The notes below the pieces were generated by a model, which saw nothing but the letters and a program-made list of their open reading frames with translations, did no database searches and was not told the origin of the DNA. From the IMG/VR virus record IMGVR_UViG_3300037589_000013, positions 1 through 52,352 of that record: a stretch of DNA of 52,352 bases; one strand, given 5' to 3'. Positions 1 through 52,352 of this stretch are shown here, one piece after another. Made by a program: the position numbers and the translations under genes. The number at the start of each line of letters is the position of its first letter. Within the stretch, counting starts at the first letter, position 1. The DNA is from a virus (taxonomy: Duplodnaviria > Caudoviricetes).

Positions 1-232
1 TGTTGTTCTCCAATTACAAAGACGCCATCCCGGTAAATGTGAATGGTCGGCGCTACTCGATTTTCTACAGCGCTATTCAGACAAACGCGGATCGTCTGGC
101 GCGCAGCATGGATGACGCATATTTTAACGGGCTGTTCACATGGTTGCATTCGGGCGGCAATGAAATAATTGCTGATTGGTTGTTGAATTACCCAATCGAG
201 CGCGGCGCGATACCCATGCGCGCGCCGGAAAC
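1..232. repeat. Terminal direct repeat, left copy (circular overlap)
   Basis: 1-232 matches 52121-52352 except A105 vs G52225. Confidence 0.97.
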
Positions 233-551
233 GTCCAGTCAACAGGAAGCGGTGAAAGTGTCGCGCGGGCCGGTTGAAGTCGCCATAGTGAACGCGGTTG
301 AAGACGGTCTAGCGGGCTTCCGTGGCGGCTATGTGTCATCCCTGGCAGTGTTGAAGCGTTTGCGCGAGGTTGGCGTTAGACAGCCCGCACAAGCAACCGT
401 GCATCGCATTCTAGAGGGGATGGGTTATTTCGAGATAGGCCGCGCACCCCGTGCGTTCGGACAGGAAAGCATGTTGGAGCGCACGACCGTATTTGCGATC
501 ATGCGCGAATTGCCGGTTGCAGCATTTGGACGGGTGCAGGGTTATGAGTGA
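1..551 (+). CDS. Primase-helicase, C-terminal part
   Basis: In frame with the 50356 ORF across the repeat (NWLLFSNYKDAIP...GRRY, with an arginine-finger-like motif). Confidence 0.9.
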   Translation, partial: LFSNYKDAIPVNVNGRRYSIFYSAIQTNADRLARSMDDAYFNGLFTWLHSGGNEIIADWLLNYPIERGAIPMRAPETSSQQEAVKVSRGPVEVAIVNAVEDGLAGFRGGYVSSLAVLKRLREVGVRQPAQATVHRILEGMGYFEIGRAPRAFGQESMLERTTVFAIMRELPVAAFGRVQGYE

Positions 552-1428
552 TTTTCGCGTGTTGTCGCTTTTTGACGGTATATCATGCGGGCAAATTGCA
601 CTCGAAAGAGCCGGAATTAAACCATCAATTTATATGGCTTCTGAAATTGACAAACATCCGATTGCCGTTACTTGCGATAATTACCCGCAAACCGTCCAAC
701 TTGGTGATGTTCGAGCCGTGCGACAACTTGCGACGGCTGGTGTGCTTGGTTCGGTTGATTTGCTCATGGGCGGTTCACCTTGTCAGGGATTTAGCAAGGC
801 GAACGGTTCGCGCGGCTTTGACGATCCGCGTTCACAATTATTATTTGATTATATCAGTGTAAAGGATGCATTGAAACCGCGATATTTTTTGCTTGAAAAT
901 GTACGAATGAAGAAAGAGGATCGCGACCTTGTAAGTTTGTTAATGGGTGTTGAACCAATTGAAATTGACAGCGCCATGTTTAGCGCGCAACGGCGTAAAC
1001 GATTGTATTGGACAAATATACCAATTGCCCCAATTTTTGATGCTGGAATTGAATTTTGGGCAATCCGCGAATATGTTGGTGAACATTTAAAATCATATAA
1101 AATGAAGCGTACACCATCACGCATTAAAATGTGGAGTAACGGAAAAGGAAGTCCGAACAACAGCGCAAACGGTGTTTGTTCAAACATTACATATGCTTCA
1201 AAATCTCACACGTTAACAACAAAACAAGATCGTTGCCCGAATTCTGGTTTGATTGAATTTGAAGATTTTGCGCGATACCTAACACATGTTGAATGCGAAC
1301 GATTGCAAACATTACCTGATAATTATACTCGGAAACTAAAAAAAGAAATCCGGTATAAAGCAATCGGGAATGGTTGGACTGTTGACGTAATTGCGCATAT
1401 TTTGCGCGGCGTTTCCTGTCAATTATGA
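544..1428 (+). CDS. DNA (cytosine-5)-methyltransferase
   Basis: Motifs LSLFDGISCG (I), GGSPCQGFS (IV), LLENV (VI), QRRKRLYW (VIII), ECERLQTLP (IX) and AIGNGW (X); ATG 544 overlaps the end of the primase gene. Confidence 0.95.
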   Translation: MSDFRVLSLFDGISCGQIALERAGIKPSIYMASEIDKHPIAVTCDNYPQTVQLGDVRAVRQLATAGVLGSVDLLMGGSPCQGFSKANGSRGFDDPRSQLLFDYISVKDALKPRYFLLENVRMKKEDRDLVSLLMGVEPIEIDSAMFSAQRRKRLYWTNIPIAPIFDAGIEFWAIREYVGEHLKSYKMKRTPSRIKMWSNGKGSPNNSANGVCSNITYASKSHTLTTKQDRCPNSGLIEFEDFARYLTHVECERLQTLPDNYTRKLKKEIRYKAIGNGWTVDVIAHILRGVSCQL

Positions 1429-1617
1429 GAAACACGCAATAGAAATACGTTCGTTCATTGCAACAAATTCATCATCTGTCATTTGTTCCATTGCGTCATT
1501 CATATATTTTTCAACCAAATCGGCGTTTTTACCTGTTTTGAAATGCATGATCAAACCTTTTTCACACTGAAATTTTGTAAACATTTCTTTATTCCATTTT
1601 TTTGGCTGAATGCTCAT
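1423..1617 (-). CDS. Hypothetical protein
   Basis: ORF with a GGGAG RBS and an upstream promoter-like sequence. Confidence 0.7.
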   Translation of the reverse strand: MSIQPKKWNKEMFTKFQCEKGLIMHFKTGKNADLVEKYMNDAMEQMTDDEFVAMNERISIACFS

Positions 1618-1649
1618 TTCCGTAACTCCCGTTTGTGTTTCGATGATTG

Positions 1650-1678
1650 TTTATTGCATAAATTACGGTTGCCGTCAA
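1650..1678 (-). promoter_or_regulatory. Sigma70-like promoter
   Basis: TTGACG-N17-AATAAA; shares ATAAACAATCA with the elements at 7831 and 13984. Confidence 0.55.
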
Positions 1679-1730
1679 TAGCAATTATAAAAATAATTAG
1701 CGGCGCATTCGCGCGCCGCCTGATTGATGA

Positions 1731-1916
1731 TTAGTGGAGTTTGGCTGTTACCTTGATCGCACCGCCGCACATTTCGCTTTTTCCGCTTTTGTTACGGAAT
1801 GCAGCTTGACCGATGCGTTCCGCAAGGTCGGCGGTGTCAAGTTGAACGGTCACTTCAACTTGAACATGAGTGGTTCCGTTCCAAAGGTGAATAACATGTG
1901 TTTCATTGACTTTCAT
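1731..1916 (-). CDS. Hypothetical protein (MKVNETHV...)
   Basis: RBS AACGGGAG; promoter directly upstream. Confidence 0.75.
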   Translation of the reverse strand: MKVNETHVIHLWNGTTHVQVEVTVQLDTADLAERIGQAAFRNKSGKSEMCGGAIKVTAKLH

Positions 1917-1944
1917 GTGATTAACTCCCGTTGTTGATAATTGC

Positions 1945-1973
1945 AATATATGCTGCAATTAAACGGTTGTCAA
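1945..1973 (-). promoter_or_regulatory. Sigma70 promoter
   Basis: TTGACA-N17-TATATT. Confidence 0.8.
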
Positions 1974-1985
1974 TAGTGCAATTAT

Positions 1986-2030
1986 AAAAACAAAACAGCC
2001 CGGCACCGCGAGAGGAACGGGCCAGGCTGT
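1986..2030 (-). terminator. Intrinsic terminator
   Basis: 10-bp stem ACAGCCTGGC/GCCGGGCTGT followed by TTTGTTTTT on the minus strand. Confidence 0.75.
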
Positions 2031-2147
2031 CTGTCATGCAAACGCGCGGGTTTTGTGTGACCAATGCCGCCTGCGTCTGCAATTTCATGCAACCCCGTCA
2101 CCGATCCGCTAGGTTGCTATCGCATCAATCGGGACGTTCATTCAATA
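1986..2147 (-). ncRNA. Candidate small structured RNA (about 160 nt)
   Basis: Lies between the promoter at 2153-2181 and the terminator at 1986-2030; contains several stems and no convincing ORF. Confidence 0.5.
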
Positions 2148-2152
2148 ACTCG

Positions 2153-2181
2153 TAATTAGATGATTTGTTCGGTATTGTCAA
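2153..2181 (-). promoter_or_regulatory. Sigma70-like promoter
   Basis: TTGACA-N17-TAATTA. Confidence 0.65.
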
Positions 2182-2184
2182 CCT

Positions 2185-2367
2185 TCACCACAACGGCGAT
2201 TGTTCTGCATCCTGGCCGCGCTCAATCTTGAGGCGGTCGTTTGTTGCATACCAGCGCACACCGCGTTCATCTTCAACAGTTGCGCCATTCGGTCCGGTGT
2301 TGACGATCTTGCCAATCACGTTGCGCCATTCCGCGCCACTATACACTTTGGCGGTTGCGGTGTTCAT
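2185..2367 (-). CDS. Hypothetical protein (MNTATAKV...)
   Basis: ATGA overlap with the upstream gene. Confidence 0.65.
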   Translation of the reverse strand: MNTATAKVYSGAEWRNVIGKIVNTGPNGATVEDERGVRWYATNDRLKIERGQDAEQSPLW

Positions 2368-2705
2368 TTGGATGGTCGCCAATGTGTAATAGTTGACCAA
2401 TCGAGCGATAACGGGTTGCGGCTTGGCAACACTAAACCTTGTCGGGTTTTCACATCGACCCACTTATCTTGAATTACTGGTTGTATTGGCAGCGGACCGG
2501 GCGTATATTTCCGCCATCCTTCACCATCCGGCGCGGCGGGCGATTGTGGTGCAAGTTCTCCGGTGATCCAGGCGAGCAAATCGGCGGCATTGGTGAATGC
2601 ATGGGTGGGCCAATTGAATTCACTAGGTTTCGGGTCAGTTGACACAATAAAACCGCCATTGCTTACCGGTTCAATGCGAATTGTTTTTTTGAATGTGTCA
2701 GTCAT
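2364..2705 (-). CDS. Hypothetical protein
   Basis: GGAG RBS; ends ITHWRP, as in many small phage proteins. Confidence 0.75.
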   Translation of the reverse strand: MTDTFKKTIRIEPVSNGGFIVSTDPKPSEFNWPTHAFTNAADLLAWITGELAPQSPAAPDGEGWRKYTPGPLPIQPVIQDKWVDVKTRQGLVLPSRNPLSLDWSTITHWRPSK

Positions 2706-2838
2706 GTTTTAATTCTCCAATTGAAATTTCAACAACAAAAATAGTGATGGCAAATATTCTTGCTTCACTGTTGTTGAGATAATAGATAGAAATCGGAAAA
2801 GCGATGTGATCCCATGTGAAACGAACATCCCATTTCAT
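2698..2838 (-). CDS. Small hypothetical protein, 46 aa (MKWDVRFTW...)
   Basis: Below the ORF-track cutoff; fills the gap and overlaps both neighbours. Confidence 0.6.
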   Translation of the reverse strand: MKWDVRFTWDHIAFPISIYYLNNSEARIFAITIFVVEISIGELKHD

Positions 2839-3041
2839 CGGCTTGCCTCATCTGAAATCATGCGGCGCAAAGCAGCAAGCCGTTTGTCGAGCGCAATAAT
2901 TGTGTCTTGCGCGCTGTCAGCTTTTTCCGACCATGCGCTAATTTGTTTCATGGCGTGACCATGTTCAACATGCGCTTTTGCCAACTTATCACGTGTTGCG
3001 GTGATGCGTTGTGCGATTTGTTCGATTGTTGGCGATGTCAT
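2835..3041 (-). CDS. Hypothetical coiled-coil protein
   Basis: GGAG RBS before MTSPTIEQ; heptad-like pattern. Confidence 0.7.
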   Translation of the reverse strand: MTSPTIEQIAQRITATRDKLAKAHVEHGHAMKQISAWSEKADSAQDTIIALDKRLAALRRMISDEASR

Positions 3042-3046
3042 TTCAA

Positions 3047-3580
3047 TTATCTCCAATACCAGTTTCGTTTTCTTCCAACGTCTATGTGCACCGTTTCCCA
3101 ACGACGATACAGACCAACACCACCGCGTTTCGGATGGCGCATTAGATAGGTGTGAAGTCGTTTCTTACTCACACCAGGAACTTTAATGTCCGCTGCTTTG
3201 CATTGCAAATGCATCGATCCGCGAACACCACCAACGCGGCGATTGTGACGCGGCGTGCGATATCCGCTTGTGACAATTACCGGCGCTTTGAAATGCCGTT
3301 CCACATCGCGCAATATGCGAACCAGTCGCGGCGGAAAACATGATGTTTTGGTTCGGTGCTTTGAATTCGATCGATACGACAGCACGGCCAATCCTGGCGC
3401 TTTGTCGGACGGCTTCACCGATGCAATGACCGGGCCGATTAGCGGTAATTCCGGCACAAACCGATTGATACCATATGTGGCGCGGTTGGTGGCCTTACCG
3501 TGATGGAACAATTGCGGTTCCGGGTAAGGTGGCACATTGAGCGCACAAATCAGGCCGATGGTTGCCGCAAGACAAGTCAT
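3047..3580 (-). CDS. Peptidase M15A / YcbK-like zinc peptidoglycan peptidase
   Basis: TSGYR..HN..VGG...SMH....AADI and VGLY....VHIDVG motifs; hydrophobic N-terminus MTCLAATIGLICAL. Confidence 0.88.
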   Translation of the reverse strand: MTCLAATIGLICALNVPPYPEPQLFHHGKATNRATYGINRFVPELPLIGPVIASVKPSDKAPGLAVLSYRSNSKHRTKTSCFPPRLVRILRDVERHFKAPVIVTSGYRTPRHNRRVGGVRGSMHLQCKAADIKVPGVSKKRLHTYLMRHPKRGGVGLYRRWETVHIDVGRKRNWYWR

Positions 3581-3753
3581 GGCGTTGCGACACTCCAACC
3601 TTTTTCGGTTAAATAAATGCTCTTGCCATGTTTCTCGATATAGCCCGCTTTGAACAATTCCACCATGTAAGGGGGCCATTGCCCTGGCGACCAAAGCGGG
3701 CCGGATTTTGCGATTTTCTGCAAATAGGTCATATGTCGGTCGGTCAATTTCAT
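3577..3753 (-). CDS. Small protein, 58 aa, possible winged helix
   Basis: Below the ORF-track cutoff; MKLTDRH...LFKAGYIE....YLTEKG; ATGA overlaps on both sides. Confidence 0.65.
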   Translation of the reverse strand: MKLTDRHMTYLQKIAKSGPLWSPGQWPPYMVELFKAGYIEKHGKSIYLTEKGWSVATP

Positions 3754-3962
3754 GATTTCGCCTCACCGGCACTGGTGCGACGATCAACGAAAGTCACCGG
3801 GTCCGTTGTCGGTGTCATTGTGATGGTGTGATTTGTGCACATTGCCCACCACCAATGTTTAGCGAACCACTTCTGTTGAAACGGCACCGTGGCGTCGATA
3901 ATCATGACGCTTGGTGGTTCATCCATATTGGAAAGATCGCGGGTTGTGATTTGAATGTGCAT
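3750..3962 (-). CDS. Hypothetical protein
   Basis: Tightly packed within the operon. Confidence 0.65.
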   Translation of the reverse strand: MHIQITTRDLSNMDEPPSVMIIDATVPFQQKWFAKHWWWAMCTNHTITMTPTTDPVTFVDRRTSAGEAKS

Positions 3963-4177
3963 TATTTTTCACCTCTTAAAATGCGCTCACCTTTTGCGCT
4001 CATACCAATTGAAAATAGTGTTCGATCAGCGACCATTTCGGCAATCACGCGAGCAACACCATTTTCATCAATCGCCGCTTGAATTCCTGTTTCCAAGTTT
4101 TTCAAGCGTTTTTCTTTGTGTGCTTGTTCGCGATTTTCCTCGCTTTCTGATACTAATTCGCTGCGATAATGCCCCAT
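3962..4177 (-). CDS. Hypothetical protein
   Basis: AAGGA RBS; promoter at 4227-4255. Confidence 0.7.
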   Translation of the reverse strand: MGHYRSELVSESEENREQAHKEKRLKNLETGIQAAIDENGVARVIAEMVADRTLFSIGMSAKGERILRGEK

Positions 4178-4226
4178 ATGTCGCGTCCTTGTCGCTGAAT
4201 TTATCCACTTGGATAACGATCAATCA

Positions 4227-4255
4227 CGGCTATCATGCGGGCGGCGTGCTGTCAA
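4227..4255 (-). promoter_or_regulatory. Sigma70-like promoter
   Basis: TTGACA-N17-TAGCCG; palindrome TTATCCA-CT-TGGATAA at 4201-4216 just downstream. Confidence 0.5.
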
Positions 4256-4724
4256 GCGGCCATGTCATGGTGTATGAAAAAGTGTGTCCCTTCACCTGCA
4301 AATGGCCGGGAACACCTTTTAGATGCCGGTGGAGCGCACCAGGATCGATGTTCTTGGCGATGGCGGCTTGTCGAGCGTTGCGGAACACTTCACCAGTTTC
4401 ATTGCATTTGACATATTGATGCGCCAACGCTCGATAATAGCCGTTATAATTGCAAAACGGTTTGTGAATTCCGACAACGCGGCGGTGTTCGTTGCGTGCT
4501 TCACTCTCTCTTAATGTGATGAACACGCATTCAAGTGTCATTGGCGCGGTTGGATGGCCGAACACATCGGCAAATTTCGAATTGCAATGTGCATCCTCAA
4601 GTGTCAATACATCGCGCAATTGGCAGACGCCAACATATTGGACAATTCCGTTTGCATCACTGCATGTATAGACACACCAAGCGTTGCGCCATTCGACGGG
4701 ATTAGCGGTGATTTGGATGATCAT
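4233..4724 (-). CDS. Degenerate GIY-YIG-like domain plus NUMOD1-type HTH DNA-binding protein
   Basis: CVY........QYVG at the N-terminus; VKCNETGEVFRNARQAA...HLKG...KGHTF at the C-terminus. Confidence 0.65.
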   Translation of the reverse strand: MIIQITANPVEWRNAWCVYTCSDANGIVQYVGVCQLRDVLTLEDAHCNSKFADVFGHPTAPMTLECVFITLRESEARNEHRRVVGIHKPFCNYNGYYRALAHQYVKCNETGEVFRNARQAAIAKNIDPGALHRHLKGVPGHLQVKGHTFSYTMTWPLDSTPPA

Positions 4725-4957
4725 GGCTGTTGATCCTTTACAATTATCAACAACGGTGTAAATGGCTTCATTCCTTCTATGTCAACCAATCTTTGAATAA
4801 TCGGTTCCGCGTCTTCTCTTGCTTTTTGGTTAATTTTTGACAACAACCAATGCAAATGTTGTTCTTCTGTTTCAATTTCTAATGGTCGCGGGCCGAATTG
4901 CCTTTCAATTTCCCGCATTTTAATCATTGCTTCCGTTGTTATCTCATTGGTCATCAC
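4721..4957 (-). CDS. Hypothetical protein
   Basis: Overlapping start/stop coupling with neighbours. Confidence 0.65.
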   Translation of the reverse strand: MMTNEITTEAMIKMREIERQFGPRPLEIETEEQHLHWLLSKINQKAREDAEPIIQRLVDIEGMKPFTPLLIIVKDQQP

Positions 4958-5331
4958 TGATCACCCTTCATTGCATTTGCGACCGACAGCGGCACGCGGC
5001 GGAATGTGAAACCCTTGACACTGTTGAAGCCCGCGAAACCACGCAAGTGGTTCGCCATGGCTGATTGCGAGCCTTTGACAGCGCGGGCGGCTTCATTGCC
5101 GCTTTTGTAGATTTCGCCGGTTTGCTCGCACACAACAACCATCGGCCCGGCAATATTGTAATGATGCTCCAATGTCTCGCGATAATTATTGGCACCCGCT
5201 TCAGTCTCGAACGAATGCACGAATTGCATATAGTCACCGGGACGGGTCGTTTCCGGCGTCGGTCCAGGCATTACACCTATCGTGTGCGGTGTTGTTTGGT
5301 TGGCGGCGGTCAGTGTGTACACGTGGTGCAT
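4954..5331 (-). CDS. NUMOD1-type HTH DNA-binding protein
   Basis: VVCEQTGEIYKSGNEAAR...HLRG...VKGFTF; resembles 4233-4724. Confidence 0.65.
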   Translation of the reverse strand: MHHVYTLTAANQTTPHTIGVMPGPTPETTRPGDYMQFVHSFETEAGANNYRETLEHHYNIAGPMVVVCEQTGEIYKSGNEAARAVKGSQSAMANHLRGFAGFNSVKGFTFRRVPLSVANAMKGDQ

Positions 5332-5343
5332 TGTTCATACCTC

Positions 5344-5559
5344 TTATATTTTTTGATAGCTATCCGCATTATCTTTATGATTGCTACAACGGGCGGTTTG
5401 TGTGTATTCACCATAATAATTTGCTGGCGCACCACATATATTACATTTTAAACGTGGAATAATTTTAATAAACATTTCCTTTGTTTTCTCTTGATGCGCT
5501 TTTTCGGCTTCTTTTTGTTCTTTAGTTGCAAACATGTTCCAAACACTTAAATCCTTCAT
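5344..5559 (-). CDS. Small Zn-finger protein
   Basis: CNIC...C..H motif. Confidence 0.65.
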   Translation of the reverse strand: MKDLSVWNMFATKEQKEAEKAHQEKTKEMFIKIIPRLKCNICGAPANYYGEYTQTARCSNHKDNADSYQKI

Positions 5560-5717
5560 TGTTTACGCTCCAAACGTTCTTGCGCGCGGCGCAATTTCTT
5601 TGTTGTTTTCAATTCCAATGGTGATTTTTCCTCATCAGTCGGCACATTCAAGCCGATACTGTCCATTATGAAATAAAAATCATCCTCGTTTAAACTAACG
5701 GTTACAGTCGGTTTCAT
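5556..5717 (-). CDS. Small hypothetical protein, 53 aa (MKPTVTVSL...)
   Basis: Below the ORF-track cutoff; ATGA overlap with 5344-5559. Confidence 0.6.
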   Translation of the reverse strand: MKPTVTVSLNEDDFYFIMDSIGLNVPTDEEKSPLELKTTKKLRRAQERLERKQ

Positions 5718-5979
5718 CTTCCTGCATCCTCTTAATTATCTCGAATACCGAAACGCGTTTGGCGTTGTCGATTGGGTTGGTTGTTGTTCCGCCGAAATAT
5801 CGGTTCAACACTCTTTCAAATGCTGCAATTCGGCGGCGCGCGGTAATTATTCCAGGTTCCATTTCGTCAACTTTGCCGGTGTGCCGGTCGCGGTAGCACT
5901 CTATCAAATCGCGCTCGACACCGATTGCAACTATCAATGCCGTCCGCATGGCTCGTTTGTCAGTTAGTCGGCTTGTCAC
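5695..5979 (-). CDS. Hypothetical protein
   Basis: AGGAG RBS, GTG start, promoter-like TTGACC-N17-CATTGA at 6007-6035. Confidence 0.7.
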   Translation of the reverse strand: MTSRLTDKRAMRTALIVAIGVERDLIECYRDRHTGKVDEMEPGIITARRRIAAFERVLNRYFGGTTTNPIDNAKRVSVFEIIKRMQEDETDCNR

Positions 5980-6039
5980 GGTCTGGCGCTCCTATGGTTG
6001 ACCTTATCAATGGCACATTTTGGTCGGGTGGTCAATAGC

Positions 6040-6330
6040 CTTATACATAGATAGATAGCATAGAACGGTTGATAGATTGAACAATATATAGAATGGTTGA
6101 TAACGTGGAAAATAACGGTTAATTGGTTAATTTGTTCTATATCTATATACATATTAAAGTCTGTTCTTACTAGGTAGAAAGCTATATTGTAATAGAATTG
6201 TATATTGATATTGTTACAATATGTGTTGTACAATATTCTGTCCGAGAGGTGGAAAATCGAATTAGATATTAATATAGATATAGAACGACAAAAAAATAAA
6301 GCCGTCCCAATTAAGGAACGGCTCTCAAAT
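6040..6330. other. AT-rich non-coding region, candidate replication origin
   Basis: Much lower GC than its flanks; repeated ATAGA/TAGAA and GGTTGATA/GGTTAA units; no credible gene. Confidence 0.5.
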
Positions 6331-6348
6331 TGACCAGGGTTGATGACG

Positions 6349-6699
6349 TTAACGGATGTCGAACGCACCGCTCACAAACGGCGGGCCATCAACGACACGC
6401 AACAGATTGCGCTTGCGCCGGTCCTGATACATCTTCACCACTTCTGCGAAATCGTAATCCGACATGTCATAGAATTCCACATATCCGCGACCACGATAAA
6501 CACCGGTTAGAATGATCGTGTTCTTGCCACGAAAACCGATGTCGATATCTTCCCGCGTGAGGTTGTCGAGTTCTTCAATGCGCCTGGCAATGCGTTTCTG
6601 TTCGGTGTTGATCACACCGCGCAAATGGTCGATTTCCATTTCGAGTGCAGTAATTCCAAGCCATGATTTGATTTTCTTTTTGATGTTCATTGTCATCAC
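6349..6699 (-). CDS. Hypothetical protein
   Basis: ORF in the minus-strand operon. Confidence 0.7.
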   Translation of the reverse strand: MMTMNIKKKIKSWLGITALEMEIDHLRGVINTEQKRIARRIEELDNLTREDIDIGFRGKNTIILTGVYRGRGYVEFYDMSDYDFAEVVKMYQDRRKRNLLRVVDGPPFVSGAFDIR

Positions 6700-6701
6700 C
6701 C

Positions 6702-6836
6702 CTAATTATAAATTGCCGAATGGCAGGTTTCGAACGAATGCGACAACTGGCACGTTTTCATTGCCTGTTCGTCAATATGCCAGATTGCGGCGACGAACAC
6801 GATTGTTATCGCGAGCAATGTTGCAAGATACGTCAT
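6702..6836 (-). CDS. Small membrane protein, 44 aa
   Basis: AGGAG RBS; hydrophobic LATLLAITIVFVAAIW; promoter-like TTGACG-N17-TAACGC at 6865-6893. Confidence 0.7.
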   Translation of the reverse strand: MTYLATLLAITIVFVAAIWHIDEQAMKTCQLSHSFETCHSAIYN

Positions 6837-6889
6837 GTGCGTTACTCCTGTTAGCGTTTCCTTAGCGTTACATGATATAATTAATTGCG

Positions 6890-7129
6890 TCAAGCGCAAT
6901 TCATCAATTGCCGCATATTTTCGGGAATTATTTTATTGCTGCTGCATTCAATCGGAAAACATGTGCAACCTGGGAATACACGCAATGTATATTGACGTGT
7001 TTGTTCCACATCGCGCATGTGAAACGCTTCTGCATGTAATGCGCTGTTAACGATTATATAAGCGCCGTATTCAACACCAATCCAACGACATTGTTTGTCA
7101 TATGGCATATGAACATGCAAATAGAACAT
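6890..7129 (-). CDS. Hypothetical protein
   Basis: Packed operon; GGAG RBS. Confidence 0.6.
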   Translation of the reverse strand: MFYLHVHMPYDKQCRWIGVEYGAYIIVNSALHAEAFHMRDVEQTRQYTLRVFPGCTCFPIECSSNKIIPENMRQLMNCA

Positions 7130-7132
7130 TTC

Positions 7133-7372
7133 TCACACTCCAAAAACGGACTTTGGCAACCGTCCGCGTGTTGTCAATTTCGTTGTTCCATACTCATAAA
7201 ACCAGGAACGTGTTTCATTGTCGCTTGCCAGCGCCAATTTGCGACCGCGCTCGACATTCTCCAACGCTTCCGCTTGCGTGTCATACGGTCCAAGCAAACC
7301 ACCAGTGCGCGAGCCGTTGCGCACCGTGACGTAATACCCCACATTGGCGATGATGTCGGCTTGTGCGGTCAT
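7133..7372 (-). CDS. Hypothetical protein
   Basis: YYVTV....GLLGPYDT..EA; ATGA coupling. Confidence 0.7.
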   Translation of the reverse strand: MTAQADIIANVGYYVTVRNGSRTGGLLGPYDTQAEALENVERGRKLALASDNETRSWFYEYGTTKLTTRGRLPKSVFGV

Positions 7373-7719
7373 TTCATCCCCTTCATAAATTCTTCAATGG
7401 TTTCTTGTGCGAGGCCGCGTGCATCATTGTGACCATCTGCGATTTGCCGCAATACATTGAAGAATTTTTTACCATGGTAACGATAACGATCTTGATTGTA
7501 TTGTTCGTTCCATTTTTCCCGCTTTGCTTGCTCGCGTTTTGCAATCGCAGCCGGATCATGTGTTTTGCAATATGCACCATCTGGACCGTGACCACGTGAA
7601 CGGGAACACTGGTAATAATGCCAATCTTTATGAACTTCCGCACAACAGCGTGTGAAATCCGGCTTGTTTCCAGATGGATTACCACCCCATGCACCATATT
7701 TTTCTTTGTAATGTTCCAT
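7369..7719 (-). CDS. Cys/His-rich hypothetical protein
   Basis: RCC....QCSR..GHGPDG.YC..H. Confidence 0.7.
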   Translation of the reverse strand: MEHYKEKYGAWGGNPSGNKPDFTRCCAEVHKDWHYYQCSRSRGHGPDGAYCKTHDPAAIAKREQAKREKWNEQYNQDRYRYHGKKFFNVLRQIADGHNDARGLAQETIEEFMKGMK

Positions 7720-7830
7720 TTCAAATCACCTTGAACATGTCGCGAGAAATCGAGAATTCGACGCCTTCCAGGAACCATGCGTTTTTGTAACGCGTGTCAC
7801 GTGCCGCAATGGTGTATTCCTGTTGTTCGG

Positions 7831-7882
7831 TTGCTGTTGATTGTTTATTGCACGGCTCGTTTCTAATTACAACACTTATTTT
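7831..7882 (-). promoter_or_regulatory. 52-bp repeated promoter element, copy 1
   Basis: 46/52 identical to 13984-14035; TTGTAA-N17-AATAAA on the minus strand. Confidence 0.75.
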
Positions 7883-7900
7883 GTGATTGATTTGAAAAAG

Positions 7901-7929
7901 TTGACCGTACCGACAAGATGCGCCATATG
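7901..7929 (+). promoter_or_regulatory. Promoter for the small terminase, possibly leaderless
   Basis: TTGACC-N17-CATATG, with ATG 7936 six nt downstream and no SD. Confidence 0.55.
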
Positions 7930-7935
7930 TATGTT

Positions 7936-8544
7936 ATGAGATTTGCGAGCGCATATAGTCAATTAACAGCCATCGAACGCGAGTTCGTTGACGGCTTTTT
8001 GCGTCGTTTGGACGCTGAAAACACCAGAAATGCGCCGGAACGCATCACCACAACATTAGATCGTTGGACTGAAACGACCGATTTTGATGCGATGGACAGC
8101 CGGGCGCGCGATCAATTCGCGAAACCGATGGTCAATGCTGCCATTCGCGAGGCTGTTGAAGATTTGGCGCGCGAGCGTGATTTAGTACCGGCTCGCATCA
8201 TCCAGGAACACGCCAATATTGCGTTTGCCAATATGGCGGATTTCTTTGAAATTGGTGAAGATGATTTTCCTAAGCCCACACTGTCCAAACTGACACGTGA
8301 ACAATGGGCGGCGATTGCTGAAATTGATGTTATTGATGAGGTTGGGCGGAATGGATCAAAGCGCCGGTTGAAGTTCAAGCTGCACGATAAGTTGCGGTCA
8401 CTCGACACGCTAGCAAAATTCAACGGTTTGGATAAAGGCGACAACCCGCTTTATTCTGATTATTCCATGCCAAAATTACCCGCAACCGTAGATAAAACCA
8501 CGGTTGCGGATGAATATCGGCGTTTCATCGGTGATGACGGATGA
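7936..8544 (+). CDS. terS: Terminase small subunit
   Basis: IAFANMADFF...AIAEI....KFKLHDKLRSLDTLAK is typical of P27/Terminase_2-type TerS; lies upstream of TerL. Confidence 0.85.
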   Translation: MRFASAYSQLTAIEREFVDGFLRRLDAENTRNAPERITTTLDRWTETTDFDAMDSRARDQFAKPMVNAAIREAVEDLARERDLVPARIIQEHANIAFANMADFFEIGEDDFPKPTLSKLTREQWAAIAEIDVIDEVGRNGSKRRLKFKLHDKLRSLDTLAKFNGLDKGDNPLYSDYSMPKLPATVDKTTVADEYRRFIGDDG

Positions 8545-8546
8545 TG

Positions 8547-8714
8547 TTATCGATGAGTGTCCTCCATCATTTTTTTGCGAATTTCATCGGCGCGCTTCTC
8601 GTATATTTCCGCCGCTTCTTTCAAACATCTTGCGGCGGCGAAAAATGCACCATCTTCCGCGTAAATTTTCGCCATTTCAATTTTTTCATTGACTTGATCG
8701 TGAATTGTGGACAT
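8547..8714 (-). CDS. Small antisense protein, 55 aa (MSTIHDQVNEKIEMAKIYAEDGAF...)
   Basis: Below the ORF-track cutoff; AACGGGAG RBS and its own promoter. Confidence 0.75.
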   Translation of the reverse strand: MSTIHDQVNEKIEMAKIYAEDGAFFAAARCLKEAAEIYEKRADEIRKKMMEDTHR

Positions 8715-8745
8715 TTCACATTCTCCCGTTGGTTGTTTCCATTTC

Positions 8746-8774
8746 TATATATTCGAGTGCTGCAATGATGTCAA
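8746..8774 (-). promoter_or_regulatory. Sigma70 promoter overlapping the terL start
   Basis: TTGACA-N17-TATATA. Confidence 0.75.
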
Positions 8775-10504
8775 CAGATAATGCAGATTTATTTGATTGG
8801 TATTTGCGCGAAACCAGCGGCGATTTAATTAAGCCATGGAAGCCGCACGCTTTATCACATGAGGAATGGCCTCCAGATTACAGCGGTGTTTACGTTTGGC
8901 GAATGCAAACTGTTGACGCATTGCGCAATTCGCCCGATTTGCTCGCTTCTGCAAAAGCATTTTATGCGCAAAATCGCAAGAAATTCATTCTGCATTGGCT
9001 TGACACTTATGATCCGCGCAAGGCGGGCGATAAATGGATACCGTTTGTTTTTTTTGAAAAACAAGATTGGTTTATTGATTATGTTGACCAATTGCGAGCC
9101 GACCAGGAAGGCGGGTTAGTTGAAAAAGCGCGTGACATGGGCGCAACATGGCTCGCGTGCGGCTATTCTGTTGCATCATGGTTGTTTATTGATGATGATG
9201 CGATTGGATGGGGTTCGCGTAAACAGGAATTAATTGATAAATTAGGCGATCCCGATAGTATTTTTGAAAAAATAAGACTGATGATTAATCGGTTGCCTGA
9301 CATTTGGCGTCCGAAAGGATTGACCGATAAAAAACACCTTACGTTTATGAAATGCATCAACCCGGAAAATGGCGCGACAATTACCGGTGAAGCTGGTGAC
9401 AATATCGGGCGCGGCGGCAGAAAGAGCATGTTTTTTGTTGATGAGGCGGCGCACATCGAACGACCGGAAAAAATTGAGGCTGCGCTAGGTGATAACACGC
9501 GCGTGCGCATCGATATTTCATCTGTGAACGGTTTGGGTAATCCATTCCATCGAAGACGTGAAGCGGGCGTTGATTGGTATCCAGACGCTAAAATTGAGCC
9601 GGGATTTACCCGCGTGTTTGTGTTTGATTGGCGCGATCATCCAGAAAAAACACAAGAATGGTATGACACCAGAAAAGCGAAATATGAACGCGAAGGTATG
9701 CAACATATTTTCGCACAAGAGGTTGACCGCAATTATAGTGCAGCGGTTTCTAATACCGTTATTCCATACGAATATATTCAAGCGGCTGTTGACGCACATT
9801 TGATAATTCCGTGTTTGCGCGTGCAACCGCTCGATATTTGGACGGCTGGTTTGGATGTTGCAGACGGTGGAATTGACCGGAACGCGTTGGCCAAACGTCA
9901 ATGGGTAATTTTGCGTCATGTTGAAGAATGGGGCGAACGCGATCCAGGTACGACAACCCGGCGCGCATTGATGTCATGTCGAGAACATCCCGGTATTCGC
10001 GTGATGTATGACGCTATCGGCGTTGGCAGCGGCGTTAAGACCGAATACAACAGAATTACGATTGATGAAAAGTTTGAATGGCGCGGTAAATTTGTTGCAT
10101 GGAATGCGGGTGCTGGCGTCCTAGAGCCATTCAATCGCATAATTCCTGATGATATGGAAAGCTTGACCAACAAAGCGTTTTTCAAAAATCTGAAATCACA
10201 AGCTTGGTGGGCGCTTTATACTCGTTTCTATAAAACATGGAAATGCGTTCAAGCAATCAAAAACAATCAACCAATTCCAGATTATAAAGCCGATGAGTTG
10301 ATTAGCTTGGATGGAACAATGCCGATGTTAATGCAATTAATGAAAGAATTAGCGCAACCGACAAAAGGCGAAAGCACATCATTGCAAATGATCGTCAACA
10401 AAACACCGGAGGGCATGAAATCGCCAAACCTTGCGGATGCGGTTGTTATGGCGTATTTCCCGATACCTGACGATTATGCTACAGTGTACAGCGGAAGCTT
10501 CTAA
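8765..10504 (+). CDS. terL: Terminase large subunit
   Basis: KARDMGATW (Walker A variant), FFVDEAAH (Walker B), ISSVNG, AGLDVADGG and SPNLADA nuclease motifs. Confidence 0.95.
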   Translation: MMSTDNADLFDWYLRETSGDLIKPWKPHALSHEEWPPDYSGVYVWRMQTVDALRNSPDLLASAKAFYAQNRKKFILHWLDTYDPRKAGDKWIPFVFFEKQDWFIDYVDQLRADQEGGLVEKARDMGATWLACGYSVASWLFIDDDAIGWGSRKQELIDKLGDPDSIFEKIRLMINRLPDIWRPKGLTDKKHLTFMKCINPENGATITGEAGDNIGRGGRKSMFFVDEAAHIERPEKIEAALGDNTRVRIDISSVNGLGNPFHRRREAGVDWYPDAKIEPGFTRVFVFDWRDHPEKTQEWYDTRKAKYEREGMQHIFAQEVDRNYSAAVSNTVIPYEYIQAAVDAHLIIPCLRVQPLDIWTAGLDVADGGIDRNALAKRQWVILRHVEEWGERDPGTTTRRALMSCREHPGIRVMYDAIGVGSGVKTEYNRITIDEKFEWRGKFVAWNAGAGVLEPFNRIIPDDMESLTNKAFFKNLKSQAWWALYTRFYKTWKCVQAIKNNQPIPDYKADELISLDGTMPMLMQLMKELAQPTKGESTSLQMIVNKTPEGMKSPNLADAVVMAYFPIPDDYATVYSGSF

Positions 10505-10514
10505 GGAACCAAAC

Positions 10515-12143
10515 ATGCACGTTCGCGCCAAATTGCTCGCATCAACCGCGTTCGCCAATCCTGGCGCTACAACGCTCGCACAACACAACAAAACGCCTGA
10601 TACCGCGTCTTTGGTTGCGGCTGTTGAAATGATCAATGATGTTGCAACAGTTGATAGTGATGAAATATTAAAGCGCTCACCTGACATTTCATCGATGCTT
10701 CCTTATTGGGATATGACAGACGATATTGTTGAAGGTTATGATGCTGTTAAGAATGCGGGTAAGAAATATTTACCGCAATTTGTTGATGAGGAAAAAGAAG
10801 ATTATGATTTACGTTTGGAATTAACAAAATTTACCAATGTATATCGTGATATTGTTGAAGGTTTGGCTGCAAAACCATTTGAAGAGGAAGTTACTTTTAT
10901 TGAAAGTGATGACAAAAAGGTTCCCGAAGAATTAAAAGAATTTGCAGAAAATGTAGATGGTTCCGGCAATAACCTTACTGTTTTTGCGTCATTGGCAATG
11001 TTCAATGGTGTAAATTCTGCAATTCATTGGTTGTTTATTGATTATCCGACTGTTGATCGTGAACGCATCAAAACCAAAGCTGATCAGAAACAAGCCGGAA
11101 TTCGCCCGTTTTGGTCGCACGTCTTAGGGCGTAATATTCTGGAAGCAAAAACCAAAATTGTTAATGGAAAGCAAATGCTTTCTTACATTCGCATTTTCGA
11201 GCCTGGCGTTACTGAACCGGACCGCGTGCGAATTTTTCAATTGAATGATGATGGCAGAGTTGTTTGGGAACTTTATGAAAAATTACCCAATGAGAAAAAA
11301 TTTATTCGTGTTGACAACGGAATATTGTCAATTTCGATAATTCCTCTTGTTCCGTTCATTACCGGGCGGCGCGATGGAACAACATTCAAAATATTTCCTG
11401 CAATGCGCGATGCAGCCGATTTGCAGATTAAACTATATCAATCAGAAAGCGCGCTTGAATACATTTCGAATTTGGCCGGTTATCCTATGCTTGCCGCGAA
11501 CGGTATGCGCCCGGAAATGCAAGCTGATGGAAGGACACCAAAGAAATTAAAGCGCGGACCATCACGCGTGTTGTGGGGTATTCCTGATGGTAATGGTAAT
11601 TCCGGTTCATGGGCTTACGTTGAACCGTCCGCGCAATCGATGGAATTTCTTGAAAAGAAAAATACCAATACCAAGCAAGATTTGCGTGAATTAGGACGTC
11701 AACCATTGACCGCTAATTCCGGTAATTTAACGGTTATCACTACTGCATACGCGGCGGGCAAATCCAAATCGGCGGTTTCCGTATGGGCACTTGCTCTGAA
11801 AGATGCGCTTGAAAATGCGTTTTTGATTACCGCAATGTACATGTCAATTAACGATTATGAACCGGAAATTAATGTTTACACTGAATTTGACGAATTCATG
11901 GATGGTAATTCGGACATTGAAGCGTTGCGGGCGGCACGCGATAGCGGCGACCTTTCACAAGAAACATATTGGAGTGAATTGAAGCGCCGCAAGGTTCTTT
12001 CACCTGAATTTGATAAAGAGGAAGAACGCGAACGGTTGTTGAAAGAAGTTCCCGCCGATGATACAAATCTGGATATTAATTTAGATGATGATTTAGACCC
12101 GAATGCGACACCGGGCAATGTGCCGCGCAACAATGCCGTTTAG
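10515..12143 (+). CDS. Portal protein (DUF4055-like)
   Basis: Follows TerL; YLPQF..E..EDY..RL....F.N, IPLVPF; AAGGA RBS before ATG 10515. Confidence 0.9.
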   Translation: MHVRAKLLASTAFANPGATTLAQHNKTPDTASLVAAVEMINDVATVDSDEILKRSPDISSMLPYWDMTDDIVEGYDAVKNAGKKYLPQFVDEEKEDYDLRLELTKFTNVYRDIVEGLAAKPFEEEVTFIESDDKKVPEELKEFAENVDGSGNNLTVFASLAMFNGVNSAIHWLFIDYPTVDRERIKTKADQKQAGIRPFWSHVLGRNILEAKTKIVNGKQMLSYIRIFEPGVTEPDRVRIFQLNDDGRVVWELYEKLPNEKKFIRVDNGILSISIIPLVPFITGRRDGTTFKIFPAMRDAADLQIKLYQSESALEYISNLAGYPMLAANGMRPEMQADGRTPKKLKRGPSRVLWGIPDGNGNSGSWAYVEPSAQSMEFLEKKNTNTKQDLRELGRQPLTANSGNLTVITTAYAAGKSKSAVSVWALALKDALENAFLITAMYMSINDYEPEINVYTEFDEFMDGNSDIEALRAARDSGDLSQETYWSELKRRKVLSPEFDKEEERERLLKEVPADDTNLDINLDDDLDPNATPGNVPRNNAV

Positions 12144-12176
12144 CAGGATAGCAGCGGCGCAACAGTTGGATAACTG
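12143..12176 (+). promoter_or_regulatory. GGAT double-hairpin element upstream of the scaffold gene
   Basis: GCAGGATAGC-A-GCGGCGC-AA-CAGTTGGATAACTG. Confidence 0.6.
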
Positions 12177-12181
12177 CAAAA

Positions 12182-13003
12182 ATGAAAACGATCATCAAGA
12201 CGCATCTTGCCATTCTCGCCACTGCTGCATTTGACCCAGGCTCGCCGGGCTGGAAAGTTGATGCAGACGGTAAACTTGAATTGAAGGACAGCAACCCGAT
12301 TTACGTTGACGCCAGTGGACGTGAAGCGGTCGTTGCATCCGATACAATTTCCAAATTGAACGCGGAAGCAAAGTCACATCGTGAGCGTGCCGAAAAAGCG
12401 GAAGGCGCTTTGAAAGCGTTTGAGGGTGTGGACCCGGAAGCAGCACGCAAAGCAATCGATACCGTCAAGAATATCGACGCCAAACAATTGATTGACGCTG
12501 GTGAAGTCGAGAAGGTACGCGAGGCGGTCAAAGCTGAATTCACCGCTCAATTATCGGAAAAAGATAAGGCAATTGCAGAACGCGACGGAACAATTGCAGA
12601 TATGCAAATTGGCGGTATTTTCAAAGGTTCAACGTTCTTGCGTGAGAAAGTCGCGTTGCCGCTCGATATGGTTGAAAGTTATTTCAAGTCAAATTTCAAG
12701 CTGGATAACGGCAAGCCGACAGCCTATTACAAGGACGGCAATCCGGTTATGTCAAAAGAGCCTGGCAATATCGGAAATCCTGCATCGCCCGATGAGGCAT
12801 TGCGCTTGCTGATTGAAGCACATCCGCAAAAGGATATGCTGTTGAAAGCCGATGATAGCAGCGGAAGCGGAAGTGGCGGCGCTGGTGGCGGTCGTGGTGG
12901 CGGTCGTCAAATGAGGCGCGCTGACTTTGAGAAGCTGGCACCAGCGGCACAAGCGGAAGCGGCAAAGAAACAGCAGGCCGGTGAAATGGTAATCGTGGAT
13001 TAA
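12182..13003 (+). CDS. Capsid scaffolding protein
   Basis: Position before the capsid gene; coiled coil LNAEAKSHRERAEKAE, LIDAGEVEKV; Gly-rich linker and short C-terminal domain. Confidence 0.85.
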   Translation: MKTIIKTHLAILATAAFDPGSPGWKVDADGKLELKDSNPIYVDASGREAVVASDTISKLNAEAKSHRERAEKAEGALKAFEGVDPEAARKAIDTVKNIDAKQLIDAGEVEKVREAVKAEFTAQLSEKDKAIAERDGTIADMQIGGIFKGSTFLREKVALPLDMVESYFKSNFKLDNGKPTAYYKDGNPVMSKEPGNIGNPASPDEALRLLIEAHPQKDMLLKADDSSGSGSGGAGGGRGGGRQMRRADFEKLAPAAQAEAAKKQQAGEMVIVD

Positions 13004-13030
13004 TTCCCTTTCAATTAATCCACTGATCGC

Positions 13031-13070
13031 ACGGGCGGAACTTTGGCGGGGTTCCGCCCGTTGCTGTTTT
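13031..13070 (+). terminator. Intrinsic terminator, possibly bidirectional
   Basis: 11-bp stem ACGGGCGGAAC/GTTCCGCCCGT between convergent genes. Confidence 0.75.
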
Positions 13071-13290
13071 ATTTTTCATTGAGTAATTCAAACCAAAGCC
13101 TAATGAGTGTTTCAACGCGTTCTTTTGCGGCTTTGGATGACGTGAATTCTTTCATTGATTTCACTCCAGGCAAGAAAACGCGCGCTTGCCATTTCTCCAA
13201 CTTGTACACTTTGCCGACAATAACCGAACCAATCATTGCGATTTCGCCGCTTTCATTTCGGTTAAGATTACGCGTCCAGATGGGTTTCAT
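13069..13290 (-). CDS. Hypothetical protein
   Basis: Antisense cassette; ATGA coupling. Confidence 0.7.
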   Translation of the reverse strand: MKPIWTRNLNRNESGEIAMIGSVIVGKVYKLEKWQARVFLPGVKSMKEFTSSKAAKERVETLIRLWFELLNEK

Positions 13291-13463
13291 CGCGTCACTT
13301 CTTTTCGTTTCCGTAAATCTGCAATTACCTTGTCTTGATCTTTGTTATAAATATCAGCGACAAGACAGGCGGTTACGGAAATTGAACCGAATTCATCATC
13401 AAGCCATTCCGTATCATCGTTGTCGAGCAACCATTGCAACGCGGCTTTATATCCCATTTTCAT
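13287..13463 (-). CDS. Hypothetical protein (MKMGYKAALQWL...)
   Basis: GGAG RBS; start refined from the ORF track. Confidence 0.7.
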   Translation of the reverse strand: MKMGYKAALQWLLDNDDTEWLDDEFGSISVTACLVADIYNKDQDKVIADLRKRKEVTR

Positions 13464-13467
13464 TGTT

Positions 13468-13653
13468 CTAACTCCACACTGCAAACATGTTATCGCGCTG
13501 CATCCACAAAACAGCCTTGCCGTTTGCGACGTTGACAACGCGCGCCAACATACCGTTGATTTTAACCCACTGTCCGCGCAAGTAATTTTCAACCTGCGAT
13601 GCAATCGGGCGGTTGCGGTCGATATAGACGGTTTTAACATACAACTTACGCAT
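13468..13653 (-). CDS. Hypothetical protein
   Basis: AAGGGAG RBS; promoter TTGACA-N17-TACATC at 13691-13719. Confidence 0.7.
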   Translation of the reverse strand: MRKLYVKTVYIDRNRPIASQVENYLRGQWVKINGMLARVVNVANGKAVLWMQRDNMFAVWS

Positions 13654-13715
13654 GGGTAAATCTCCCTTAATTTGTGTGCGTGTTTAATTAGATGTAATTG
13701 TTGTTGTGGATTGTG

Positions 13716-13970
13716 TCAATACCATTTCAGCGTATTTTTTGTTTTGATGAGTTCGTTTCGGAATTCCTCGCTAAATTCCGAACCATCGCAATCATATTCA
13801 CGAAGTGTCGGACCCATGCCCGGCTTTCCTTCAAACGATCCACCTTTTCCGGTTGCGGTTTCATATACGCGGAAATGATAATTTCCCTTGCGCCCTTCAC
13901 ACCGAACATATGCGCCGGTTACAAGTTCCGGGCTGTAGCTCTTGGATGTGTAAATGATTGTATTAGTCAT
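13716..13970 (-). CDS. Hypothetical protein
   Basis: AAGGGA RBS downstream of the repeated promoter element. Confidence 0.7.
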   Translation of the reverse strand: MTNTIIYTSKSYSPELVTGAYVRCEGRKGNYHFRVYETATGKGGSFEGKPGMGPTLREYDCDGSEFSEEFRNELIKTKNTLKWY

Positions 13971-13983
13971 TGTCGTGTTTCCC

Positions 13984-14035
13984 TTGCTGTTGATTGTTTA
14001 TCGTATGTTTCGTTTCTAATTGCAACACTTATTTT
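13984..14035 (-). promoter_or_regulatory. 52-bp repeated promoter element, copy 2
   Basis: 46/52 identical to 7831-7882; TTGCAA-N17-GATAAA. Confidence 0.75.
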
Positions 14036-14053
14036 TATCCACACTAGAGCCGG

Positions 14054-14082
14054 TTGACCATCGCGGCAAATCAGCGTATTTA
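14054..14082 (+). promoter_or_regulatory. Promoter for the major capsid gene
   Basis: TTGACC-N17-TATTTA. Confidence 0.65.
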
Positions 14083-14096
14083 TCGAACATTGCCAA

Positions 14097-14133
14097 GCAT
14101 TGGATAATGCGCGGCGCGCGGGTTGGATAACCC
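14097..14133 (+). promoter_or_regulatory. GGAT double-hairpin element in the capsid 5' UTR
   Basis: GCATTGGATAATGC-GCGGCGC-GC-GGGTTGGATAACCC. Confidence 0.7.
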
Positions 14134-14208
14134 AACAAACCAGTTTTTCCGAAAACCGGCGCGCGTCCTGCATTTGTCAACCGCGCCACAAACACAAAGG
14201 CGCGCAAA

Positions 14209-15453
14209 ATGCGTAGTTCACTCATTCTCCAAAATTCGACGGTGCTTGCTGCACCTTACATTCTTTCCGGCGCTTACGGTTCCGCAAACACGCTCACCAA
14301 TCTGATTGGCGATCTGTATGCGGCGCTTGATGTGGTGTCGCGCGAGCTTGTCGGCATGATCCCTGGCGTTACTCGCAACGCATCCGCCGAACGTGCCGCG
14401 CTTGGTCAGGCGGTCACATGGCCGGTTGCGCCATCCATGGGCACATTCAATGTTACCCCTGCAATGGCTGTTCCCGAACCTGCGGACCGCACCATCGGTA
14501 ACGACAGCATGACAATCACCAAATCCAAAGGTGTTGAATTCGGCTGGACCGGTGAAGAACAGCGCGGTTTGAACGTCCAGGGACCGGGCTATCTGTCAAT
14601 TCAGGCTGATATGTTTGCACAAGGTCTGCGCACGCTCACCAATGAAATTGAAGCTGATCTTGTCGCGGCTGCGGCGGCTGCGGCAACCGTGGCAACCGGC
14701 ACGGCCGGAACTACCCCGTTTGCTTCCAACGTTGGTGACAGCGCGCAAGTTCGCAAACTGCTTGATGACGCGGGCGCGCCGGGTTCGGAACGTTCGTTGA
14801 TTATCGACACCACATCAGGTGCGGCACTTCGTACCCTGGCAAACTTGACCAAGGTCAATGAAGCCGGAACCAACATGACGTTGCGTGATGGTCAGTTGCT
14901 CGATTTGAACGGTCTTTCGATCCGTGAAACCGGGCAACCTTACACGGTCGCATCACACGGCACGGCGGCAAATGCGACAACCAACACGGCAGGTTATGCC
15001 AAAGGCGCAACAACCATCACCCTAGCGAGCGCCGGAACGGGAACGATCATTGCGGGCGATTTCATTTCGTTTGCCGGTGACAGCCGTTCTTATCGTGTTG
15101 TGACTGGTGACGCGGATGTTTCGGGCGGTGGTACGGTTGTCATTGCCGAACCGGGCTTGCAGGAAGCCATTCCGGCGGCTGCAACGGCGATCACTGTCAA
15201 CCGCCCGTCTTCCGGTGCCTCTACTCGCAATATCGCTTTCTCGCGCGATGCGATGGCGCTGGCAGCACGTGCACCGGCCTTACCGGAAGGCGGCGACTTG
15301 GCAATGGACCGCATGTTGCTGACCGATCCGCGATCCGGCCTTGTGTTTGAGGTTTCGCTTTATCCTGGTTATCGCAAGGTGCGCGCGGAAGTCGCAATGT
15401 CGTGGGGCGTCAAGGCCATCAAGCCCCCGCATATCGTCGCATTGCTCGGTTAA
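14209..15453 (+). CDS. Major capsid protein (P22 gp5-like HK97 fold with insertion domain)
   Basis: ANTLTNLI.DLY.ALDVVSRELVG, AFSRDA..LAARAP, DPRSGL.FEV..Y, WGVKAIKP; strong codon bias. Confidence 0.92.
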   Translation: MRSSLILQNSTVLAAPYILSGAYGSANTLTNLIGDLYAALDVVSRELVGMIPGVTRNASAERAALGQAVTWPVAPSMGTFNVTPAMAVPEPADRTIGNDSMTITKSKGVEFGWTGEEQRGLNVQGPGYLSIQADMFAQGLRTLTNEIEADLVAAAAAAATVATGTAGTTPFASNVGDSAQVRKLLDDAGAPGSERSLIIDTTSGAALRTLANLTKVNEAGTNMTLRDGQLLDLNGLSIRETGQPYTVASHGTAANATTNTAGYAKGATTITLASAGTGTIIAGDFISFAGDSRSYRVVTGDADVSGGGTVVIAEPGLQEAIPAAATAITVNRPSSGASTRNIAFSRDAMALAARAPALPEGGDLAMDRMLLTDPRSGLVFEVSLYPGYRKVRAEVAMSWGVKAIKPPHIVALLG

Positions 15454-15471
15454 TCCGATCAGATGAACAAC

Positions 15472-15505
15472 ACGGCGCGGAACTTTGACGGTTCTGCGCC
15501 GTTTT
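15472..15505 (+). terminator. Intrinsic terminator after the capsid gene
   Basis: 12-bp stem ACGGCGCGGAAC/GTTCTGCGCCGT followed by a T run. Confidence 0.75.
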
Positions 15506-15533
15506 GGTAAAATGACGTGTCGGGATAAAATAA

Positions 15534-15806
15534 ATGCAAAACGCACAAGAAAAACCGCAATCTAATGATGTCGCCACCGAACTGCGGGCAAGAATTGTTG
15601 CCTTGGAAACATGGAAAATAGAGCGAACCGTTGAAAGCGCTCGCCATGATGAACGTTGGAAACATTTGGATGTCAGATTTAATCAGCTTGACAAAGACAT
15701 CAAAGCAGTAAGCACAATTCTAAGTCGGCTCAATTGGCTTGTCATAAGTGGAATTGTCGTTGCTGCAATAGCTTTTGTCATTGGTGGCGGTTTCGCAAAA
15801 ATTTAA
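15534..15806 (+). CDS. XhlA-like membrane protein (coiled coil plus C-terminal TM helix)
   Basis: RIVALE...LDVRFNQLD then WLVISGIVVAAIAFVIGGG. Confidence 0.65.
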   Translation: MQNAQEKPQSNDVATELRARIVALETWKIERTVESARHDERWKHLDVRFNQLDKDIKAVSTILSRLNWLVISGIVVAAIAFVIGGGFAKI

Positions 15807-15825
15807 CGCAAAGAAAGGAAATGCA

Positions 15826-16188
15826 ATGTCACGTGTACCAACAATGATAATCGATACTGAAAACGGACCGGTTACAATCAACCGTTCGGCTTTCGATCCT
15901 GAAACAATGCGAGAGTATGGCGCAACGGTCGATCCGGCTCCAACGGTCGATCCGGCTCCAACGGTCGATCCGGCTCCAACGGTCGATCCGGTTGATCCGG
16001 TTGATCCGGTTGATCCGGCTCCAGACGCCACCACGGTACCGCAACAGATGCTTGTTACAAAGAAGGGTAAGAAGTTCATTGTTGTTGACGAAAACGCCAA
16101 CCCCATCGAACATGCGGACATTGAAGCGGACGGATATGCAAAAGAAGCTGATGCATGGTCGGCAATTATGAACGTCCAGGGGAAATAA
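15826..16188 (+). CDS. Head-associated protein with a Pro/Asp repeat linker
   Basis: AAGGA RBS; INRSAFDPET; position after the capsid gene. Confidence 0.65.
   Translation: MSRVPTMIIDTENGPVTINRSAFDPETMREYGATVDPAPTVDPAPTVDPAPTVDPVDPVDPVDPAPDATTVPQQMLVTKKGKKFIVVDENANPIEHADIEADGYAKEADAWSAIMNVQGK
15923..16023 (+). repeat. Coding tandem repeats: 18-bp unit x about 3.8, then 9-bp unit x 3
   Basis: (CAACGGTCGATCCGGCTC)n then (TTGATCCGG)3, encoding TVDPAP and VDP units. Confidence 0.95.
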
Positions 16189-16189
16189 A

Positions 16190-16699
16190 ATGACAACTTA
16201 CACCGGCGCAACAATTGATGGTTTCGATGATTATTTTGAAGCGCGCGGGGTTGAACGACCAGCAACGATGACGGATGAAATTGTTACCGCCGCGTTGCTG
16301 GTTGCAACCGAATGGATCGATAGCGTTTATGGACCGTCATTTATTGGTTATAAAACAGGCGGATTTAGACAGTCTCGCGAATGGCCGCGCACAATGGCTG
16401 TTGTTGATACTTTCCCTTATTTCGCATTTCCAACCGATGAAATTCCAGATCAATTAATTAACGCGGTTTATGAAGCCGCGTGGAGACACGCCAGCACACC
16501 GGGTTCACTGCTTGCCGACTACACACCTGCAAAATATAAATCTGTTTCAATTGACGGTGCTGTTTCGGTTGAATATGCGGCGTTTAATTCCGCGTCCGAA
16601 ATTCAAAAATCATTCCCTCGCATTGATCAATTGTTGTCGGATTTGCTCGACAGCGGAAAATCAGTTTCAAGCTATAGCGGTGCTACATCGCGGGCATGA
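16190..16699 (+). CDS. Head-tail adaptor (DnaT-like)
   Basis: ALLVATEWID...F.G.K....Q..EWPR...IP.....A.YEAA; synteny. Confidence 0.8.
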   Translation: MTTYTGATIDGFDDYFEARGVERPATMTDEIVTAALLVATEWIDSVYGPSFIGYKTGGFRQSREWPRTMAVVDTFPYFAFPTDEIPDQLINAVYEAAWRHASTPGSLLADYTPAKYKSVSIDGAVSVEYAAFNSASEIQKSFPRIDQLLSDLLDSGKSVSSYSGATSRA

Positions 16700-16730
16700 A
16701 AAAACCCGCTACACTGGAAATGTAGCGGGT
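16699..16730 (-). terminator. Intrinsic terminator of the antisense gene
   Basis: 10-bp stem ACCCGCTACA/TGTAGCGGGT flanked by an A6 run. Confidence 0.75.
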
Positions 16731-16779
16731 CAGTTGGGCTAGGTGCGGGAGGGATTGCCCTAGCCTTGGGGAGTGTGGA

Positions 16780-17265
16780 TTACTTGACGCGGAACACACG
16801 CACGGTTGCGCTGTCGGGGTCAGTCTTGGGGTCAACGTCATGCGCTTCCCATTCCTTGATGCGTTCGGTCACACCGACCGGCGTTCCCTGCGCGACAACG
16901 TTTCCGTTGGCGTCCTTGACCGGCTCACCGGGCTTGGTGATCTGATTTCCGTCCTCACCCAGTTTGGGGCGCTGGTTGGTGTCGCGGTTGTTTTCCTTGC
17001 TGACCGTGGCGCTAATCTGGCGCTTGGTCTTGTTTTTCAGACCGATCGATGCACCAATTTCAAGTTCATGCATCTTTTCGACCAGGGGCGACTTTGCACC
17101 ACGGCGAGCGGTAACAGGCGGCTTGATGTCGGTGCGAACGGCGGTGAATTCCGGTGCAACGCGGTCTTCTGCTTTCGGCGCACCGGCCTTGCCTTTCTTG
17201 GCGGTGGTTGCGGGAGCGGTTGCAGCAAATGCGGCGGCACCAGTGATTGCAACAATATTCTTCAT
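16780..17265 (-). CDS. Basic protein, putatively DNA-binding and highly expressed
   Basis: AAAGGA RBS; promoter TTGACA-N17-TAATTG at 17315-17343; codon bias like the capsid gene; IKPP...RRG....ELEIGAS. Confidence 0.7.
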   Translation of the reverse strand: MKNIVAITGAAAFAATAPATTAKKGKAGAPKAEDRVAPEFTAVRTDIKPPVTARRGAKSPLVEKMHELEIGASIGLKNKTKRQISATVSKENNRDTNQRPKLGEDGNQITKPGEPVKDANGNVVAQGTPVGVTERIKEWEAHDVDPKTDPDSATVRVFRVK

Positions 17266-17342
17266 TTGGCTTTCCTTTCGGGTTGGTTTAGAATGCTTGT
17301 CAGTGAATGATTGACAATTAGAACGTTGAAGGATGTGTGTCA

Positions 17343-17714
17343 ATGACTTTTTATGAGGAAATGCAAAATTTAACGCGTGACCTATTATCTGATAAGGATT
17401 TCAAACAAGGAACCATTGAATATGTGCGACTTGTGCCGGGTTCCGGTCCGATTGATAATCCAGGGCCTTCAACACCTGATAAAACTGAATTGCCGGGCGG
17501 TGTTGTCAAAGGTGTTTCGTTCAAATATGTCAATGATGGTTTGGCGCTATCGACAGATTTAACCGTGACTGTTCCGGTTCATCCTGATATTACCCCTGAT
17601 ATGCGCGATTTCATTGATATTGATGGTGTACGCCATAAGATTGTGCAAGATATTTCATCACCAGCGGGCGGAACGCGTGTTGTGTGGAAATTCATTGTTC
17701 GCAAGGGTTCCTAA
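17343..17714 (+). CDS. Head closure / stopper protein
   Basis: MTFYEEMQ.....LL; synteny in the neck module. Confidence 0.7.
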   Translation: MTFYEEMQNLTRDLLSDKDFKQGTIEYVRLVPGSGPIDNPGPSTPDKTELPGGVVKGVSFKYVNDGLALSTDLTVTVPVHPDITPDMRDFIDIDGVRHKIVQDISSPAGGTRVVWKFIVRKGS

Positions 17715-17717
17715 CCG

Positions 17718-18812
17718 ATGACCATCAATAATCGCCGTAAACTTGAAAAGCTTATTGATCTTTTTCAACCTCGTATTCGGGATGCGTTTTTAGCGGCGGT
17801 GCGTGACGTTGTGGATAACGTCATTTTGGTTGATGTGATCCGGGCGATTGAAAACGGTGATCCAATCCGCGCATTCGAATTGCTAGGTTTCAATCAATCC
17901 GCAATGCGCCCGATCACTCGCATGATCGAAGACGCGTTTGAAACTGGTGGTATGTTAACCGGTGAAGGTTTTCCAAAATATTTAAATACGCCGTCCGGCC
18001 GTGCGGTGTTTCGTTTCGATGTGCGCAACAGTCGAGCGGAAGCATGGTTGCGCGATCATTCGTCATCGCTGGTGACGAATATTACAAACGATGTGCGCGA
18101 AATTGTCAGGGTAACAATGGAACGCGGAATGTTGGCAGGTGAAAACCCGCGCCGCACCGCTCTTGAGTTGGTCGGGCGCATCGATCCAACTACAAAAGTT
18201 AGAACTGGTGGCACGATTGGACTTACACCAGGACAAGAAAAATGGGTTGCGAATACGCGGCGCGATTTGAACGACATGCGAGACATTGCCGCACGTGTTC
18301 GTAGTGGTGAATATTCAACTGCACAAGCGCGCGAGGAATTGAGCAAGAATAATTATTTCTCGCGTGCATTACGTCGCAAGGGTTCCGATAATCAAATTGT
18401 CAAATCGATTGTTTCCGGTAAGGATTTAGATGTTAACACGGTTGACCGGCTGGTGATGACATACCGCAACAACGCGTTACGCTATCGTGGCGAGGTTATC
18501 GGGCGCACAGAAGCACTCCAGGCGCTCAATCGGTCGGAATATGAAGCGCACATGCAAGCGGTCGATACTGGCGCGCTACGGCGGCAAGATGTCAAACGGA
18601 TATGGGATAGCGCGGGTGATGGTCGAGTGCGTGACACACATCGCGTAATGGACGGACAAGCGGTTTCAATGGATGAACCGTTCATCAGCCCGTCCGGTTC
18701 ACGAATGATGTATCCGGGTGACACATCATTGGGTGCGGACGCGGCGGAAACAATTCAATGTCGTTGCCGCGTCCGCATTGAAGCCGATTTCTTGGCGCAA
18801 TGGAATGATTAA
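17718..18812 (+). CDS. Head morphogenesis protein (MuF/SPP1 gp7-like)
   Basis: IGRTE, WDSAGDGRVRDTH..MDG, YPGD, ETIQCRC. Confidence 0.9.
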   Translation: MTINNRRKLEKLIDLFQPRIRDAFLAAVRDVVDNVILVDVIRAIENGDPIRAFELLGFNQSAMRPITRMIEDAFETGGMLTGEGFPKYLNTPSGRAVFRFDVRNSRAEAWLRDHSSSLVTNITNDVREIVRVTMERGMLAGENPRRTALELVGRIDPTTKVRTGGTIGLTPGQEKWVANTRRDLNDMRDIAARVRSGEYSTAQAREELSKNNYFSRALRRKGSDNQIVKSIVSGKDLDVNTVDRLVMTYRNNALRYRGEVIGRTEALQALNRSEYEAHMQAVDTGALRRQDVKRIWDSAGDGRVRDTHRVMDGQAVSMDEPFISPSGSRMMYPGDTSLGADAAETIQCRCRVRIEADFLAQWND

Positions 18813-19168
18813 TAATTACAGTCGCAAAAACTGAAATGTCGCCCGCAAGTCCAACATGATTGATCATCAAAATCATCATAAGCATAATCAATTTTAGACA
18901 TTTCGTCTTCCTTTTGCAATTTCAAATCATATTCATCATATTCACGCCAATACGGATCATCATATTCATCATCAATTTCAATCTGGTTCATCAACCATTC
19001 ATGATCGCTGATTTGCTGCATTGCGTCACGCATGGCGGCGCGGTCGGCTTTGCGTTTTTCAATCCTGGCGCGGGCGCGGCGGTCTTGTTTGCTGCGATAA
19101 ATCTTTTCCAGATAAACCGACCCGAAACCATCACCACAATCAAGAATGTATTGGCGGCGATATGTCAT
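18809..19168 (-). CDS. Acidic hypothetical protein with a C-terminal Cys cluster
   Basis: AACGGGAG RBS; CWTCGRHFSFCDC. Confidence 0.7.
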   Translation of the reverse strand: MTYRRQYILDCGDGFGSVYLEKIYRSKQDRRARARIEKRKADRAAMRDAMQQISDHEWLMNQIEIDDEYDDPYWREYDEYDLKLQKEDEMSKIDYAYDDFDDQSCWTCGRHFSFCDCNY

Positions 19169-19212
19169 TTCAATAACTCCCGTTAATTAGTTTGCGATTG
19201 GATAATTGTATA

Positions 19213-19452
19213 TTATTTTCCAACCGTCAACATGATTGGTTGCGGATTGTTGCCGATTACACTGACAATTATTTTCGCACCTTGATTGATACGCTCGATT
19301 TCATCCGGTGTCGGTTCCCATGCGGTGTGCATCATATTGACAGTTTCACCGCTTGCCGGATCAATAATCGTTTCGTCACGAATGGGCAAACCTAGATAAC
19401 CCTGCGATTGACCACAAACGCGCGTTGTTCCTTCAATTCTTGCGATTAACAT
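19213..19452 (-). CDS. Hypothetical protein
   Basis: GYLGLPIRD...TAWEPTPDE..R...G..I; overlaps the upstream stop. Confidence 0.75.
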   Translation of the reverse strand: MLIARIEGTTRVCGQSQGYLGLPIRDETIIDPASGETVNMMHTAWEPTPDEIERINQGAKIIVSVIGNNPQPIMLTVGK

Positions 19453-20582
19453 CCTGATATCTCCAAAGGTAAGCCATCCGGCACAATTGACGGCAACATT
19501 TCAAGTGCCATTTTTTCCAAGTCACCACGCGGAATATTCTTACTCAAATGTTTCACATAAAATTCATTCCGTCCGCATGGATGATGTGAATTGAATGCTG
19601 CAACTGGAAACCCTTGTGTTGACCAGATTGAACGGCATTCATCCGATTGCGAGACACAAGCGAAATTGAAGCGTCGTAAGAATGATGGATGACCTAAAGC
19701 AAAAACCACATCGTCAATATTCAGCCGTTCACCGGCATGTTTGAGCGTAACGGCGGTTTGCGCTCCAGGTGAACCGCTAGAGGACATTGCTTGCATGGTT
19801 ACGCTTACAATTGCGCAACTGTAACCTTGGCGCTCCAATATATCAGCTATTGCAGCGACCACAGCGGCGCGCACAATGAGATTTTCAGCGTTAATATATG
19901 CGGAAGCCGTGTTTTCGACAAACAACGTTATGACGCGTCTTCCCGGCTTTTTTGGGCGCTTAATCATGTGCATCGGGTTGCCAGCAAGCAAACGACCAAC
20001 ATTCACGTTTCCACCCGCAACCGCATATGACCGGCGGCGGGCGGTCGCATGTTCAAGATTGAGGAATTCAAGCACGCGGGCGGCGTTCTGGACGCCATCG
20101 CGCCAAGCATCGCGGGCAAGATTGATTGCGGCACTCATGTTCGGCGTACCATGCCAATTTTCGCCACCAGACCAACCCGCGTCACGCTTTCCGGCCCGCT
20201 TTTCAGTTGGTATTTCTTCAATGAATTTGACCATGTTTCCGAGATTGGAAAACCCAAAAAATGCGAGTGGATTTTTATCTTTGAAATAATTTAAATATGT
20301 CTGATCATCACCATAAATTGCGATTGATCCGTTACGCGTTTTCGGTGTTTCCCGACTATCGATGATGAGTTTGAAAGCGTCAACTTTCGGCAATTCTGTT
20401 GACCGGCGCGGCGTTTCACCATCACCAGTCACCAAACAACCGGGCAATTGTTTCAGTTGCTCGATTTCTTGCGGTGTGGCGGAATAGAACAGCCAATTTT
20501 TTTCATCACTATTCCACACACCGCCCAATTGCTTTAGGCGGTCTTTATGGTCAAATGTGCGTCCGCTAACAGTTATGGTCAT
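19446..20582 (-). CDS. vWA-like (CobT-like) protein with an extra N-terminal domain
   Basis: GGNVNVGRLLAGNP..M, VITLFVENTAS, AIADILE..G, LK..GE.L, HPSFLRR; downstream of an AAA ATPase. Confidence 0.7.
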   Translation of the reverse strand: MTITVSGRTFDHKDRLKQLGGVWNSDEKNWLFYSATPQEIEQLKQLPGCLVTGDGETPRRSTELPKVDAFKLIIDSRETPKTRNGSIAIYGDDQTYLNYFKDKNPLAFFGFSNLGNMVKFIEEIPTEKRAGKRDAGWSGGENWHGTPNMSAAINLARDAWRDGVQNAARVLEFLNLEHATARRRSYAVAGGNVNVGRLLAGNPMHMIKRPKKPGRRVITLFVENTASAYINAENLIVRAAVVAAIADILERQGYSCAIVSVTMQAMSSSGSPGAQTAVTLKHAGERLNIDDVVFALGHPSFLRRFNFACVSQSDECRSIWSTQGFPVAAFNSHHPCGRNEFYVKHLSKNIPRGDLEKMALEMLPSIVPDGLPLEISGC

Positions 20583-20791
20583 TTATTCCAGATACCGTCA
20601 ACGTATTTCCCAGAACAATTAAAATGACCTAAATCCATGGGATAACATTTTAATTCAGGCAAATAATCGCGTAAAATCAAATTGCGAATTGTTGTGCAAT
20701 GTTCAATTTCCATCATGCAAGCAATATCAGCCGTGCCGCTATCCATATATTTCGCGGTTGGATATCGGTTTGTTGCGTTACGATATTTCAT
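20579..20791 (-). CDS. Hypothetical protein (MKYRNATN...)
   Basis: AAGGA RBS; ATGA coupling. Confidence 0.65.
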   Translation of the reverse strand: MKYRNATNRYPTAKYMDSGTADIACMMEIEHCTTIRNLILRDYLPELKCYPMDLGHFNCSGKYVDGIWNK

Positions 20792-21009
20792 GTTATTGTT
20801 TCCTTTCCATCGTTGCGAGGATGAATTAAATTTGTGGTCATATTGTCGATTTGCAAAATTAATTCCGGCAAATCTTTGGAAGGTCTCCAACCTGCGCAAT
20901 CCGGGTAATGTTTTTGGTGCAAAGATTTCGCCAAACTAAGCGCAAAAAACATTGCGTCTTCGTGATCTTGCGCAATACGTTTGTCTTTGCGTGTGTAAAA
21001 TATTCTCAT
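20788..21009 (-). CDS. Hypothetical protein
   Basis: ATGA coupling to the ATPase gene. Confidence 0.65.
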   Translation of the reverse strand: MRIFYTRKDKRIAQDHEDAMFFALSLAKSLHQKHYPDCAGWRPSKDLPELILQIDNMTTNLIHPRNDGKETIT

Positions 21010-22112
21010 TTCACTTTCTCCCGGTCTGTTTCACTCATTCCTTTGAACAGATAACTTTCTTCAACTTCTTTCCAGTCATCACCGCTGGCAAGTGCTGCAC
21101 TTCCCATAATTATTGCACGTGTTGAAACAACATGTCTAATATTTTTTTCTGCAATACGTTTGCGCAATTGCCAAACGTGTTCCAACCATTTGATGTTTCC
21201 GTTGCAGAAAGCGCGCTCCAGGTTCAAATCATAATCAACTGTTACGAACGCGAAACGGTCAAGGCTTGCCGCATCCAATTCGTTGCGTCCGATATAAACG
21301 CGGTCCGCGCCCGTCCCGAACGTGTTTGCTGTGGCGACCATTCGGAACGAGGGTGAACGAGGTATTGGCGCGTTTCGGTCAGGAAATGTAGCATATCCAT
21401 TTGCCAAGGCTGCATTTGCGGCCAATAGCGCGCTTGCGTCCCATGCGTCGATTTCATCAGCGAGCCAAACCCCGCCGAATTCAAAAGCTGTTCGGAATGG
21501 CGTTGAATGATATTTTCCGTAACCATCGATAAACCCCGTTAATTCATGTGTGTCGTTGATTGTTGATGTGATGTAAAACGGCAAATTCAACGCCTTTGCA
21601 GCCTGTTGCCCAATCGTCGTTTTTCCACAACCAGCCGGACCAACCATCATAACAGGATGATTGAGCGCACATTTGCGGATAACGTTTTCCGTTCGATAAT
21701 GCTGTAATCCATCAAGCGTTACGTTTCCTTGTGGGCTGGTTACGATCAATTGACGCGGTGCGAGTTGTTCAAGCGTTTCCTTGATTAGTCGTTTAGTTGT
21801 TTCACCGCTCAATATTTCTTGCTGCATTTCCGAACGCGCAATGCGTCGTGTAAGTGAAACCTCAAATCCTGGCGCGTTAACAGCTTCCAACACTTTAATA
21901 ATTGTGTCGTTTATATCCGGCGCAACACTTGGCGCGGGCGTGTCGTTGTGGTATATGTTCGCGAGTTCAACCGCTTTCATGCGGTGTACATCAAACGGCT
22001 TGTAACCGCGTAAAATCGCCCATTCGCGCAAAAGAGGAATTTCACTATTAATTAAAATATAATCCTCGCGCGGACCTAATTGCTTTTCAATTTCTTCGAT
22101 TGTAAGTTTCAT
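21006..22112 (-). CDS. MoxR/CobS-like AAA+ ATPase
   Basis: GPAGCGKT (Walker A), WLADEID (Walker B), ATANTFG (sensor 1), LDAASLDRF (arginine finger), STR (sensor 2). Confidence 0.92.
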   Translation of the reverse strand: MKLTIEEIEKQLGPREDYILINSEIPLLREWAILRGYKPFDVHRMKAVELANIYHNDTPAPSVAPDINDTIIKVLEAVNAPGFEVSLTRRIARSEMQQEILSGETTKRLIKETLEQLAPRQLIVTSPQGNVTLDGLQHYRTENVIRKCALNHPVMMVGPAGCGKTTIGQQAAKALNLPFYITSTINDTHELTGFIDGYGKYHSTPFRTAFEFGGVWLADEIDAWDASALLAANAALANGYATFPDRNAPIPRSPSFRMVATANTFGTGADRVYIGRNELDAASLDRFAFVTVDYDLNLERAFCNGNIKWLEHVWQLRKRIAEKNIRHVVSTRAIIMGSAALASGDDWKEVEESYLFKGMSETDREKVK

Positions 22113-22147
22113 ATTATTTTATCCATGTGGTCAAATAGGTTCATATC

Positions 22148-22567
22148 ATGGTGGAAAAGTCATTTCAAGCGCAGGTTGACAGGATTATTGTCAACACCGA
22201 TAAGCGTTTGAATTTAGTAATGAAACAATCATTGCAAACCGTCATCAACGAAATGCAGACGCCAACCGGCAAAGGTGGAAAAATGCGAGTGGATACCGGG
22301 TTTCTCCGGGCGTCCGGTCAATCGTCATTAAACGGTATGCCAACCGGTCCAAGTCGCAAACCACCAGAAGGCGAATTTGATTGGAATGCGAGCGATACAA
22401 CCGCCACAATTGGAAAGATGAAATTCGGTTCAACTTTTTTCTTTGGTTGGACTGCAAATTATGCGCGAATTCGTGAAACTTATGATGGCTTTATGTCGAG
22501 CGCATTGCAGAATTGGCAACAAACAGTAGATAAAGTAGTTGCAGAAGCAAAAAGGCGGTTTTCATGA
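22148..22567 (+). CDS. Neck / tail completion protein (HK97 gp10-like)
   Basis: VDTGFLRAS, ANYA...E; synteny. Confidence 0.8.
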   Translation: MVEKSFQAQVDRIIVNTDKRLNLVMKQSLQTVINEMQTPTGKGGKMRVDTGFLRASGQSSLNGMPTGPSRKPPEGEFDWNASDTTATIGKMKFGSTFFFGWTANYARIRETYDGFMSSALQNWQQTVDKVVAEAKRRFS

Positions 22568-22977
22568 TTGAACGCGAAATTTTACAAGCATTGCAAACCG
22601 CAACAATCAACGCGGTAAGTGCGTCAACCATGCCGCTTTTACCAATCAAAGCATTGGGGAGAACTTTTGACCCCCCTGGCGATGGTCGATGGTTGGAAAT
22701 TGTGCATATCCCCAACAATGTCATTGGTCAATTTTGGGCTGATGGCAAGACATATCGCGGTCTGTATCGCTTGATTTTACATTGGGGATTGGATGACGCG
22801 GGCGTTTATCAACCAATGGATGTCATAGCGTCTATCGCGGCTGGTTTTCCTAAAGGTTCGATCTTTCAAAATGGTTCGGTTTCCGTTAAAATTTACGATG
22901 AACCGGACCTTGTAGGGGTGATAGAGGCATCGCCCGAAACGTTGTATCCGGTAACAATCCGGTACATGTCATCATAA
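22564..22977 (+). CDS. Tail terminator protein
   Basis: FDPP.DG.WL, YRG......H, PVTIRY; directly before the tail tube gene. Confidence 0.75.
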   Translation: MIEREILQALQTATINAVSASTMPLLPIKALGRTFDPPGDGRWLEIVHIPNNVIGQFWADGKTYRGLYRLILHWGLDDAGVYQPMDVIASIAAGFPKGSIFQNGSVSVKIYDEPDLVGVIEASPETLYPVTIRYMSS

Positions 22978-22990
22978 AGGAACCGACACA

Positions 22991-23779
22991 ATGAAAAATA
23001 TGATCAACCTTGTTGCAGCAATGGCATTCGCGAATGCGAACGCGGCGTCACGCTTGTTTGTTTGCGCAACTCCGCAAAACACCGACTTAACCCAATCCGA
23101 ATACGAATTGTTGACATGGGTTGAAGTCAAGGGGATTGGTTCGCGCGGTGAAACCGGCAAACAGACCAATATTTTGACCTATGACACATGGGATACAACC
23201 GTTGTGCAGAAGGCCAAAGGTATGACCGATGCAGGTTCTCCGCCGGTTGAAGTTGCGCGCATTCCGACCGATCCCGGTCAAATCATCATGCGGGCGGCTG
23301 GTGCGGTCGGCAACAACAACAATTACGCGTTCAAGGAATTGCGTTCGGATGGTTTGGTTGCCGGTCAAGGTTCGGTTTTCTACAATCGCGGCTTGGTGAC
23401 AGGCCCGACGCGTCCAGGTGGACGAAATGAAGATTTTGACCTTGAGGTGTACACACTCGGATTGCAGCAAGAAGAAATCGTTGTAAATCCTGGCGCGGGT
23501 GGAACTGCACCAGCCTTTACGGCGCTTCCAGCCATCTCTGGTACGGAGGAAGACGGCGAAACTCTCACGCTTTCCAACGGCACGGTTACAGGTGATGCAA
23601 CCATCACCTATCAATACCAGTGGTTTGTCAACGGTGTTGCCAAGGCTGGTGAAACCGCAAGCACGCTCACGCTCGTTACTGCGGATGTTGGCAAATACAT
23701 TCAAGGTCGCGTTGTTGCGACAAACGACAGCGGTTATGCGGTCGGCTGGTCGGACGCAACCGGCGCAATTGGCGCTTGA
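22991..23779 (+). CDS. Major tail (tube) protein with a C-terminal Ig-like domain
   Basis: LTWVEV.......GETG, KAKG..DAG, DPGQ; C-terminal PAISGT...GETLT...YQYQW...DVGK.I...V.ATN. Confidence 0.9.
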   Translation: MKNMINLVAAMAFANANAASRLFVCATPQNTDLTQSEYELLTWVEVKGIGSRGETGKQTNILTYDTWDTTVVQKAKGMTDAGSPPVEVARIPTDPGQIIMRAAGAVGNNNNYAFKELRSDGLVAGQGSVFYNRGLVTGPTRPGGRNEDFDLEVYTLGLQQEEIVVNPGAGGTAPAFTALPAISGTEEDGETLTLSNGTVTGDATITYQYQWFVNGVAKAGETASTLTLVTADVGKYIQGRVVATNDSGYAVGWSDATGAIGA

Positions 23780-23804
23780 CCTTATTAACCGAACGGATAA
23801 ATAT

Positions 23805-23833
23805 GGCGGGCGGCTCACAGTCGCCCGCTTTTT
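23805..23833 (+). terminator. Intrinsic terminator
   Basis: GGCGGGCGGCT-CAC-AGTCGCCCGCT-TTTT. Confidence 0.75.
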
Positions 23834-23850
23834 CATGAAAGGAACGAACA

Positions 23851-24249
23851 ATGGATATTGCAAACATTCAACCGTCCGAACGCGTGATTGAAATTCATCA
23901 TCCCGCCGATGAAAATGAATTGATGGGAATTCGCGTAACCCTCATTTCAATCACTGACCCGCGTATGAAAAAAATCAAGCGCAAAATTCAAGACGCTAAA
24001 TTGAAACTTGATGCCAAAGGAAAATCTTTCAAATCGGAAGAAATTGAAGAAAACGCAAATGAAATGTTGTTTTCCGCAATGACCGGTTGGGATTGGTACG
24101 GAAAAGACGCAACGTTTAAAGGTAAAAAGCCCGAGTTCAATCGCGCATCTGTTTTTGACGTATTGACAACGGTTGAATGGTTCGCGGATCAATTAACCGA
24201 AGCAATCACCGATGAAAAATCTTTTTTTACGGCATCCAAAACGAGTTGA
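23851..24249 (+). CDS. Tail assembly chaperone (lambda G-like)
   Basis: Between the tail tube and tape measure genes; ends ..DEKSFF at a slippery site. Confidence 0.85.
   Translation: MDIANIQPSERVIEIHHPADENELMGIRVTLISITDPRMKKIKRKIQDAKLKLDAKGKSFKSEEIEENANEMLFSAMTGWDWYGKDATFKGKKPEFNRASVFDVLTTVEWFADQLTEAITDEKSFFTASKTS
24222..24228 (+). other. Programmed -1 frameshift site T-TTT-TTT
   Basis: The -1 frame (TAC GGC ATC CAA AAC GAG TTG ACG) is open into the 24246-24629 ORF. Confidence 0.85.
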
Positions 24250-24629
24250 CGGAAGCCGTTCGCGTTCGCGTCCGGTACGATATGCCCGATGAAAACGGGT
24301 TGTCCAGGCGCGAACGCAACGAACGTTTTGGACAAGGACCGTCACCAACGGTCGATATCCCTGATCATGGGCTTTATCTTTGGGAGTGGTATTTTCAACT
24401 TAGCGGGCGGCTGCGGCGCGTCCGCGACAGCGTTTGCGAACCTATCCCGCCTTCTGAATTTCTGGCATGGTGCGAGGCTTCCGGCACTATCGTCAATACG
24501 CTCGAATATGGTATCTTGTCAGCCATGGACGATGCGTTTTGCGATGAAATGAACCAGGAATTGAAAGACTACAATACGCGAATGCAAGAAAAGCGCGAGT
24601 TCGAAGCACAACAACGCGGAAGGCAATAA
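24228..24629 (+). CDS. Tail assembly chaperone frameshift extension (lambda T-like)
   Basis: YLWEWYFQLS..R.....PI...E..AW...LSAMD..F; no good independent start. Confidence 0.85.
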   Translation, partial: YGIQNELTEAVRVRVRYDMPDENGLSRRERNERFGQGPSPTVDIPDHGLYLWEWYFQLSGRLRRVRDSVCEPIPPSEFLAWCEASGTIVNTLEYGILSAMDDAFCDEMNQELKDYNTRMQEKREFEAQQRGRQ

Positions 24630-24630
24630 A

Positions 24631-27387
24631 TTGGCAGACATTGCAGAAATTGGCTTTCGCGCTCAAACAGACCAGTTATCAGACGCCAAACGTAAGCTTG
24701 ACGACCTTTCACCGGCTGCGGGCAAAACCGAACGTGCAGCAAGTCGTTTGGCTCGCATGTTTGGTGTTGCCAATGACAACACGCGAAAATTCACTGACAG
24801 CGTGAAAGGTTCCAACGCTGCGGTTGGTTTGTTGTCTGGCGGTGTCGGTCGGCTGATTGGAGTTATTACAACTTTTGCAACAACTGTCATTGCCGCGTTT
24901 TCATTGCGACCGGTTTTTGCGTTTAAAGACGCGTTGGCAGAAGTTTCAACTTTGGTTGACACAACAACATTTAACATGCAAGGTTTATCAGATGCGGCTT
25001 TGCGATTAAACGCGCAATTCGGCGGTGGCGCGGCTACACAAGCGAAAGCATTCTATTCTATTATTTCGGCGGGTGCATCATCCGCCGCACAAGCAACAGA
25101 AATTCTTGACGCATCCAATCGTTTGGCAATTGGCGGTGTTACCCAATTAGAAACCGCTGCTGATGGTTTAACATCTGTTTTGAATGCTTATGGAAATCGT
25201 GTTAGCGGCGCAACGGAAGTTTCAGACGCATTGTTTGTTGCCATGCGAGCCGGTAAGACGACAATTGGCGAGTTGTCGAGCGGTTTAGGTCAGGTTGCAC
25301 CGCTTGCAGCAACATTGAATGTTTCCTTTGATGAATTGGTTGCGTCTGTTTCCGCTTTGACCAAAGGCGGCATTGCAACCAATCAGGCAATTACCGGCGT
25401 TCGTGCTGTCCTGGCAGCAATTGCAAAACCATCTGCGGAAGCTACGAAACTCGCAAAACAGTTAGGACTTGAATTCAATGCGGCTGGTTTGGAAGCCAAA
25501 GGTTTTCAAGGTTTCATGGATGAATTAATTCAAAAAACAGGCGGAAGCACTGAAAAATTAGCGTTGCTGTTTGGCGGTGTTGAAGCACTTGTTCCGGTCA
25601 TGGCGTTATCTGGTCAAGCCGGTAAAGATTTCACGGCAATAATGGAACAGATGGCAACCAAGGCGGGCGCTACAGAAGACGCATTTAATAAAATGGCGAA
25701 TTCTCCAGGTTTTCAAGCCGCTCGCATATGGGCTTCCTTGTCAACAGAAGTCATCAAATTAACATCAACGTTAGCTGATTATCTTGTTCCAGCGATGAAA
25801 TTAGTTGCGGATAATATGGGCAATATATTCAAGCTTGCCGGTGTTGTTGGTGCTGCACTTTTAGCAGCGTTTGCGCCCGCAATCTTGTCCGCAATGGCAA
25901 CTGGTTTATTGGGTATCGGTTACGCTGGTGTTGCGGCAATGAAGATGTTGACAATTGCCATTGCAACAAATCCAATCGGTTTCATTGCTGTTGCGATTTC
26001 AACGGCTTTGACTGCTGTTTATCTGTTCCGCGATAGTTTGTCAAATGTTTTCGGTTCTGATTTGACTGCAATAATCAAAAAATCTGCAAATTTCATAATC
26101 AACTCATTTCAAGCGGCATATGCAGATTTAGAATTTATTTTCAGTAATTTTCCGCAAATCATCGGTGCGGCGATCATTGGTGCAGTCAATGCGGTTATTG
26201 GCGCAATCGAGATAATGCTTAAAGCGGGTGCGGCTGCAATCAATACCTTAATTAATTCGGTGAATGCAATTGGCGGTGCTTTTGGTATGGAAAATATTGG
26301 GATGATAAACCCAACGTTACCAAAAATCGACAATCAACCGTTGAATGAACTTGCGGTGGCAAACGAAAAACATAAGAAAACGATTGAGGAAATATTCAAA
26401 CAAGACCCTTTGGGCGCAATTGGTGGTGGTCTTGACACCATGACTGAAAAATTAACCGTGGCGACTGGTGCGGCGGCTGGTTTGAATGAACAGCTAGGCG
26501 GCGGCGCTGGTGGTGGTGACAAAAAGAAAAATTCATATCAGGAAATAATTGAAGGTGCGCAACGAACGATTGCAGCACTTGAAGCCGAACGCGCGGCGGT
26601 CGGACTAAGTGAGGAAGCCGCAACACGTCTGACACGTCAAACAGACTTACTCAATCAGGCAAAACAAAAGAATATTGATTTAAGCCCGCGCCAACGGGAT
26701 GAATTAATGAAGCTTGGCGCGCAAATGGCGCAACTGGAAACGGAAACCAGAAAAGCAAAAGACGCGCTTGATTTTGCTCGCGATGGAACCAAATCATTTA
26801 TTTCCGATTTGCGGAAAGGTTTGATGGATGGCAAATCATTTTGGGAAAGCTTCAAAAATGCGGCAATGAACGCATTAGATAAAATTATTGATCGCCTTTT
26901 AAACAACTTCATTGACGCGATTTTTCAAGCGAATACGGCAGCGTCCAGTTTAGGCGGCGGTAATCGCGGCGGCGGGTTTTTAGGTGGCATATTCGGCATT
27001 GTCGGCAAGCTGTTCGGTTTTGCCAAAGGTGGGGCATTTCCGAAAGGAATTAGCGGCCATTCAAACACGGTTGTAGATAAGCCCACGCTGTTCAAATTCG
27101 CGTCTGGTGGTGGCGTCATGGGCGAGGCTGGACCCGAAGCCATCATGCCGTTAAAACGCGGTTCTGATGGCTCTCTAGGTGTCCAAATGTACTCTAACCA
27201 GGGTGCGACTAAAACGGACAGTCCGAAAACCATTCACCTTGAACAACACTATCATGTTGAAGGTGCGATTTCCTCGCGTGACATTCAACAGATGGTACAA
27301 AATGGCATGAATGAAGCGGTTGATACCGCTAAGCGCAAATTGCCGGAATGGCAAATGACTTACGGAACAGACGGGGCCGTTACATGA
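24631..27387 (+). CDS. Tape measure protein
   Basis: 918 aa, Ala/Gly-rich; TP901-type core (GKTTIGEL...LGQV), hydrophobic middle, C-terminal FAKGG and MGEAGPEAIMPL. Confidence 0.95.
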   Translation: MADIAEIGFRAQTDQLSDAKRKLDDLSPAAGKTERAASRLARMFGVANDNTRKFTDSVKGSNAAVGLLSGGVGRLIGVITTFATTVIAAFSLRPVFAFKDALAEVSTLVDTTTFNMQGLSDAALRLNAQFGGGAATQAKAFYSIISAGASSAAQATEILDASNRLAIGGVTQLETAADGLTSVLNAYGNRVSGATEVSDALFVAMRAGKTTIGELSSGLGQVAPLAATLNVSFDELVASVSALTKGGIATNQAITGVRAVLAAIAKPSAEATKLAKQLGLEFNAAGLEAKGFQGFMDELIQKTGGSTEKLALLFGGVEALVPVMALSGQAGKDFTAIMEQMATKAGATEDAFNKMANSPGFQAARIWASLSTEVIKLTSTLADYLVPAMKLVADNMGNIFKLAGVVGAALLAAFAPAILSAMATGLLGIGYAGVAAMKMLTIAIATNPIGFIAVAISTALTAVYLFRDSLSNVFGSDLTAIIKKSANFIINSFQAAYADLEFIFSNFPQIIGAAIIGAVNAVIGAIEIMLKAGAAAINTLINSVNAIGGAFGMENIGMINPTLPKIDNQPLNELAVANEKHKKTIEEIFKQDPLGAIGGGLDTMTEKLTVATGAAAGLNEQLGGGAGGGDKKKNSYQEIIEGAQRTIAALEAERAAVGLSEEAATRLTRQTDLLNQAKQKNIDLSPRQRDELMKLGAQMAQLETETRKAKDALDFARDGTKSFISDLRKGLMDGKSFWESFKNAAMNALDKIIDRLLNNFIDAIFQANTAASSLGGGNRGGGFLGGIFGIVGKLFGFAKGGAFPKGISGHSNTVVDKPTLFKFASGGGVMGEAGPEAIMPLKRGSDGSLGVQMYSNQGATKTDSPKTIHLEQHYHVEGAISSRDIQQMVQNGMNEAVDTAKRKLPEWQMTYGTDGAVT

Positions 27388-28094
27388 CAATCAATTATAA
27401 AATTTACGATTGGCCAACCGTTGTTAAGCCAACCGAACAATTATTTTATTCAGGTGGTCAAGCTGTTGAAGGTGGTTTTACATCCGGTGGCGCTCGCATC
27501 ATGTACCCGGAACCGGGCGGACGTTCCGTTTTAGAATTAACTTTTGATTATCAGCAAAATTATAATCCATCACCTATTGTTTCTTGGTTGTTGACCATGA
27601 TCCGCAACGGGAATATTTTTCGCGTTCCTATTCGTTATTCACCGCAATTAGTAAGTCGTGATGATTTGATGATTGATACGACGTTAGAATTGGCTGGTTT
27701 ACCGTGGGCGGAAGCTGGTCAAACAGATGAAGGACCATGGTTGAATGATCAGAATTGGCTATATTCACCATCTGTTGAAGCAAATTCGACAGCTTTAGAA
27801 GGCTCCGTTACGTTTGAGGTTGATTTTTCGGCATTAGGCAACATTGTGCAATTAGGTCACTTAATCGGGCATTTGGATTACACTTATTTAGTTGAAGATA
27901 TTGAATATGTGGGTTCAATAGCAACAATTACTGTTAATACACCTTTGCGTAAAAATATGGCGCAAGGTGATTTTATAACTTTCCGTCCATCAATGCTTTG
28001 TGTTGCTAGAAATCCAGACACATTGAAAGGTTTATATAATTCCGCCGATCTGATCAAGCTTGGTTCACTCGAATTATTAGAGGTAATATTATGA
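27384..28094 (+). CDS. Distal tail protein
   Basis: First gene after the tape measure, ATGA coupled; V.TPLR motif. Confidence 0.7.
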   Translation: MTINYKIYDWPTVVKPTEQLFYSGGQAVEGGFTSGGARIMYPEPGGRSVLELTFDYQQNYNPSPIVSWLLTMIRNGNIFRVPIRYSPQLVSRDDLMIDTTLELAGLPWAEAGQTDEGPWLNDQNWLYSPSVEANSTALEGSVTFEVDFSALGNIVQLGHLIGHLDYTYLVEDIEYVGSIATITVNTPLRKNMAQGDFITFRPSMLCVARNPDTLKGLYNSADLIKLGSLELLEVIL

Positions 28095-28741
28095 CTTTGT
28101 TTGATGACAAATTAGACGAATATTATAGCAACGAAATTACCGATATTAAAGTTGTCGTTCGTCAATGCTGGCATTTTTCTTTCAAAGACTACGATGTGCG
28201 AATGTGGCAAGGCAAAGGAAAATTATACACGGAAGACGGAAATCAATGGTTAGGTTTCATTGATAACAATGGTGGTCGGGTTATGAGTACGCCGCGCATT
28301 TCGGACGGTCGAGACGGAACGTCACCAACATACGAATTCACAATGCAGTTGGTTGATTTGCCAGACATGAGCGCAATGCAAGCGTATGAACATTTGAAGC
28401 GATACCAAGATCAAGTTTCCGACCGTCCAATCATCGCATGGTTTGCTCTTTTGCAAGTTGGTGAAGGCTTGCGACCAAACACACCTTTGGAATTTTTCAA
28501 AGAATTAACAATGCAATCCACTCGCTTCAATGAAGGATTAACAATTGATGGAACGTCTTTGCGAAAAAAATATTCATTAACAATTGTTGCGAAAGATGGT
28601 AATTTTGGTAGGTCAAGTGTTCCAGGGGGTACTTATACTTCTACTGTTCAAACAGAACGCGCTAGACAATTGGGTGTTTCCGTTGATAAAGGTTGTGATT
28701 TTGTTTTAGGATTAGCGGATAGGACGTATCAACATCCATGA
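28091..28741 (+). CDS. Tail tip / hub protein
   Basis: RMWQG.G.L...DG..WLG, YT...Q........DKG..FV; synteny. Confidence 0.7.
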   Translation: MTLFDDKLDEYYSNEITDIKVVVRQCWHFSFKDYDVRMWQGKGKLYTEDGNQWLGFIDNNGGRVMSTPRISDGRDGTSPTYEFTMQLVDLPDMSAMQAYEHLKRYQDQVSDRPIIAWFALLQVGEGLRPNTPLEFFKELTMQSTRFNEGLTIDGTSLRKKYSLTIVAKDGNFGRSSVPGGTYTSTVQTERARQLGVSVDKGCDFVLGLADRTYQHP

Positions 28742-29193
28742 AAACCATTAGACCAGCGCACGCGAACGATATTGAATTTTTGGCTAGATCGTCGTTTGAC
28801 GATTTTAAAAAAAGTGTACCGTTTGCAACAACAATTGAAAAATTACAAAGTAATTTGCAAATGTTTTGTTTCAATCATGACGCAAAATTGACGGTTGTTT
28901 CTGTTGACAATGAGTTATGCGGTTATCTTGCGGCTTCATTGTCTAAATTCATGCCATGGAATAGTGATTTAATTGCAATTGAAACATTATTTTATGTTTT
29001 TCCAAAATACAGAAAAACAAAAGTGGCTCACATGTTAATGAATGATTTTATTTATTGGGCTATTCAAATGGATTGTACGTTAGCAATTGTTACATCGCGT
29101 GCCGTTTTAGATGGTGAACGAGTTGGAAAATTTTACAAACGTTTTGGTTTTGAAGAAATGGACACAAATTATACCTTGAGGTTGTCAAAATGA
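28738..29193 (+). CDS. GNAT acetyltransferase
   Basis: IRPA...D, FYVFPKYRKTKVA (acetyl-CoA loop), FYKRFGF. Confidence 0.85.
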   Translation: MKTIRPAHANDIEFLARSSFDDFKKSVPFATTIEKLQSNLQMFCFNHDAKLTVVSVDNELCGYLAASLSKFMPWNSDLIAIETLFYVFPKYRKTKVAHMLMNDFIYWAIQMDCTLAIVTSRAVLDGERVGKFYKRFGFEEMDTNYTLRLSK

Positions 29194-31451
29194 AACGTTT
29201 GATATCAGCCATCATACTTATTTTAATGACAATTTATCCCACCAAAGCACATGCATTTGTCTTTAGTGCGACACTTGCAGTTATCGGCGGCGTCCTGGCG
29301 TCGGTTGGTGTTGTAACCCCGTTGGTGTTCGCGGGAACGGCGGGGGCTGTCAATGCTGGTGTTGCACTCGGGGCGTTTCTTTCGTCCGGTTTCGGTTCAC
29401 TACTGCTTACGGCTGGTTTGAGCGCCGTGCAATATCTCATGGCATCGCGCGGGCGCGGTGGCGCACAACAAGCACCAGCAATGGACGCGGTGCGCATTAA
29501 TGTGCGCGTTGCGGAAGCAGAAAGATGGTTGCATATCGGCGTAAGCCGGGCCGGTGGTTCGGCCATGTTTGCCGAATTCGATGATGATGGAAATTTTTGG
29601 TATTTAATTGCACATGGCGATAGTGAATTAACAGCAACTCGAAAACGCTATTTTGATGACCGTGAAATCGACGTTGATGTTGATGGTTGGGTTACGACAA
29701 ACGAATTTTGTTTAAATTCCGATGGTGATCCATATGAGGGAAGTGGAACGAAGGTTCCATATTTTCGAATTTTCACAACAACATTTACACCATCAAACCC
29801 AACGCCACCATCAATTGCAGCGTTTAAAGCCGCGTTTTCACAATGGACTGATGATCACAAATTAGTTGGTGTCACTTATTCCGTAATATACGTTAAAAAT
29901 GTCAGTTTAGAAAACCGCCATAAAATATATCGTTGGCGCGGTCCGGTCGGATTGGGTGAACCGGCGTTTTCAATTGCGGGCGATTGGGACCGGTGTTTTG
30001 ATCCGCGTGATGAAACACAAGATATAGATGATCCGTCAACTTGGACGTTTAGCCGCAATACTGAATTAGTTTGGGCAAGATTTCGCACGCATCCATACGG
30101 GAGAAACAAACCACTTTCATCAATTGATTGGGATAATGTCGCAATTCAAGCGGATATTTGCGATTTGTCAATTGAAGGAATTAGCGGAACGCATGTGAAT
30201 TATCAATGTGGTATTTCCATACCAGAAAGCAAAGAAAGACATGTTGCAGAAGGTGAAATTTTATTAACCGGCGATGCAATAATTATGTACAATAACGTTG
30301 GTAAAGCGTATGCACAAGTTGGTTATTATGAAGCGCCAGATTTAACGTTCACCAATGCAAAAGATATCATCACTATGTCCAGTCGCGAGGCGACGAATGG
30401 TGAAATGGAAACTGATGGTGTAATTGTTCGCTATATTGATCCTGATTTTCGATATCAAGCACAACCGTCCGCACCATGGGTAAACCCGCTTTATTATGTT
30501 GAAGGAACAACGCCAAGATATTTAAAAGTTGATATTTTATCATGCCAAAACCATAATCAAGCGATGCGTTTAGCAAAAGCAATTGGTTTACGAAGTCAAT
30601 CGTCGCATCGTCTAGCTCCAACTTTGGGATTACGAGGCATTAAAGCACGTCGCAAAAGAATTATCGATTTACAATACGATGAAGCATTTAGCGGCGATTA
30701 TGAAATTGCAACACCAGTTGAAATAGATGAAAATGGAATTACCGCCTCATTCGGTTGCGTCCCGGTCGATGCGAACCGTTGGACGCTTCTAGAAGGTGAG
30801 GAAAGTAGCAAACCCGCGCCGGTAGTCGCTATTCCTGGCGCTGGCGCACCTGTTTCACCAACGGGCGTTATAGTGTATGCTGCACCAATCGAGGGGAGCG
30901 GCGGGGCTGCGGTAAGGCTAGAAGCTACGTTTGATACATCACCGCGCGCTGATTTTCTCTATCTGTTTGAGTTTGAATTATCCGGTGAAACAGACGTTTG
31001 GCGTCCGATGATCGTTAGAATGATAGATAATTTTGCATATTCGGATGTTGTTCCGAATGGTCAAACACACCGCGTTCGTTGGTGGACAAGAACGGCTTCC
31101 GGTCGTGTAACGAGCAAAGCAACCCCGGTTTCTGTTGTTGCTGTAGCTGACACAGTTGCACCAGATGTTCCCGTTAGTGTGAGTTCAACCGGCGGTGTTG
31201 GACAAGCAATTATTGATTGGACTACTCCAAATAGTTCAAATTATTTTGCAACTCTAATTTATCGCAATACTGTTGATGATTTTGGCAGTTCTGTTTTGGT
31301 TGGTTCGCCAATTTATGGAGTGCCAAACACCGTTGAAACGTATTTGGATGACAGTTTGTCTGCGGACGATTATTATTATTGGGTAGTTGCAATTAATGGT
31401 TCTAATATTCCATCAACCCCGGTTGCTACCGGTCTAACAGTGGTTACATGA
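29190..31451 (+). CDS. Central tail tip protein (lambda J-like) with C-terminal FN3 domains
   Basis: DPRD.TQ..DDP.TW.FS.N, IDW......ADICD, QA.RLAK, YYYWVVAIN..N..S. Confidence 0.85.
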   Translation: MKRLISAIILILMTIYPTKAHAFVFSATLAVIGGVLASVGVVTPLVFAGTAGAVNAGVALGAFLSSGFGSLLLTAGLSAVQYLMASRGRGGAQQAPAMDAVRINVRVAEAERWLHIGVSRAGGSAMFAEFDDDGNFWYLIAHGDSELTATRKRYFDDREIDVDVDGWVTTNEFCLNSDGDPYEGSGTKVPYFRIFTTTFTPSNPTPPSIAAFKAAFSQWTDDHKLVGVTYSVIYVKNVSLENRHKIYRWRGPVGLGEPAFSIAGDWDRCFDPRDETQDIDDPSTWTFSRNTELVWARFRTHPYGRNKPLSSIDWDNVAIQADICDLSIEGISGTHVNYQCGISIPESKERHVAEGEILLTGDAIIMYNNVGKAYAQVGYYEAPDLTFTNAKDIITMSSREATNGEMETDGVIVRYIDPDFRYQAQPSAPWVNPLYYVEGTTPRYLKVDILSCQNHNQAMRLAKAIGLRSQSSHRLAPTLGLRGIKARRKRIIDLQYDEAFSGDYEIATPVEIDENGITASFGCVPVDANRWTLLEGEESSKPAPVVAIPGAGAPVSPTGVIVYAAPIEGSGGAAVRLEATFDTSPRADFLYLFEFELSGETDVWRPMIVRMIDNFAYSDVVPNGQTHRVRWWTRTASGRVTSKATPVSVVAVADTVAPDVPVSVSSTGGVGQAIIDWTTPNSSNYFATLIYRNTVDDFGSSVLVGSPIYGVPNTVETYLDDSLSADDYYYWVVAINGSNIPSTPVATGLTVVT

Positions 31452-31452
31452 T

Positions 31453-33018
31453 ATGACAACACCATCTTTAATGGCACGTTCTGCGATTGTTGGCGTACCA
31501 TATAGCTCGACAAAAAAACCTGATCCCGTTGGTGTCGTCCAAGCATTTGAAGCAATAGATGCTCGCGTCATTGCCAATAGTGCTGGCGCAATTATTCGCA
31601 ATTCGTTATCTGCTTTAAATGCTACCACAACCCCGGCTGCTGGTTTGTTAGCATGGGTGATGGGTGACGCAACATTAGCGAATAATGGCGTTTATGAAAA
31701 TACGGGAACTTCCGGCTCTCCGGTTTGGGTTCGTCGCGGACCATTGCCGTTTGGTCATATTTACGCAATTAATGTTGGAGCGGGATCAGCTAACGCGATT
31801 GAAGTTACAACATGGTTGCCAATTCCTGTTGAAGATGGTGCAGCACTGATAACCGTCCCAATTGTTGCGGTCAACACATCATCAACAGTTACAATTTCTT
31901 TCAATAATGAAACTGCAATAACCATTAAAACAAATGCAGGGAATAATCCGTCCATCGGTGGTTTGACGGTTGGAACAATAACAGGTTTGAAAATTGGTTC
32001 TGAATTCCGCATGTTGTCAGATCAAGCGAGTGCGGCGGTTTTATCTGGTGCGGAAGGTTTTGCTAATGCTGCAGCGGCATCGGCTGCGGAAGCGGCTGGA
32101 TACGCGACTTTAGCTCTCAATAATTGGATTGCTGATGAATTTATTGGAGATGGAACAAATAACCCATTAATACTTACTAGTGTCCCAGGAAGTGTTAATA
32201 ATGTTCGTGTTTTCATTGAAGGTGAAGGCCCACAACCGCCAACAATTTTTACATTAACGGTTGATGAAATAACGCCACCAACTGGTGCGGTATGGCCGAA
32301 TGGTAAAAAAATTGTTGTCATGTATGGATCAGCAATTGAAATTGGTGTTCCAAGTGACAACAGCGTTAACACATTAAAAATTGCAAATAATGCTGTAACA
32401 GCAAACAAGATTGAAGCCGACGCGGTTGCTGGCAAAATCCACGCGGCGACGGCAAAGACAACGCCGGTCGATGACGATGAATTCGGCATTGCCGACAGCG
32501 CCGCAAGTTTCGGTCTCAAGCTGCTCTCATGGGCGAACATCAAGGCGACGCTCAAGACATATTTCGACACGCTGTACGCTCCGGCAGGGGCGGCGTCTGC
32601 CCAGATCGCGCTGGTAACAGCAAATGGTTACGGGTCGAGCGCAACGCGCATTCTCAGGTTCGCAACTGTCGAAACGGCGGATGGCGGGTCGGACATGACG
32701 CTTACCCAATCAGCCACAGATGGTGACAAAATCACGATCAACACGCCTGGCGTTTACTCATTAACCGGCCAATGGGTATCGACCGACGCCAGCCGCGAAT
32801 TCGGCATCACGCTCAACCAGTCATCACTGACCACCAACATCACCGCCAACCCGGTGGCGGAACAGCTCTGCAGCACTGAGGCCCAAGTCAACCGCCGAGC
32901 GCATTGCGGGCGAACCCTGGCGCTTGCCAATGGCGACGAGCTGCGGCTGTGCACCGATGGCGGCACATCAGACACTACGGCAGGGGACGCCCGTTTCAGC
33001 GTTCAGCGCGTATCGTAA
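31453..33018 (+). CDS. Tail fibre / receptor-binding protein
   Basis: Modular; SVNTLKIANNAVTANKI, IHAATAKTTPVDDDEF...WANIKATLKTYFDTLY; beta-rich C-terminus. Confidence 0.8.
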   Translation: MTTPSLMARSAIVGVPYSSTKKPDPVGVVQAFEAIDARVIANSAGAIIRNSLSALNATTTPAAGLLAWVMGDATLANNGVYENTGTSGSPVWVRRGPLPFGHIYAINVGAGSANAIEVTTWLPIPVEDGAALITVPIVAVNTSSTVTISFNNETAITIKTNAGNNPSIGGLTVGTITGLKIGSEFRMLSDQASAAVLSGAEGFANAAAASAAEAAGYATLALNNWIADEFIGDGTNNPLILTSVPGSVNNVRVFIEGEGPQPPTIFTLTVDEITPPTGAVWPNGKKIVVMYGSAIEIGVPSDNSVNTLKIANNAVTANKIEADAVAGKIHAATAKTTPVDDDEFGIADSAASFGLKLLSWANIKATLKTYFDTLYAPAGAASAQIALVTANGYGSSATRILRFATVETADGGSDMTLTQSATDGDKITINTPGVYSLTGQWVSTDASREFGITLNQSSLTTNITANPVAEQLCSTEAQVNRRAHCGRTLALANGDELRLCTDGGTSDTTAGDARFSVQRVS

Positions 33019-33031
33019 AAAGGAGATTAAA

Positions 33032-34084
33032 ATGACTTATTGGAAAGTTTTGAGTGATCCATCATCGGAAGTTTTTGTTTCAAATAGAACAGCATTGAAA
33101 GCTTTAGATACTTCTATTTTTGGAATAATTTACTTAACCGAAGATGAACGATCCGGTAAATTTGTGTTTCGCAGTGGGGATTATTCATCTCTAGTTGCTT
33201 TAGATACGCAAGAAGGTATTTACATTAAGGCCGATGATACTTTACCAAGTGTTGGCGCATGGGTTAGAGAATTTAAAGGACCGGCTAATATCACATGGTT
33301 TGGTGTTGTTGGCGATGATGCAACAGATAATACAACAGCTATTAACGTGGCCACTAATGTCAATCGTCATGTATATATGCCAAAAGGAACTTATATAATA
33401 AGTTCGTCTTGGAGATTGCCAAATAATGTATGGATTGAAGCGGAAAGCCCGGAAACTATTCTTAAATATACCGGAACAACCGGTTCAATCATTGATGGTA
33501 ATCTTACCGCATCTGGGCGCAATTATTGGCTAAGAATTGATAGATTAAAAATTCAAGGTCCAGGAAAGTCAACCGGAACTGTTGTTGGTCTTGATTTACA
33601 TAATTGGACATATGTACGCACGTTTGACGTATGGATTTCCAAAGTTTCAGATGCTGCTGTTAGACATGGTGGTGGTGGTCAAAGTTCTTATTACAATACA
33701 CATTACTCAATGTTAATCAATGATTGCGGAATTGGTGGCCGCAACGGTGCTTTAGGTAATGAAATTACTTTTTATGGTTCAAGAGTTGGCAATGTCGTGT
33801 TAGGTTTTGATGATAATGAAAATTCAGGAGCGGCTTATTTTGGCTGTGCGGTTGAAGTGTTTACTCTAGGCGCGTTTCGAGTTGGAACCGGCGCCGCAAC
33901 TGTTAACATTAGATACGTATGTTGCAGAACGGAAAATCCTGTTAGCGGGTATGATACAGCCGTGCATTATAAGATAACGGCGAACGCCTATGATACAACT
34001 ATCGTTGGCGCTGGTGCTAGTGGTGGTGGAGATTTAATTGACGATGGTGGAGTTCGTACCACAATTGTTGGAACCTTAGTTTAA
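33032..34084 (+). CDS. Tail spike with a pectin-lyase-like beta-helix (putative depolymerase)
   Basis: AAGGAG RBS; GAWVR, NITWFGVVGDDATDNTTAIN, VYMPKGTY. Confidence 0.8.
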   Translation: MTYWKVLSDPSSEVFVSNRTALKALDTSIFGIIYLTEDERSGKFVFRSGDYSSLVALDTQEGIYIKADDTLPSVGAWVREFKGPANITWFGVVGDDATDNTTAINVATNVNRHVYMPKGTYIISSSWRLPNNVWIEAESPETILKYTGTTGSIIDGNLTASGRNYWLRIDRLKIQGPGKSTGTVVGLDLHNWTYVRTFDVWISKVSDAAVRHGGGGQSSYYNTHYSMLINDCGIGGRNGALGNEITFYGSRVGNVVLGFDDNENSGAAYFGCAVEVFTLGAFRVGTGAATVNIRYVCCRTENPVSGYDTAVHYKITANAYDTTIVGAGASGGGDLIDDGGVRTTIVGTLV

Positions 34085-34106
34085 TATAAACGAAAGTGCA
34101 ATTATC

Positions 34107-35060
34107 ATGAATTTTGTTGGAACCGGCAAACGTCTTGAGCAAGGCGATATTGGGTACGCTGCAAAACAATTGGGCGTTGAAACCGCTGTTCTACTTGCTT
34201 TCATCGAAATTGAAGCGGCTGGACGCGGTTTTGACAACAAAAATCGCTTGAAAATGTTGCGTGAAACCCATATATTTTATCGTGAACTTGGACCGGGCGC
34301 ACAACGCAACAATGCAATCACGCAAGGTCTTGCAAACAAGTCATGGGTAAGAAACTATAAATCGGATAGTTATCCTGATTTAGAACGCATGATGAAAATC
34401 AACAAAAATGCGGCGTTGCGGTCGTGTTCGTGGGCTTTGCCGCAAATTCTCGGAAACAACTGCAACCCTGCGGGTTTCGCAACTGCGGAACAAATGATTA
34501 AAACCATGCTCCAGGGTGAACGCGAGCAGTTGCTCGGAATGGTCACTCTCATGAAAGCATGGGGAATGACTGCGATGTTAACCGGTCGAGATTTCACCAA
34601 AGCGGATAGTTGGCGGTCAGCGGCGTCCAAATATAACGGTAAGAGCTACGCAACGCATAATTACCATGGACGGTTGGCGGCGGCTTATGTCAAGCACAAG
34701 CGCGGAACCGATACGCCAATGCAAACCGCACAACCGCATGAATTAGTGTTGCAACACGGAATGAAGGGTGAAGCCATCCGCAATCTGCAAAACGATTTGG
34801 CGTTGCTCGGATATGAGTTCACCAAAGGTATTGATGGCCGGTTCGGAAATGAAACGCGTGATATCGTCAAGGCATTCCAGGATGCACACAAACTGACACG
34901 CGACGGCAAGGCCGGGCCGGAAACCATGCGAGCCATTGCAGCGGCTGTTGAAGCCGCTACGGTTGACCACTCGCCACAACCGCCCGAATGGGACAGATCG
35001 AGCGGTGGATTGCTCGCATCCGTCATTGCCGCTATCATGGCGATATTCAAGCGAGGTTGA
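34107..35060 (+). CDS. Endolysin: N-acetylmuramidase (DUF3380 type) plus C-terminal peptidoglycan-binding domain
   Basis: AFIEIEAAG.GF, E.HIFYREL, SW.LPQILG.N, YNG..Y....Y..RLA; L..G.KG..IR.LQ..L..LG...DG.FG..T...VK.FQ....L..DG..GP.T. Confidence 0.92.
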   Translation: MNFVGTGKRLEQGDIGYAAKQLGVETAVLLAFIEIEAAGRGFDNKNRLKMLRETHIFYRELGPGAQRNNAITQGLANKSWVRNYKSDSYPDLERMMKINKNAALRSCSWALPQILGNNCNPAGFATAEQMIKTMLQGEREQLLGMVTLMKAWGMTAMLTGRDFTKADSWRSAASKYNGKSYATHNYHGRLAAAYVKHKRGTDTPMQTAQPHELVLQHGMKGEAIRNLQNDLALLGYEFTKGIDGRFGNETRDIVKAFQDAHKLTRDGKAGPETMRAIAAAVEAATVDHSPQPPEWDRSSGGLLASVIAAIMAIFKRG

Positions 35061-35065
35061 ACACC

Positions 35066-35272
35066 ATGAATACAGTCAAACAGCCGTCCGCAATGCCGAC
35101 CAATAAGCTTACGGCGGCGATGCTTTCCGCTTCTGTTGCCGGGGTCATCAAAGCGTTTGTTGTGCAATCTTACCCTGATTTTGCCGATCCGGTGATTTGG
35201 GAACCATTGCCCTATATCGTCGGTTTGGCGGTCGGTTATTTTGTCAAGGATAAGCCGAATGTTCGGGTTTGA
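35066..35272 (+). CDS. Putative holin
   Basis: GAGG RBS; two hydrophobic segments ending LAVGYFVKD; inside the lysis cassette. Confidence 0.6.
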   Translation: MNTVKQPSAMPTNKLTAAMLSASVAGVIKAFVVQSYPDFADPVIWEPLPYIVGLAVGYFVKDKPNVRV

Positions 35273-35501
35273 TGTTTGGGCGATTGTTGCCAGTGTTGGC
35301 GCGATGCTCGCGGCGTTCGCGGGTGTTGCTTGGAAGTCATATCGCGCCGGACGGGATCGCGAGCGAGTGGAGAACGCGGAAGATGATGCACAAATGCAAT
35401 TGGAATTCGACAAGATTGATCGCGATGCACCTGATCTTGATGGTAGTATTGACAGGTTGCGGAAGCGTGCAAAAAACGGCCGTTCATCCGGTTCTAAGTG
35501 A
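35259..35501 (+). CDS. Inner-membrane spanin (Rz-like)
   Basis: N-terminal TM helix followed by a charged helical region. Confidence 0.75.
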   Translation: MFGFDVWAIVASVGAMLAAFAGVAWKSYRAGRDRERVENAEDDAQMQLEFDKIDRDAPDLDGSIDRLRKRAKNGRSSGSK

Positions 35502-35622
35502 TCCGCCCATGTCGGTTGTCAATGCGCTCGAAACGGCGGCTAGGGCTGATCCTGGCGCGGCCACATGGGTTGACGATCTTGACCGTTACTATCAGAAACA
35601 AGACGTGGTGACGGCTCGCTAA
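35383..35622 (+). CDS. Outer-membrane spanin lipoprotein (Rz1-like); start may be 35425
   Basis: Overlaps the i-spanin in another frame; lipobox VLTG-C; Pro-rich. Confidence 0.75.
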   Translation: MMHKCNWNSTRLIAMHLILMVVLTGCGSVQKTAVHPVLSDPPMSVVNALETAARADPGAATWVDDLDRYYQKQDVVTAR

Positions 35623-35690
35623 TTCGTCGCATAAAGCGGCGGATACTTGCCGGTGTTGACCGGCTCTCGCAAACTTGGTCACTCAAGTTG

Positions 35691-35726
35691 AACCCCTCGC
35701 AGTCCGCCGATTGCGAGGGGTTTTTT
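35691..35726 (+). terminator. Terminator at the end of the late operon
   Basis: AACCCCTCGCAGTC/GATTGCGAGGGGTT followed by a T run; convergent gene junction. Confidence 0.85.
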
Positions 35727-35736
35727 GATATTGTTG

Positions 35737-35958
35737 TTAAACAATATATTGAATTGGCGCACCAAGCAAAAAACATGTACCTTCCAAATCCAATTTTTCC
35801 AGATATTCAAAACTTGCGTTTGGAAATTTCACCGGATCATGAAGAACTTTGCGAGCGTTTAACACGGCGTCACGAATAGCAGACCATCCGCCGCTAATAT
35901 GTTCCACATAATCAGCGGAAAAGTGTGAGGCGATAAAAGTGTTGTCAATTCGCGTCAT
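35737..35958 (-). CDS. Hypothetical protein (MTRIDNTF...)
   Basis: GGAG RBS; promoter TTGACA-N17-TATATC at 35991-36019. Confidence 0.7.
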   Translation of the reverse strand: MTRIDNTFIASHFSADYVEHISGGWSAIRDAVLNARKVLHDPVKFPNASFEYLEKLDLEGTCFLLGAPIQYIV

Positions 35959-35999
35959 TTCTCTAACTCCAGTTTGTGTTTCTGGAATTAGATATAATT

Positions 36000-36581
36000 T
36001 CACGCGTCGATAATGTCAACAATTATTTTTCGCATTCGTGCAACAGCGTCGTTGAATGTTCCGCTGTTTTCAATTGACCATTCGCATTGTTGACGCAATT
36101 TAAAAATATGGCGTTCACTTTCATGATAATTATCTGTTGATTTTGCAACATTCTCCACATCGGCGCGATACATCGCCACAAAAACCGCACCGGCTTCCCG
36201 CATTGCTTCCATTTCGGACGGGAACCGCACCGCATCAATTATGACATGACGACCAATTGCGCGATGTCTTGCGGCTTGTGCAAGTCCGATGCGCGTCCAT
36301 AATTCTTGCCCGACTAGATCGCGACCCCATTCCGTTCCAAGTGTGGTTGCAGCGTATCGGATCGAATGACCACAAAGCATTTCGAGCGGTTCATTCCATC
36401 GTGATTTATCGTTGAGCAATTCGGATGGAACGCCAATTGCACGCAACATTTGCACAATTGGAGTGCTGAAACTCATTTGCTTAACATCTGCCATATGCGG
36501 AACATCAATAGCGGCGCGCGTGATTGTTGTTTTACCGCTTCCAGCGTATCCGACAATACCGATTAGTTTTCCTTGTTTCAT
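36000..36581 (-). CDS. Deoxynucleoside monophosphate kinase
   Basis: GYAGSGKTT, SF..P...ML, LGTEWGR, IIDAVRFP.E, HESE. Confidence 0.9.
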   Translation of the reverse strand: MKQGKLIGIVGYAGSGKTTITRAAIDVPHMADVKQMSFSTPIVQMLRAIGVPSELLNDKSRWNEPLEMLCGHSIRYAATTLGTEWGRDLVGQELWTRIGLAQAARHRAIGRHVIIDAVRFPSEMEAMREAGAVFVAMYRADVENVAKSTDNYHESERHIFKLRQQCEWSIENSGTFNDAVARMRKIIVDIIDA

Positions 36582-36682
36582 CGCTGCAACCCCAATCGCT
36601 TATAAGCCTCGCAAACAATCATGGCTTGGCCGATTGCGTCGTCTAGCGCGTTATGTGTCGTGCCGTGGTTGAATTGCGTCAT
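36578..36682 (-). pseudogene. 34-aa remnant of a DEDDh 3'-5' exonuclease
   Basis: MTQFNHGTTHNALDDAIGQAMIVCEAYKRLGLQR carries only the ExoIII motif HNALDDA..QA. Confidence 0.65.
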
Positions 36683-36963
36683 GTTGTCGGTTCCTTTCGA
36701 TTTGGACAATAGTTAACAGGTGGGTTGGCACTTGCGCAATCACCACCGCAAATAAGGCATGTTCTATCTCTCACATACCGGTAAAATTCTCCGGTATCTT
36801 CAACACATTCAAAATCAGCTTCCGAGGCATTAATCCGCGCAAGTGCAGAATTGACAGCATACCCAATTGCATCGAATTTTTCATTGATTGTTTCACCGTT
36901 CGGGAATAGAACAACCCAACGTTGATTTGTTTCAAACCAGATACAAACGAATTCATCTATCAT
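36679..36963 (-). CDS. Hypothetical protein with a C-terminal Zn-binding motif
   Basis: GGGAG RBS; CLICGGDCASANPPVNYCP. Confidence 0.7.
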   Translation of the reverse strand: MIDEFVCIWFETNQRWVVLFPNGETINEKFDAIGYAVNSALARINASEADFECVEDTGEFYRYVRDRTCLICGGDCASANPPVNYCPNRKEPTT

Positions 36964-36978
36964 TGCCGCAACTCCCAA

Positions 36979-37569
36979 TTAAATGATCAATTTCTTTGCT
37001 TCTTGCACATACCAATTCATATCAAGATTGTCAAATTTAAAATCCGCCGCATCATTGCAAATTGCGACTTTATAACCCGCTTCAATTGCTGTTTCACGCG
37101 TTTGATGTCGTGATTTATTTTTGGTGTGTATCCTGGCGTCCCATGCTTCCGGTGTTCCATGCGCTTCTAATTCCGCATTGACTGCGAACCATAGAACATC
37201 ACCAACCCCGTTCGCTCGTTTGTATGCGCCAATTTTCGCGCCTTTTGCTGGTGGGCTGGTCTTGACCATTGAACCACCTTCTTTGGCGACGTAATAGCGT
37301 GTTGTTTTCTGAATTGGTTGACCGTCGAACAACAGCACATCCGAACGGTTGACCTTAATCCGCAACATGAAATCAAACATGTCGGTGTGTGCGGCTAGGA
37401 ACGTTTCGGGCGGCACGTTGTACACCATAGCAACCACGGCGGCGCGAATGCTCGCGATGTTTCCTAAATCTTTATGCCATGCGGGCGGCTGCGCTTCTGA
37501 AATCGAGCGCGCGTAATCGAGCGGATCAGGGTGCCAGTAAGCGCCTTTCATTTTATATTTAAGAGCCAT
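36979..37569 (-). CDS. Family B DNA polymerase, C-terminal (thumb) fragment
   Basis: Starts with the K.KG.Y motif; WHKD, FDFMLRIKV.R, TTRYYV, WYVQEAKKL; GAGG RBS. Confidence 0.88.
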   Translation of the reverse strand: MALKYKMKGAYWHPDPLDYARSISEAQPPAWHKDLGNIASIRAAVVAMVYNVPPETFLAAHTDMFDFMLRIKVNRSDVLLFDGQPIQKTTRYYVAKEGGSMVKTSPPAKGAKIGAYKRANGVGDVLWFAVNAELEAHGTPEAWDARIHTKNKSRHQTRETAIEAGYKVAICNDAADFKFDNLDMNWYVQEAKKLII

Positions 37570-38179
37570 CTAGTTTCCTCACTCTTGCGCGGCACATTTC
37601 ATCGAATAATTCTATTGGGTATTCGTTTTTAGCTTTATTTACGATAACACAAACAATTTGAATATTATCATAAGTATAACCTTTTCCACTATCCTTTCGA
37701 TCAATAGACGGTGCAAATGGTCGGTATCGAAAACCATTGGATTTTAAATCAAAAGGAATATTGGTTAATGCACAACAATCATTTTGTAAAGTTGATAAAG
37801 TTTGCAAAATTGTATCATCTAGTTCATACTCCAGGTTTTTCTTTTTCGCTCTTGCTTTTGAAATAATATGCAACATACGAAAAGTACCGGAATAAGTTTC
37901 TCTCCAATTCTTTGCGTTTATACTTAAACGTTCTGAATTTTGATCATAATAATTTCGTTCCCATTTATTATATTTTTCTCTGTTTTCATTTCTGTATTTT
38001 TTATTGTAAGCAGTTCTCTTGTCATTATGCTTCTTTCGTAACGGTTTATTGTATTCTGCAACACAACTCTTACAATAAATATATTTTCCGTCTTTGCGAG
38101 ATTTATCTCTACCAAACTCATCAATTGATTTTTCCAATTGACATTTTGAACAATATTTATTCTTCATATTCTGCAACAT
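37559..38179 (-). mobile_element. HNH-like homing endonuclease gene interrupting the polymerase
   Basis: CSKC...F...CKSC Zn finger; PSIDRKDSGKGYTYDNIQIVC..VN.AK; AT-rich. Confidence 0.88.
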
Positions 38180-39614
38180 ATGAATTTACATCCCTTATCC
38201 ACATTCGAGTATAGTGAACGCTTTCTAAAGTAAGTTTTGTCAAAGCTTCCCAATTGCGCTCTGTGGTCTTAGCGTCATCAAGGTGATCCCGATGGATAAC
38301 ATAGGTAATGCCGTCCGTGTTAGCAGCTATAACACGGACGGTTGGAACCGTCAACAACCATTCAACCAACATCGCGAGCATTAATTGCCCGTTGATAGTA
38401 ATTTGCATTGTAAATTGCGGATCATAAAACGGACTGTAAATATTATTTGTGTTTCCATACGTGCCGTTTGCGGCAAGCTTCAAACTATTTGCTTCAACGC
38501 ATTTTTTACCTTTACGTTTTTGCCAATCTTTCCGTTCTTTGGGTAGATTGGAATATTCCATAACGAATTTATCGCCAAGGTGCGCGGGTGCAAGATTGTT
38601 GACGATGGCGATTGATGGATACAGGCTTGCAACGTCAATATCTCGGATTAACCATTCATCAGTTGCAATAATTCGTTGGCGTTCAACGCTTCCATGAATT
38701 CCACCTGTTCCAAATTTAAAATCAATTCCGTCAACATGTGCTTTCAGACCTGCAAACACGCCTTTGGTAACAATCCGGTCATCATGTTCAAATTCGGACG
38801 GTGTGAGGGTTTGAGCGCGCATATACTGCAAGACGCGGTTGAATTCCGGGTTGTTGAATTGGATGAACGGGAAAATTATATCAGCGAGTGCAACGCGGTC
38901 GCGGATCGTTTGCCGCATAACACGGCGTCCGCTACTGCGATCATAGCACATTTCATCACCTAATCGATGTTCCAGGATTTTAGAGCCGATTTTACTATCA
39001 TTCCAATTAAGCACATCCGGGCCGAATTGCTCGACTTGCGCCAAGCGGAAATCAATGGCTGACATTGAATGGTGTGCAAATGTTTTCGTGCTGGCAACAT
39101 CCCAATCACCATACGGGATTAATTGCCGGTCAATTTGATCTTTGGACAATGGATCGTCAAAGCCTAGCGGGCTTTCAATCACATAAGGCAACCGCATGTT
39201 GATTTGCAGTGCTTTAAGACTGGTTGTTTTTGCTTTATTGTCGAAGTGGTGAATTTTGAACAAATCAATTTGCGGCGTAAATCGATCACTTGCCCAAACC
39301 GTATTAGTGAAACGATCTTGTGATGTAATGATTGATTTAGATTTTGCGTATAATTCAGCGTTTGTAATATTGGGATTTTGCCATATTGCGTGCAACATCG
39401 GATAATCATAATTGATGATATTAAATCCGATCATCGGTGTTTGTGTTGACGCTAACCAATTCAACCATTCGAGCAAAGCGCGCCGGTCGTCGCGATATTC
39501 GGATATCTCCCAAACGGCGCGCACATCGCTATGCAACATTTCCATTGCGAGCGTCCAGACATTCGGCAAACATTCGGTATCGTAAACCGGCGCGTTGTCG
39601 AGTGTGATGGTCAT
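38157..39614 (-). CDS. Family B DNA polymerase, N-terminal part (exonuclease, palm, fingers)
   Basis: YDTE, GFN..NYD, Y...DV (exonuclease); DVASLYPS, KLAANGTYG, NTDG, RDVNSY. Confidence 0.93.
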   Translation of the reverse strand: MTITLDNAPVYDTECLPNVWTLAMEMLHSDVRAVWEISEYRDDRRALLEWLNWLASTQTPMIGFNIINYDYPMLHAIWQNPNITNAELYAKSKSIITSQDRFTNTVWASDRFTPQIDLFKIHHFDNKAKTTSLKALQINMRLPYVIESPLGFDDPLSKDQIDRQLIPYGDWDVASTKTFAHHSMSAIDFRLAQVEQFGPDVLNWNDSKIGSKILEHRLGDEMCYDRSSGRRVMRQTIRDRVALADIIFPFIQFNNPEFNRVLQYMRAQTLTPSEFEHDDRIVTKGVFAGLKAHVDGIDFKFGTGGIHGSVERQRIIATDEWLIRDIDVASLYPSIAIVNNLAPAHLGDKFVMEYSNLPKERKDWQKRKGKKCVEANSLKLAANGTYGNTNNIYSPFYDPQFTMQITINGQLMLAMLVEWLLTVPTVRVIAANTDGITYVIHRDHLDDAKTTERNWEALTKLTLESVHYTRMWIRDVNSYVAEYEE

Positions 39615-39664
39615 TCATTCTCCAATCACCATGGGATGCAGTCATCAACTAATACGCCCGGCTG

Positions 39665-39703
39665 AAAACGATTGCGGCACGGCTCATTGTCAGCCGCGCC
39701 GCA
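39665..39703 (-). terminator. Stem-loop after the SSB gene
   Basis: 12-bp stem TGCGGCGCGGCT/AGCCGTGCCGCA followed by ATCGTTTT. Confidence 0.6.
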
Positions 39704-39725
39704 TCTTTGACAAATCCGGGCGCTG

Positions 39726-40706
39726 TTATCGCGGGCCGGGCATTCCGGGCGGCATTCCACCAGGTGCAGGATAACCGGGCTGTTGCGGCTGTCCTGGCGC
39801 GGGTTGCTGATACTGCGGAGTGCCACCGGGTGCAGGATAACCGGGCTGTTGCGGTGCGGGCGCTCCAGGCTGCACAAACTGTTGATGTGGCGGCGGCATC
39901 TGTCCTGGCGCGGGTTGCGGTGCTGGCGCTCCACCAGGTGCAGGATAACCGGGCTGTTGCGGCTGTCCTGGCGCGGGCTGCGGTGCCGGTTGCTGATACT
40001 GCGGAGCGCCACCGGGTGCGCCCATAGGCGGCTGTTGCGGTGCGGTGCCGGGCATCTGGACACCTGCGCCATCTGCACCGCTCACAGGGGTTGCAGATGC
40101 ACCGGGCGGCAACGCTCGCTGTTGACCACCAAACGCGGCCATTGGGTTGACGCCAGCCGATACAATGGCCGTTCCATAACCGACAAATTCAAGCGCTTGC
40201 GGGTTGACGTAAAGCGATGGCGTATGCGTCCGTTGTGTCGGAACATTCACCACCAAATTCAACGCAACATTCACCCAATCACCGGTTTTCAAATCGGCTT
40301 CCGTCAACTGGTCATAATTGACACCATTGAAGCGATAGAGCGCGGGCGGAAATCCGGTATTGCTCGCAACCGTGATCACATAATGACCGGGATACCCTTC
40401 ACGTTCCGCAAAAGCCTTTCCACCCTGGCGCGGCGTGGCGTCGTCACCATCATCGATCTTCCAAGCGAAATTCTGCGGAACACCGGACGGGAAACCTTTT
40501 GCTGCTTCTGTCTGCATCGCGGGCCATACGGTTGCAAGGAATTCAGCTTTCGGAACCGCCAAACCGAACACATGTTGAATGACCGGTTTACCGTCTTTCA
40601 AAATGATCTGATTTGTTGCCGGGTCTTTCTTTTGCGTTTCCTTGAGTGGATGACCCCAAACAATGCGACCAAGCGCATTAACTTGTGTGCCTTCTGTTGC
40701 TACCAT
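39726..40706 (-). CDS. Single-stranded DNA-binding protein (T7 gp2.5/DUF2815-like) with a Pro/Gln-rich tail
   Basis: GRIVWG, FAWKI.DGD, REGYPGH.V, KTGD.V.V, LYVNP....FVGYG..I; between the nuclease and polymerase genes. Confidence 0.8.
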   Translation of the reverse strand: MVATEGTQVNALGRIVWGHPLKETQKKDPATNQIILKDGKPVIQHVFGLAVPKAEFLATVWPAMQTEAAKGFPSGVPQNFAWKIDDGDDATPRQGGKAFAEREGYPGHYVITVASNTGFPPALYRFNGVNYDQLTEADLKTGDWVNVALNLVVNVPTQRTHTPSLYVNPQALEFVGYGTAIVSAGVNPMAAFGGQQRALPPGASATPVSGADGAGVQMPGTAPQQPPMGAPGGAPQYQQPAPQPAPGQPQQPGYPAPGGAPAPQPAPGQMPPPHQQFVQPGAPAPQQPGYPAPGGTPQYQQPAPGQPQQPGYPAPGGMPPGMPGPR

Positions 40707-40736
40707 TTCTTTATTCCTTCACTGTTGTTGATTGGT

Positions 40737-40811
40737 TGGTGGAGTAACTAGGATTTGAACCTAGAACTTTCCCGGTAATTCGGTTGCGTCTACCAATTCC
40801 GCCATTACTCC
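40737..40811 (-). tRNA. tRNA-like gene with an aberrant anticodon arm
   Basis: Perfect 7-bp acceptor stem GGAGTAA/TTACTCC plus ACCA, Leu-type D arm, perfect T arm CTAGG-TTCAAAT-CCTAG; anticodon arm only CCG-AATTAC-CGG. Confidence 0.75.
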
Positions 40812-40817
40812 TATTTT

Positions 40818-40902
40818 TGGTGCGCACGGTCGGACTTGAACCGACAAACCTAATGGTGACAGATTTTAAGTCTGTTGCGTTTACCTATTTCGCCACGTGC
40901 GC
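40818..40902 (-). tRNA. tRNA-Leu (anticodon TAA)
   Basis: GCGCACG/CGTGCGC-ACCA; ACAGA-CT-TAA-AA-TCTGT; long variable arm; GTCGG-TTCAAGT-CCGAC. Confidence 0.95.
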
Positions 40903-41082
40903 GGTTTTTTTAAGACGTTCAATCAATCGGTTTGCGTCTTCCTTTGATGCTGTTTGAGCAATTGGACGTTTAACAATTTCAAACACTGTCCAACGACCTT
41001 CATCACCAACAAACAAGCTAGTGTCATATGAGATTTCAACCATTTCCATTAGACGTTTGTTGGTTCTTGGTTCATCTCTCAT
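40885..41082 (-). CDS. Hypothetical protein
   Basis: GGAG RBS; ATGA coupled; its 3' end overlaps the 5' end of tRNA-Leu. Confidence 0.6.
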   Translation of the reverse strand: MRDEPRTNKRLMEMVEISYDTSLFVGDEGRWTVFEIVKRPIAQTASKEDANRLIERLKKTAHVAK

Positions 41083-42170
41083 GTGCGTTTATCTCCGAAG
41101 AATTTCGCGGCTCGCTTGTCAGTGTCAACCCGTACAAGCTTTGAACCTTTCGGGCGGCGTTCCGCGAACATTGCAACAATATCCTTGGAAACGCCAGCCT
41201 TTTCAGCTTGTGACGGCGTGATAAGTTGCGGTTTGGACAGATTAACACCGGTCAATGTTTGCATCAAATCGACCGTGACACCATCTTTCCACATGCGGTT
41301 AGTCAAATCGTTTTCGATTGCATAACCGTTCAACGCTTGGCCCTGTTGCAATCGATACATAATTTGTTCTTCATAGGCTTTTTTTGCCTGTTTTATCATT
41401 TCTTCCGCGCGGTGAATAAGCGCCATGCGGTCGGTTAATTCCGCGTTTTCGATTTCCGCGCGATACGCCATATGGGCAGTGTCAAGCGCGTTCAACTCCG
41501 CATCCTGGCGAGCCGGGCAACCGACAAACGCCGGACACTTGTAGCAATTCGGACCGGTTTGCAGCGTGTCGGATGGATACGACAGTGGACCGGATAAATC
41601 AGCGGCCAAAATGCACAATTCATCATAGCTAATCGACCATTCTCTAACGCGTCCGTCACGGTGCGGCGCGCGAGGTTGATGGATTGTGAATGTGATCCGT
41701 TGCGGCGCAACATTGTTTGTTTGACAATAACCGATTGCGTGTGCGATCAACGTCCAATTTTTCTTAGGTTCAACGATTGTGTAACCATATTTCAAATCGT
41801 CAACGTTAAGTGTTTGATCATTATGAGAAATATAATCCGCACGCCCGTTGACTTGCCAATTTTGACCAACCAGCGAATATGACCATTCCATGTTTCCAGG
41901 ATGATAAGGGTTGCGGTCAATAGTGAATATATAATCGCTCACATGTTCCGCCATTTCAGACGTTATGAAAATCCCGTTGGGTGCTTTCCGGTCAACCATT
42001 TCATCAATTGTGTGTTGACCGGAAAACGCAACCGACGCCAGCCAATGCGCGGCGTTGCCTTCCTCGCGGATGGTGTTATCACGCTCGATAAATACAGGGT
42101 CCGCTTGCAAGAGCCGATGACCGTTGCACTGTATATATCGTGGCAAATTGCTGGCGTCGATTGTTAGCAT
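41079..42170 (-). CDS. PD-(D/E)XK exonuclease (DUF2800/Cas4-like)
   Basis: EG.AAH, G.AD.........V.DLKYG, IHQPR, G..C..CP....CP. Confidence 0.85.
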   Translation of the reverse strand: MLTIDASNLPRYIQCNGHRLLQADPVFIERDNTIREEGNAAHWLASVAFSGQHTIDEMVDRKAPNGIFITSEMAEHVSDYIFTIDRNPYHPGNMEWSYSLVGQNWQVNGRADYISHNDQTLNVDDLKYGYTIVEPKKNWTLIAHAIGYCQTNNVAPQRITFTIHQPRAPHRDGRVREWSISYDELCILAADLSGPLSYPSDTLQTGPNCYKCPAFVGCPARQDAELNALDTAHMAYRAEIENAELTDRMALIHRAEEMIKQAKKAYEEQIMYRLQQGQALNGYAIENDLTNRMWKDGVTVDLMQTLTGVNLSKPQLITPSQAEKAGVSKDIVAMFAERRPKGSKLVRVDTDKRAAKFFGDKRT

Positions 42171-42176
42171 GATTGA

Positions 42177-42935
42177 TTACTGCCAACGCTGATCATGCTG
42201 CATGATTTGCACCGCATAATCAATATAACGCTGATCAGCGGCCAAATCGGTGATGCTGTTGCACTGGACGTTGAAGCCCGTACCAACACGTTGTGCAACG
42301 GTCGCGAGATATGGGCCGTCAATGAACGGCGAACCATCCGGCATTTTCTGTTGCAACAACACCTGAATTTTCTGCATGAAACCGTTGAAATCAAGCGGGC
42401 CGGTCGGCTGCGGTGGAGTTGGTGCGGGCGGTTGCGGCATGGGCTGCGGTGGAGTTGGTGCGGGCGGTTGCGGCATGGGCTGCGGTGCGGGTGGCGGAAG
42501 ACCAGGACCGGGCGCTGCGGGCGGCTGCGGTGCGGGCGCATTGCCAACCGGTTCATTCGGTGCCGGTGTACCGACAACGGGCGGCGAGCCGGGAACACCA
42601 GCCGACCGGCTGCGCAATTCCGCTTCAACCTTTGTGACTTCCGCATCTGTCACACCGCGCCGCTTGCGCCAAACACCTTTGGTTGTCAGTTTGGCCGGGT
42701 CGGAATGAATGCGCGTATCGTGCGGCAATCCGTCTTTATCAAGCGTGCCGGGCGCGGCTTCATTGTCGCCGGTTTCATCATCGTCATCATCGCTGGTGTT
42801 GCCGGTCGGCGGCATGGGTGGCGGTGTGCCAGTGACAGATTGTGTCACGTTGACAGCGGTCGAACCGCCAAGCGAGGCGAGCAATTTGGACAATTCCGAT
42901 GCGCTCGCGTCCGTAATTGTAAGGGTGTATTTCAT
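42177..42935 (-). CDS. Replication-module protein with a Pro-rich linker
   Basis: LDKDGLPHD.RIHS....T.KG.WR.RRGV; GGAG RBS. Confidence 0.75.
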   Translation of the reverse strand: MKYTLTITDASASELSKLLASLGGSTAVNVTQSVTGTPPPMPPTGNTSDDDDDETGDNEAAPGTLDKDGLPHDTRIHSDPAKLTTKGVWRKRRGVTDAEVTKVEAELRSRSAGVPGSPPVVGTPAPNEPVGNAPAPQPPAAPGPGLPPPAPQPMPQPPAPTPPQPMPQPPAPTPPQPTGPLDFNGFMQKIQVLLQQKMPDGSPFIDGPYLATVAQRVGTGFNVQCNSITDLAADQRYIDYAVQIMQHDQRWQ

Positions 42936-42971
42936 TCCAATGTTCTCCGGTTGTGGTTGGGTCTGTGACTA

Positions 42972-43000
42972 GCTCTATTTTAGCGGTTGACATTTGTCAA
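42972..43000 (-). promoter_or_regulatory. Promoter of the leftward replication operon, with a palindromic -35 region
   Basis: TTGACA-N17-TAGAGC; TTGACA-TT-TGTCAA at 42987-43000. Confidence 0.65.
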
Positions 43001-43043
43001 TGACTTTTTTATTTATCCTACTGGACAAAATGAAAGTATCAAA

Positions 43044-43604
43044 ATGACCAAAATTTGCACAAAATGTCAAATTTTAAAGGATGAAACGGAATTTAATAAA
43101 CGAACTATCAAGGGGCGTCAATACTATTATAGTTGGTGCAAAGCGTGTGCTAAAATAATGAATGTTGAATTGGCAAGAAAAAGAAAAGAAAAAAGAACAT
43201 TGGCAGAGCAAGAGAAAATTTCTCAAACATCAAGAGAATATTTTAAAATATATTATAGTACGGTCAGAGGTAGGGCAATCCATTTATTGAACAAAGCTAG
43301 AAATCGAGCACGCGGAAAATATGAATGTTCTGTTTCCGTAGATTTTATAATGAAAAAACTAGAAAATAACAAATGTGAACAAACCGGAATTGATTTAGAA
43401 TGGGAGAACACAAACGCGAAACTATCGAGAAATCCCCGATCCCCGTCTATTGACAGAATAGACGCAAACAAGGGATATACTGATGATAATGTACAAATTG
43501 TTTGTACATGGTATAATCTGGCAAAATCTCAATTAACCGATGCAGACATGTTAAAATTCTGTCAAAATGTTGTGGAATTCAACATGAAAAAGAGAGGTGA
43601 ATGA
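43044..43604 (+). mobile_element. Free-standing HNH-like homing endonuclease
   Basis: ICTKC...CKAC; PSIDRIDANKGYTDDNVQIVCTWYNLAK; AT-rich. Confidence 0.88.
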
Positions 43605-43605
43605 A

Positions 43606-44247
43606 ATGAATTTTAACGTGTCGTGCGAAATTTTTGCGAGGCTTGCGGGCGTTACAAATCGTATGCCGGATAACGTCACCAGTGAAGAACGCGGGTTATT
43701 GCGGTGCGTTCGGTTGGAGCGGAAAGGCGGTCACGAATACGCTATCGCGTCCAATCGCAAAGTTGCAGCAATTTATCATCTTGGAACGTCACAAGAGCCT
43801 GACAACGTGGTTCATGTGGCTGTTGATGCAACATTGATCAAACAATGTAATGAAGAAAAGCCGTTCAATTCATCACTTGCGATTACGGTTTTGCCAGAGT
43901 TGCAAATGGCAAGTGCGAAAAGCACACTTGGTTACAATTACCCTGGCAACGTGGCGATTTTTCCAGCTAAAACACCTTTGGACGGATGGCGGTCATGGGT
44001 TCCCGACAAACCGGTTACAGCAACCGTTGGTGCAATGGCTTGGAACATTGAAGATATGGTTGCGCTCAATTCTGCATCGCCAACCGGTCAAATTGCTTTT
44101 CCGCAATTCATTGACGCCAATAAACCGGTTGTTTTGCGTGATATTGGTTCGCCTGATTGGGTTGGTCTTTTCATGCCGAACCGCATTGACGACAACGGGA
44201 AAGCGTACACCGTTGAACCTGCAACATTGCCGGAATGGTTCAAATGA
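43606..44247 (+). CDS. Putative sliding-clamp (beta-clamp-like) protein
   Basis: L..V.LE......IASN...AA, ..WR..VP, GLFMP resemble clamp-like phage proteins; replication context. Confidence 0.5.
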   Translation: MNFNVSCEIFARLAGVTNRMPDNVTSEERGLLRCVRLERKGGHEYAIASNRKVAAIYHLGTSQEPDNVVHVAVDATLIKQCNEEKPFNSSLAITVLPELQMASAKSTLGYNYPGNVAIFPAKTPLDGWRSWVPDKPVTATVGAMAWNIEDMVALNSASPTGQIAFPQFIDANKPVVLRDIGSPDWVGLFMPNRIDDNGKAYTVEPATLPEWFK

Positions 44248-44651
44248 TCCATAACACTTGTCTTGTGAAACATGATCCACCGAATAGTTACGGCGATTGC
44301 GTTCGCGCATGTGTTTCTTCAATTCTTGAAACACCATGTGAAGCTGTTCCGCATTTTTATGATGATGGAAACGGCGAATTAGCTTTTGACAGAATGCGCG
44401 TTTGGCTTGCCGGTTATGGTCGAATTCCTGCGTATTATCCGCTTCCAGGTGAAATGTCACTTGATGAGGTGTTGCGGGAAGCGTCCATGTATAAAACCGA
44501 ATTCATGTTGTTTTGTTCAAACGCGGGCGGCGATCATTGCGTTATCGGCGCAGACGGTAAGATTGCACATGATCCGGCATGGTATCGGACGGCAATAACC
44601 GGCCCGCATTCGTCGGGTGTTTGGATTGTTATATTGTTGGCGCGTGCATGA
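44244..44651 (+). CDS. Putative C39-like cysteine peptidase
   Basis: GDCVRACVSSIL (Cys), DHCVI (His), IAHDP (Asp). Confidence 0.55.
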   Translation: MIHNTCLVKHDPPNSYGDCVRACVSSILETPCEAVPHFYDDGNGELAFDRMRVWLAGYGRIPAYYPLPGEMSLDEVLREASMYKTEFMLFCSNAGGDHCVIGADGKIAHDPAWYRTAITGPHSSGVWIVILLARA

Positions 44652-46297
44652 CCATCATACTTAGACCGGATCAACAACAGCTTAAACAGGGTGTTTACAC
44701 CGGTTGGAATGCTGGTCATCGGAATATGTTGGCGCAAGCTGCAACCGGTTTTGGTAAATCGATTGTGCTTTCTGATATTGCACTAGACATCAATTCTGCG
44801 AACATGCGGCAAGCGATTATTGCGCATCGCAATGAGCTAGTTTCGCAAATGTCACATCATATCGCGCAACGTGACATTCCACATCGCATTATTGGTTCGG
44901 CTGATACAATCCGACAAATTACCGCTTCGCATCGGCGCGAGTATGGTATGGTTTATGTACATCCTACTGCAAATTGCAGCGTTGCCGGAATTGATACGCT
45001 TAACGCTCGCGCCGATGCGTTGGTTGATTGGGCAAAGCAAATTGAATATTGGGCAATCGATGAGGCGCACCATGTATTGCGTGCAAATAAATGGGGGCGT
45101 GGCGTTACCATGTTTCCAAATGCGCGCGGCCTGGGTGTCACCGGCACGCCATCACGTCCAGATGGTCAAGGACTTGGTGCGGATTATGACGGCGTATTTC
45201 ATGATATGGTTCTCGGTCCTGAAATGCGTTGGCTTATCGACAATGGAGCGTTGAGCGATTATGAAATTGTTTGCCCGGTTAGCGATTTGCAAATTGATGA
45301 TGACGCCATTACGGACGGCGGCGATTTTAGTCCAAAGAAACTTAAAGCTGCATCCCAAAAATCAAGAATTGTTGGCGATGTCGTTAGCAATTACGCACGC
45401 TATGCGTTGTTCAAACGCGCGATTTGTTTCGCGACAGACGTTGAAACAGCAACCAAAATCGCGGATCAATTCAATCAATCAGGTATTCGAGCGGCGGCGG
45501 TTTCTGCCAAAACACCGACAAACGTAAGAGAAAAATACATTAACGAATTCAAAAGCGGTAAAATTTACGTTCTTGTCAATGTCGATTTGTTTGATGAAGG
45601 TTTTGATGTTCCGGCTTGTGAATGCGTCATCATGGCTAGACCAACCGCGTCATTGGTCAAATATTTGCAAATGTTCGGGCGTGCGTTGCGTGTCTTGACT
45701 GGCAAATTGTACGGTTTGATTATCGATCATGTTTCTAACGTGGTGCGACATGGATTACCGGACAAGCCGCGTCATTGGTCACTTGCGAGACGTGACAAAC
45801 GCGGCAAGAGTGAAAAAGACCCGGAAGACATTCCGTTAACTCGCTGCATGTCATGCGCAAAGCCATATGAACGGTTTCACAATTGTTGCCCGTATTGCGG
45901 CGCTACGCCACCATTGCCGGAACCAGGATCACGCACAATCGAAATGGTTGATGGTGATTTGATCTTGCTCGATAGAGCGGCGCTAGAAGCCAAGCGACAA
46001 GCCATGATGATGGAAAGCGCCGCCGATGTGGCGCAACGCGTTGGTGCGGCGGCTGGTGGCGCTGCGGCGGGGTTCCATAGCAATAAGCACATGGCAAAGA
46101 TTGCTGCTCAAAAACGATTGTCCGACGCCATCGCGCAATGGGCCGGTATCGGTCGAGCGGCGGGCCGCGATGATAGTTGGATGTATCGGCAGTTTTATCA
46201 TTTGATGGGTTGCGACGTGATGGACGCATTGCGCGCAGATCGCGACCGACAGGAATTTGAAGCAATGGCGGAAACGGTTGAAGGGTGGTTTAAGTGA
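44648..46297 (+). CDS. Superfamily 2 DEAH helicase with a Zn finger
   Basis: LRPDQ, ATGFGKS, AHR.EL, IDEAHH, TGTP.R, EGFDVP, QMFGRALR, C..C...C..CG. Confidence 0.95.
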   Translation: MTIILRPDQQQLKQGVYTGWNAGHRNMLAQAATGFGKSIVLSDIALDINSANMRQAIIAHRNELVSQMSHHIAQRDIPHRIIGSADTIRQITASHRREYGMVYVHPTANCSVAGIDTLNARADALVDWAKQIEYWAIDEAHHVLRANKWGRGVTMFPNARGLGVTGTPSRPDGQGLGADYDGVFHDMVLGPEMRWLIDNGALSDYEIVCPVSDLQIDDDAITDGGDFSPKKLKAASQKSRIVGDVVSNYARYALFKRAICFATDVETATKIADQFNQSGIRAAAVSAKTPTNVREKYINEFKSGKIYVLVNVDLFDEGFDVPACECVIMARPTASLVKYLQMFGRALRVLTGKLYGLIIDHVSNVVRHGLPDKPRHWSLARRDKRGKSEKDPEDIPLTRCMSCAKPYERFHNCCPYCGATPPLPEPGSRTIEMVDGDLILLDRAALEAKRQAMMMESAADVAQRVGAAAGGAAAGFHSNKHMAKIAAQKRLSDAIAQWAGIGRAAGRDDSWMYRQFYHLMGCDVMDALRADRDRQEFEAMAETVEGWFK

Positions 46298-46698
46298 AAG
46301 AAACACCAGTTGCACAACGCGTTCAATTAGAAGCGGCTCGATTAAACATTCTGACAATGCGCAATAATGTGGGTGCTTGCGAAGATGTGACCGGGCGGCA
46401 TATTCGTTACGGATTAATGAACACGTCCAAACGCGAAAATGAACAATTCAAGTCGAGCGACCTAATCGGCATCACTCCGGTTCAAGCCTATGTCCAGGGT
46501 GTCGGCTGGACGGTTTTGGGTGTGTTCACGGCTATTGAAACAAAGGCGTCAACGTGGCAATTTAGCCAAGTGGATGAACGCGCGATTGCGCAAAAACGTT
46601 TCATCGATCTGGTGCAGGGTTACGGCGGATATGCCGGGTTTGCTACCGGACCGGATGATGTGAGGTTGATATGTCGGATACAAAAACAAGAATTTTAG
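46294..46698 (+). CDS. VRR-NUC nuclease
   Basis: RNNVGA, SSDLIG, AIETK, Q..FI..V...GG.AGF. Confidence 0.88.
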   Translation: MKETPVAQRVQLEAARLNILTMRNNVGACEDVTGRHIRYGLMNTSKRENEQFKSSDLIGITPVQAYVQGVGWTVLGVFTAIETKASTWQFSQVDERAIAQKRFIDLVQGYGGYAGFATGPDDVRLICRIQKQEF

Positions 46699-46952
46699 AA
46701 ACCGGGTTGCGATTATGGCGTGCGGGCGAACCAATTACGGCGAGGCGAATTGCGCGCGAATTGGATTTAACGCACGGTGCGGTTTGTTATCACTTTTCGC
46801 GCGGTGATCGATCTTTACGTGATGCAATCGCTTATCATTGTGTTGAACAAGGTGAAAGCAAAGTGATTGCAGCGCTCATATTGGAACATCACAAGGCGGT
46901 TGCTCATATGAGTGAAACGGAACGTATGGAACATATGCGGTCAAGCATTTAA
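46671..46952 (+). CDS. TetR-like HTH protein
   Basis: TKTRILETGLRLW....ITARRIAREL.LTHGAV.YHF. Confidence 0.8.
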   Translation: MSDTKTRILETGLRLWRAGEPITARRIARELDLTHGAVCYHFSRGDRSLRDAIAYHCVEQGESKVIAALILEHHKAVAHMSETERMEHMRSSI

Positions 46953-47069
46953 TTCCTGCCATTTCAACCATACATCCGACCATTTGCCGTTTATCATGTT
47001 CTTGTCAACTCGCCCGTTTGCGTCCAGGCGAAATATTACCCAACTTGCAAGGGGATAACAGGCAAGCAT
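46941..47069 (-). CDS. Small hypothetical protein, 42 aa
   Basis: Manual translation MLACYPLASW...; AAGG upstream. Confidence 0.45.
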   Translation of the reverse strand: MLACYPLASWVIFRLDANGRVDKNMINGKWSDVWLKWQELNA

Positions 47070-47080
47070 GTAACAGCCTT

Positions 47081-47272
47081 TTATTTCGACTGTTTTGACC
47101 ATGCGTCAATTTTTCCTGCAATCTCGCTGCGATGGCTGATTTCACCAATTGGAACGGCAAACCCATTTGCATCCATTGCGTACAAATAATCGTTTTCAGC
47201 ATATCCAATTAGCGTATTTTCGCGATATGCTTCAATTCGATCATTGCGGGTGACAATGCGTGTTTTCTTCAT
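47081..47272 (-). CDS. Hypothetical protein
   Basis: ATGA coupled. Confidence 0.65.
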   Translation of the reverse strand: MKKTRIVTRNDRIEAYRENTLIGYAENDYLYAMDANGFAVPIGEISHRSEIAGKIDAWSKQSK

Positions 47273-47406
47273 TGGTTTTCAACTTCATTGATTGCATGGT
47301 TCGCGACTTCTTTAATTTTAAGTCGGCTTGGTTTACTTTTGCTCGCTTCACTCGCGATATGCTTCATAGCTTCCAAAAGATATTTCACTTTTTCCGCATT
47401 GTTCAT
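47269..47406 (-). CDS. Small hypothetical protein, 45 aa (MNNAEKVKY...)
   Basis: Below the ORF-track cutoff; GAGGA RBS; fills the gap. Confidence 0.6.
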   Translation of the reverse strand: MNNAEKVKYLLEAMKHIASEASKSKPSRLKIKEVANHAINEVENQ

Positions 47407-47409
47407 TTG

Positions 47410-47841
47410 TCATTCCTCTATGTTCGTATTTTTCACATGATCAACAACTAATTGCAACTTTCGCAAAACCCATTGCTGTTGTTCTTTTGTTTCAATATCA
47501 AACCAGTGTTTGCCGGTTCCATCATTGTTGTACGCGCTCACTATTGCGAGTGTTCCCGACACACTCCACTCTTGAATTTGCTTCATTGTTTGACGGCGTG
47601 CAATTTCAGAATTTCCAATCGCGCGAACGGATATTTTTCCGTCCGTGTCTTCCGTCACATTATCGGGAACGTCCGGCAAATTTTTTCGCCAGTCGCCATT
47701 CGGCGGCGAACCGTCTTTAATATCGTTGCAATTGCAACATTCAATGGTGTTGTTGTGATTGATGAAAAACGACATGCAACCGCAACCACACACAAAAACA
47801 ATTTCATCCGGTTTCGGAAACTGTATGATGTTATCTGTCAT
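47410..47841 (-). CDS. Zn-ribbon hypothetical protein
   Basis: MTDNIIQFP...CGCGC.SF......ECCNC. Confidence 0.7.
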   Translation of the reverse strand: MTDNIIQFPKPDEIVFVCGCGCMSFFINHNNTIECCNCNDIKDGSPPNGDWRKNLPDVPDNVTEDTDGKISVRAIGNSEIARRQTMKQIQEWSVSGTLAIVSAYNNDGTGKHWFDIETKEQQQWVLRKLQLVVDHVKNTNIEE

Positions 47842-48313
47842 CACCATCACCCTGCAACGTGCCACGCTCACCACGGCTGCACAATTCTTCCAGGTTCTGC
47901 AAGGCCACATCCGACATGTTCGCGCCGATCTCATCACAGACGGCGGCAATGTACCACAGAACGCCGCCGAGTTCCTTGATAATCTGCGCGCGGCGTTCGG
48001 GTGTCAGATCACAGATGTAAGCGTGATACCATTCTTCCCCAGGATCACCCGTTTGCTTTTCAAGTGTTAAAATATCATCATCGCGGAACGCTTTCTTGAC
48101 CTTGTTCTGTACCTCGCCAGCTTCCGCCAATCCAAGCGCCGCATACATCAGGCCGAACGGCGTACCCTTACCAGGATAGATTGCGGACGTGATGGCAATA
48201 CGTTGGTATTCGTTCAACGCATTAACCGGTGATCCGTCTGGATTTTTCGTGCGATGCTTAAACCACTCCACTTCATCGCGATCAATCCGATTGATTGGCT
48301 TGTTGTTGGTCAT
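47831..48313 (-). CDS. MazG-like nucleotide pyrophosphohydrolase with an atypical active site
   Basis: YQ..A..SAIYP, LGL.EAGEV..KVKK..RD, ELGGVLWY, N...L..R..RG.LQG.GD.R. Confidence 0.85.
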   Translation of the reverse strand: MTNNKPINRIDRDEVEWFKHRTKNPDGSPVNALNEYQRIAITSAIYPGKGTPFGLMYAALGLAEAGEVQNKVKKAFRDDDILTLEKQTGDPGEEWYHAYICDLTPERRAQIIKELGGVLWYIAAVCDEIGANMSDVALQNLEELCSRGERGTLQGDGDDR

Positions 48314-48612
48314 TTGATCAATTCTCCAATTTCTTTACGTTCGTCGGCGTGCAAATCTTGCATTTGTTTTTCAAGAGGTTCGCGCAATTCTCTATATTTT
48401 TTGCGGATTTCCTGCAATTTATCCTTGATCGCAAGCGCCGCCTCTTTCGTTTCAAACCGACCATAACAACGGTTTTTCACTGTATGCGTTGGCGCATCAT
48501 CTTCAAACCGACCATTGACGCGACCGCGCGGGCCTTCTGATGTCACACCAATCAATTTCAGGTGGTAAAAACCCCATCGTGCGGTGAATGTCCAATATAG
48601 AATAGGCTTCAT
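48310..48612 (-). CDS. Hypothetical protein
   Basis: ATGA coupled. Confidence 0.7.
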   Translation of the reverse strand: MKPILYWTFTARWGFYHLKLIGVTSEGPRGRVNGRFEDDAPTHTVKNRCYGRFETKEAALAIKDKLQEIRKKYRELREPLEKQMQDLHADERKEIGELIK

Positions 48613-48980
48613 TTGTCGTATTCCTTTGCTAATTTCGTTAATTCCACATTGAAACCAGACAGAACTGCGGTCTTTTCGTCATCTGTCATATCGCTTTTGT
48701 CAAGTTCATCAGTGAAATCAGTTATTAATTTTGCCCAATGAAGCATGAATTTTCGATATTCATTGATGATTTGGGCCGATTTCTTGATTGCTCTCGAAAC
48801 GGTTGTTGGCTCACTTTCATCCAATGTTTGCTGTGCAGATTTCAACGCGGCTGCATCTTTGGCGCATTTTGCGCACATTCCAGGGCCACCGCAACGCATT
48901 TTCATGCCGTCCGGTCTTTCCCAAACGTGACCGTGACCAACGTTTGTGCCGTAAACCGGCATTACGTCTGATATATTCAT
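48609..48980 (-). CDS. Hypothetical protein with a GHGHV..RPDG...RCGGP..C..C motif
   Basis: Putative metal-binding motif; coupled ORF. Confidence 0.7.
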   Translation of the reverse strand: MNISDVMPVYGTNVGHGHVWERPDGMKMRCGGPGMCAKCAKDAAALKSAQQTLDESEPTTVSRAIKKSAQIINEYRKFMLHWAKLITDFTDELDKSDMTDDEKTAVLSGFNVELTKLAKEYDK

Positions 48981-49246
48981 GGTTTCAACCCCAAATCATT
49001 GCGCCATTGTTCGATGTCGTCGGACAACAACCCCATTGTTTCAATTACGTGCAATTCAGTACCGCGAACGAATGTGAATTTGTTGGTGCGTCCGTCACGG
49101 TCGATTTTGAACAGATACGCGCGGCCATCCATTGCGCGGGCGGCGGCGGTCAAGTTCTCCAGGTTTTCAGCAAGCACCGCATTTTGTGCTTCAAGTTCTT
49201 TGACGCGTTGGGCAAGTTTACGACTACTCGACGGTAACTTAAACAT
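48977..49246 (-). CDS. Hypothetical protein
   Basis: N-terminal coiled coil; operon packing. Confidence 0.7.
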   Translation of the reverse strand: MFKLPSSSRKLAQRVKELEAQNAVLAENLENLTAAARAMDGRAYLFKIDRDGRTNKFTFVRGTELHVIETMGLLSDDIEQWRNDLGLKP

Positions 49247-49257
49247 GTTTCATTTCC

Positions 49258-49518
49258 TCACAAAAATTGCCTATCTGTTTCAGGATCGTCAAAATAGACG
49301 CGCCGCCCGTTTTCCTTAATTCCTTCAATGTACATGCAAACCGGATCGTGAATGATGTCTGTTGGGCCAATTGGTGCATCCGCACTGACAAACGCTGATA
49401 TCATGATTAATTCGTGGCGCGTCTTTGGATCAAGATGGATGATTGCAGATTTGAAATCATGCAATTCCATCAATTGTTTCCAAAGCGCGATTAGGCGAGT
49501 GTGGGGAGTTTGTGACAT
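49258..49518 (-). CDS. Hypothetical protein
   Basis: AGGAG RBS; promoter-like TTGATC-N17-TAACTA at 49546-49574. Confidence 0.7.
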   Translation of the reverse strand: MSQTPHTRLIALWKQLMELHDFKSAIIHLDPKTRHELIMISAFVSADAPIGPTDIIHDPVCMYIEGIKENGRRVYFDDPETDRQFL

Positions 49519-49648
49519 GGTGGCGGGTTCTCCTATTCCCGCGAATAGTTACACGGCGGCGCGTTGTGGATCAAGTGAAAAATGATATATTGTGATAAAA
49601 ATGAGATATCGCTTGACAGTCTGGTGAATGACGGTTTATCCATGTGGT

Positions 49649-49846
49649 ATGAGCGAGAATTCACCAAAAATCTTAAATATCAAACAGTTAGCGGAAAGGT
49701 TGGGTAAACCAACCGTAACTGTTCGCTATTGGTTGCGTGTCGGCAAATGCCCGATACCACATATAGAGGGTATGAAACCGCCGAAATGGCTTGCTGCGGA
49801 CGTTGATGCTTTTCTTGCCGGTCGTGATAGTGGCGAGGCGTCCTAA
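49649..49846 (+). CDS. AlpA/Xis-like HTH protein
   Basis: ILNIKQLAERLG....TVRYW...G..P.P.......KW...DVDAFL; TTGACA at 49613 suggests a leaderless mRNA. Confidence 0.8.
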   Translation: MSENSPKILNIKQLAERLGKPTVTVRYWLRVGKCPIPHIEGMKPPKWLAADVDAFLAGRDSGEAS

Positions 49847-49847
49847 C

Positions 49848-50369
49848 ATGCAGATATGCACAAAATGCGGCGTCGAAAAGACGCTTAGTGATTTTTACAA
49901 GAAATCAGACAGTAAACGTGGTGTTAAAAGCGTATGTAAAAAATGCGTTAATCAGCAAATGTTTATCTATTCAAGAAATCGTTATGCAACGGTTCACGGT
50001 CGCGCTTCTCAAATGTTTAATAGTGCAAAATATCGAGCAAAAAAAAGGAATATTTCTTTTGATTTAGATTTTAATTATATTAAATTGCTTGTGGAAATGG
50101 GTTATTGCGCTCAAACAGGTTTAAAACTTGATTTGAATGTTAATGATGAAACTCATTATGGTTTTTTTGCACCATCATTGGATAGAGTTGACGCTAAAAA
50201 GGGTTACACGAACGATAATATTCAAGTTGTTTGTAACATGTACAATATGGGGAAATCAGATGCAGATGAATTAAATTTTATTGCAATGTGCATGGCTGTT
50301 GCAGAACGTAATTCAAACAACCAAGCTGCGATTGATCGTCTTAATGAGTTGCGCAATGCAAAATTATGA
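49848..50369 (+). mobile_element. Free-standing HNH-like homing endonuclease
   Basis: ICTKC..EK...FY...CKKC; PSLDRVDAKKGYTNDNIQVVC..YN.GK; overlaps the primase start. Confidence 0.88.
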
Positions 50370-52352
50370 GCAAGCAGCTACATATATTACAACACTTACG
50401 CAACAGCCGATAGAAAGCGCGACTGTCGATTTTCGGTGTATTCACGACAGCGATAAAAGTGTTGCCGCACATAATTTTCACAACACACTTCCGGCGATCT
50501 GGTCAACGTTGGTTGATTATCAATCTCGCGGTTACGGCGTATTTGTCAATATATCCGCGTTGGACGGCATCGGGCGTGATGTCGCAAATGTGCATTATAT
50601 TCGCGCGCATGTTGCCGATTTGGACGGTGTGAACGCGGAAGCGGATTATTCACTTGCTGCACAATGGCAACCGTTGCCCACATTTGCGGTTTCATCATCG
50701 CCCGGTAAAGCGCATGTTTATTGGGTTGTCAATCCGTATACTGGAAACGACTATTTCACATTGTTGCAACGTCGCATTGCGCAACAGTTTAACGGTGATC
50801 GGTCAATTATCGATCCGACGCGAGTTATGCGTCTTCCTGGCACGCTACATCTAAAGCGCCCGGAAACGCCACACCTTGTCAACATGTGGTCACTTGGTGG
50901 CGTTGTCGGACCGGTTGAAACACTGGCGTCCAGTCTTGCACATGTGAACGTCATTGACAGCGGTGGCGGGCGTCATGCGCTTGGCGAACCGTCACTTGCC
51001 GCGCCGTCGCTCGATTGGCTGCGGTTCGGCCTGTCCTTGATCGATCCAAACCAGCTAGACCGGGCCGAATGGATATCCACAACCGCCGCAATCAAACAGG
51101 CCGGTTGGACGCTGGCAGACGAACCGGCCTTGCGCGCGATATGGGATGAATGGTGCGAGCGCTACACCGGCAACGACGCGGGCGAAAATGATAAACAATG
51201 GCGATCCATCCGAGAAACGGAAGTTGGTTGGAAATCGCTTTACCGGCGCGCACCTTCATTGGTCGCATATGAAAAATTCGGGTTCGATAAAACACCTGCA
51301 CCAACACCGCAACCGTTGCCCGCTCCAGGCGAGCCGCAACAACAACCGTTGCCCGATGACAATGAACGCGAGCAATTGCCCGATATTCTTTCTGAATATG
51401 ATTGTCAAAAATGGTTCAAGGATTGCTTTTTTGTCGAGCGAATGGGCGAAATTCTAACGCCACGCGGTCGGTTCATGAATGCAACAAAATTCAACGGTAC
51501 ATATGGTGGCAAATTGTTCATCATCACACCAGATGGAAAAACAACAGATGAACCTTGGAAAGCTGCATTGCGTTCAACACTTTGGACAATTCCGAAAGTT
51601 GATCACATTAGATTTTTGCCAGAACAGCCAACATTTGCGATTATTGAAGATCAGCTAGGGCGAAAAGGTGTAAACACCTACATTCCTATTCGGCTCACTT
51701 CCAAACGTGGTGATATCAGCCCGTTTTTGCGACATATGGAAAATATGCTTCCGGTCGAAAGCGATAGACAAATCATCTATTCATATCTCGCGCACAACGT
51801 TCAATACCCAGGATTTAAAATACCATGGGCACCAATGGTGCAATCTGCGGAAGGTGTCGGTAAAGGTTTCATTCAAGAAGCGATAACGCTAACGCTTGGT
51901 GAAATGTACACCTATAGCCCTAAAGCGGATGAATTGGTTAATAGCGGTTCAAAATTTAACGCTTGGATGCGCGCCAAATTGATGATTATTGTGAATGAAA
52001 TTAAAGTTGATGAACGTCGCGAATTGATTGAAATTCTCAAGCCGATGATTTCAGACAAACGCGTTGAAGTGCAGGGGAAAGGTGTTGACCAGGAAATGGA
52101 AGACAATCCGGCCAATTGGCTGTTGTTCTCCAATTACAAAGACGCCATCCCGGTAAATGTGAATGGTCGGCGCTACTCGATTTTCTACAGCGCTATTCAG
52201 ACAAACGCGGATCGTCTGGCGCGCGGCATGGATGACGCATATTTTAACGGGCTGTTCACATGGTTGCATTCGGGCGGCAATGAAATAATTGCTGATTGGT
52301 TGTTGAATTACCCAATCGAGCGCGGCGCGATACCCATGCGCGCGCCGGAAAC
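50356..52352 (+). CDS. Primase-helicase, N-terminal part (RepB-type primase, PriCT-2, SF3-type helicase); continues across the junction into 1-551, about 771 aa in total
   Basis: Not in the ORF track. Manual translation from ATG 50356 gives MQNYEQAATY...RAHVADLDG...SSPGKAHVYW...DPTRVMRLPG (primase), LDRAEW...WDEWC (PriCT-2), QSAEGVGKG (Walker A) and IIVNE (Walker B). Confidence 0.9.
   Translation, partial: MQNYEQAATYITTLTQQPIESATVDFRCIHDSDKSVAAHNFHNTLPAIWSTLVDYQSRGYGVFVNISALDGIGRDVANVHYIRAHVADLDGVNAEADYSLAAQWQPLPTFAVSSSPGKAHVYWVVNPYTGNDYFTLLQRRIAQQFNGDRSIIDPTRVMRLPGTLHLKRPETPHLVNMWSLGGVVGPVETLASSLAHVNVIDSGGGRHALGEPSLAAPSLDWLRFGLSLIDPNQLDRAEWISTTAAIKQAGWTLADEPALRAIWDEWCERYTGNDAGENDKQWRSIRETEVGWKSLYRRAPSLVAYEKFGFDKTPAPTPQPLPAPGEPQQQPLPDDNEREQLPDILSEYDCQKWFKDCFFVERMGEILTPRGRFMNATKFNGTYGGKLFIITPDGKTTDEPWKAALRSTLWTIPKVDHIRFLPEQPTFAIIEDQLGRKGVNTYIPIRLTSKRGDISPFLRHMENMLPVESDRQIIYSYLAHNVQYPGFKIPWAPMVQSAEGVGKGFIQEAITLTLGEMYTYSPKADELVNSGSKFNAWMRAKLMIIVNEIKVDERRELIEILKPMISDKRVEVQGKGVDQEMEDNPANWLLFSNYKDAIPVNVNGRRYSIFYSAIQTNADRLARGMDDAYFNGLFTWLHSGGNEIIADWLLNYPIERGAIPMRAPE
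52121..52352. repeat. Terminal direct repeat, right copy (circular overlap)
   Basis: Begins TGTTGTTCTCCAATTACAAAGACG, the same as position 1; lies inside the primase-helicase CDS. Confidence 0.97.

What the first reader, a model, noticed from the sequence alone, without database searches (positions are those of the whole stretch)
10515..23040. Shared N-terminal leader ending in A-F/Y on five proteins: candidate protein-maturation system
Seen: portal MHVRAKLLASTAF|AN (10515), scaffold MKTIIKTHLAILATAAF|DP (12182), capsid MRSSLILQNSTVLAAPYILSGAY|GSAN (14209), antisense basic protein MKNIVAITGAAAF|AA (17265, minus strand) and tail tube MKNMINLVAAMAF|AN (22991). All begin M-basic-hydrophobic run-small-x-A-[F/Y]. 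None has a Met immediately after the motif, and four have a clear SD (the scaffold's is weak). As I recall, homologous capsid and tube proteins start near 'MANT', which is right after this segment. Known analogy: staphylococcal phage 80alpha capsid and scaffold carry leaders removed by the host Prp protease, whose normal substrate is ribosomal protein L27. Inference: a common cleavable tag licenses or times assembly. I recognised no prohead protease in the head module.
Basis: partly seen in the sequence, partly recalled or inferred. Interest (0 to 1): 0.85.

Follow-up and report, generated by a model that had tools for sequence, protein, structure and literature searches.

The report
Shared leader tag with phage peptidase
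Up to five building-block proteins of this Rhizobium-type phage carry the same short N-terminal tag, and related phages keep or lose the tags together with one small phage protease gene, which points to a previously undescribed way of maturing both head and tail parts.

Summary
Portal, scaffold, P22-like capsid, a minus-strand basic protein and the tail tube each start with M, a basic residue, an uncharged hydrophobic run and A-[F/Y]. Each start has its own Shine-Dalgarno site and no alternative start after the tag.

The tag is an add-on. 63 of 79 readable capsid relatives and 19 of the 120 closest tube relatives start with M directly at the residue after the aromatic. It recurs on the same proteins in the cultured Rhizobium phages P106B and RHph_X2_24.

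New here: tags are present or absent together within a genome, and they track one gene. ORF 44235-44651 is a 138-aa protein with a papain/C39-like fold and invariant Cys and two His. Of 28 window ORFs found in all 9 tagged genomes compared, 27 are also in all 6 untagged sister genomes. Only this ORF is in none, and its two neighbours abut there.

Best reading (0.6): a phage-encoded leader peptidase removes the tags. Cleavage is inferred, not shown. The association rests on one evolutionary transition. The scan had separately noted this ORF as a candidate leader peptidase (e1-6338473).

The parts
10515..12143 (+). Portal protein (542 aa). Tag = residues 1-13 (10515-10553), ending A-F and followed by A-N.
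   Evidence: ORF; DUF4055; phrog_145 portal, matching from residue 48; SD. Tagged in 7 (rule) to 10 (by eye) of 15 relatives.
12182..13003 (+). Scaffolding protein (273 aa). Tag = residues 1-17 (12182-12232), ending A-F and followed by D-P.
   Evidence: DUF6651; phrog_784/phrog_206 head scaffolding, with the profile starting after the tag. Tagged in 13 of 14 relatives. Untagged orthologs start M then the G/T-W-K motif.
14209..15453 (+). Major capsid protein, P22-coat-like (414 aa). Tag = residues 1-23 (14209-14277), ending A-Y and followed by G-S-A-N-T-L-T.
   Evidence: P22_CoatProtein; phrog_283, where residue 26 aligns to profile position 2. 63 of 79 readable homolog loci start M-A-N-T-L-T-like. 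Tagged in 15 of 15 close relatives (G018).
16780..17265 (-). Basic Ala/Pro/Lys-rich protein of unknown role (161 aa). Tag = residues 1-13 (17227-17265), ending A-F and followed by A-A.
   Evidence: SD. No Pfam or PHROG match. Atlas features give DUF7303-like at 0.89, a lead only. Orthologs in P106B (P106B_17), RHph_X2_24 and others. Tagged in 5 of 9; the rest start M-A/S-K without a tag.
22991..23779 (+). Major tail (tube) protein with a C-terminal Ig-like part (262 aa). Tag = residues 1-13 (22991-23029), ending A-F and followed by A-N-A-N-A-A-S.
   Evidence: phrog_158 major tail protein. It follows the tail terminator (PF13554). 101 of the 120 closest homologs are tagged and 19 start M-A-N-x-N-A.
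44235..44651 (+). 138-aa papain-fold, C39-like cysteine peptidase candidate: the proposed leader peptidase. It lies between a 216-aa ORF and the helicase gene and overlaps both.
   Evidence: phrog_5845, no Pfam. 36 homologs with invariant C22, H101, H112. AF2 pLDDT 91. Foldseek PDB best hits are staphopain, a Josephin-like clippase, SpeB and IdeS, all weak. Atlas structure TM 0.65-0.66 to Peptidase_C39 clusters. Present in 9 of 9 tagged and 0 of 6 untagged backbone-sharing genomes. Profile search found it in 0 of 10 untagged records. Synteny checked.
43597..44247 (+). 216-aa ORF, upstream neighbour of the peptidase (context marker).
   Evidence: Conserved in 9 of 9 tagged and 6 of 6 untagged genomes. 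It directly abuts the helicase gene where the peptidase is missing.
44579..46297 (+). Superfamily-2 helicase, downstream neighbour of the peptidase (context marker).
   Evidence: ResIII, Helicase_C. Conserved in both groups.

Best explanation
The five proteins are made as precursors with a short N-terminal leader: M, a basic residue, an uncharged hydrophobic run of variable length, then A-[F/Y] followed mostly by A-N. The leader is recognised in the cytoplasm by a phage-encoded, stand-alone papain-fold (C39-like) cysteine peptidase, ORF 44235-44651. This gene sits in the replication operon, so the enzyme would be present before the late proteins are made.

The peptidase would cut at the aromatic residue, or one residue after it. 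That would release mature subunits whose N-termini equal those of untagged relatives. The leader most likely keeps abundant self-assembling subunits (capsid, scaffold, tube, often portal) soluble, chaperoned or unable to assemble until they are processed.

Shown: the leaders, their boundary, their all-or-none distribution, and their co-variation with the peptidase gene.
Inferred: catalysis, the scissile bond and the purpose.
For: 1. The leader is an add-on with a sharp boundary. Untagged orthologs put the initiator M exactly at the aromatic position: 19 of 120 tubes, 63 of 79 capsids, and scaffolds.

2. The junction is conserved while the upstream length (9-33 aa) and sequence drift. That is the pattern of a processing site.

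3. Tags are concordant within genomes. Of 32 loci where at least two of scaffold, capsid and tube were readable, 17 were tagged on all readable ones, 14 on none, and 1 was mixed (my reading; several are near-duplicates).

4. Gene-content contrast on one shared backbone. 28 window ORFs match all 9 tagged genomes. 27 of them match all 6 untagged genomes, and only 44235-44651 matches none. A profile search found it in 0 of 10 untagged records, 8 of them at least 90% complete.

5. Synteny. The gene lies between the same two neighbours in 12 of 12 tagged genomes. Those neighbours overlap or lie 170-355 nt apart in 5 of 6 untagged genomes.

6. Unselected tagged genomes all have it: the window, RHph_X2_24, P106B, G001, G002 and G003, plus 7 of 7 tube-selected tagged records in which a hit could be expected. 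G039 lacks it because its contig ends inside that region.

7. G022 keeps the peptidase and has a tag only on the capsid.

8. The fold and the invariant Cys/His/His fit a cysteine peptidase of the fold class that removes leader peptides.

9. No other protease candidate was found in the window.
Against: - No protein-level data: cleavage was never observed.
- The backbone tree needs only one change of state. The co-variation is therefore a single evolutionary event, although that event comprises a gene deletion plus three precise leader deletions.
- Seven of the tagged genomes (G010-G022) were found through the peptidase, so they test only the direction from peptidase to tag.
- The peptidase family also occurs in unrelated phages. 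In 3 of 3 examined (AXL3, Mallos, Sansa) the structural proteins have no such tag. The family therefore has other roles or substrates.
- There is no sequence match to Pfam Peptidase_C39, and the PDB fold matches are weak (best E 7e-3, TM 0.40).
- C39 enzymes cut after Gly-Gly, which the leaders lack.
- An enzyme made early would clip the leaders at once, which leaves the purpose of the leader unclear.
Confidence: 0.6

Rival explanations
1. The leaders are removed by a host protease, as Prp removes leaders from staphylococcal phage 80alpha capsid and scaffold. The phage peptidase would do something else.
For: There is a close formal parallel. Prp cuts between F and A and removes 13 and 14 residues. 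The same motif sits on the major tail protein of another staphylococcal phage (PMC5744158, passages read). The peptidase family also occurs in phages without tags.
Against: Tags and the phage peptidase gene are lost together while the rest of the backbone stays. Untagged and tagged sister phages would have to differ in host protease use by coincidence. No Prp gene is in the window. The Prp/L27-extension system is, from my recall, confined to Firmicutes and a few other phyla and is absent from Alphaproteobacteria. I could not test a Rhizobium genome here.
Confidence: 0.12
2. The leader is not cut. It is a retained hydrophobic tag that brings the subunits to a common place or partner (membrane surface, chaperone, each other). 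The Cys/His protein would act on the tag in some non-proteolytic way, or be linked to it only indirectly.
For: The tags are hydrophobic: the median best 8-residue Kyte-Doolittle mean is 2.17. In 80alpha the scaffold leader is needed for assembly but its cleavage is not (PMC5744158).
Against: The conserved part is the junction (A-[F/Y]-A-N), not the body of the tag. Untagged orthologs keep exactly the residues after the aromatic as their N-terminus. It is an inference that 9-33 extra hydrophobic residues on every tube and capsid subunit would be hard to fit in the virion. The invariant Cys and two His argue for catalysis.
Confidence: 0.13
3. The leaders are Sec-type signal peptides cut by host signal peptidase I.
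For: They have the n-region, h-region and A-x-A look. 35 of 53 tags have small residues at -3 and -1 if the cut is one residue after the aromatic (tube 12 of 14, capsid 13 of 14, basic 5 of 5). Some relatives have 20-24-residue versions that look like textbook signal peptides.
Against: Scaffolds fit the rule in 0 of 13. Many tube leaders are only 9-11 residues long, with Lys two or three residues before the site. Head filling needs cytoplasmic DNA and terminase (established knowledge). The tags co-vary with a protein that has no hydrophobic N-terminus of its own. No signal-peptide predictor was available here.
Confidence: 0.05
4. Artefact: wrong start codons, or a chance resemblance of N-termini.
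For: Gene callers often misplace starts. The ORF listing output shows longer TTG-started frames for the portal and the basic protein.
Against: There is an SD before each tagged ATG and no start after the tag. The tag is conserved in dozens of diverged genomes with 37-58% G+C. In untagged orthologs a stop codon lies a few codons upstream of the short start.
Confidence: 0.02

Closest known systems
Prp-dependent leader removal in Staphylococcus phage 80alpha and relatives (host protease Prp, whose cellular substrate is ribosomal protein L27)
   Same: A short shared N-terminal leader sits on non-homologous assembly proteins (capsid, scaffold, and in some phages the major tail protein). An aromatic residue is followed by Ala at the site. 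The protease is a cysteine enzyme acting in trans, outside the prohead. The head module has no prohead protease (PMC5744158, passages).
   Different: Here the associated enzyme is phage-encoded and has a papain/C39-like fold, not the Prp family (PF04327 absent). The hosts are Gram-negative (Rhizobium, Sinorhizobium). Up to five proteins are tagged, including portal and a basic protein. The leader is more hydrophobic and variable in length. No host protein with the motif is known.
Peptidase C39 domains of bacteriocin/microcin exporters (e.g. CvaB, ComA)
   Same: Predicted fold similarity is TM 0.65-0.66 over about 118 of 138 residues. The catalytic-type Cys lies at the start of a helix, followed by a strand His and a third polar residue. 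Their biological job is removal of N-terminal leader peptides.
   Different: There is no sequence-level match. The protein is stand-alone and cytoplasmic, not fused to an ABC transporter. The leaders lack the double-glycine site, and the substrates are large structural proteins.
Prohead proteases (HK97 gp4/S78, lambda C/S49, T4 gp21/S77, phiKZ gp175)
   Same: Several virion proteins are trimmed proteolytically at a shared short motif during morphogenesis.
   Different: Those enzymes are encoded in the head module, are co-assembled into the prohead and act only on head proteins. Here no such gene exists, the tube is also tagged, and the candidate enzyme gene lies in the replication operon.
T4 capsid targeting sequence on internal proteins
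   Same: A short N-terminal tag is shared by unrelated proteins and removed after use.
   Different: The T4 tag directs cargo into the prohead core and is cut by the prohead protease after Glu (recalled). Here the tag sits on the main structural subunits, including a tail protein.
Sec signal peptides
   Same: A basic start, a hydrophobic core, and small residues around an aromatic residue near the end.
   Different: The tags are often too short, the scaffold sites do not fit, and the substrates assemble in the cytoplasm.

Membership tests
Prp/L27-type leader system (80alpha) | Shared N-terminal leader on capsid and scaffold ending in an aromatic residue followed by Ala | tested here: met
   F or Y in 51 of 53 tags, and the next residue is A in 34 of 53.
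Prp/L27-type leader system (80alpha) | Protease is Prp (Pfam PF04327) | tested here: not met
   PF04327 gave no match in six frames of the window at E <= 10. The host genome could not be searched.
Prp/L27-type leader system (80alpha) | Motif copies the N-terminal extension of host ribosomal protein L27 | not testable with these tools
   No Rhizobium or Sinorhizobium genome handle was obtainable. The genome-contig scan returned only untagged prophage relatives in other classes.
Peptidase C39 (PF03412) | Sequence match to the family model | tested here: not met
   No match at E <= 10 in six frames. No Pfam hit for the ORF.
Peptidase C39 (PF03412) | Papain-like fold with Cys, His and a third polar residue in that order | tested here: met
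   Invariant C22, H101, H112 followed by D/N. AF2 model pLDDT 91 with Cys at the start of a helix. TM 0.65-0.66 to C39 clusters. PDB hits are to papain-fold peptidases but weak.
Peptidase C39 (PF03412) | Substrate leader ends in Gly-Gly (or Gly-Ala/Ser) | tested here: not met
   The tags end in A-[F/Y]. In 53 tags the residue before the aromatic is G in 3.
Sec signal peptide / signal peptidase I | Small uncharged residues at -3 and -1 of one consistent site | tested here: inconclusive
   35 of 53 fit if the cut is one residue after the aromatic, and 39 of 53 if before it. Scaffolds fit 0 of 13 for the first position.
Sec signal peptide / signal peptidase I | Hydrophobic core long enough for export | tested here: not met
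   Tube leaders of 9-11 residues in total occur in 19 of 101 tagged homologs, some with Lys near the site. No predictor was run.
Prohead protease maturation (S78, S49) | Protease gene of these families in the genome, usually between portal and capsid | tested here: not met
   PF04586 and PF01343 gave no match at E <= 1. The head-module ORFs have no protease family. S77 was not searched.

The most novel reading that the evidence does not exclude
A self-contained, phage-borne 'pro-subunit' system: one small trans-acting leader peptidase matures the main head and tail subunits alike. The leaders would serve as more than a folding aid. They could act as an assembly checkpoint, or as a cloak that keeps capsid, portal and tube precursors from being recognised by host defence sensors until they are processed. 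The whole system can be gained or shed as a unit.
Probability: 0.15. Interest if true: 0.9.

Novelty: new variant of a known kind. Interest (0 to 1): 0.8.

Why it matters
Tailed-phage maturation proteases are thought of as head-internal enzymes. The one known exception is a host enzyme in Gram-positive bacteria. Here the comparative data point to a third arrangement: a phage-encoded, cytoplasmic, C39-like peptidase paired with a portable leader on head and tail subunits, in phages whose P22-like head module has no protease.

The system is directly testable. Two tagged phages are in culture on harmless hosts (P106B on Rhizobium gallicum, RHph_X2_24 on Sinorhizobium americanum). Nature also supplies an untagged, peptidase-less sister clade as a control.

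Practical consequences:
- These leaders will be called signal peptides by automatic tools.
- Mature N-termini in structural work on this large metagenomic group will differ from the gene models. The group is large: 995 tube homologs at E <= 1e-5.
- A short tag with a dedicated small protease could be useful as a tool.

Tried and rejected
1. MoxR-type ATPase plus DUF7192 pair (19446-22112) as the partner of the leaders. Rejected: it is absent from the tagged genomes G002 and G003 and is not a core gene.

2. First co-occurrence test with untagged capsid relatives G005-G009. Uninformative, because they share only portal, scaffold and capsid with the window.

3. Records found through the peptidase. 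All belong to the tagged group. G010 looked like an exception, but its contig ends inside the portal gene.

4. G039 looked like a tagged genome without the peptidase. Its contig begins inside the helicase gene and lacks the whole region between the polymerase and the helicase, so it says nothing.

5. Complex prediction of the peptidase with the tube N-terminus gave no verdict. It counts neither way.

6. Profile search of the peptidase against PDB sequences gave only chance-level hits.

7. Literature. Searches found no description of such leaders in phages of Gram-negative bacteria.
- The TLS paper (passages) and the Jabs preprint (passage) were irrelevant.
- The original P106B paper is not in the library. 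I recall that it reports virion mass spectrometry, but I saw nothing of it.
- Supplementary files were not consulted.

8. Nucleotide-level repeat or RNA element as the cause. Rejected: the codons differ.

9. My first automatic leader caller was too strict and misplaced some starts. Counts in the report use the alignment-based version plus stated by-eye corrections. One search failed on a script bug and was fixed.

10. The genome-contig scan gave 6 untagged prophage relatives and no tagged one, so it gave no host genome to search.

Full report
WHAT THE WINDOW IS. The window is a whole IMG/VR virus record of 52,352 bases, estimated 95% complete. Its nearest cultured relatives are the Rigallicvirus phages P106B of Rhizobium gallicum and RHph_X2_24 of Sinorhizobium americanum. 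The late region encodes:
- small and large terminase;
- a DUF4055 portal;
- a DUF6651 scaffold;
- a P22-coat-like capsid protein;
- a DnaT_2-like adaptor;
- a Mu-F-like head protein;
- a tail terminator and a major tail protein, followed by chaperones and the tape measure.

THE OBSERVATION.
- Each tagged ATG is preceded by a Shine-Dalgarno site, weak for the scaffold.
- No in-frame start codon follows the tag closely.
- The five tags use different codons, so the likeness is in the peptide and not in the DNA.
- The tags cover residues 1-13 (portal), 1-17 (scaffold), 1-23 (capsid), 1-13 (basic protein) and 1-13 (tube).

THE TAG IS AN ADD-ON WITH A SHARP EDGE.
- PHROG profiles of capsid and scaffold begin right after the tag.
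- 81 capsid loci were examined: 80 viral loci plus RHph_X2_24. By my reading, 16 carry a tag, 63 start with M directly before the conserved A-N-T-L-T-like N-arm, and 2 are cut. All tagged ones are at least 59% identical to the window protein.
- Of the 120 closest tube homologs out of 995, 101 carry a tag of 9-24 residues (a few longer by doubtful start calls). The last tag residue is F 64, Y 33, H 2, other 2. The other 19 start M-A-N-x-N-A, with the initiator Met exactly where the aromatic residue sits in the others.
- Untagged scaffolds start M plus one or two residues before the conserved G/T-W-K motif.
- A distant tube homolog in RHph_X3_2 is also untagged.

CONSERVATION.
- P106B and RHph_X2_24 carry the tag on the same five proteins.
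- In 16 genomes or loci, with N-termini aligned per family, the tag is present on 14 of 15 tubes, 13 of 14 scaffolds and 5 of 9 basic proteins. It is on 15 of 15 capsids, where one was counted after correcting a start call. It is on 7 of 15 portals by rule and about 10 by eye.
- Over 53 tags, the junction is conserved while length and upstream sequence drift. The aromatic is F 30, Y 21, H 2. The residue before it is A in 44. The residue after it is A 34, D 7, N 5. The next one is N in 36. A basic residue lies in positions 2-6 in 51, and 48 tags have no acidic residue.
- This is how processing sites evolve.

NOT A SEC SIGNAL.
- The tags look like signal peptides, and some relatives have 20-24-residue versions.
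- But scaffold sites fit the small -3/-1 rule in 0 of 13.
- Many tube tags are only 9-11 residues long, with Lys close to the site.
- These proteins must assemble beside cytoplasmic DNA and terminase.

NO CLASSICAL PROTEASE.
- Prp, Peptidase_S78 and Peptidase_S49 models find nothing in six frames.
- Fifty ORFs scanned with Pfam gave only a cell-wall Peptidase_M15 (3047-3787), which is not conserved in relatives.

THE CANDIDATE ENZYME. ORF 44235-44651 (138 aa) has no Pfam family and belongs to phrog_5845.
- 36 homologs were found. In an alignment of 26 of them, C22, H101 and H112 (followed by D or N) are invariant.
- The AlphaFold model is confident (pLDDT 91) and puts the Cys at the start of a helix and the His residues on consecutive strands.
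- Foldseek against the PDB gives only weak matches, but they are to papain-fold cysteine peptidases: staphopain (E 7e-3, TM 0.40), a Josephin-like clippase, SpeB and IdeS.
- The ESM Atlas structure search gives TM 0.65-0.66 to Peptidase_C39 clusters.
- BFVD gives close structural kin in Caulobacter phages Sansa and CcrColossus, a mycobacteriophage and phiRSL1, plus a protein annotated as a C39 domain in a Bacillus phage.
- The Pfam C39 model itself does not match.

THE LINK BETWEEN TAGS AND ENZYME.
- Early tests were confounded. Untagged capsid relatives share almost nothing else with the window.
- The decisive material came from tube-anchored loci. Within a genome the tags are all-or-none. 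Of 32 loci with at least two readable proteins, 17 are tagged on all of them, 14 on none, and 1 is mixed (several are near-duplicates).
- Ten records with untagged tubes, eight of them at least 90% complete, have no match to the peptidase profile at E <= 1.
- Six of these genomes were fetched and compared with nine tagged ones. They share the whole backbone with the window: terminases, portal, scaffold, capsid, adaptors, tube, chaperones, tape measure, both polymerase parts, DUF2800, helicase and primase.
- Of 28 window ORFs of at least 85 aa that match all nine tagged genomes (four are opposite-strand shadow frames), 27 match all six untagged genomes. One, the peptidase, matches none.
- In 12 of 12 tagged genomes the gene lies between the 216-aa ORF and the helicase.
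- In the untagged genomes these two neighbours overlap (2 genomes), lie 170-355 nt apart measured between alignment ends (3 genomes), or lie 929 nt apart (1 genome).
- All six untagged genomes have untagged portal, scaffold, capsid and tube, often with a stop codon a few codons upstream of the short start. All six lack the basic-protein gene.
- Further tube-selected tagged records carry the gene: G034-G038, G040 and G053.
- G039 does not, but its contig breaks inside that region.
- G022 keeps the gene and has a tag on the capsid only.

LIMITS OF THAT LINK.
- A maximum-likelihood tree of seven untagged backbone proteins (3,245 columns) places the six untagged genomes as one fully supported clade. 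That clade sits beside the tagged G002 and G010 and inside a supported group with the window. The trait needs one change.
- With the midpoint root this is one loss. Rooting is not established.
- The association is therefore one evolutionary event. Its weight comes from four separate genetic changes falling on one branch (a gene deletion and three precise leader deletions) and from no other core gene changing.
- G002 and G010 already lack the portal tag and the basic protein. This suggests stepwise shedding that ends with the enzyme.
- Seven tagged genomes were found through the peptidase and test only one direction.
- The peptidase family is also present in unrelated phages. In AXL3, Mallos and Sansa, none of the annotated structural proteins I read has such a tag. 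The family is therefore older and broader than this use.

WHICH BOND IS CUT.
- The boundary of the untagged orthologs and the 80alpha precedent (F then A; PMC5744158) suggest cutting right after the aromatic residue. After Met removal this would give the same N-terminus as in untagged phages (inference).
- Papain-fold enzymes usually read a bulky hydrophobic residue two positions before the cut (established knowledge). That would place the cut one residue later and would explain why that next residue varies.
- I cannot decide between the two.

COMPARISON WITH WHAT IS KNOWN.
- The closest system is Prp-dependent leader removal in staphylococcal phages. It has the same logic, but a different enzyme family, a host rather than phage origin, and a narrower substrate set.
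- C39 domains share fold and task, but not sequence, site or context.
- Prohead proteases and the T4 targeting sequence differ in location and reach.
- My literature searches found no report of this arrangement.
- The P106B paper was not available.

VERDICT.
- The enzyme is most likely the phage's own C39-like peptidase (0.6), not a host Prp analogue.
- Cleavage and purpose remain to be shown.

Noticed in passing
window 29190-31451: The 753-aa tail fibre/tip protein (phrog_5616) begins with a long hydrophobic, signal-anchor-like segment ending A-H-A then F. It is not the same motif as the five tags. Relatives also have hydrophobic N-termini. This gene and its two upstream neighbours are absent from the untagged clade and from G002 and G014.
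   Followed up: partly
window 19446-22112 (minus strand): A MoxR/AAA_5 ATPase and a DUF7192 protein sit on the opposite strand inside the neck/tail region. They are present in RHph_X2_24, P106B, G001 and G004 but absent from G002, G003 and the untagged clade.
   Followed up: partly
window 36979-39614 (minus strand): Family-B DNA polymerase is encoded in two parts separated by an HNH-like ORF (37559-38179). The intervening ORF matches only 5 of 9 tagged and 0 of 6 untagged relatives, while both polymerase parts match all of them.
   Followed up: no
Peptidase homologs in NC_071036 (AXL3 gp47), NC_073030 (Mallos), NC_047756 (Sansa), Lu11, Noxifer, mycobacteriophages: The 138-aa Cys/His protein family is spread over unrelated phages of Proteobacteria and Actinobacteria that show no shared leader on the structural proteins. 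Its role there is unknown.
   Followed up: partly
G022 (IMG/VR record behind L133), capsid near 24880: A relative in which only the capsid protein keeps the leader, while tube, scaffold, portal and basic protein are untagged. The peptidase gene is retained.
   Followed up: partly
window 3047-3787 (minus) and 34107-35060 (plus): There are two different cell-wall enzymes: a Peptidase_M15 protein and an N-acetylmuramidase with a peptidoglycan-binding domain. The M15 gene has no match in the relatives compared.
   Followed up: no
window 28738-29193: A GNAT acetyltransferase gene lies inside the tail-tip gene block. It is not among the ORFs shared by most relatives.
   Followed up: no
window 15775-16188: A 137-aa protein after the capsid gene contains a tandem V-D-P-A-P-T-type repeat. 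It has weak matches only.
   Followed up: no
L099-L101 (RHph_X2_24), record position 45071-45379: A 102-aa ORF begins with a full-length signal-peptide-like segment whose end resembles the leader junction (T-A-F-A then D). It is possibly a genuine exported protein.
   Followed up: no
window 451-1428: A C-5 cytosine DNA methylase gene, shared with some tagged relatives and all six untagged ones.
   Followed up: no

Follow-up and report, generated by a model that had tools for sequence, protein, structure and literature searches.

Tailed phages need hundreds of capsid and scaffold subunits at the right ratio, and we know of little that explains how this ratio is controlled after transcription. 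The head module of the phage record analysed here (the window, 52,352 nucleotides) carries similar small hairpins ahead of its scaffold and major capsid genes, which raises the question of whether they form one RNA element and what might read it. The letters and the shared GCGGCGC linker are as originally described: the scaffold site reads GCAGGATAGC (12143-12152), A, GCGGCGC (12154-12160), AA and CAGTTGGATAACTG (12163-12176), and the capsid site reads GCATTGGATAATGC (14097-14110), GCGGCGC (14111-14117), GC and GGGTTGGATAACCC (14120-14133). The gene identities also hold, with PHROGs assigning the portal to phrog_145, the scaffold to phrog_784/206 and the major head protein to phrog_283; the capsid protein additionally matches PF11651 (P22_CoatProtein). 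The portal gene ends with TAG at 12141-12143, and the scaffold and capsid genes start with ATG at 12182 and 14209, respectively. The genes and the parts of the element are as follows.

12182 to 13003, + strand: scaffold protein gene, 273 aa, DUF6651 family (PHROGs, family match)
14209 to 15453, + strand: major capsid protein gene, 414 aa, distantly P22-coat-like (PHROGs, family match)
12129 to 12180, + strand: whole element, scaffold copy (R1 covariance model match, not in seed)
12135 to 12158, + strand: scaffold-site outer helix P1, 12135-12140 with 12153-12158 (sequence, minimum-free-energy fold)
12143 to 12152, + strand: scaffold-site hairpin 1, weak, 2 bp, 12143-12144 with 12151-12152, loop AGGAUA 12145-12150 (sequence, minimum-free-energy fold)
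12163 to 12176, + strand: scaffold-site hairpin 2 (P3), CAGUU/AACUG, loop GGAU 12168-12171 (sequence, minimum-free-energy fold)
14086 to 14137, + strand: whole element, capsid copy (R1 covariance model match, in seed)
14091 to 14116, + strand: capsid-site outer helix P1, 14091-14094 with 14113-14116 (minimum-free-energy fold)
14097 to 14110, + strand: capsid-site hairpin 1 (P2), GCAUU/AAUGC, 14097-14101 with 14106-14110, loop GGAU 14102-14105 (minimum-free-energy fold)
14120 to 14133, + strand: capsid-site hairpin 2 (P3), GGGUU/AACCC, loop GGAU 14125-14128 (minimum-free-energy fold)

At both sites the minimum-free-energy fold is the proposed one, and its folding stability is ordinary (z -0.96 and -0.88). 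The outer helix P1, which the original prediction had missed, encloses hairpin 1 at the capsid site and the weak hairpin 1 at the scaffold site; the latter has only 2 bp. The 5′ strand of the scaffold-site P1 lies within the portal reading frame, the portal stop codon falls in an internal loop, and the 3′ end of hairpin 2 is 5 nt from the scaffold ATG. By inspection, the GGA in the loop of that hairpin (12168-12170, 11 nt before the ATG) is indeed the sole Shine-Dalgarno-like sequence at the scaffold site. Hairpin 2 is followed at both sites by CAAAA or AACAAA, and no intrinsic terminator (GC-rich hairpin and U run) was called at either element.

On comparative sequence evidence, 12129-12180 and 14086-14137 are two copies of one conserved sense-strand RNA motif, which has a short outer helix and two GGAU-loop hairpins separated by an RGCGC linker. 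Across the family the module comprises the outer helix and two, sometimes three, short hairpins, each with a GGA (usually GGAU) tetraloop. The R1 covariance model scored the capsid site, which is in its seed, at 64.4 bits, and the scaffold site at 28.7 bits (E ~9e-5) although it lies outside the seed; the best of the 18 matches listed for the window after these two had an E value of 0.41, so that exactly two copies are found. The string GCGGCGC-N5-TTGGATAA likewise occurs without mismatch at these two places only, with 7 matches in the window at ≤3 mismatches, whereas TTGGATAA alone is unremarkable (6 matches where 2.35 are expected, a number also reached in 4 of 100 shuffles).

Rfam 15 at gathering thresholds returned two tRNA matches only from the whole window; for tRNA-like elements, ARAGORN and Rfam gave tRNAs only at 37753-37844 and 40740-40902. 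When Rfam 15 was searched at E ≤10 between 12000 and 14300, none of the matches listed lay on the + strand over the hairpins and linker of either element, and the sole nearby + strand entry, ceN33 (12044-12160), reached 15.4 bits against a gathering threshold of 75 bits. The motif is thus absent from Rfam 15, while the model finds conserved relatives, and with more than 60 distinct copies it is a well-supported new structured RNA family, as judged from sequence comparison.

Among the 28 distinct copies aligned, the loops are GGAU in 25 and 27, the remainder being GGAA, GGAC, GGA and one GAAAU; GGAA, GGAG and AGGAC were further loops seen among copies. The fourth loop base is U in more than 90% of copies, the linker consensus is RGCGC, and the loops stand 21-24 nt apart in canonical copies. 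The shared TT-GGAT-AA core proposed originally is particular to the window; what is fixed across the family is only the loop GGA(U). The stems around it change in step. In place of the capsid-site stems, a 94%-identical relative (L084) has CAUC/GAUG at hairpin 1 and GGGCU/AGCCC at hairpin 2, and the Rhizobium phage RHph_X2_24 has the compensatory CAGAU/AUCUG for CAGUU/AACUG at scaffold-site hairpin 2.

Conservation and covariation in related phages, both implied by the original prediction, were found decisively. In hairpin 2, 95.8% of cells are paired and all 5 pairs have changed on both sides; its covariation of 0.842 compares with a shuffle mean of 0.357, was reached by 0 of 500 shuffles, and falls to ≤0.24 with slid partners. 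Hairpin 1 is 79.2% paired (covariation 0.715 vs 0.290 shuffled). For the whole structure, 93.5% of cells are paired, 11 of 13 pairs have changed on both sides and covariation is 0.656 vs 0.277; an independent blind sample of 40 distinct copies gave 90.9%, 11 of 13 and 0.566 vs 0.222; 0 of 500 shuffles were as good. P1 is nearly invariant and is therefore backed by pairing potential, not by covariation.

The same alignment bears on whether the site acts as RNA or DNA. G.U occurs in 35 cells and A.C in 3, which indicates that the structure is formed by RNA of the coding strand. Hairpin pairs were found 56 times on this strand and never on the other (1.02 Mb), and all 46 model matches lie on the gene strand (712 kb). 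It might be argued that the halves, which hold short inverted repeats joined by a linker with palindromic GCGC, are a DNA-level site of inverted repeats or extruded hairpins, or that two intergenic regions are similar by chance. This we consider most improbable: the half-sites vary yet stay complementary, the opposite of a dimer-binding palindrome, the G.U excess means that one strand only can form the helices, no copy runs against the gene that follows it (0 of 56 and 0 of 46), and the conservation seen in more than 60 distinct copies rules out chance.

Among 100 related sources the covariance model identified 46 copies, and a gene-blind sample of viral contigs gave 57 more; these copies stand ahead of scaffold, major capsid or, rarely, major tail genes. 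Of the 38 structured matches in the gene-blind scan, 16 stand before a scaffold homolog and 18 before a capsid homolog (34 together); the other four comprise one mis-framed scaffold gene, one capsid of another family and two at which the locus ends. All 37 structured loci encode a portal, scaffold or capsid of the window's family, compared with a scaffold or capsid homolog in 0 of 43 loci with an unstructured match only. Rhizobium phages RHph_X2_24 and P106B, Caulobacter phage DMCA, a Shewanella fodinae genome locus and dozens of uncultured phages carry the element at both genes, with compensatory stem changes among the relatives' copies. Each of 10 whole records holds 1-3 copies, and both copies of the 3.9-Mb Shewanella genome lie in a phage-like region, with none detected in the rest of that genome. 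Two lineages also have a copy ahead of the major tail gene. The predicted scope of scaffold and capsid thus holds for both genes but has to be widened to high-copy structural genes. Strand, position and gene specificity agree with a cis-acting role on the mRNAs of scaffold and capsid, and the element probably helps to set the amount of abundant shell-building proteins made. The original proposal, a protein-bound translational operator that would balance scaffold and capsid levels, is supported in part, as a candidate function.

The transcription signals near the two copies are listed below.

13031 to 13061, + strand: strong terminator-like hairpin, 14 pairs, 3′ of the scaffold gene (terminator scan)
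14054 to 14082, + strand: putative sigma-70-type capsid promoter, TTGACC 14054-14059 and TATTTA 14077-14082 (sequence)

The terminator-like hairpin separates the scaffold and capsid transcripts. The putative capsid promoter, with a 17-nt spacer, would plausibly start the mRNA a few bases from P1. That the capsid element sits at the mRNA 5′ end, as had been predicted, is plausible in view of TTGACC/TATTTA and of TTGAC at the matching distance in 12 of 15 capsid sites of relatives, but a consensus promoter scanner made no call for this promoter. Overall, 12 of 15 capsid sites and 2 of 2 tail sites have the element only a few bases from where transcription is predicted to begin. Small hairpins just 3′ of a promoter at most capsid and tail sites, together with a strong terminator between the scaffold and capsid genes, could suggest a nut/put-type antitermination signal that modifies RNA polymerase soon after initiation for read-through of downstream terminators. 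Such a role appears very improbable, given that 10 of 11 scaffold sites have no TTGAC within 70 nt upstream, that the remaining one has it ~54 nt away in the portal gene, and that 3 of 15 capsid sites lack it. Moreover, at two scaffold sites the element comes directly after a terminator-like hairpin, whereas antitermination would need the reverse order, and the capsid element of the window lies downstream of the scaffold terminator with its own promoter.

We then considered what could read the element. The noted resemblance to CsrA/RsmA sites stands at the level of architecture, with GGA hairpin loops and two sites ~22-24 nt apart. As in CsrA/RsmA targets, GGA lies in the loops of short hairpins, two sites per target stand at a spacing that a dimer can bridge (21-24 nt; the site spacing permitted for a CsrA dimer covers such distances), and the location is a 5′ leader, sometimes overlapping the ribosome-binding site and sometimes at its extreme 5′ end. 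CsrA/RsmA sites, however, have an unpaired A (or AN) directly 5′ of GGA, whereas element copies have C or U there, paired with the base after the loop (closing pairs of hairpin 2: C-G 12, U.G 11, U-A 5). They also differ from CsrA/RsmA sites in having a defined outer helix and a conserved RGCGC linker, and in standing only at phage head and tail genes.

By analogy, a host GGA-loop protein (CsrA/RsmA in gammaproteobacteria, an unknown analogue in alphaproteobacteria) might bind the element, tying late protein synthesis to host physiology or titrating the host regulator; we consider this quite unlikely. The architecture matches CsrA targets, which an excerpt of PMC13443453 describes as ‘GGA-containing hairpin loops’, and Shewanella fodinae, with the element in its phage-like region, encodes CsrA (92.5 bits). 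Furthermore, phages Bcep22 and JC1 are described in an excerpt of PMC9144972 as having a CsrA-like gene between the portal and major head genes. The 95-nt pre-head gap contains a GCGC/GUGC hairpin, whose loop is AGGAU, and 19 nt upstream another GGA, but this is a single example found by eye, next to a different capsid family, and the window's family has no CsrA gene. A six-frame search for PF02599 found no match in the window or in RHph_X2_24, P106B, DMCA and the L049 provirus, and CsrA is encoded by 0 of 6 phage or provirus records searched. The host of RHph_X2_24 is Sinorhizobium; S. meliloti is ‘devoid of chromosomal csrA homologs’ and, among proteobacteria, ‘some classes lack CsrA homologs’, as stated in an excerpt of PMC7366521. 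The pyrimidine 5′ of GGA and the lack of copies outside the phage-like region of the Shewanella genome also argue against a host protein. A general role for host CsrA as the partner is ruled out, on that excerpt's account of the S. meliloti chromosome.

Alternatively, the RNA may act without any protein, either as a structured 5′ cap that shields the scaffold, capsid and tail mRNA segments against 5′-end-dependent decay, whether 5′-terminal or generated by processing, or as a GGA-loop 30S standby site or enhancer; either variant would raise the output of the most abundant virion proteins. Such a stabiliser or translation enhancer is the main rival to an operator, possible but somewhat unlikely. 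5′-terminal stem-loops stabilise bacterial mRNAs, and the element, like them, places a hairpin a few bases from the transcript start of highly expressed genes (12 of the 15 capsid and both tail sites). It stands ahead of exactly the highest-copy structural genes, has an AU-rich stretch immediately before P1 in most of the aligned copies, and spans hosts of two proteobacterial classes with no common phage regulator outside the head module. The distance from hairpin 2 to the start codon, 5-83 nt among copies, would also be tolerable for a stabiliser or standby site. However, 5′-terminal stabilisers are not known to stand between cistrons, and a generic protective hairpin needs no fixed loop, no paired-hairpin geometry with 22-24 nt spacing and no RGCGC linker. 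GGA is a three-base anti-Shine-Dalgarno match, and the fourth base is U, not the G of a Shine-Dalgarno mimic. Finally, a portable enhancer depending on the host only should have spread to other capsids and highly expressed genes, whereas, of the 36 blind-scan copies whose downstream gene is readable, just 1 precedes another capsid family, and its carrier keeps the scaffold family.

We therefore tentatively favour, from the comparative data, an operator on structural-gene mRNAs to which a protein binds, most plausibly the scaffold protein. The two sites are copies of a conserved structured RNA that lies in the leaders of transcripts encoding high-copy virion proteins, and its fixed loops, fixed spacing and changeable stems suggest selection by a sequence-specific, probably dimeric, RNA-binding protein, whose binding would tune translation or mRNA lifetime. 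At scaffold sites like that of the window, binding would repress initiation, because hairpin 2 is 5 nt from the start and contains the sole Shine-Dalgarno-like triplet; where the module is at or near the mRNA 5′ end, as at capsid and tail sites, binding would more likely alter stability. Classic phage translational operators (RNA-phage coat-protein hairpins; T4 RegA, gp32 and gp43) are similarly short, structured or sequence-specific sites near the start through which a phage protein limits synthesis. Those are single and located at the ribosome-binding site of one or few genes, unlike the present module of two or three hairpins, which has a variable start distance and is repeated before several structural genes.

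The DUF6651-family scaffold protein is the leading candidate for a phage-encoded partner, as the one that best fits the comparisons. What divergent carriers have in common with the window is limited to portal, scaffold and capsid, plus two head-module ORFs present in 9 of 10 modules by transitive clustering. The element co-occurs with this scaffold family even in L200, where the capsid has been swapped for phrog_212, the scaffold family is kept (40% identity) and the element precedes both genes. Against this candidate, co-inheritance may reflect physical linkage, since the element adjoins the scaffold gene. In addition, the 5-83 nt gap is unlike that of classic occluding operators and for most copies does not agree with a ribosome-binding site that is simply occluded. 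One record (L006, G004) has the element ahead of its capsid and tail genes and not before its own scaffold gene, and distant members of the scaffold family (L037 and L082, 26-33% identity) have no element. The scaffold model (mean pLDDT 73) contains no recognisable RNA-binding fold, with a best PDB match at E 1.1, which is weak evidence.

Feedback by the scaffold protein would parallel P22, where the gene is of the same class, the head module is a distant relative (PF11651), and scaffold synthesis is reported to be controlled after transcription via the scaffold N-terminus. The excerpted account of this autoregulation mentions no RNA operator. P22 also has a different scaffold family and a 13-nt portal-scaffold gap without an R1 match (the best match in bases 1-12000, E 0.25, lies elsewhere), and the parallel is one of function only because P22 has no copy of the element. 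A more specific version, which we regard as rather unlikely, is that the scaffold protein senses its own unassembled pool through the element as RNA operator: dimers of free scaffold would bind the paired GGA loops in scaffold, capsid and some tail-tube leaders, and synthesis of the building blocks would be throttled or stabilised by assembly demand.

If the element is an operator, it would offer a compact, widespread and easily mutated handle on the problem of the capsid/scaffold ratio. Sensing by the scaffold protein would provide a defined, mutable RNA target for scaffold autoregulation, and a structural protein would then double as a sequence-specific RNA regulator in phages of at least two proteobacterial classes. 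A protein-independent role would make it a compact natural element that boosts or stabilises expression in alpha- and gammaproteobacteria. Culturable carriers are available in Rhizobium phages P106B and RHph_X2_24 and Caulobacter phage DMCA. Knowledge of the motif would also improve how phage head modules are annotated, and the element could be used as a portable part for expression control.

Downstream of the element, the capsid leader continues as follows.

14138 to 14208, + strand: remaining capsid leader, with the CCAGUUUUU hairpin region, the GGCGCGCG...CGCGCC hairpin and then the ribosome-binding site (by eye)

Both of these leader hairpins are kept in the closest relatives, as judged by eye.

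The window, a viral record (52,352 bases, near-complete at ~95%), carries two copies of an RNA element made up of an outer helix (P1), a hairpin with a GGAU loop, an RGCGC linker and a second GGAU-loop hairpin, and we hold this motif to be almost certainly real. The scaffold copy (12129-12180, + strand) overlaps the portal stop codon, with the scaffold ATG 5 nt past its end. The capsid copy (14086-14137, + strand) has the capsid ATG 75 nt downstream and is itself preceded by TTGACC (14054-14059) and TATTTA (14077-14082), with 17 nt between them. Re-reading the sequence reproduced the hairpin and linker letters that the original prediction had transcribed at both sites. The features concerned are as follows:

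8705-10504: large terminase gene, head module
10431-12143: portal gene, head module
12182-13003: scaffold gene (phrog_784/206, Pfam DUF6651)
13031-13061: strong terminator-like hairpin of 14 pairs, 3' of the scaffold gene, bounding the small-ORF cluster (terminator scan)
13069-13970, - strand: three or four small ORFs between the scaffold and capsid genes (phrog_25543, phrog_18899, rest unmatched)
14209-15453: major head protein (capsid) gene (phrog_283, weak P22-coat match)
15775-16188: unannotated 137-aa ORF
22991-23779: major tail protein gene (phrog_158, E 3e-22)

Positions 52121-52352 repeat positions 1-232 with one mismatch (position 105), giving a unit genome of 52,120 bp; the assembly behind this record is probably circular or terminally redundant. 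The tRNA calls of ARAGORN (tRNA-Tyr 37753-37844, + strand; tRNA-Leu 40818-40902, - strand) disagree with those of Rfam (40740-40811 and 40821-40902, both - strand, and none at 37753).

Within this single genome, the 8-mer TTGGATAA alone is not remarkable, having 6 matches against 2.35 expected, a number reached by 4 of 100 shuffles. Three of the six are hairpins of the element, two are stemless and lie in coding sequence, and one is a lone hairpin (19195-19208). The composite of linker and hairpin without mismatch is found in the window only at the two element sites, and the proposed structure is the minimum-free-energy fold of each when folded alone. Neither fold is unusually stable for its composition (z -0.96 and -0.88), and the case for the element therefore rests on comparative evidence. 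When the whole capsid leader (127 nt) is folded, a different minimum-free-energy structure results, in which hairpin 1 is broken; this alternative was set aside because its pairing is not kept (by eye) in L084, one of the loci collected from relatives and other viral contigs (L-numbers), and because covariation backs the local fold. The lone GGAU-loop hairpin at 19195-19208 (CGATT/AATTG) lies in a non-coding gap between two minus-strand genes, and another is found at 4537-4564 (CGGTT/GGCCG); neither has a partner hairpin or linker, and both may be remnants or chance occurrences. In the capsid leader 3' of the element (14138-14208), further hairpins, CCAGUUUUU... and GGCGCGCG...CGCGCC, are kept in close relatives; the latter can alternatively pair with GGCGCGC adjoining the ribosome-binding site, which may constitute a switch.

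Loci encoding capsid relatives comprised 80 viral, 66 metagenomic and 6 genomic sequences. Named relatives are the Rhizobium phages RHph_X2_24 and P106B (genus Rigallicvirus) and Caulobacter phage DMCA; the two Rhizobium phages carry the element at both scaffold and capsid genes, with stems altered yet complementary. In 156 sequences (1.02 Mb), two GGAT-loop hairpins at a distance of 18-30 nt from each other were counted 56 times on the gene strand and 0 times on the other. To avoid choosing copies by their stems, we scanned for GGAT...RGYGC...GGAT with no stem requirement, which gave 55 matches (27 unique), all on the + strand. Hairpin 1 has at least 2 bp and hairpin 2 at least 4 bp in 22 of the 27 (structured matches); the window's scaffold site has a 5-bp hairpin 2 and a hairpin 1 lacking the loop-adjoining pair, and four matches are stemless (window 89, 21655 and 52209; L004:7057). 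As background, a stem of at least 4 bp is present at only 3.6% of the 6,758 GGATs in the set. In hairpin 2, 95.8% of cells are paired, both sides have changed in 5/5 pairs, and covariation is 0.842 against 0.357 for shuffles (reached by 0/500), with slid partners giving at most 0.24. Hairpin 1 is 79.2% paired, with covariation of 0.715 against 0.290 and three solid inner pairs. Compensatory changes in both capsid hairpins are already seen in L084, the nearest relative (94% capsid identity).

A covariance model, R1, was seeded with nine copies of identical geometry, the window's scaffold copy not among them. In the window it returned only the two copies, the scaffold copy at 28.7 bits, and the next best match was the lone hairpin at 4537-4564 (E 0.41). 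Over 100 sources (712 kb) it gave 46 matches at E <=1, all on the gene strand. In the resulting alignment of 28 distinct rows, which was fitted to the model and so favours the structure, 93.5% of cells pair, both sides have changed in 11 of 13 pairs, and covariation is 0.656 against 0.277 for shuffles (0/500 as high). Paired cells include 35 G.U and 3 A.C; helix formation is therefore possible on the coding strand alone, which fits an RNA, and we give little weight to a DNA-level site or to chance. The outer helix, 93-97% paired, is nearly invariant and is for that reason rated only a plausible part of the structure; in L152 it and hairpin 1 are stacked as a single 11-bp stem. The original prediction had advised building such a model from relatives' upstream regions and searching Rfam: the model recovers both copies with stems that covary better than in any of 500 shuffles, and a search of the window against Rfam 15 found no family matching the element, so that the motif is not in Rfam 15.

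R1 also delimits where the element occurs. Whole records of carriers hold 1-3 copies each (10/10), and the 3.9-Mb Shewanella fodinae genome holds only two, both in a phage-like region. DMCA has a copy between its scaffold-like and capsid genes, with GGAA as the loop of hairpin 1, and the GC-rich L049 provirus has copies at both genes, the loops of its scaffold copy being AGGAC and GGAG. A third type of site, in L005/L006 and L016/L095, lies 5' of a gene with 68-75% identity to window 22991-23779, the major tail protein; no copy accompanies the window's own tail gene. In ten records of capsid relatives that are further removed, no R1 match was better than E 0.33. By eye, looser variants are seen at the scaffold genes of DMCA (three hairpins, the first loop AGGAAA and the other two GGAA), L200 (three GGAU hairpins) and L027, L083 and L086 (pairs of GGA-loop hairpins without the linker). 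The window also encodes a C-5 cytosine DNA methyltransferase (PF00145, 451-1425); such enzymes often target short palindromes of the GCGC kind, and GCGC is contained in the element's conserved linker. A link between the two is unlikely, because among carriers the methylase is common only to DMCA and G004, the record of phage L006.

As a gene-blind control, viral contigs were scanned with a fixed-gap loop-linker-loop pattern; at least 120 stretches were found, 80 of which were taken as loci, so that the counts describe this sample and not the whole viral collection. Among the matches listed, the 80 loci contain 81 pattern matches, 38 of them structured, and the gene 3' of the structured match is a capsid homolog in 18 cases and a scaffold homolog in 16; two more run off the locus, one (L231) precedes a scaffold gene for which ORF picking chose the wrong frame, and one (L200) lies 5' of a phrog_212 major head protein, from a different family. 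Again among the matches listed, each of the 37 loci that have a structured match encodes a portal, scaffold or capsid of the window's family, 33 of them the scaffold, and no scaffold or capsid homolog is encoded in the 43 loci whose matches are all unstructured. The four structured loci without a scaffold either end near the element (L204, L236 and L254) or reach only 1.7 kb upstream (L206). R1 finds 57 copies in the 80 listed loci, often two per phage. An independent alignment of 40 distinct gene-blind rows has 90.9% of cells pairing, 11 of 13 pairs changed on both sides, and covariation of 0.566 against 0.222 for shuffles (reached by 0/500).

By manual count, TTGAC starts 29-35 nt before the first model position at 12 of 15 capsid sites and both tail sites, a spacing at which the transcript would start within a few bases of the outer helix. 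The capsid sites of L152, L049 and DMCA lack TTGAC and lie inside an operon. No TTGAC was found within 70 nt at 10 of 11 scaffold sites; at the L016 scaffold site it lies ~54 nt away, inside the portal gene, and the scaffold sites of L152 and L049 are directly 3' of a terminator-like hairpin. The predicted position of the capsid element at the mRNA 5' end is plausible in view of the recurrent spacing; the consensus promoter scanner made no call for the window's capsid promoter (TTGACC/TATTTA), because its -10 hexamer ends in A. These positions tie the element to the downstream gene and not to a promoter, and they speak against a nut- or put-like antitermination signal, which we consider very unlikely. 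A strong promoter-like site (15485-15513; TTGACG, 17 nt, TG-TAAAAT; 10/12 consensus positions) sits directly 3' of the capsid gene and 5' of a 90-aa ORF (15534-15806).

We tentatively read the element as a protein-binding operator that would be recognised by a protein of the head module. The main alternative, somewhat less likely, is that it stabilises the mRNA or enhances translation without a protein. When 94 window ORFs were scanned with Pfam, domains for RNA binding, sigma factors or RNA polymerase were not found in any. GGA loops could instead bind a host protein, which we consider improbable. CsrA (PF02599) is present in Shewanella; six-frame searches did not find it in the window, RHph_X2_24, P106B, DMCA or the L049 provirus, so that a phage-encoded CsrA was rejected as reader. 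According to passages in PMC7366521, CsrA is lacking in some classes of proteobacteria, the S. meliloti chromosome has no csrA, and the gene is carried by 30 of 2,517 phage genomes. As the host of RHph_X2_24 is Sinorhizobium, this distribution argues that host CsrA cannot be the partner shared across carriers. The small minus-strand ORFs (13069-13970) were likewise rejected: they have no Pfam domain, their number varies among relatives, and they are absent where the scaffold abuts the capsid gene and the element is still present. Since relatives have varying numbers or none, they look like inserted accessory genes.

When divergent carriers (DMCA, the L049 provirus and the Shewanella region) were compared with all window ORFs, only portal (~25% identity), scaffold (37-43%) and capsid (49-52%) were common; transitive clustering of ten head modules added the Ad1 adaptor and the 137-aa ORF, each in 9/10. 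In L200, the capsid gene belongs to the other family (phrog_212), the scaffold family is kept (40% identity), and the element lies 5' of both genes; the element therefore follows the scaffold family, not the capsid family. Within the operator reading, the scaffold would be the likeliest reader, an assignment that is itself doubtful. Co-inheritance could be explained by physical linkage alone, L006 has no element at its own scaffold gene, and distant scaffold relatives (26-33% identity) have none. The scaffold's AlphaFold model (pLDDT 73), comprising a small beta unit, long helices, a compact domain and a C-terminal helix-turn, had no PDB match at E <1 in Foldseek. Because culturable carriers exist, decisive experiments would be simple. 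L200 itself, a 14.2-kb IMG/VR contig, has a mosaic head module whose portal, scaffold, MuF-like protein, adaptor and tail genes are window-related; as a natural recombinant, it could separate scaffold-linked from capsid-linked features. At the N-terminus, scaffolds of the Rigallicvirus-like clade have an additional hydrophobic stretch of ~20 residues (window 12182-12250, pLDDT <50), which scaffolds of the DMCA, Shewanella and L049 types lack, and the major tail proteins of L005 (L005:5725) and L016 (L016:8499) start with a similar signal-peptide-like segment.

Our search of the literature on the motif, P106B and scaffold autoregulation found no description of the element. A 2023 catalogue (PMC10690425) comprises 10,006 viral candidate RNAs, five of them upstream of a major capsid protein family, and the element may be among these uncurated candidates. 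A functional precedent for the scaffold as reader is P22, whose scaffolding protein N-terminus is described in one passage of a preprint (bioRxiv 10.1101/2022.12.13.520362) as "implicated in translational autoregulation"; R1 found no copy of the element in P22 (bases 1-12000). In Burkholderia phages JC1 and Bcep22, according to passages in PMC9144972, the portal and major head genes flank a CsrA-like gene. The 95-nt gap 5' of the head gene in Bcep22 (L198 6366-6460) contains, in this one example inspected by eye, a GCGC/GUGC hairpin whose loop is AGGAU, with another GGA 19 nt upstream. The CsrA of this phage may act on this gap, and the parallel suggests that GGA-hairpin leaders of head genes, read by a protein of the same module, may be a recurring arrangement.

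Follow-up and report, generated by a model that had tools for sequence, protein, structure and literature searches.

A phage family-B DNA polymerase gene split at the palm-thumb hairpin by an HNH-like endonuclease gene, probably without an intron or intein

The window, by which we mean the whole stretch of viral DNA analysed (52,352 nucleotides, IMG/VR record IMGVR_UViG_3300037589_000013), contains a DNA polymerase gene present as two fragments with a nuclease ORF between them. The features of this locus, in the order in which the polymerase would be read, are as follows:

38157..39614, minus strand: polN, an ORF of 485 aa, the N-terminal fragment of a family-B DNA polymerase, with exonuclease domain and palm motifs A, B and C
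38157..38184, minus strand: upstream junction, read directly, with polN tail ..GAA TAT GAA GAA TAA
37559..38179, minus strand: nuclease ORF (202/206 aa), AT-rich, apparently free-standing and HNH-like (beta-beta-alpha-metal), overlapping both polymerase fragments
37622..37741, minus strand: nuclease core ..PSIDRKDSGKGYTYDNIQIVCVIVNKAKN.., residues 143-182 of the 202-aa protein, placed by phmmer alignment to PacI and by invariant residues
37577..37580, minus strand: GAGG Shine-Dalgarno of polC, read directly within the 3' end of the nuclease ORF
37559..37573, minus strand: downstream junction, read directly, CTA GAT GGC TCT TAA (L-D-G-S-stop)
36979..37569, minus strand: polC, an ORF of 196 aa, the C-terminal polymerase fragment (thumb region), with its own ATG

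The three ORFs occupy three different frames, separated by stops. In the ORF reading polN ends in ...RDVNSYVAEYEE and is closed by the TAA at 38159-38157, whilst polC begins MALKYKMKGAY from the ATG at 37569, 7 nt downstream of the GAGG at 37580-37577; the original prediction that polC has its own Shine-Dalgarno (SD) sequence and start is thus borne out, and the junction strings that it quoted, with the nuclease ending CTA GAT GGC TCT TAA and the polC ATG inside GATGGC, had been read correctly. The nuclease ORF has candidate ATGs at 38179 (206 aa) and 38167 (202 aa), of which the second is the likely start, since homologues and the database gene call begin there. Its overlap with polN amounts to 23 nt (11 nt with the shorter start) and that with polC to 11 nt. 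That the polymerase/nuclease/polymerase arrangement is real, far beyond chance, is confirmed; contigs assembled from two other sequencing runs (X4 records 3 and 4; X5 record 11) span both junctions without a single difference. An insert-free joint was present in none of the assembled contigs of X4, X5, X7 and X8, contigs being a form of data that drops rare variants.

Both outer ORFs match the same polymerase family, polN aligning with positions 52-508 of the 663 of phrog_1252 'DNA polymerase' (E 1.7e-140) and polC with positions 512-648 (E 3.1e-25), in addition to phrog_15833 (E 1.4e-31). Together with the endonuclease families matched by the middle ORF (below), this upholds the proposal that a nuclease gene splits a family-B polymerase. 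polN also matched PF00136 in Pfam at E 2.5e-5, with 23.7 bits against a cut-off of 23; the polymerase-family profile aligned with motifs A-C of archaeal PolB structure chains (E 4e-4), and the family-B palm motifs A (D..SLYPS), B (K...N..YG) and C (.TDG) are present alongside the exonuclease domain. Residues D327, Y332, P333, K379, N383, G387, T433, D434 and G435 are invariant in the polN alignment, and those flanking the split are the best conserved of their region, N477 and Y479 being invariant, D475 and V476 nearly so, and K6 and G9 of polC likewise nearly invariant. For polC, modelled at pLDDT 87.9, a Foldseek search returned no meaningful match (best E 0.5) and the profile found no match among PDB sequences; ten of the top 11 rows from VIA-align were thumb regions of PolB enzymes, at Z 3.3-5.3, below the aligner's noise guide.

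The middle ORF matched phrog_1035 (E 2.5e-25), phrog_3322 (E 2.6e-24) and phrog_3118 'HNH endonuclease' (E 8.2e-13), families that carry the names endonuclease VII or HNH endonuclease, and had no Pfam match at E<=1. Its core aligned with residues 79-118 of PacI at E 0.045 (phmmer). The structural model (pLDDT 94.2) gave best Foldseek matches that were all HNH nucleases, but weak: PacI at E 1.2e-3 (prob 1.0, TM 0.35/0.47), Gme HNH at 4.7e-2 and the Cas9 HNH domain at 6.1e-2. Family-invariant residues are retained in the window's copy when it is compared with the 34 homologues found, namely S154, D156, G163, Y164, N168 and N177 (D156, Y164, N168 and N177 across 32 sequences). However, of the canonical H..N..H/N motif the general-base histidine is absent, the core reading PSIDRKD..GY..DN......VN.AKN with S-I-D-R-K-D at the first position; the family may use another residue in its place, and PacI is itself atypical in the HNH motif. 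Given the missing histidine, the lack of a Pfam match and the weak fold matches, nuclease activity is not assured. The window holds three nuclease copies. What they have in common is confined to one stretch of some 36 nt within the catalytic core, 84-86% identical, and no shared element ends were found among them; a direct nuclease scan of viral contigs yielded one weak relative only, at 31% identity. The insert has a GC content of about 0.30, versus 0.43-0.48 in the flanking halves and 0.465 in the window, with a nuclease GC3 of 0.22. Low GC3 beside the insert was considered as the trace of a co-conversion tract and rejected as not diagnostic, GC3 being patchy throughout polN (0.10-0.75).

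Group I introns with HNH ORFs are described as frequent in phage DNA polymerase genes (reviews, including PMC2988022), and a group I or other self-splicing intron carrying the nuclease ORF, whose removal from the message would leave one full-length polymerase, could in principle restore the frame. An Rfam search at E<=1 over 36500-40000, covering curated intron families only, nevertheless found no intron, its one match being a spurious miRNA outside the insert, and seven related split loci gave 0 matches at E<=0.1. Moreover, the nuclease ORF fills the entire insert and overlaps both halves, leaving zero non-coding sequence for an intron core, as had been noted originally, and the polC Shine-Dalgarno sequence and ATG are conserved in same-lineage relatives. 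We accordingly give an intron a very slight probability. Rejoining at the level of protein, by an intein, a split intein ('fractured gene') or long-range ribosome bypass, appears to us barely credible. For a bypass of about 590 nt we know of no precedent. Split inteins flanking endonuclease genes are recorded from metagenomes in PMC2677866; in the window, however, three ORFs lie in three frames with stops between them, and polN runs just 3-4 residues beyond the homologous join whilst polC begins 2-3 residues before it, so that ends only 2-4 residues from the join leave no room for N- and C-intein halves. Our preferred reading, to which we assign a probability of roughly 0.8, is that a free-standing HNH-like homing endonuclease gene is embedded in the PolB gene with neither intron nor intein, giving a two-piece polymerase.

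The junctions are compact. Both nuclease ATG candidates lie inside polN coding sequence, 8-20 nt ahead of its stop, and are held in a 7-bp A/U-rich hairpin at 38163-38184 (RNA fold of 38120-38230; whole-stretch z -2.15); RNA structure around the polC start did not depart from that of shuffles (z -0.45). At the downstream end the nuclease ORF finishes in codons that keep to the frame of the polymerase (..KLDGS*, D-G-S), the polC ATG (37569-37567) is shifted by one frame, and a short indel just downstream both puts polC back in the polymerase frame and makes the nuclease stop. This is the frame logic of the original prediction, which stands, although the 'one T' to which it was ascribed is not supported: the span from DGS to TGG measures 33 nt in Rhizobium phage RHph_X2_24, 37 nt (+4) in the window and 31 nt (-2) in the split locus L091, leaving the size of the indel ambiguous. 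Nor is the frame change an event of the window genome. The architecture AGA GTG AGG AAA nnn nAT GGC TCT TAA, with polC beginning MALK.., is common to the window and L091, and the overlap of Shine-Dalgarno sequence, ATG and stop is letter-for-letter equal in the two over AGAGTGAGGAAA and ATGGCTCTTAAA, which argues that it was inherited within the endonuclease lineage and is older than the window genome. The nuclease ATG overlaps the polN stop in the relatives L091, L092 and L093, and the whole nuclease family shares the C-terminal ending ..(L/I)(N/D)G(S/G/T). A 7-nt direct repeat, TAAATAT, is present at both junctions; recombination between its copies would keep the stop, and we treat it as chance in AT-rich sequence.

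Megablast of the region against phages gave no near-identity DNA match. The nearest relatives, Rhizobium phages P106B (683 aa) and RHph_X2_24 (682 aa), each encode the polymerase in one uninterrupted gene, 69% identical to polN and 75-76% to polC, and the alignment suggested as a check finds both continuous exactly at RDVN.Y..E..DG..K.KG. A tree of 85 polN rows places the window in a starred 5-row clade whose 4 other members are uninterrupted. Since the record derives from a metagenome and the virus has never been shown viable, and since polN contains an in-frame TAG in L092 (one of seven same-lineage loci checked), the polymerase gene might instead be broken, its fragments decaying in a phage that is defective or has another polymerase. 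We see only a slight chance of this. Neither polN nor polC of the window has an internal stop, both are 69-76% identical to relatives, and polC is conserved no less than polN, the ratios of polC to polN identity being similar for split and unsplit loci. Among split alleles dN/dS was 0.10 for polC and 0.20 for polN in the comparison L024-L030, and 0.04 and 0.09, respectively, in L026-L029. For the window's own nuclease lineage pN was 0.25-0.33 against pS of 0.74-0.86, synonymous sites being saturated, which precludes dN/dS. From these sequence comparisons, both polymerase halves are conserved and under purifying selection, strong in split alleles, where it is measurable; in addition, the same split occurs in cultured phages, and assemblies from other runs contain the same sequence.

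Structure prediction is in keeping with two fragments that function together. All three docking runs of polN with polC gave an ipSAE of 0.89, against 0.00 for the best of three controls, a pass that may reflect likeness to solved PolB structures, as the chains are halves of one known fold. Contacts agreed between runs to at least 97%, with partner pLDDT of at least 89; of 80 solved complexes 58 attained this docking mark, as did two of 110 mismatched pairs, these counts being rough, with our own alignments used. The two chains are predicted to dock across a beta-hairpin, polN residues 470-483 lying against polC residues 3-11.

A scan of metagenome contigs with the nuclease alignment retrieved 80 loci. 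In eight, which carry diverged polymerases and include eight of the ten best-scoring, the nuclease stands directly after polN residue 483-485; in six of these (L091-L096) polC follows from residue 1-6, and in the other two (L099, L100) the contig ends ahead of polC. A further six of the 80 have the nuclease adjoining a polymerase gene. Viewed from the polymerase, the split recurs at the same codon position in 15 of 82 related loci, and the genes inserted there are of HNH_3(+AP2), GIY-YIG or N6_N4 methylase type; the loci L017 and L018 are split at the same site by a 229-nt gap with a 77-aa ORF that has no Pfam or PHROG match. The split state requires at least ten changes on the tree, eight of them forced by starred branches. 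Comparison of identity windows between split alleles and their sisters revealed only short (45-90 nt), modest shifts near the junction, suggestive rather than decisive. Phages pKp383 and KpTDp1 match in two pieces over 2655-2784 nt, and phage SBP of the same match group in one piece of 2019 nt.

These loci allow a broader proposal, which we advance tentatively and at somewhat less than even odds: that the EYE-DG turn of the palm-thumb hairpin, in a widespread family of small phage PolB enzymes, is a shared landing site for unrelated cassettes, each bringing its own stop, ribosome-binding site and start, that the two-piece state is a transmissible trait spread by homing between phages, and that the element uses the two out-of-frame ATGs of the hairpin sequence (GAA T-ATG-AA G-ATG-GC). 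The proposal covers the HNH-like family, HNH_3-AP2, GIY-YIG, the phrog_681 nuclease, the N6/N4 DNA methylase and the small ORF. A different origin, rather unlikely in our estimation and equal to the preferred reading as regards the present-day mechanism, is that the gene was already split at the hairpin and the HNH gene later entered the gap. The original prediction took splitting of insert-free relatives at this position as evidence against it; the window's four nearest relatives are unsplit, which also speaks against a pre-existing split, but L017 and L018 are split with only the 77-aa ORF, so that a split lacking a nuclease does occur among relatives. Insertion into a ready-made gap would also account for at least five unrelated cassette types at the site, as expected of a safe landing pad, and PMC2988022 raises a like doubt over seg43(25) and over phage 44RR with its untranslated spacer. 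On the other hand, the nuclease ORF is fused to polymerase codons at both ends in all eight gene-internal loci, which is easier to reconcile with insertion into intact coding sequence than into a spacer, and sequence flanking the junctions is shared by split alleles with the same type of cassette even where their polymerases fall in different clades, indicating that split and cassette travel together.

Returning to the embedded endonuclease, an element of about 592 nt (38160-37569) sits directly in the family-B polymerase coding sequence, at the turn of the beta-hairpin between palm and thumb (consensus ..NNYIAEYE-DG-.KRKGAY..), and polN terminates 3-4 codons into it. We infer assembly, activity, translational coupling and homing as follows. 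With no intron and no intein, a single minus-strand message would carry three cistrons. The nuclease would probably be made at low level by ribosomes restarting at the ATG 8 nt ahead of the polN stop, and polC would start from its own ATG, served by the GAGG in the nuclease 3' end. The two polymerase chains would then assemble non-covalently into a working enzyme by pairing the two hairpin strands. In mixed infection the nuclease may cut insert-free alleles, and the repair that follows would copy into them the element together with its ready-made stop, Shine-Dalgarno and ATG junctions.

The arrangement is of a known kind, with precedents in T4-like gp43A/B and in Aeh1 nrdA-mobE. The closest counterpart by site is Klebsiella phage vB_KpnM_KpV79 (Jedunavirus; RefSeq NC_042041), a cultured lytic phage in which gp55, gp54 and gp53 are annotated DNA polymerase, endonuclease and DNA polymerase, and whose relative, Edwardsiella phage PEi21, is uninterrupted. 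As in the window, a polymerase of the same PolB family is split at the same codon position by a nuclease ORF overlapping both halves, polN ending ..RDVNNYIMVIE* and polC starting VKIKRKGCYEY. The KpV79 nuclease, however, belongs to phrog_681, has 278 aa and is without similarity to the window's, and polC starts with GTG. Our literature searches found no paper discussing this polymerase split.

Split family-B replicative polymerases in two cistrons, gp43A and gp43B, are described for Aeromonas phages 25, 31, 44RR and 65 and Acinetobacter phage 133 (PMC2988022, PMC3061061), and those of phage 25 are reported to co-purify with polymerase activity (PMC2988022). By these accounts the free-standing homing endonuclease seg43(25) lies between the cistrons in phage 25, and elsewhere a spacer only. 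They differ from the window in PolB subfamily, in the nuclease (seg-like GIY-YIG rather than HNH-like) and in the site, which is the tip of the fingers domain (PMC3061061) rather than the palm-thumb hairpin after palm motif C. The parallel originally drawn, that with nrdA-a/mobE/nrdA-b of Aeromonas phage Aeh1, is apt, although gp43A/B and the same-site split of KpV79 are closer precedents. In Aeh1 a free-standing HNH gene lies inside an essential gene, with an AT-rich insert described as neither intron nor intein and an endonuclease ORF overlapping the downstream fragment, and the two nrdA polypeptides are reported to form an active enzyme (PMC3045599, PMC2988022). The target gene is nrdA, not DNA polymerase. 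Assembly of the Aeh1 enzyme is described as needing C- and N-terminal tails made by the insertion, whereas the window's tails are 3-4 residues long and native hairpin pairing is predicted; likewise, the Aeh1 event is described as a one-off transposition, whereas the window's element stands at the same site in many genomes. In T4 the free-standing HNH endonuclease gene mobA, between genes 60 and 39, is associated with a topoisomerase subunit gene that is split by comparison with other phages; it is described as overlapping the upstream ORF by 23 bp and as having no ribosome-binding site of its own (PMC2988022). Its target differs from that of the window. T4 gene 60 also uses translational bypass. 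Finally, I-HmuI and I-BasI of Bacillus phages are HNH endonucleases whose genes similarly interrupt DNA polymerase genes at a conserved site, but they are described as encoded in self-splicing group I introns, with one polypeptide resulting (PMC2988022), whereas no intron was found in the window.

Of these results, the hotspot with its several cassettes is of more interest than the single split. The locus offers a natural case of an essential replicative polymerase that presumably works in two chains, divided at the palm-thumb hairpin, a site different from the fingers-tip splits of T4-like gp43. That different selfish genes have hit this site repeatedly within a single polymerase family provides a comparative system for asking how homing endonucleases choose and share sites, how a gene tolerates fission with neither intron nor intein, and what length of flanking sequence is moved along with the insert. 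For annotation and phylogeny, triplets of 'DNA polymerase / endonuclease / DNA polymerase' in these phages would need to be treated as one functional gene, and the palm-thumb hairpin, as a permissive split point, is a candidate for engineered PolB enzymes.

The linear 52,352-base virus record, with an estimated completeness of 95%, carries a family-B DNA polymerase gene in two pieces, with a nuclease-like ORF between them; the original prediction that this gene is split by a nuclease gene is real and right. The three ORFs are:

38157-39614, minus strand: polN, the N-terminal polymerase piece, 485 aa, C-terminal end ..RDVNSYVAEYEE, stop TAA
37559-38179, minus strand: nuclease-like ORF, 206 aa counted from the first ATG, 202 aa if translation begins at the ATG at 38167
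36979-37569, minus strand: polC, the C-terminal polymerase piece, 196 aa, N-terminus MALKYKMKGAY, with GAGG 7 nt 5' of the ATG

These are consecutive and each occupies its own frame (three frames in all), with the nuclease ORF sharing 23 (or 11) nt with polN and 11 nt with polC; re-reading of the sequence reproduced the junction strings exactly as previously given. polN and polC match positions 52-508 (E 1.7e-140) and 512-648 (E 3.1e-25), respectively, of one 663-position PHROG polymerase profile, and polN passes Pfam DNA_pol_B. The GC content of the insert is 0.30 (GC3 0.22), compared with 0.43 and 0.48 for the polymerase halves and 0.465 for the window. Both junctions are spanned with 0 differences by contigs assembled from other sequencing runs (X4 records 3 and 4, X5 record 11), so the arrangement is no artefact of assembling a single data set.

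The replication module runs exonuclease, Gp2.5-like ssDNA-binding protein, polN/nuclease/polC, small ORF and dNMP kinase, which is the gene order of annotated relatives. A strong terminator-like hairpin (39673-39703, minus strand; 12 pairs, 9 of them G-C, then a T run) separates the ssDNA-binding protein gene from polN, which starts at 39614; if this terminates transcription, polN would require its own promoter or read-through. The C-terminal third of the ssDNA-binding protein (39726-40100, minus strand) is a long proline/glutamine/glycine-rich repetitive tail (repeats ..QPAPGQPQQPGYPAPGG..), with a local GC of 0.65-0.70 against 46.5% for the genome. Along polN (38157-39614, minus strand) GC3 swings from 0.10 to 0.75 in blocks of tens of codons, codons 286-310 standing at 0.10, and this block structure suggests a mosaic gene history beyond the insert.

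The closest phages are the Rhizobium phages vB_RglS_P106B and RHph_X2_24 (genus Rigallicvirus, 69-76% identity), whose polymerase is one uninterrupted gene (683 and 682 aa, respectively) that reads through as ..RDVNNYIAEDFDGKLKLKGAYW.. and ..RDVNSYVAESLDGSLKQKGAYW.., confirming that uninterrupted homologues exist at the split site. The claim that no intron is involved also holds, as the insert contains no non-coding sequence that could hold an intron core, and an Rfam search in and around it gave 0 family matches at E<=1. An intein is ruled out by the stops and frame changes among the three ORFs, and split-intein halves are ruled out because the polN end and the polC start both lie no more than 2-4 residues from the homologous join.

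At the downstream end, the nuclease closes with GAT GGC TCT (D-G-S), codons that belong to the polymerase and stand in its frame, and the ATG of polC lies within GATGGC, shifted by one frame; slightly further 3', a small indel both returns polC to the polymerase frame and supplies the TAA stop of the nuclease. Upstream, nuclease codons 1-2 (ATG AAG) are the polymerase's T-ATG-AAG-A shifted by one frame. Restoration of the frame had been ascribed to a single extra T. The frame logic of this proposal stands, but the lengths do not fix the indel at one base: the distance from the D/N-G-S codons to a conserved TGG is 33 nt in RHph_X2_24, 31 nt in L091 (a related metagenome locus) and 37 nt in the window. 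Compared with the uninterrupted gene, L091 is at -2 and the window at +4, and both yield the same frame. In L091 the DNA reads AGA GTG AGG AAA ATT AAT GGC TCT TAA, with polC as ATG GCT CTT AAA.., which matches the window's arrangement except that 6 in-frame bases are missing further along; the frame event therefore predates the window's genome.

The middle ORF matches the phage endonuclease families phrog_1035, 3322 and 3118 (E 2.5e-25 to 8.2e-13), and a Pfam search matched it to no family. Its structural model is confident (pLDDT 94.2), and the best structural matches, all weak, are to HNH / beta-beta-alpha-metal nucleases, headed by PacI (E 1.2e-3; phmmer against PacI, E 0.045), with further weak matches at E >0.04 to Gme HNH, Cas9 HNH, Hpy99I, McrA and T4 endonuclease VII. 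The core is without the first histidine of the HNH motif; 'HNH-like' is a fair label for this putative nuclease. In a large protein collection the nuclease has 34 homologues (E<=1e-5), of which the best is 74% identical. In an alignment of 32 sequences, two of them paralogues from the window, C132, T135, S154, D156, G163, Y164, N168, N177 and C192 are invariant and the cysteines C6, C9 and C32 near-invariant, and most members have the C-terminus ..ARV.K(L/I)(N/D)G(S/G/T). The two paralogues, 34-38% identical to the nuclease in the polymerase gene, are free-standing:

43047-43604, plus strand: nuclease paralogue just 5' of an unknown ORF (43597-44247), GC 0.33
49848-50369, plus strand: nuclease paralogue 5' of a primase/helicase-like ORF (50281 onward), GC 0.34

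Together with the copy in the polymerase gene, the phage thus has three copies of this AT-rich element.

Scanning metagenome contigs with the nuclease alignment gave 80 loci, of which 14 have the PolB family of the window in the available flank; from the flank available in the other 66, many on short contigs, the polymerase is absent. In eight loci (L091-L096, L099 and L100), among them 8 of the 10 best-scoring of the 80, the nuclease immediately follows polN residue 483-485, and polC follows from residue 1-6 in six of these eight, the contigs of L099 and L100 ending before it. Their junctions are alike, the nuclease ATG overlapping or preceding the polN stop and the nuclease 3' end overlapping the polC start. 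Since the embedded copies are only 36-59% identical to the window in the nuclease and 52-68% in polN, the association of nuclease and polymerase is old. Three homologues with no genomic context (P0007, P0010 and P0011) have N-terminal extensions ..SQN-MKNK.., which are IAEY polymerase codons read in the nuclease frame, as the window's ..LQN-MKNK.. is from VAEY; this suggests that they are embedded at the same polymerase site. We conclude that the window element belongs to a nuclease lineage tied to one site in the polymerase. The nuclease stands beside the polymerase gene in six more loci, upstream in L113, L114, L150 and L167 and downstream in L108 and L153. These adjoining family members are more distant, and the polymerase is unsplit in L113, L114 and L167; in L150 the polymerase match is broken between residue 296 and the polC part.

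The same position also receives other insertions. Among 82 related loci (80 viral contigs and two Rhizobium phage records, with P106B present twice, as L001 and L021), 229-790 nt separate the polN and polC matches at this position in 15, and 67 read through; the latter include L062, scored by eye because tblastn missed polC as the locus ends. An apparent 129-nt gap in L040 is an alignment artefact. The cassettes in the 15 split loci show no similarity to the window's nuclease:

L024, L030, L049, L054, L055, L082: HNH_3 + AP2-like domain cassette
L032, L046, L056, L071: GIY-YIG cassette, with NUMOD3 also in L032
L026 (5317-6156), L027, L029 (3402-4235): N6_N4 DNA methylase cassette, 277-279 aa, Pfam E 9e-33 and 5e-26
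L017 (2030-2260), identical in L018: 77-aa ORF in a 229-nt gap, with no Pfam or PHROG match

The methylase ORF overlaps the polN end and stands where the nuclease would be (dN/dS 0.24, L026 vs L029), and the 77-aa ORF has an ATG overlapping the polN stop (ATGA) and a stop overlapping the polC ATG (TGATG). No split is present in the sister polymerases of L017 and L018 (those of L009 and L016), whose hairpin carries a long PVTP..NEPP loop. Rfam gave an intron match in 0 of the 7 split loci tested. All split alleles end in ..AEY(E/D/A)E* or ..AVYE* and restart as M..(I/V/L)K.KG... In a quick IQ-TREE phylogeny of the polN part (85 rows), the distribution of split and unsplit states takes a minimum of 10 changes, of which well-supported branches force 8; the window groups with four unsplit rows in a clade that is itself well supported. 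Alleles that carry one type of cassette have common junction flanks that are absent from unsplit sisters (..ILNVNNYLAEY(E/D)E* plus M(A/G)RIKRKGCFEYD for HNH_3, ..NNYIAVYE* for GIY-YIG), and the identity shifts near the junction are confined to the last 45-90 nt. Judged from these sequences, the sharing of flanks is suggestive of short co-conversion tracts, by which stop, SD and ATG would move with the cassette. Beyond the window's nuclease lineage, the site has repeatedly been targeted by cassettes of at least five other kinds. In Flavobacterium phage Fpv1 (L171, 501-3568) an annotated homing endonuclease interrupts a polymerase of the same family elsewhere, about 357 aa in, and is bordered by non-coding spacers of 223 and 55 nt; spacers and endonuclease might together be an intron.

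Several indirect lines of evidence bear on whether the two pieces would make a functional polymerase. Both halves are intact in the window, with polC conserved at least as well as polN, and identity ratios are similar for split and unsplit relatives. For split alleles in which synonymous sites are unsaturated, dN/dS is 0.10 in polC and 0.20 in polN (L024-L030), and 0.04 and 0.09, respectively (L026-L029); in the window's own lineage dS is saturated, with pN 0.25-0.33 against pS 0.74-0.86, nuclease included. An in-frame stop in polN occurs in one of seven same-lineage loci checked (L092, one TAG around codon 216 of the polN match), and could be sequencing error, decay or suppression.

Prediction of the polN+polC complex gave ipSAE 0.89 in 3/3 runs, with contact agreement >=97% and partner pLDDT >=89; the best of three controls scored 0.00. 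The docking mark was reached by 58/80 solved complexes and 2/110 mismatched pairs, counts that are only rough given that own alignments were used, and, the chains being halves of a known fold, a pass may only mirror likeness to solved PolB structures. The tightest predicted contacts pair polN 478-481 with polC 6-11, which would place the cut in the turn of a beta-hairpin. Both strands of this hairpin are among the protein's most conserved residues (N477 and Y479 invariant, polC K6 and G9 nearly so), and conserved sequence is a typical homing endonuclease target. Aligned to archaeal PolB chains, the family profile places motif A at chain 400-436 and motifs B-C at chain 483-566, with polN ending about 26 profile positions past the motif B-C alignment, near chain residue 590, where the thumb begins. 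Foldseek gave no match for the polC model alone (pLDDT 87.9); a search independent of Foldseek returned PolB thumb regions in 10 of the 11 top rows, at Z 3.3-5.3, under the tool's noise guide (P. abyssi 609-742, Pol alpha, Pol II 634-762, HSV pol, Pol delta, Pol epsilon and RB69 721-881). These weak matches are consistent with polC being, as is likely, a thumb fragment.

A T4 mobile-DNA review (PMC2988022) describes mobE in Aeh1 nrdA, mobA at T4 genes 60/39, and, in Aeromonas phage 25, a seg-like gene that accompanies the split PolB gene 43, whose products 43A and 43B co-purify and are active. The review treats the endonuclease as cause of the gene 43 split as uncertain because phage 44RR has an untranslated spacer only. 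The same doubt over whether the endonuclease made the split applies here. For Aeh1, Crona et al. (PMC3045599) show that new tails are required for assembly. The window's split site is not among the PolB split sites given in those portions of the literature examined, and literature searches found no description of a palm-thumb split in this polymerase family, which is not proof of absence.

Public annotations of cultured Klebsiella phages already show the split, though without comment. For Klebsiella phage vB_KpnM_KpV79 (Jedunavirus) they list DNA polymerase (507 aa), endonuclease (278 aa) and DNA polymerase (195 aa), the endonuclease (phrog_681) overlapping both halves and the break reading ..RDVNNYIMVIE* / VKIKRKGCYEY..; Edwardsiella phage PEi21 has its polymerase in one piece. 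A sample of 60, spread over the 693 phage records that match a full-length relative, gave two-piece matches over 2655-2784 nt for KpV79, pKp383 and KpTDp1, and one-piece matches of about 2 kb for Klebsiella phage SBP, RCIP0080 and Escherichia phage ZCEC13. The occurrence of the split in cultured phages indicates that viable phages live with it; what is added here is a nuclease lineage tied to one site in the polymerase, and a site that other cassettes have repeatedly targeted.
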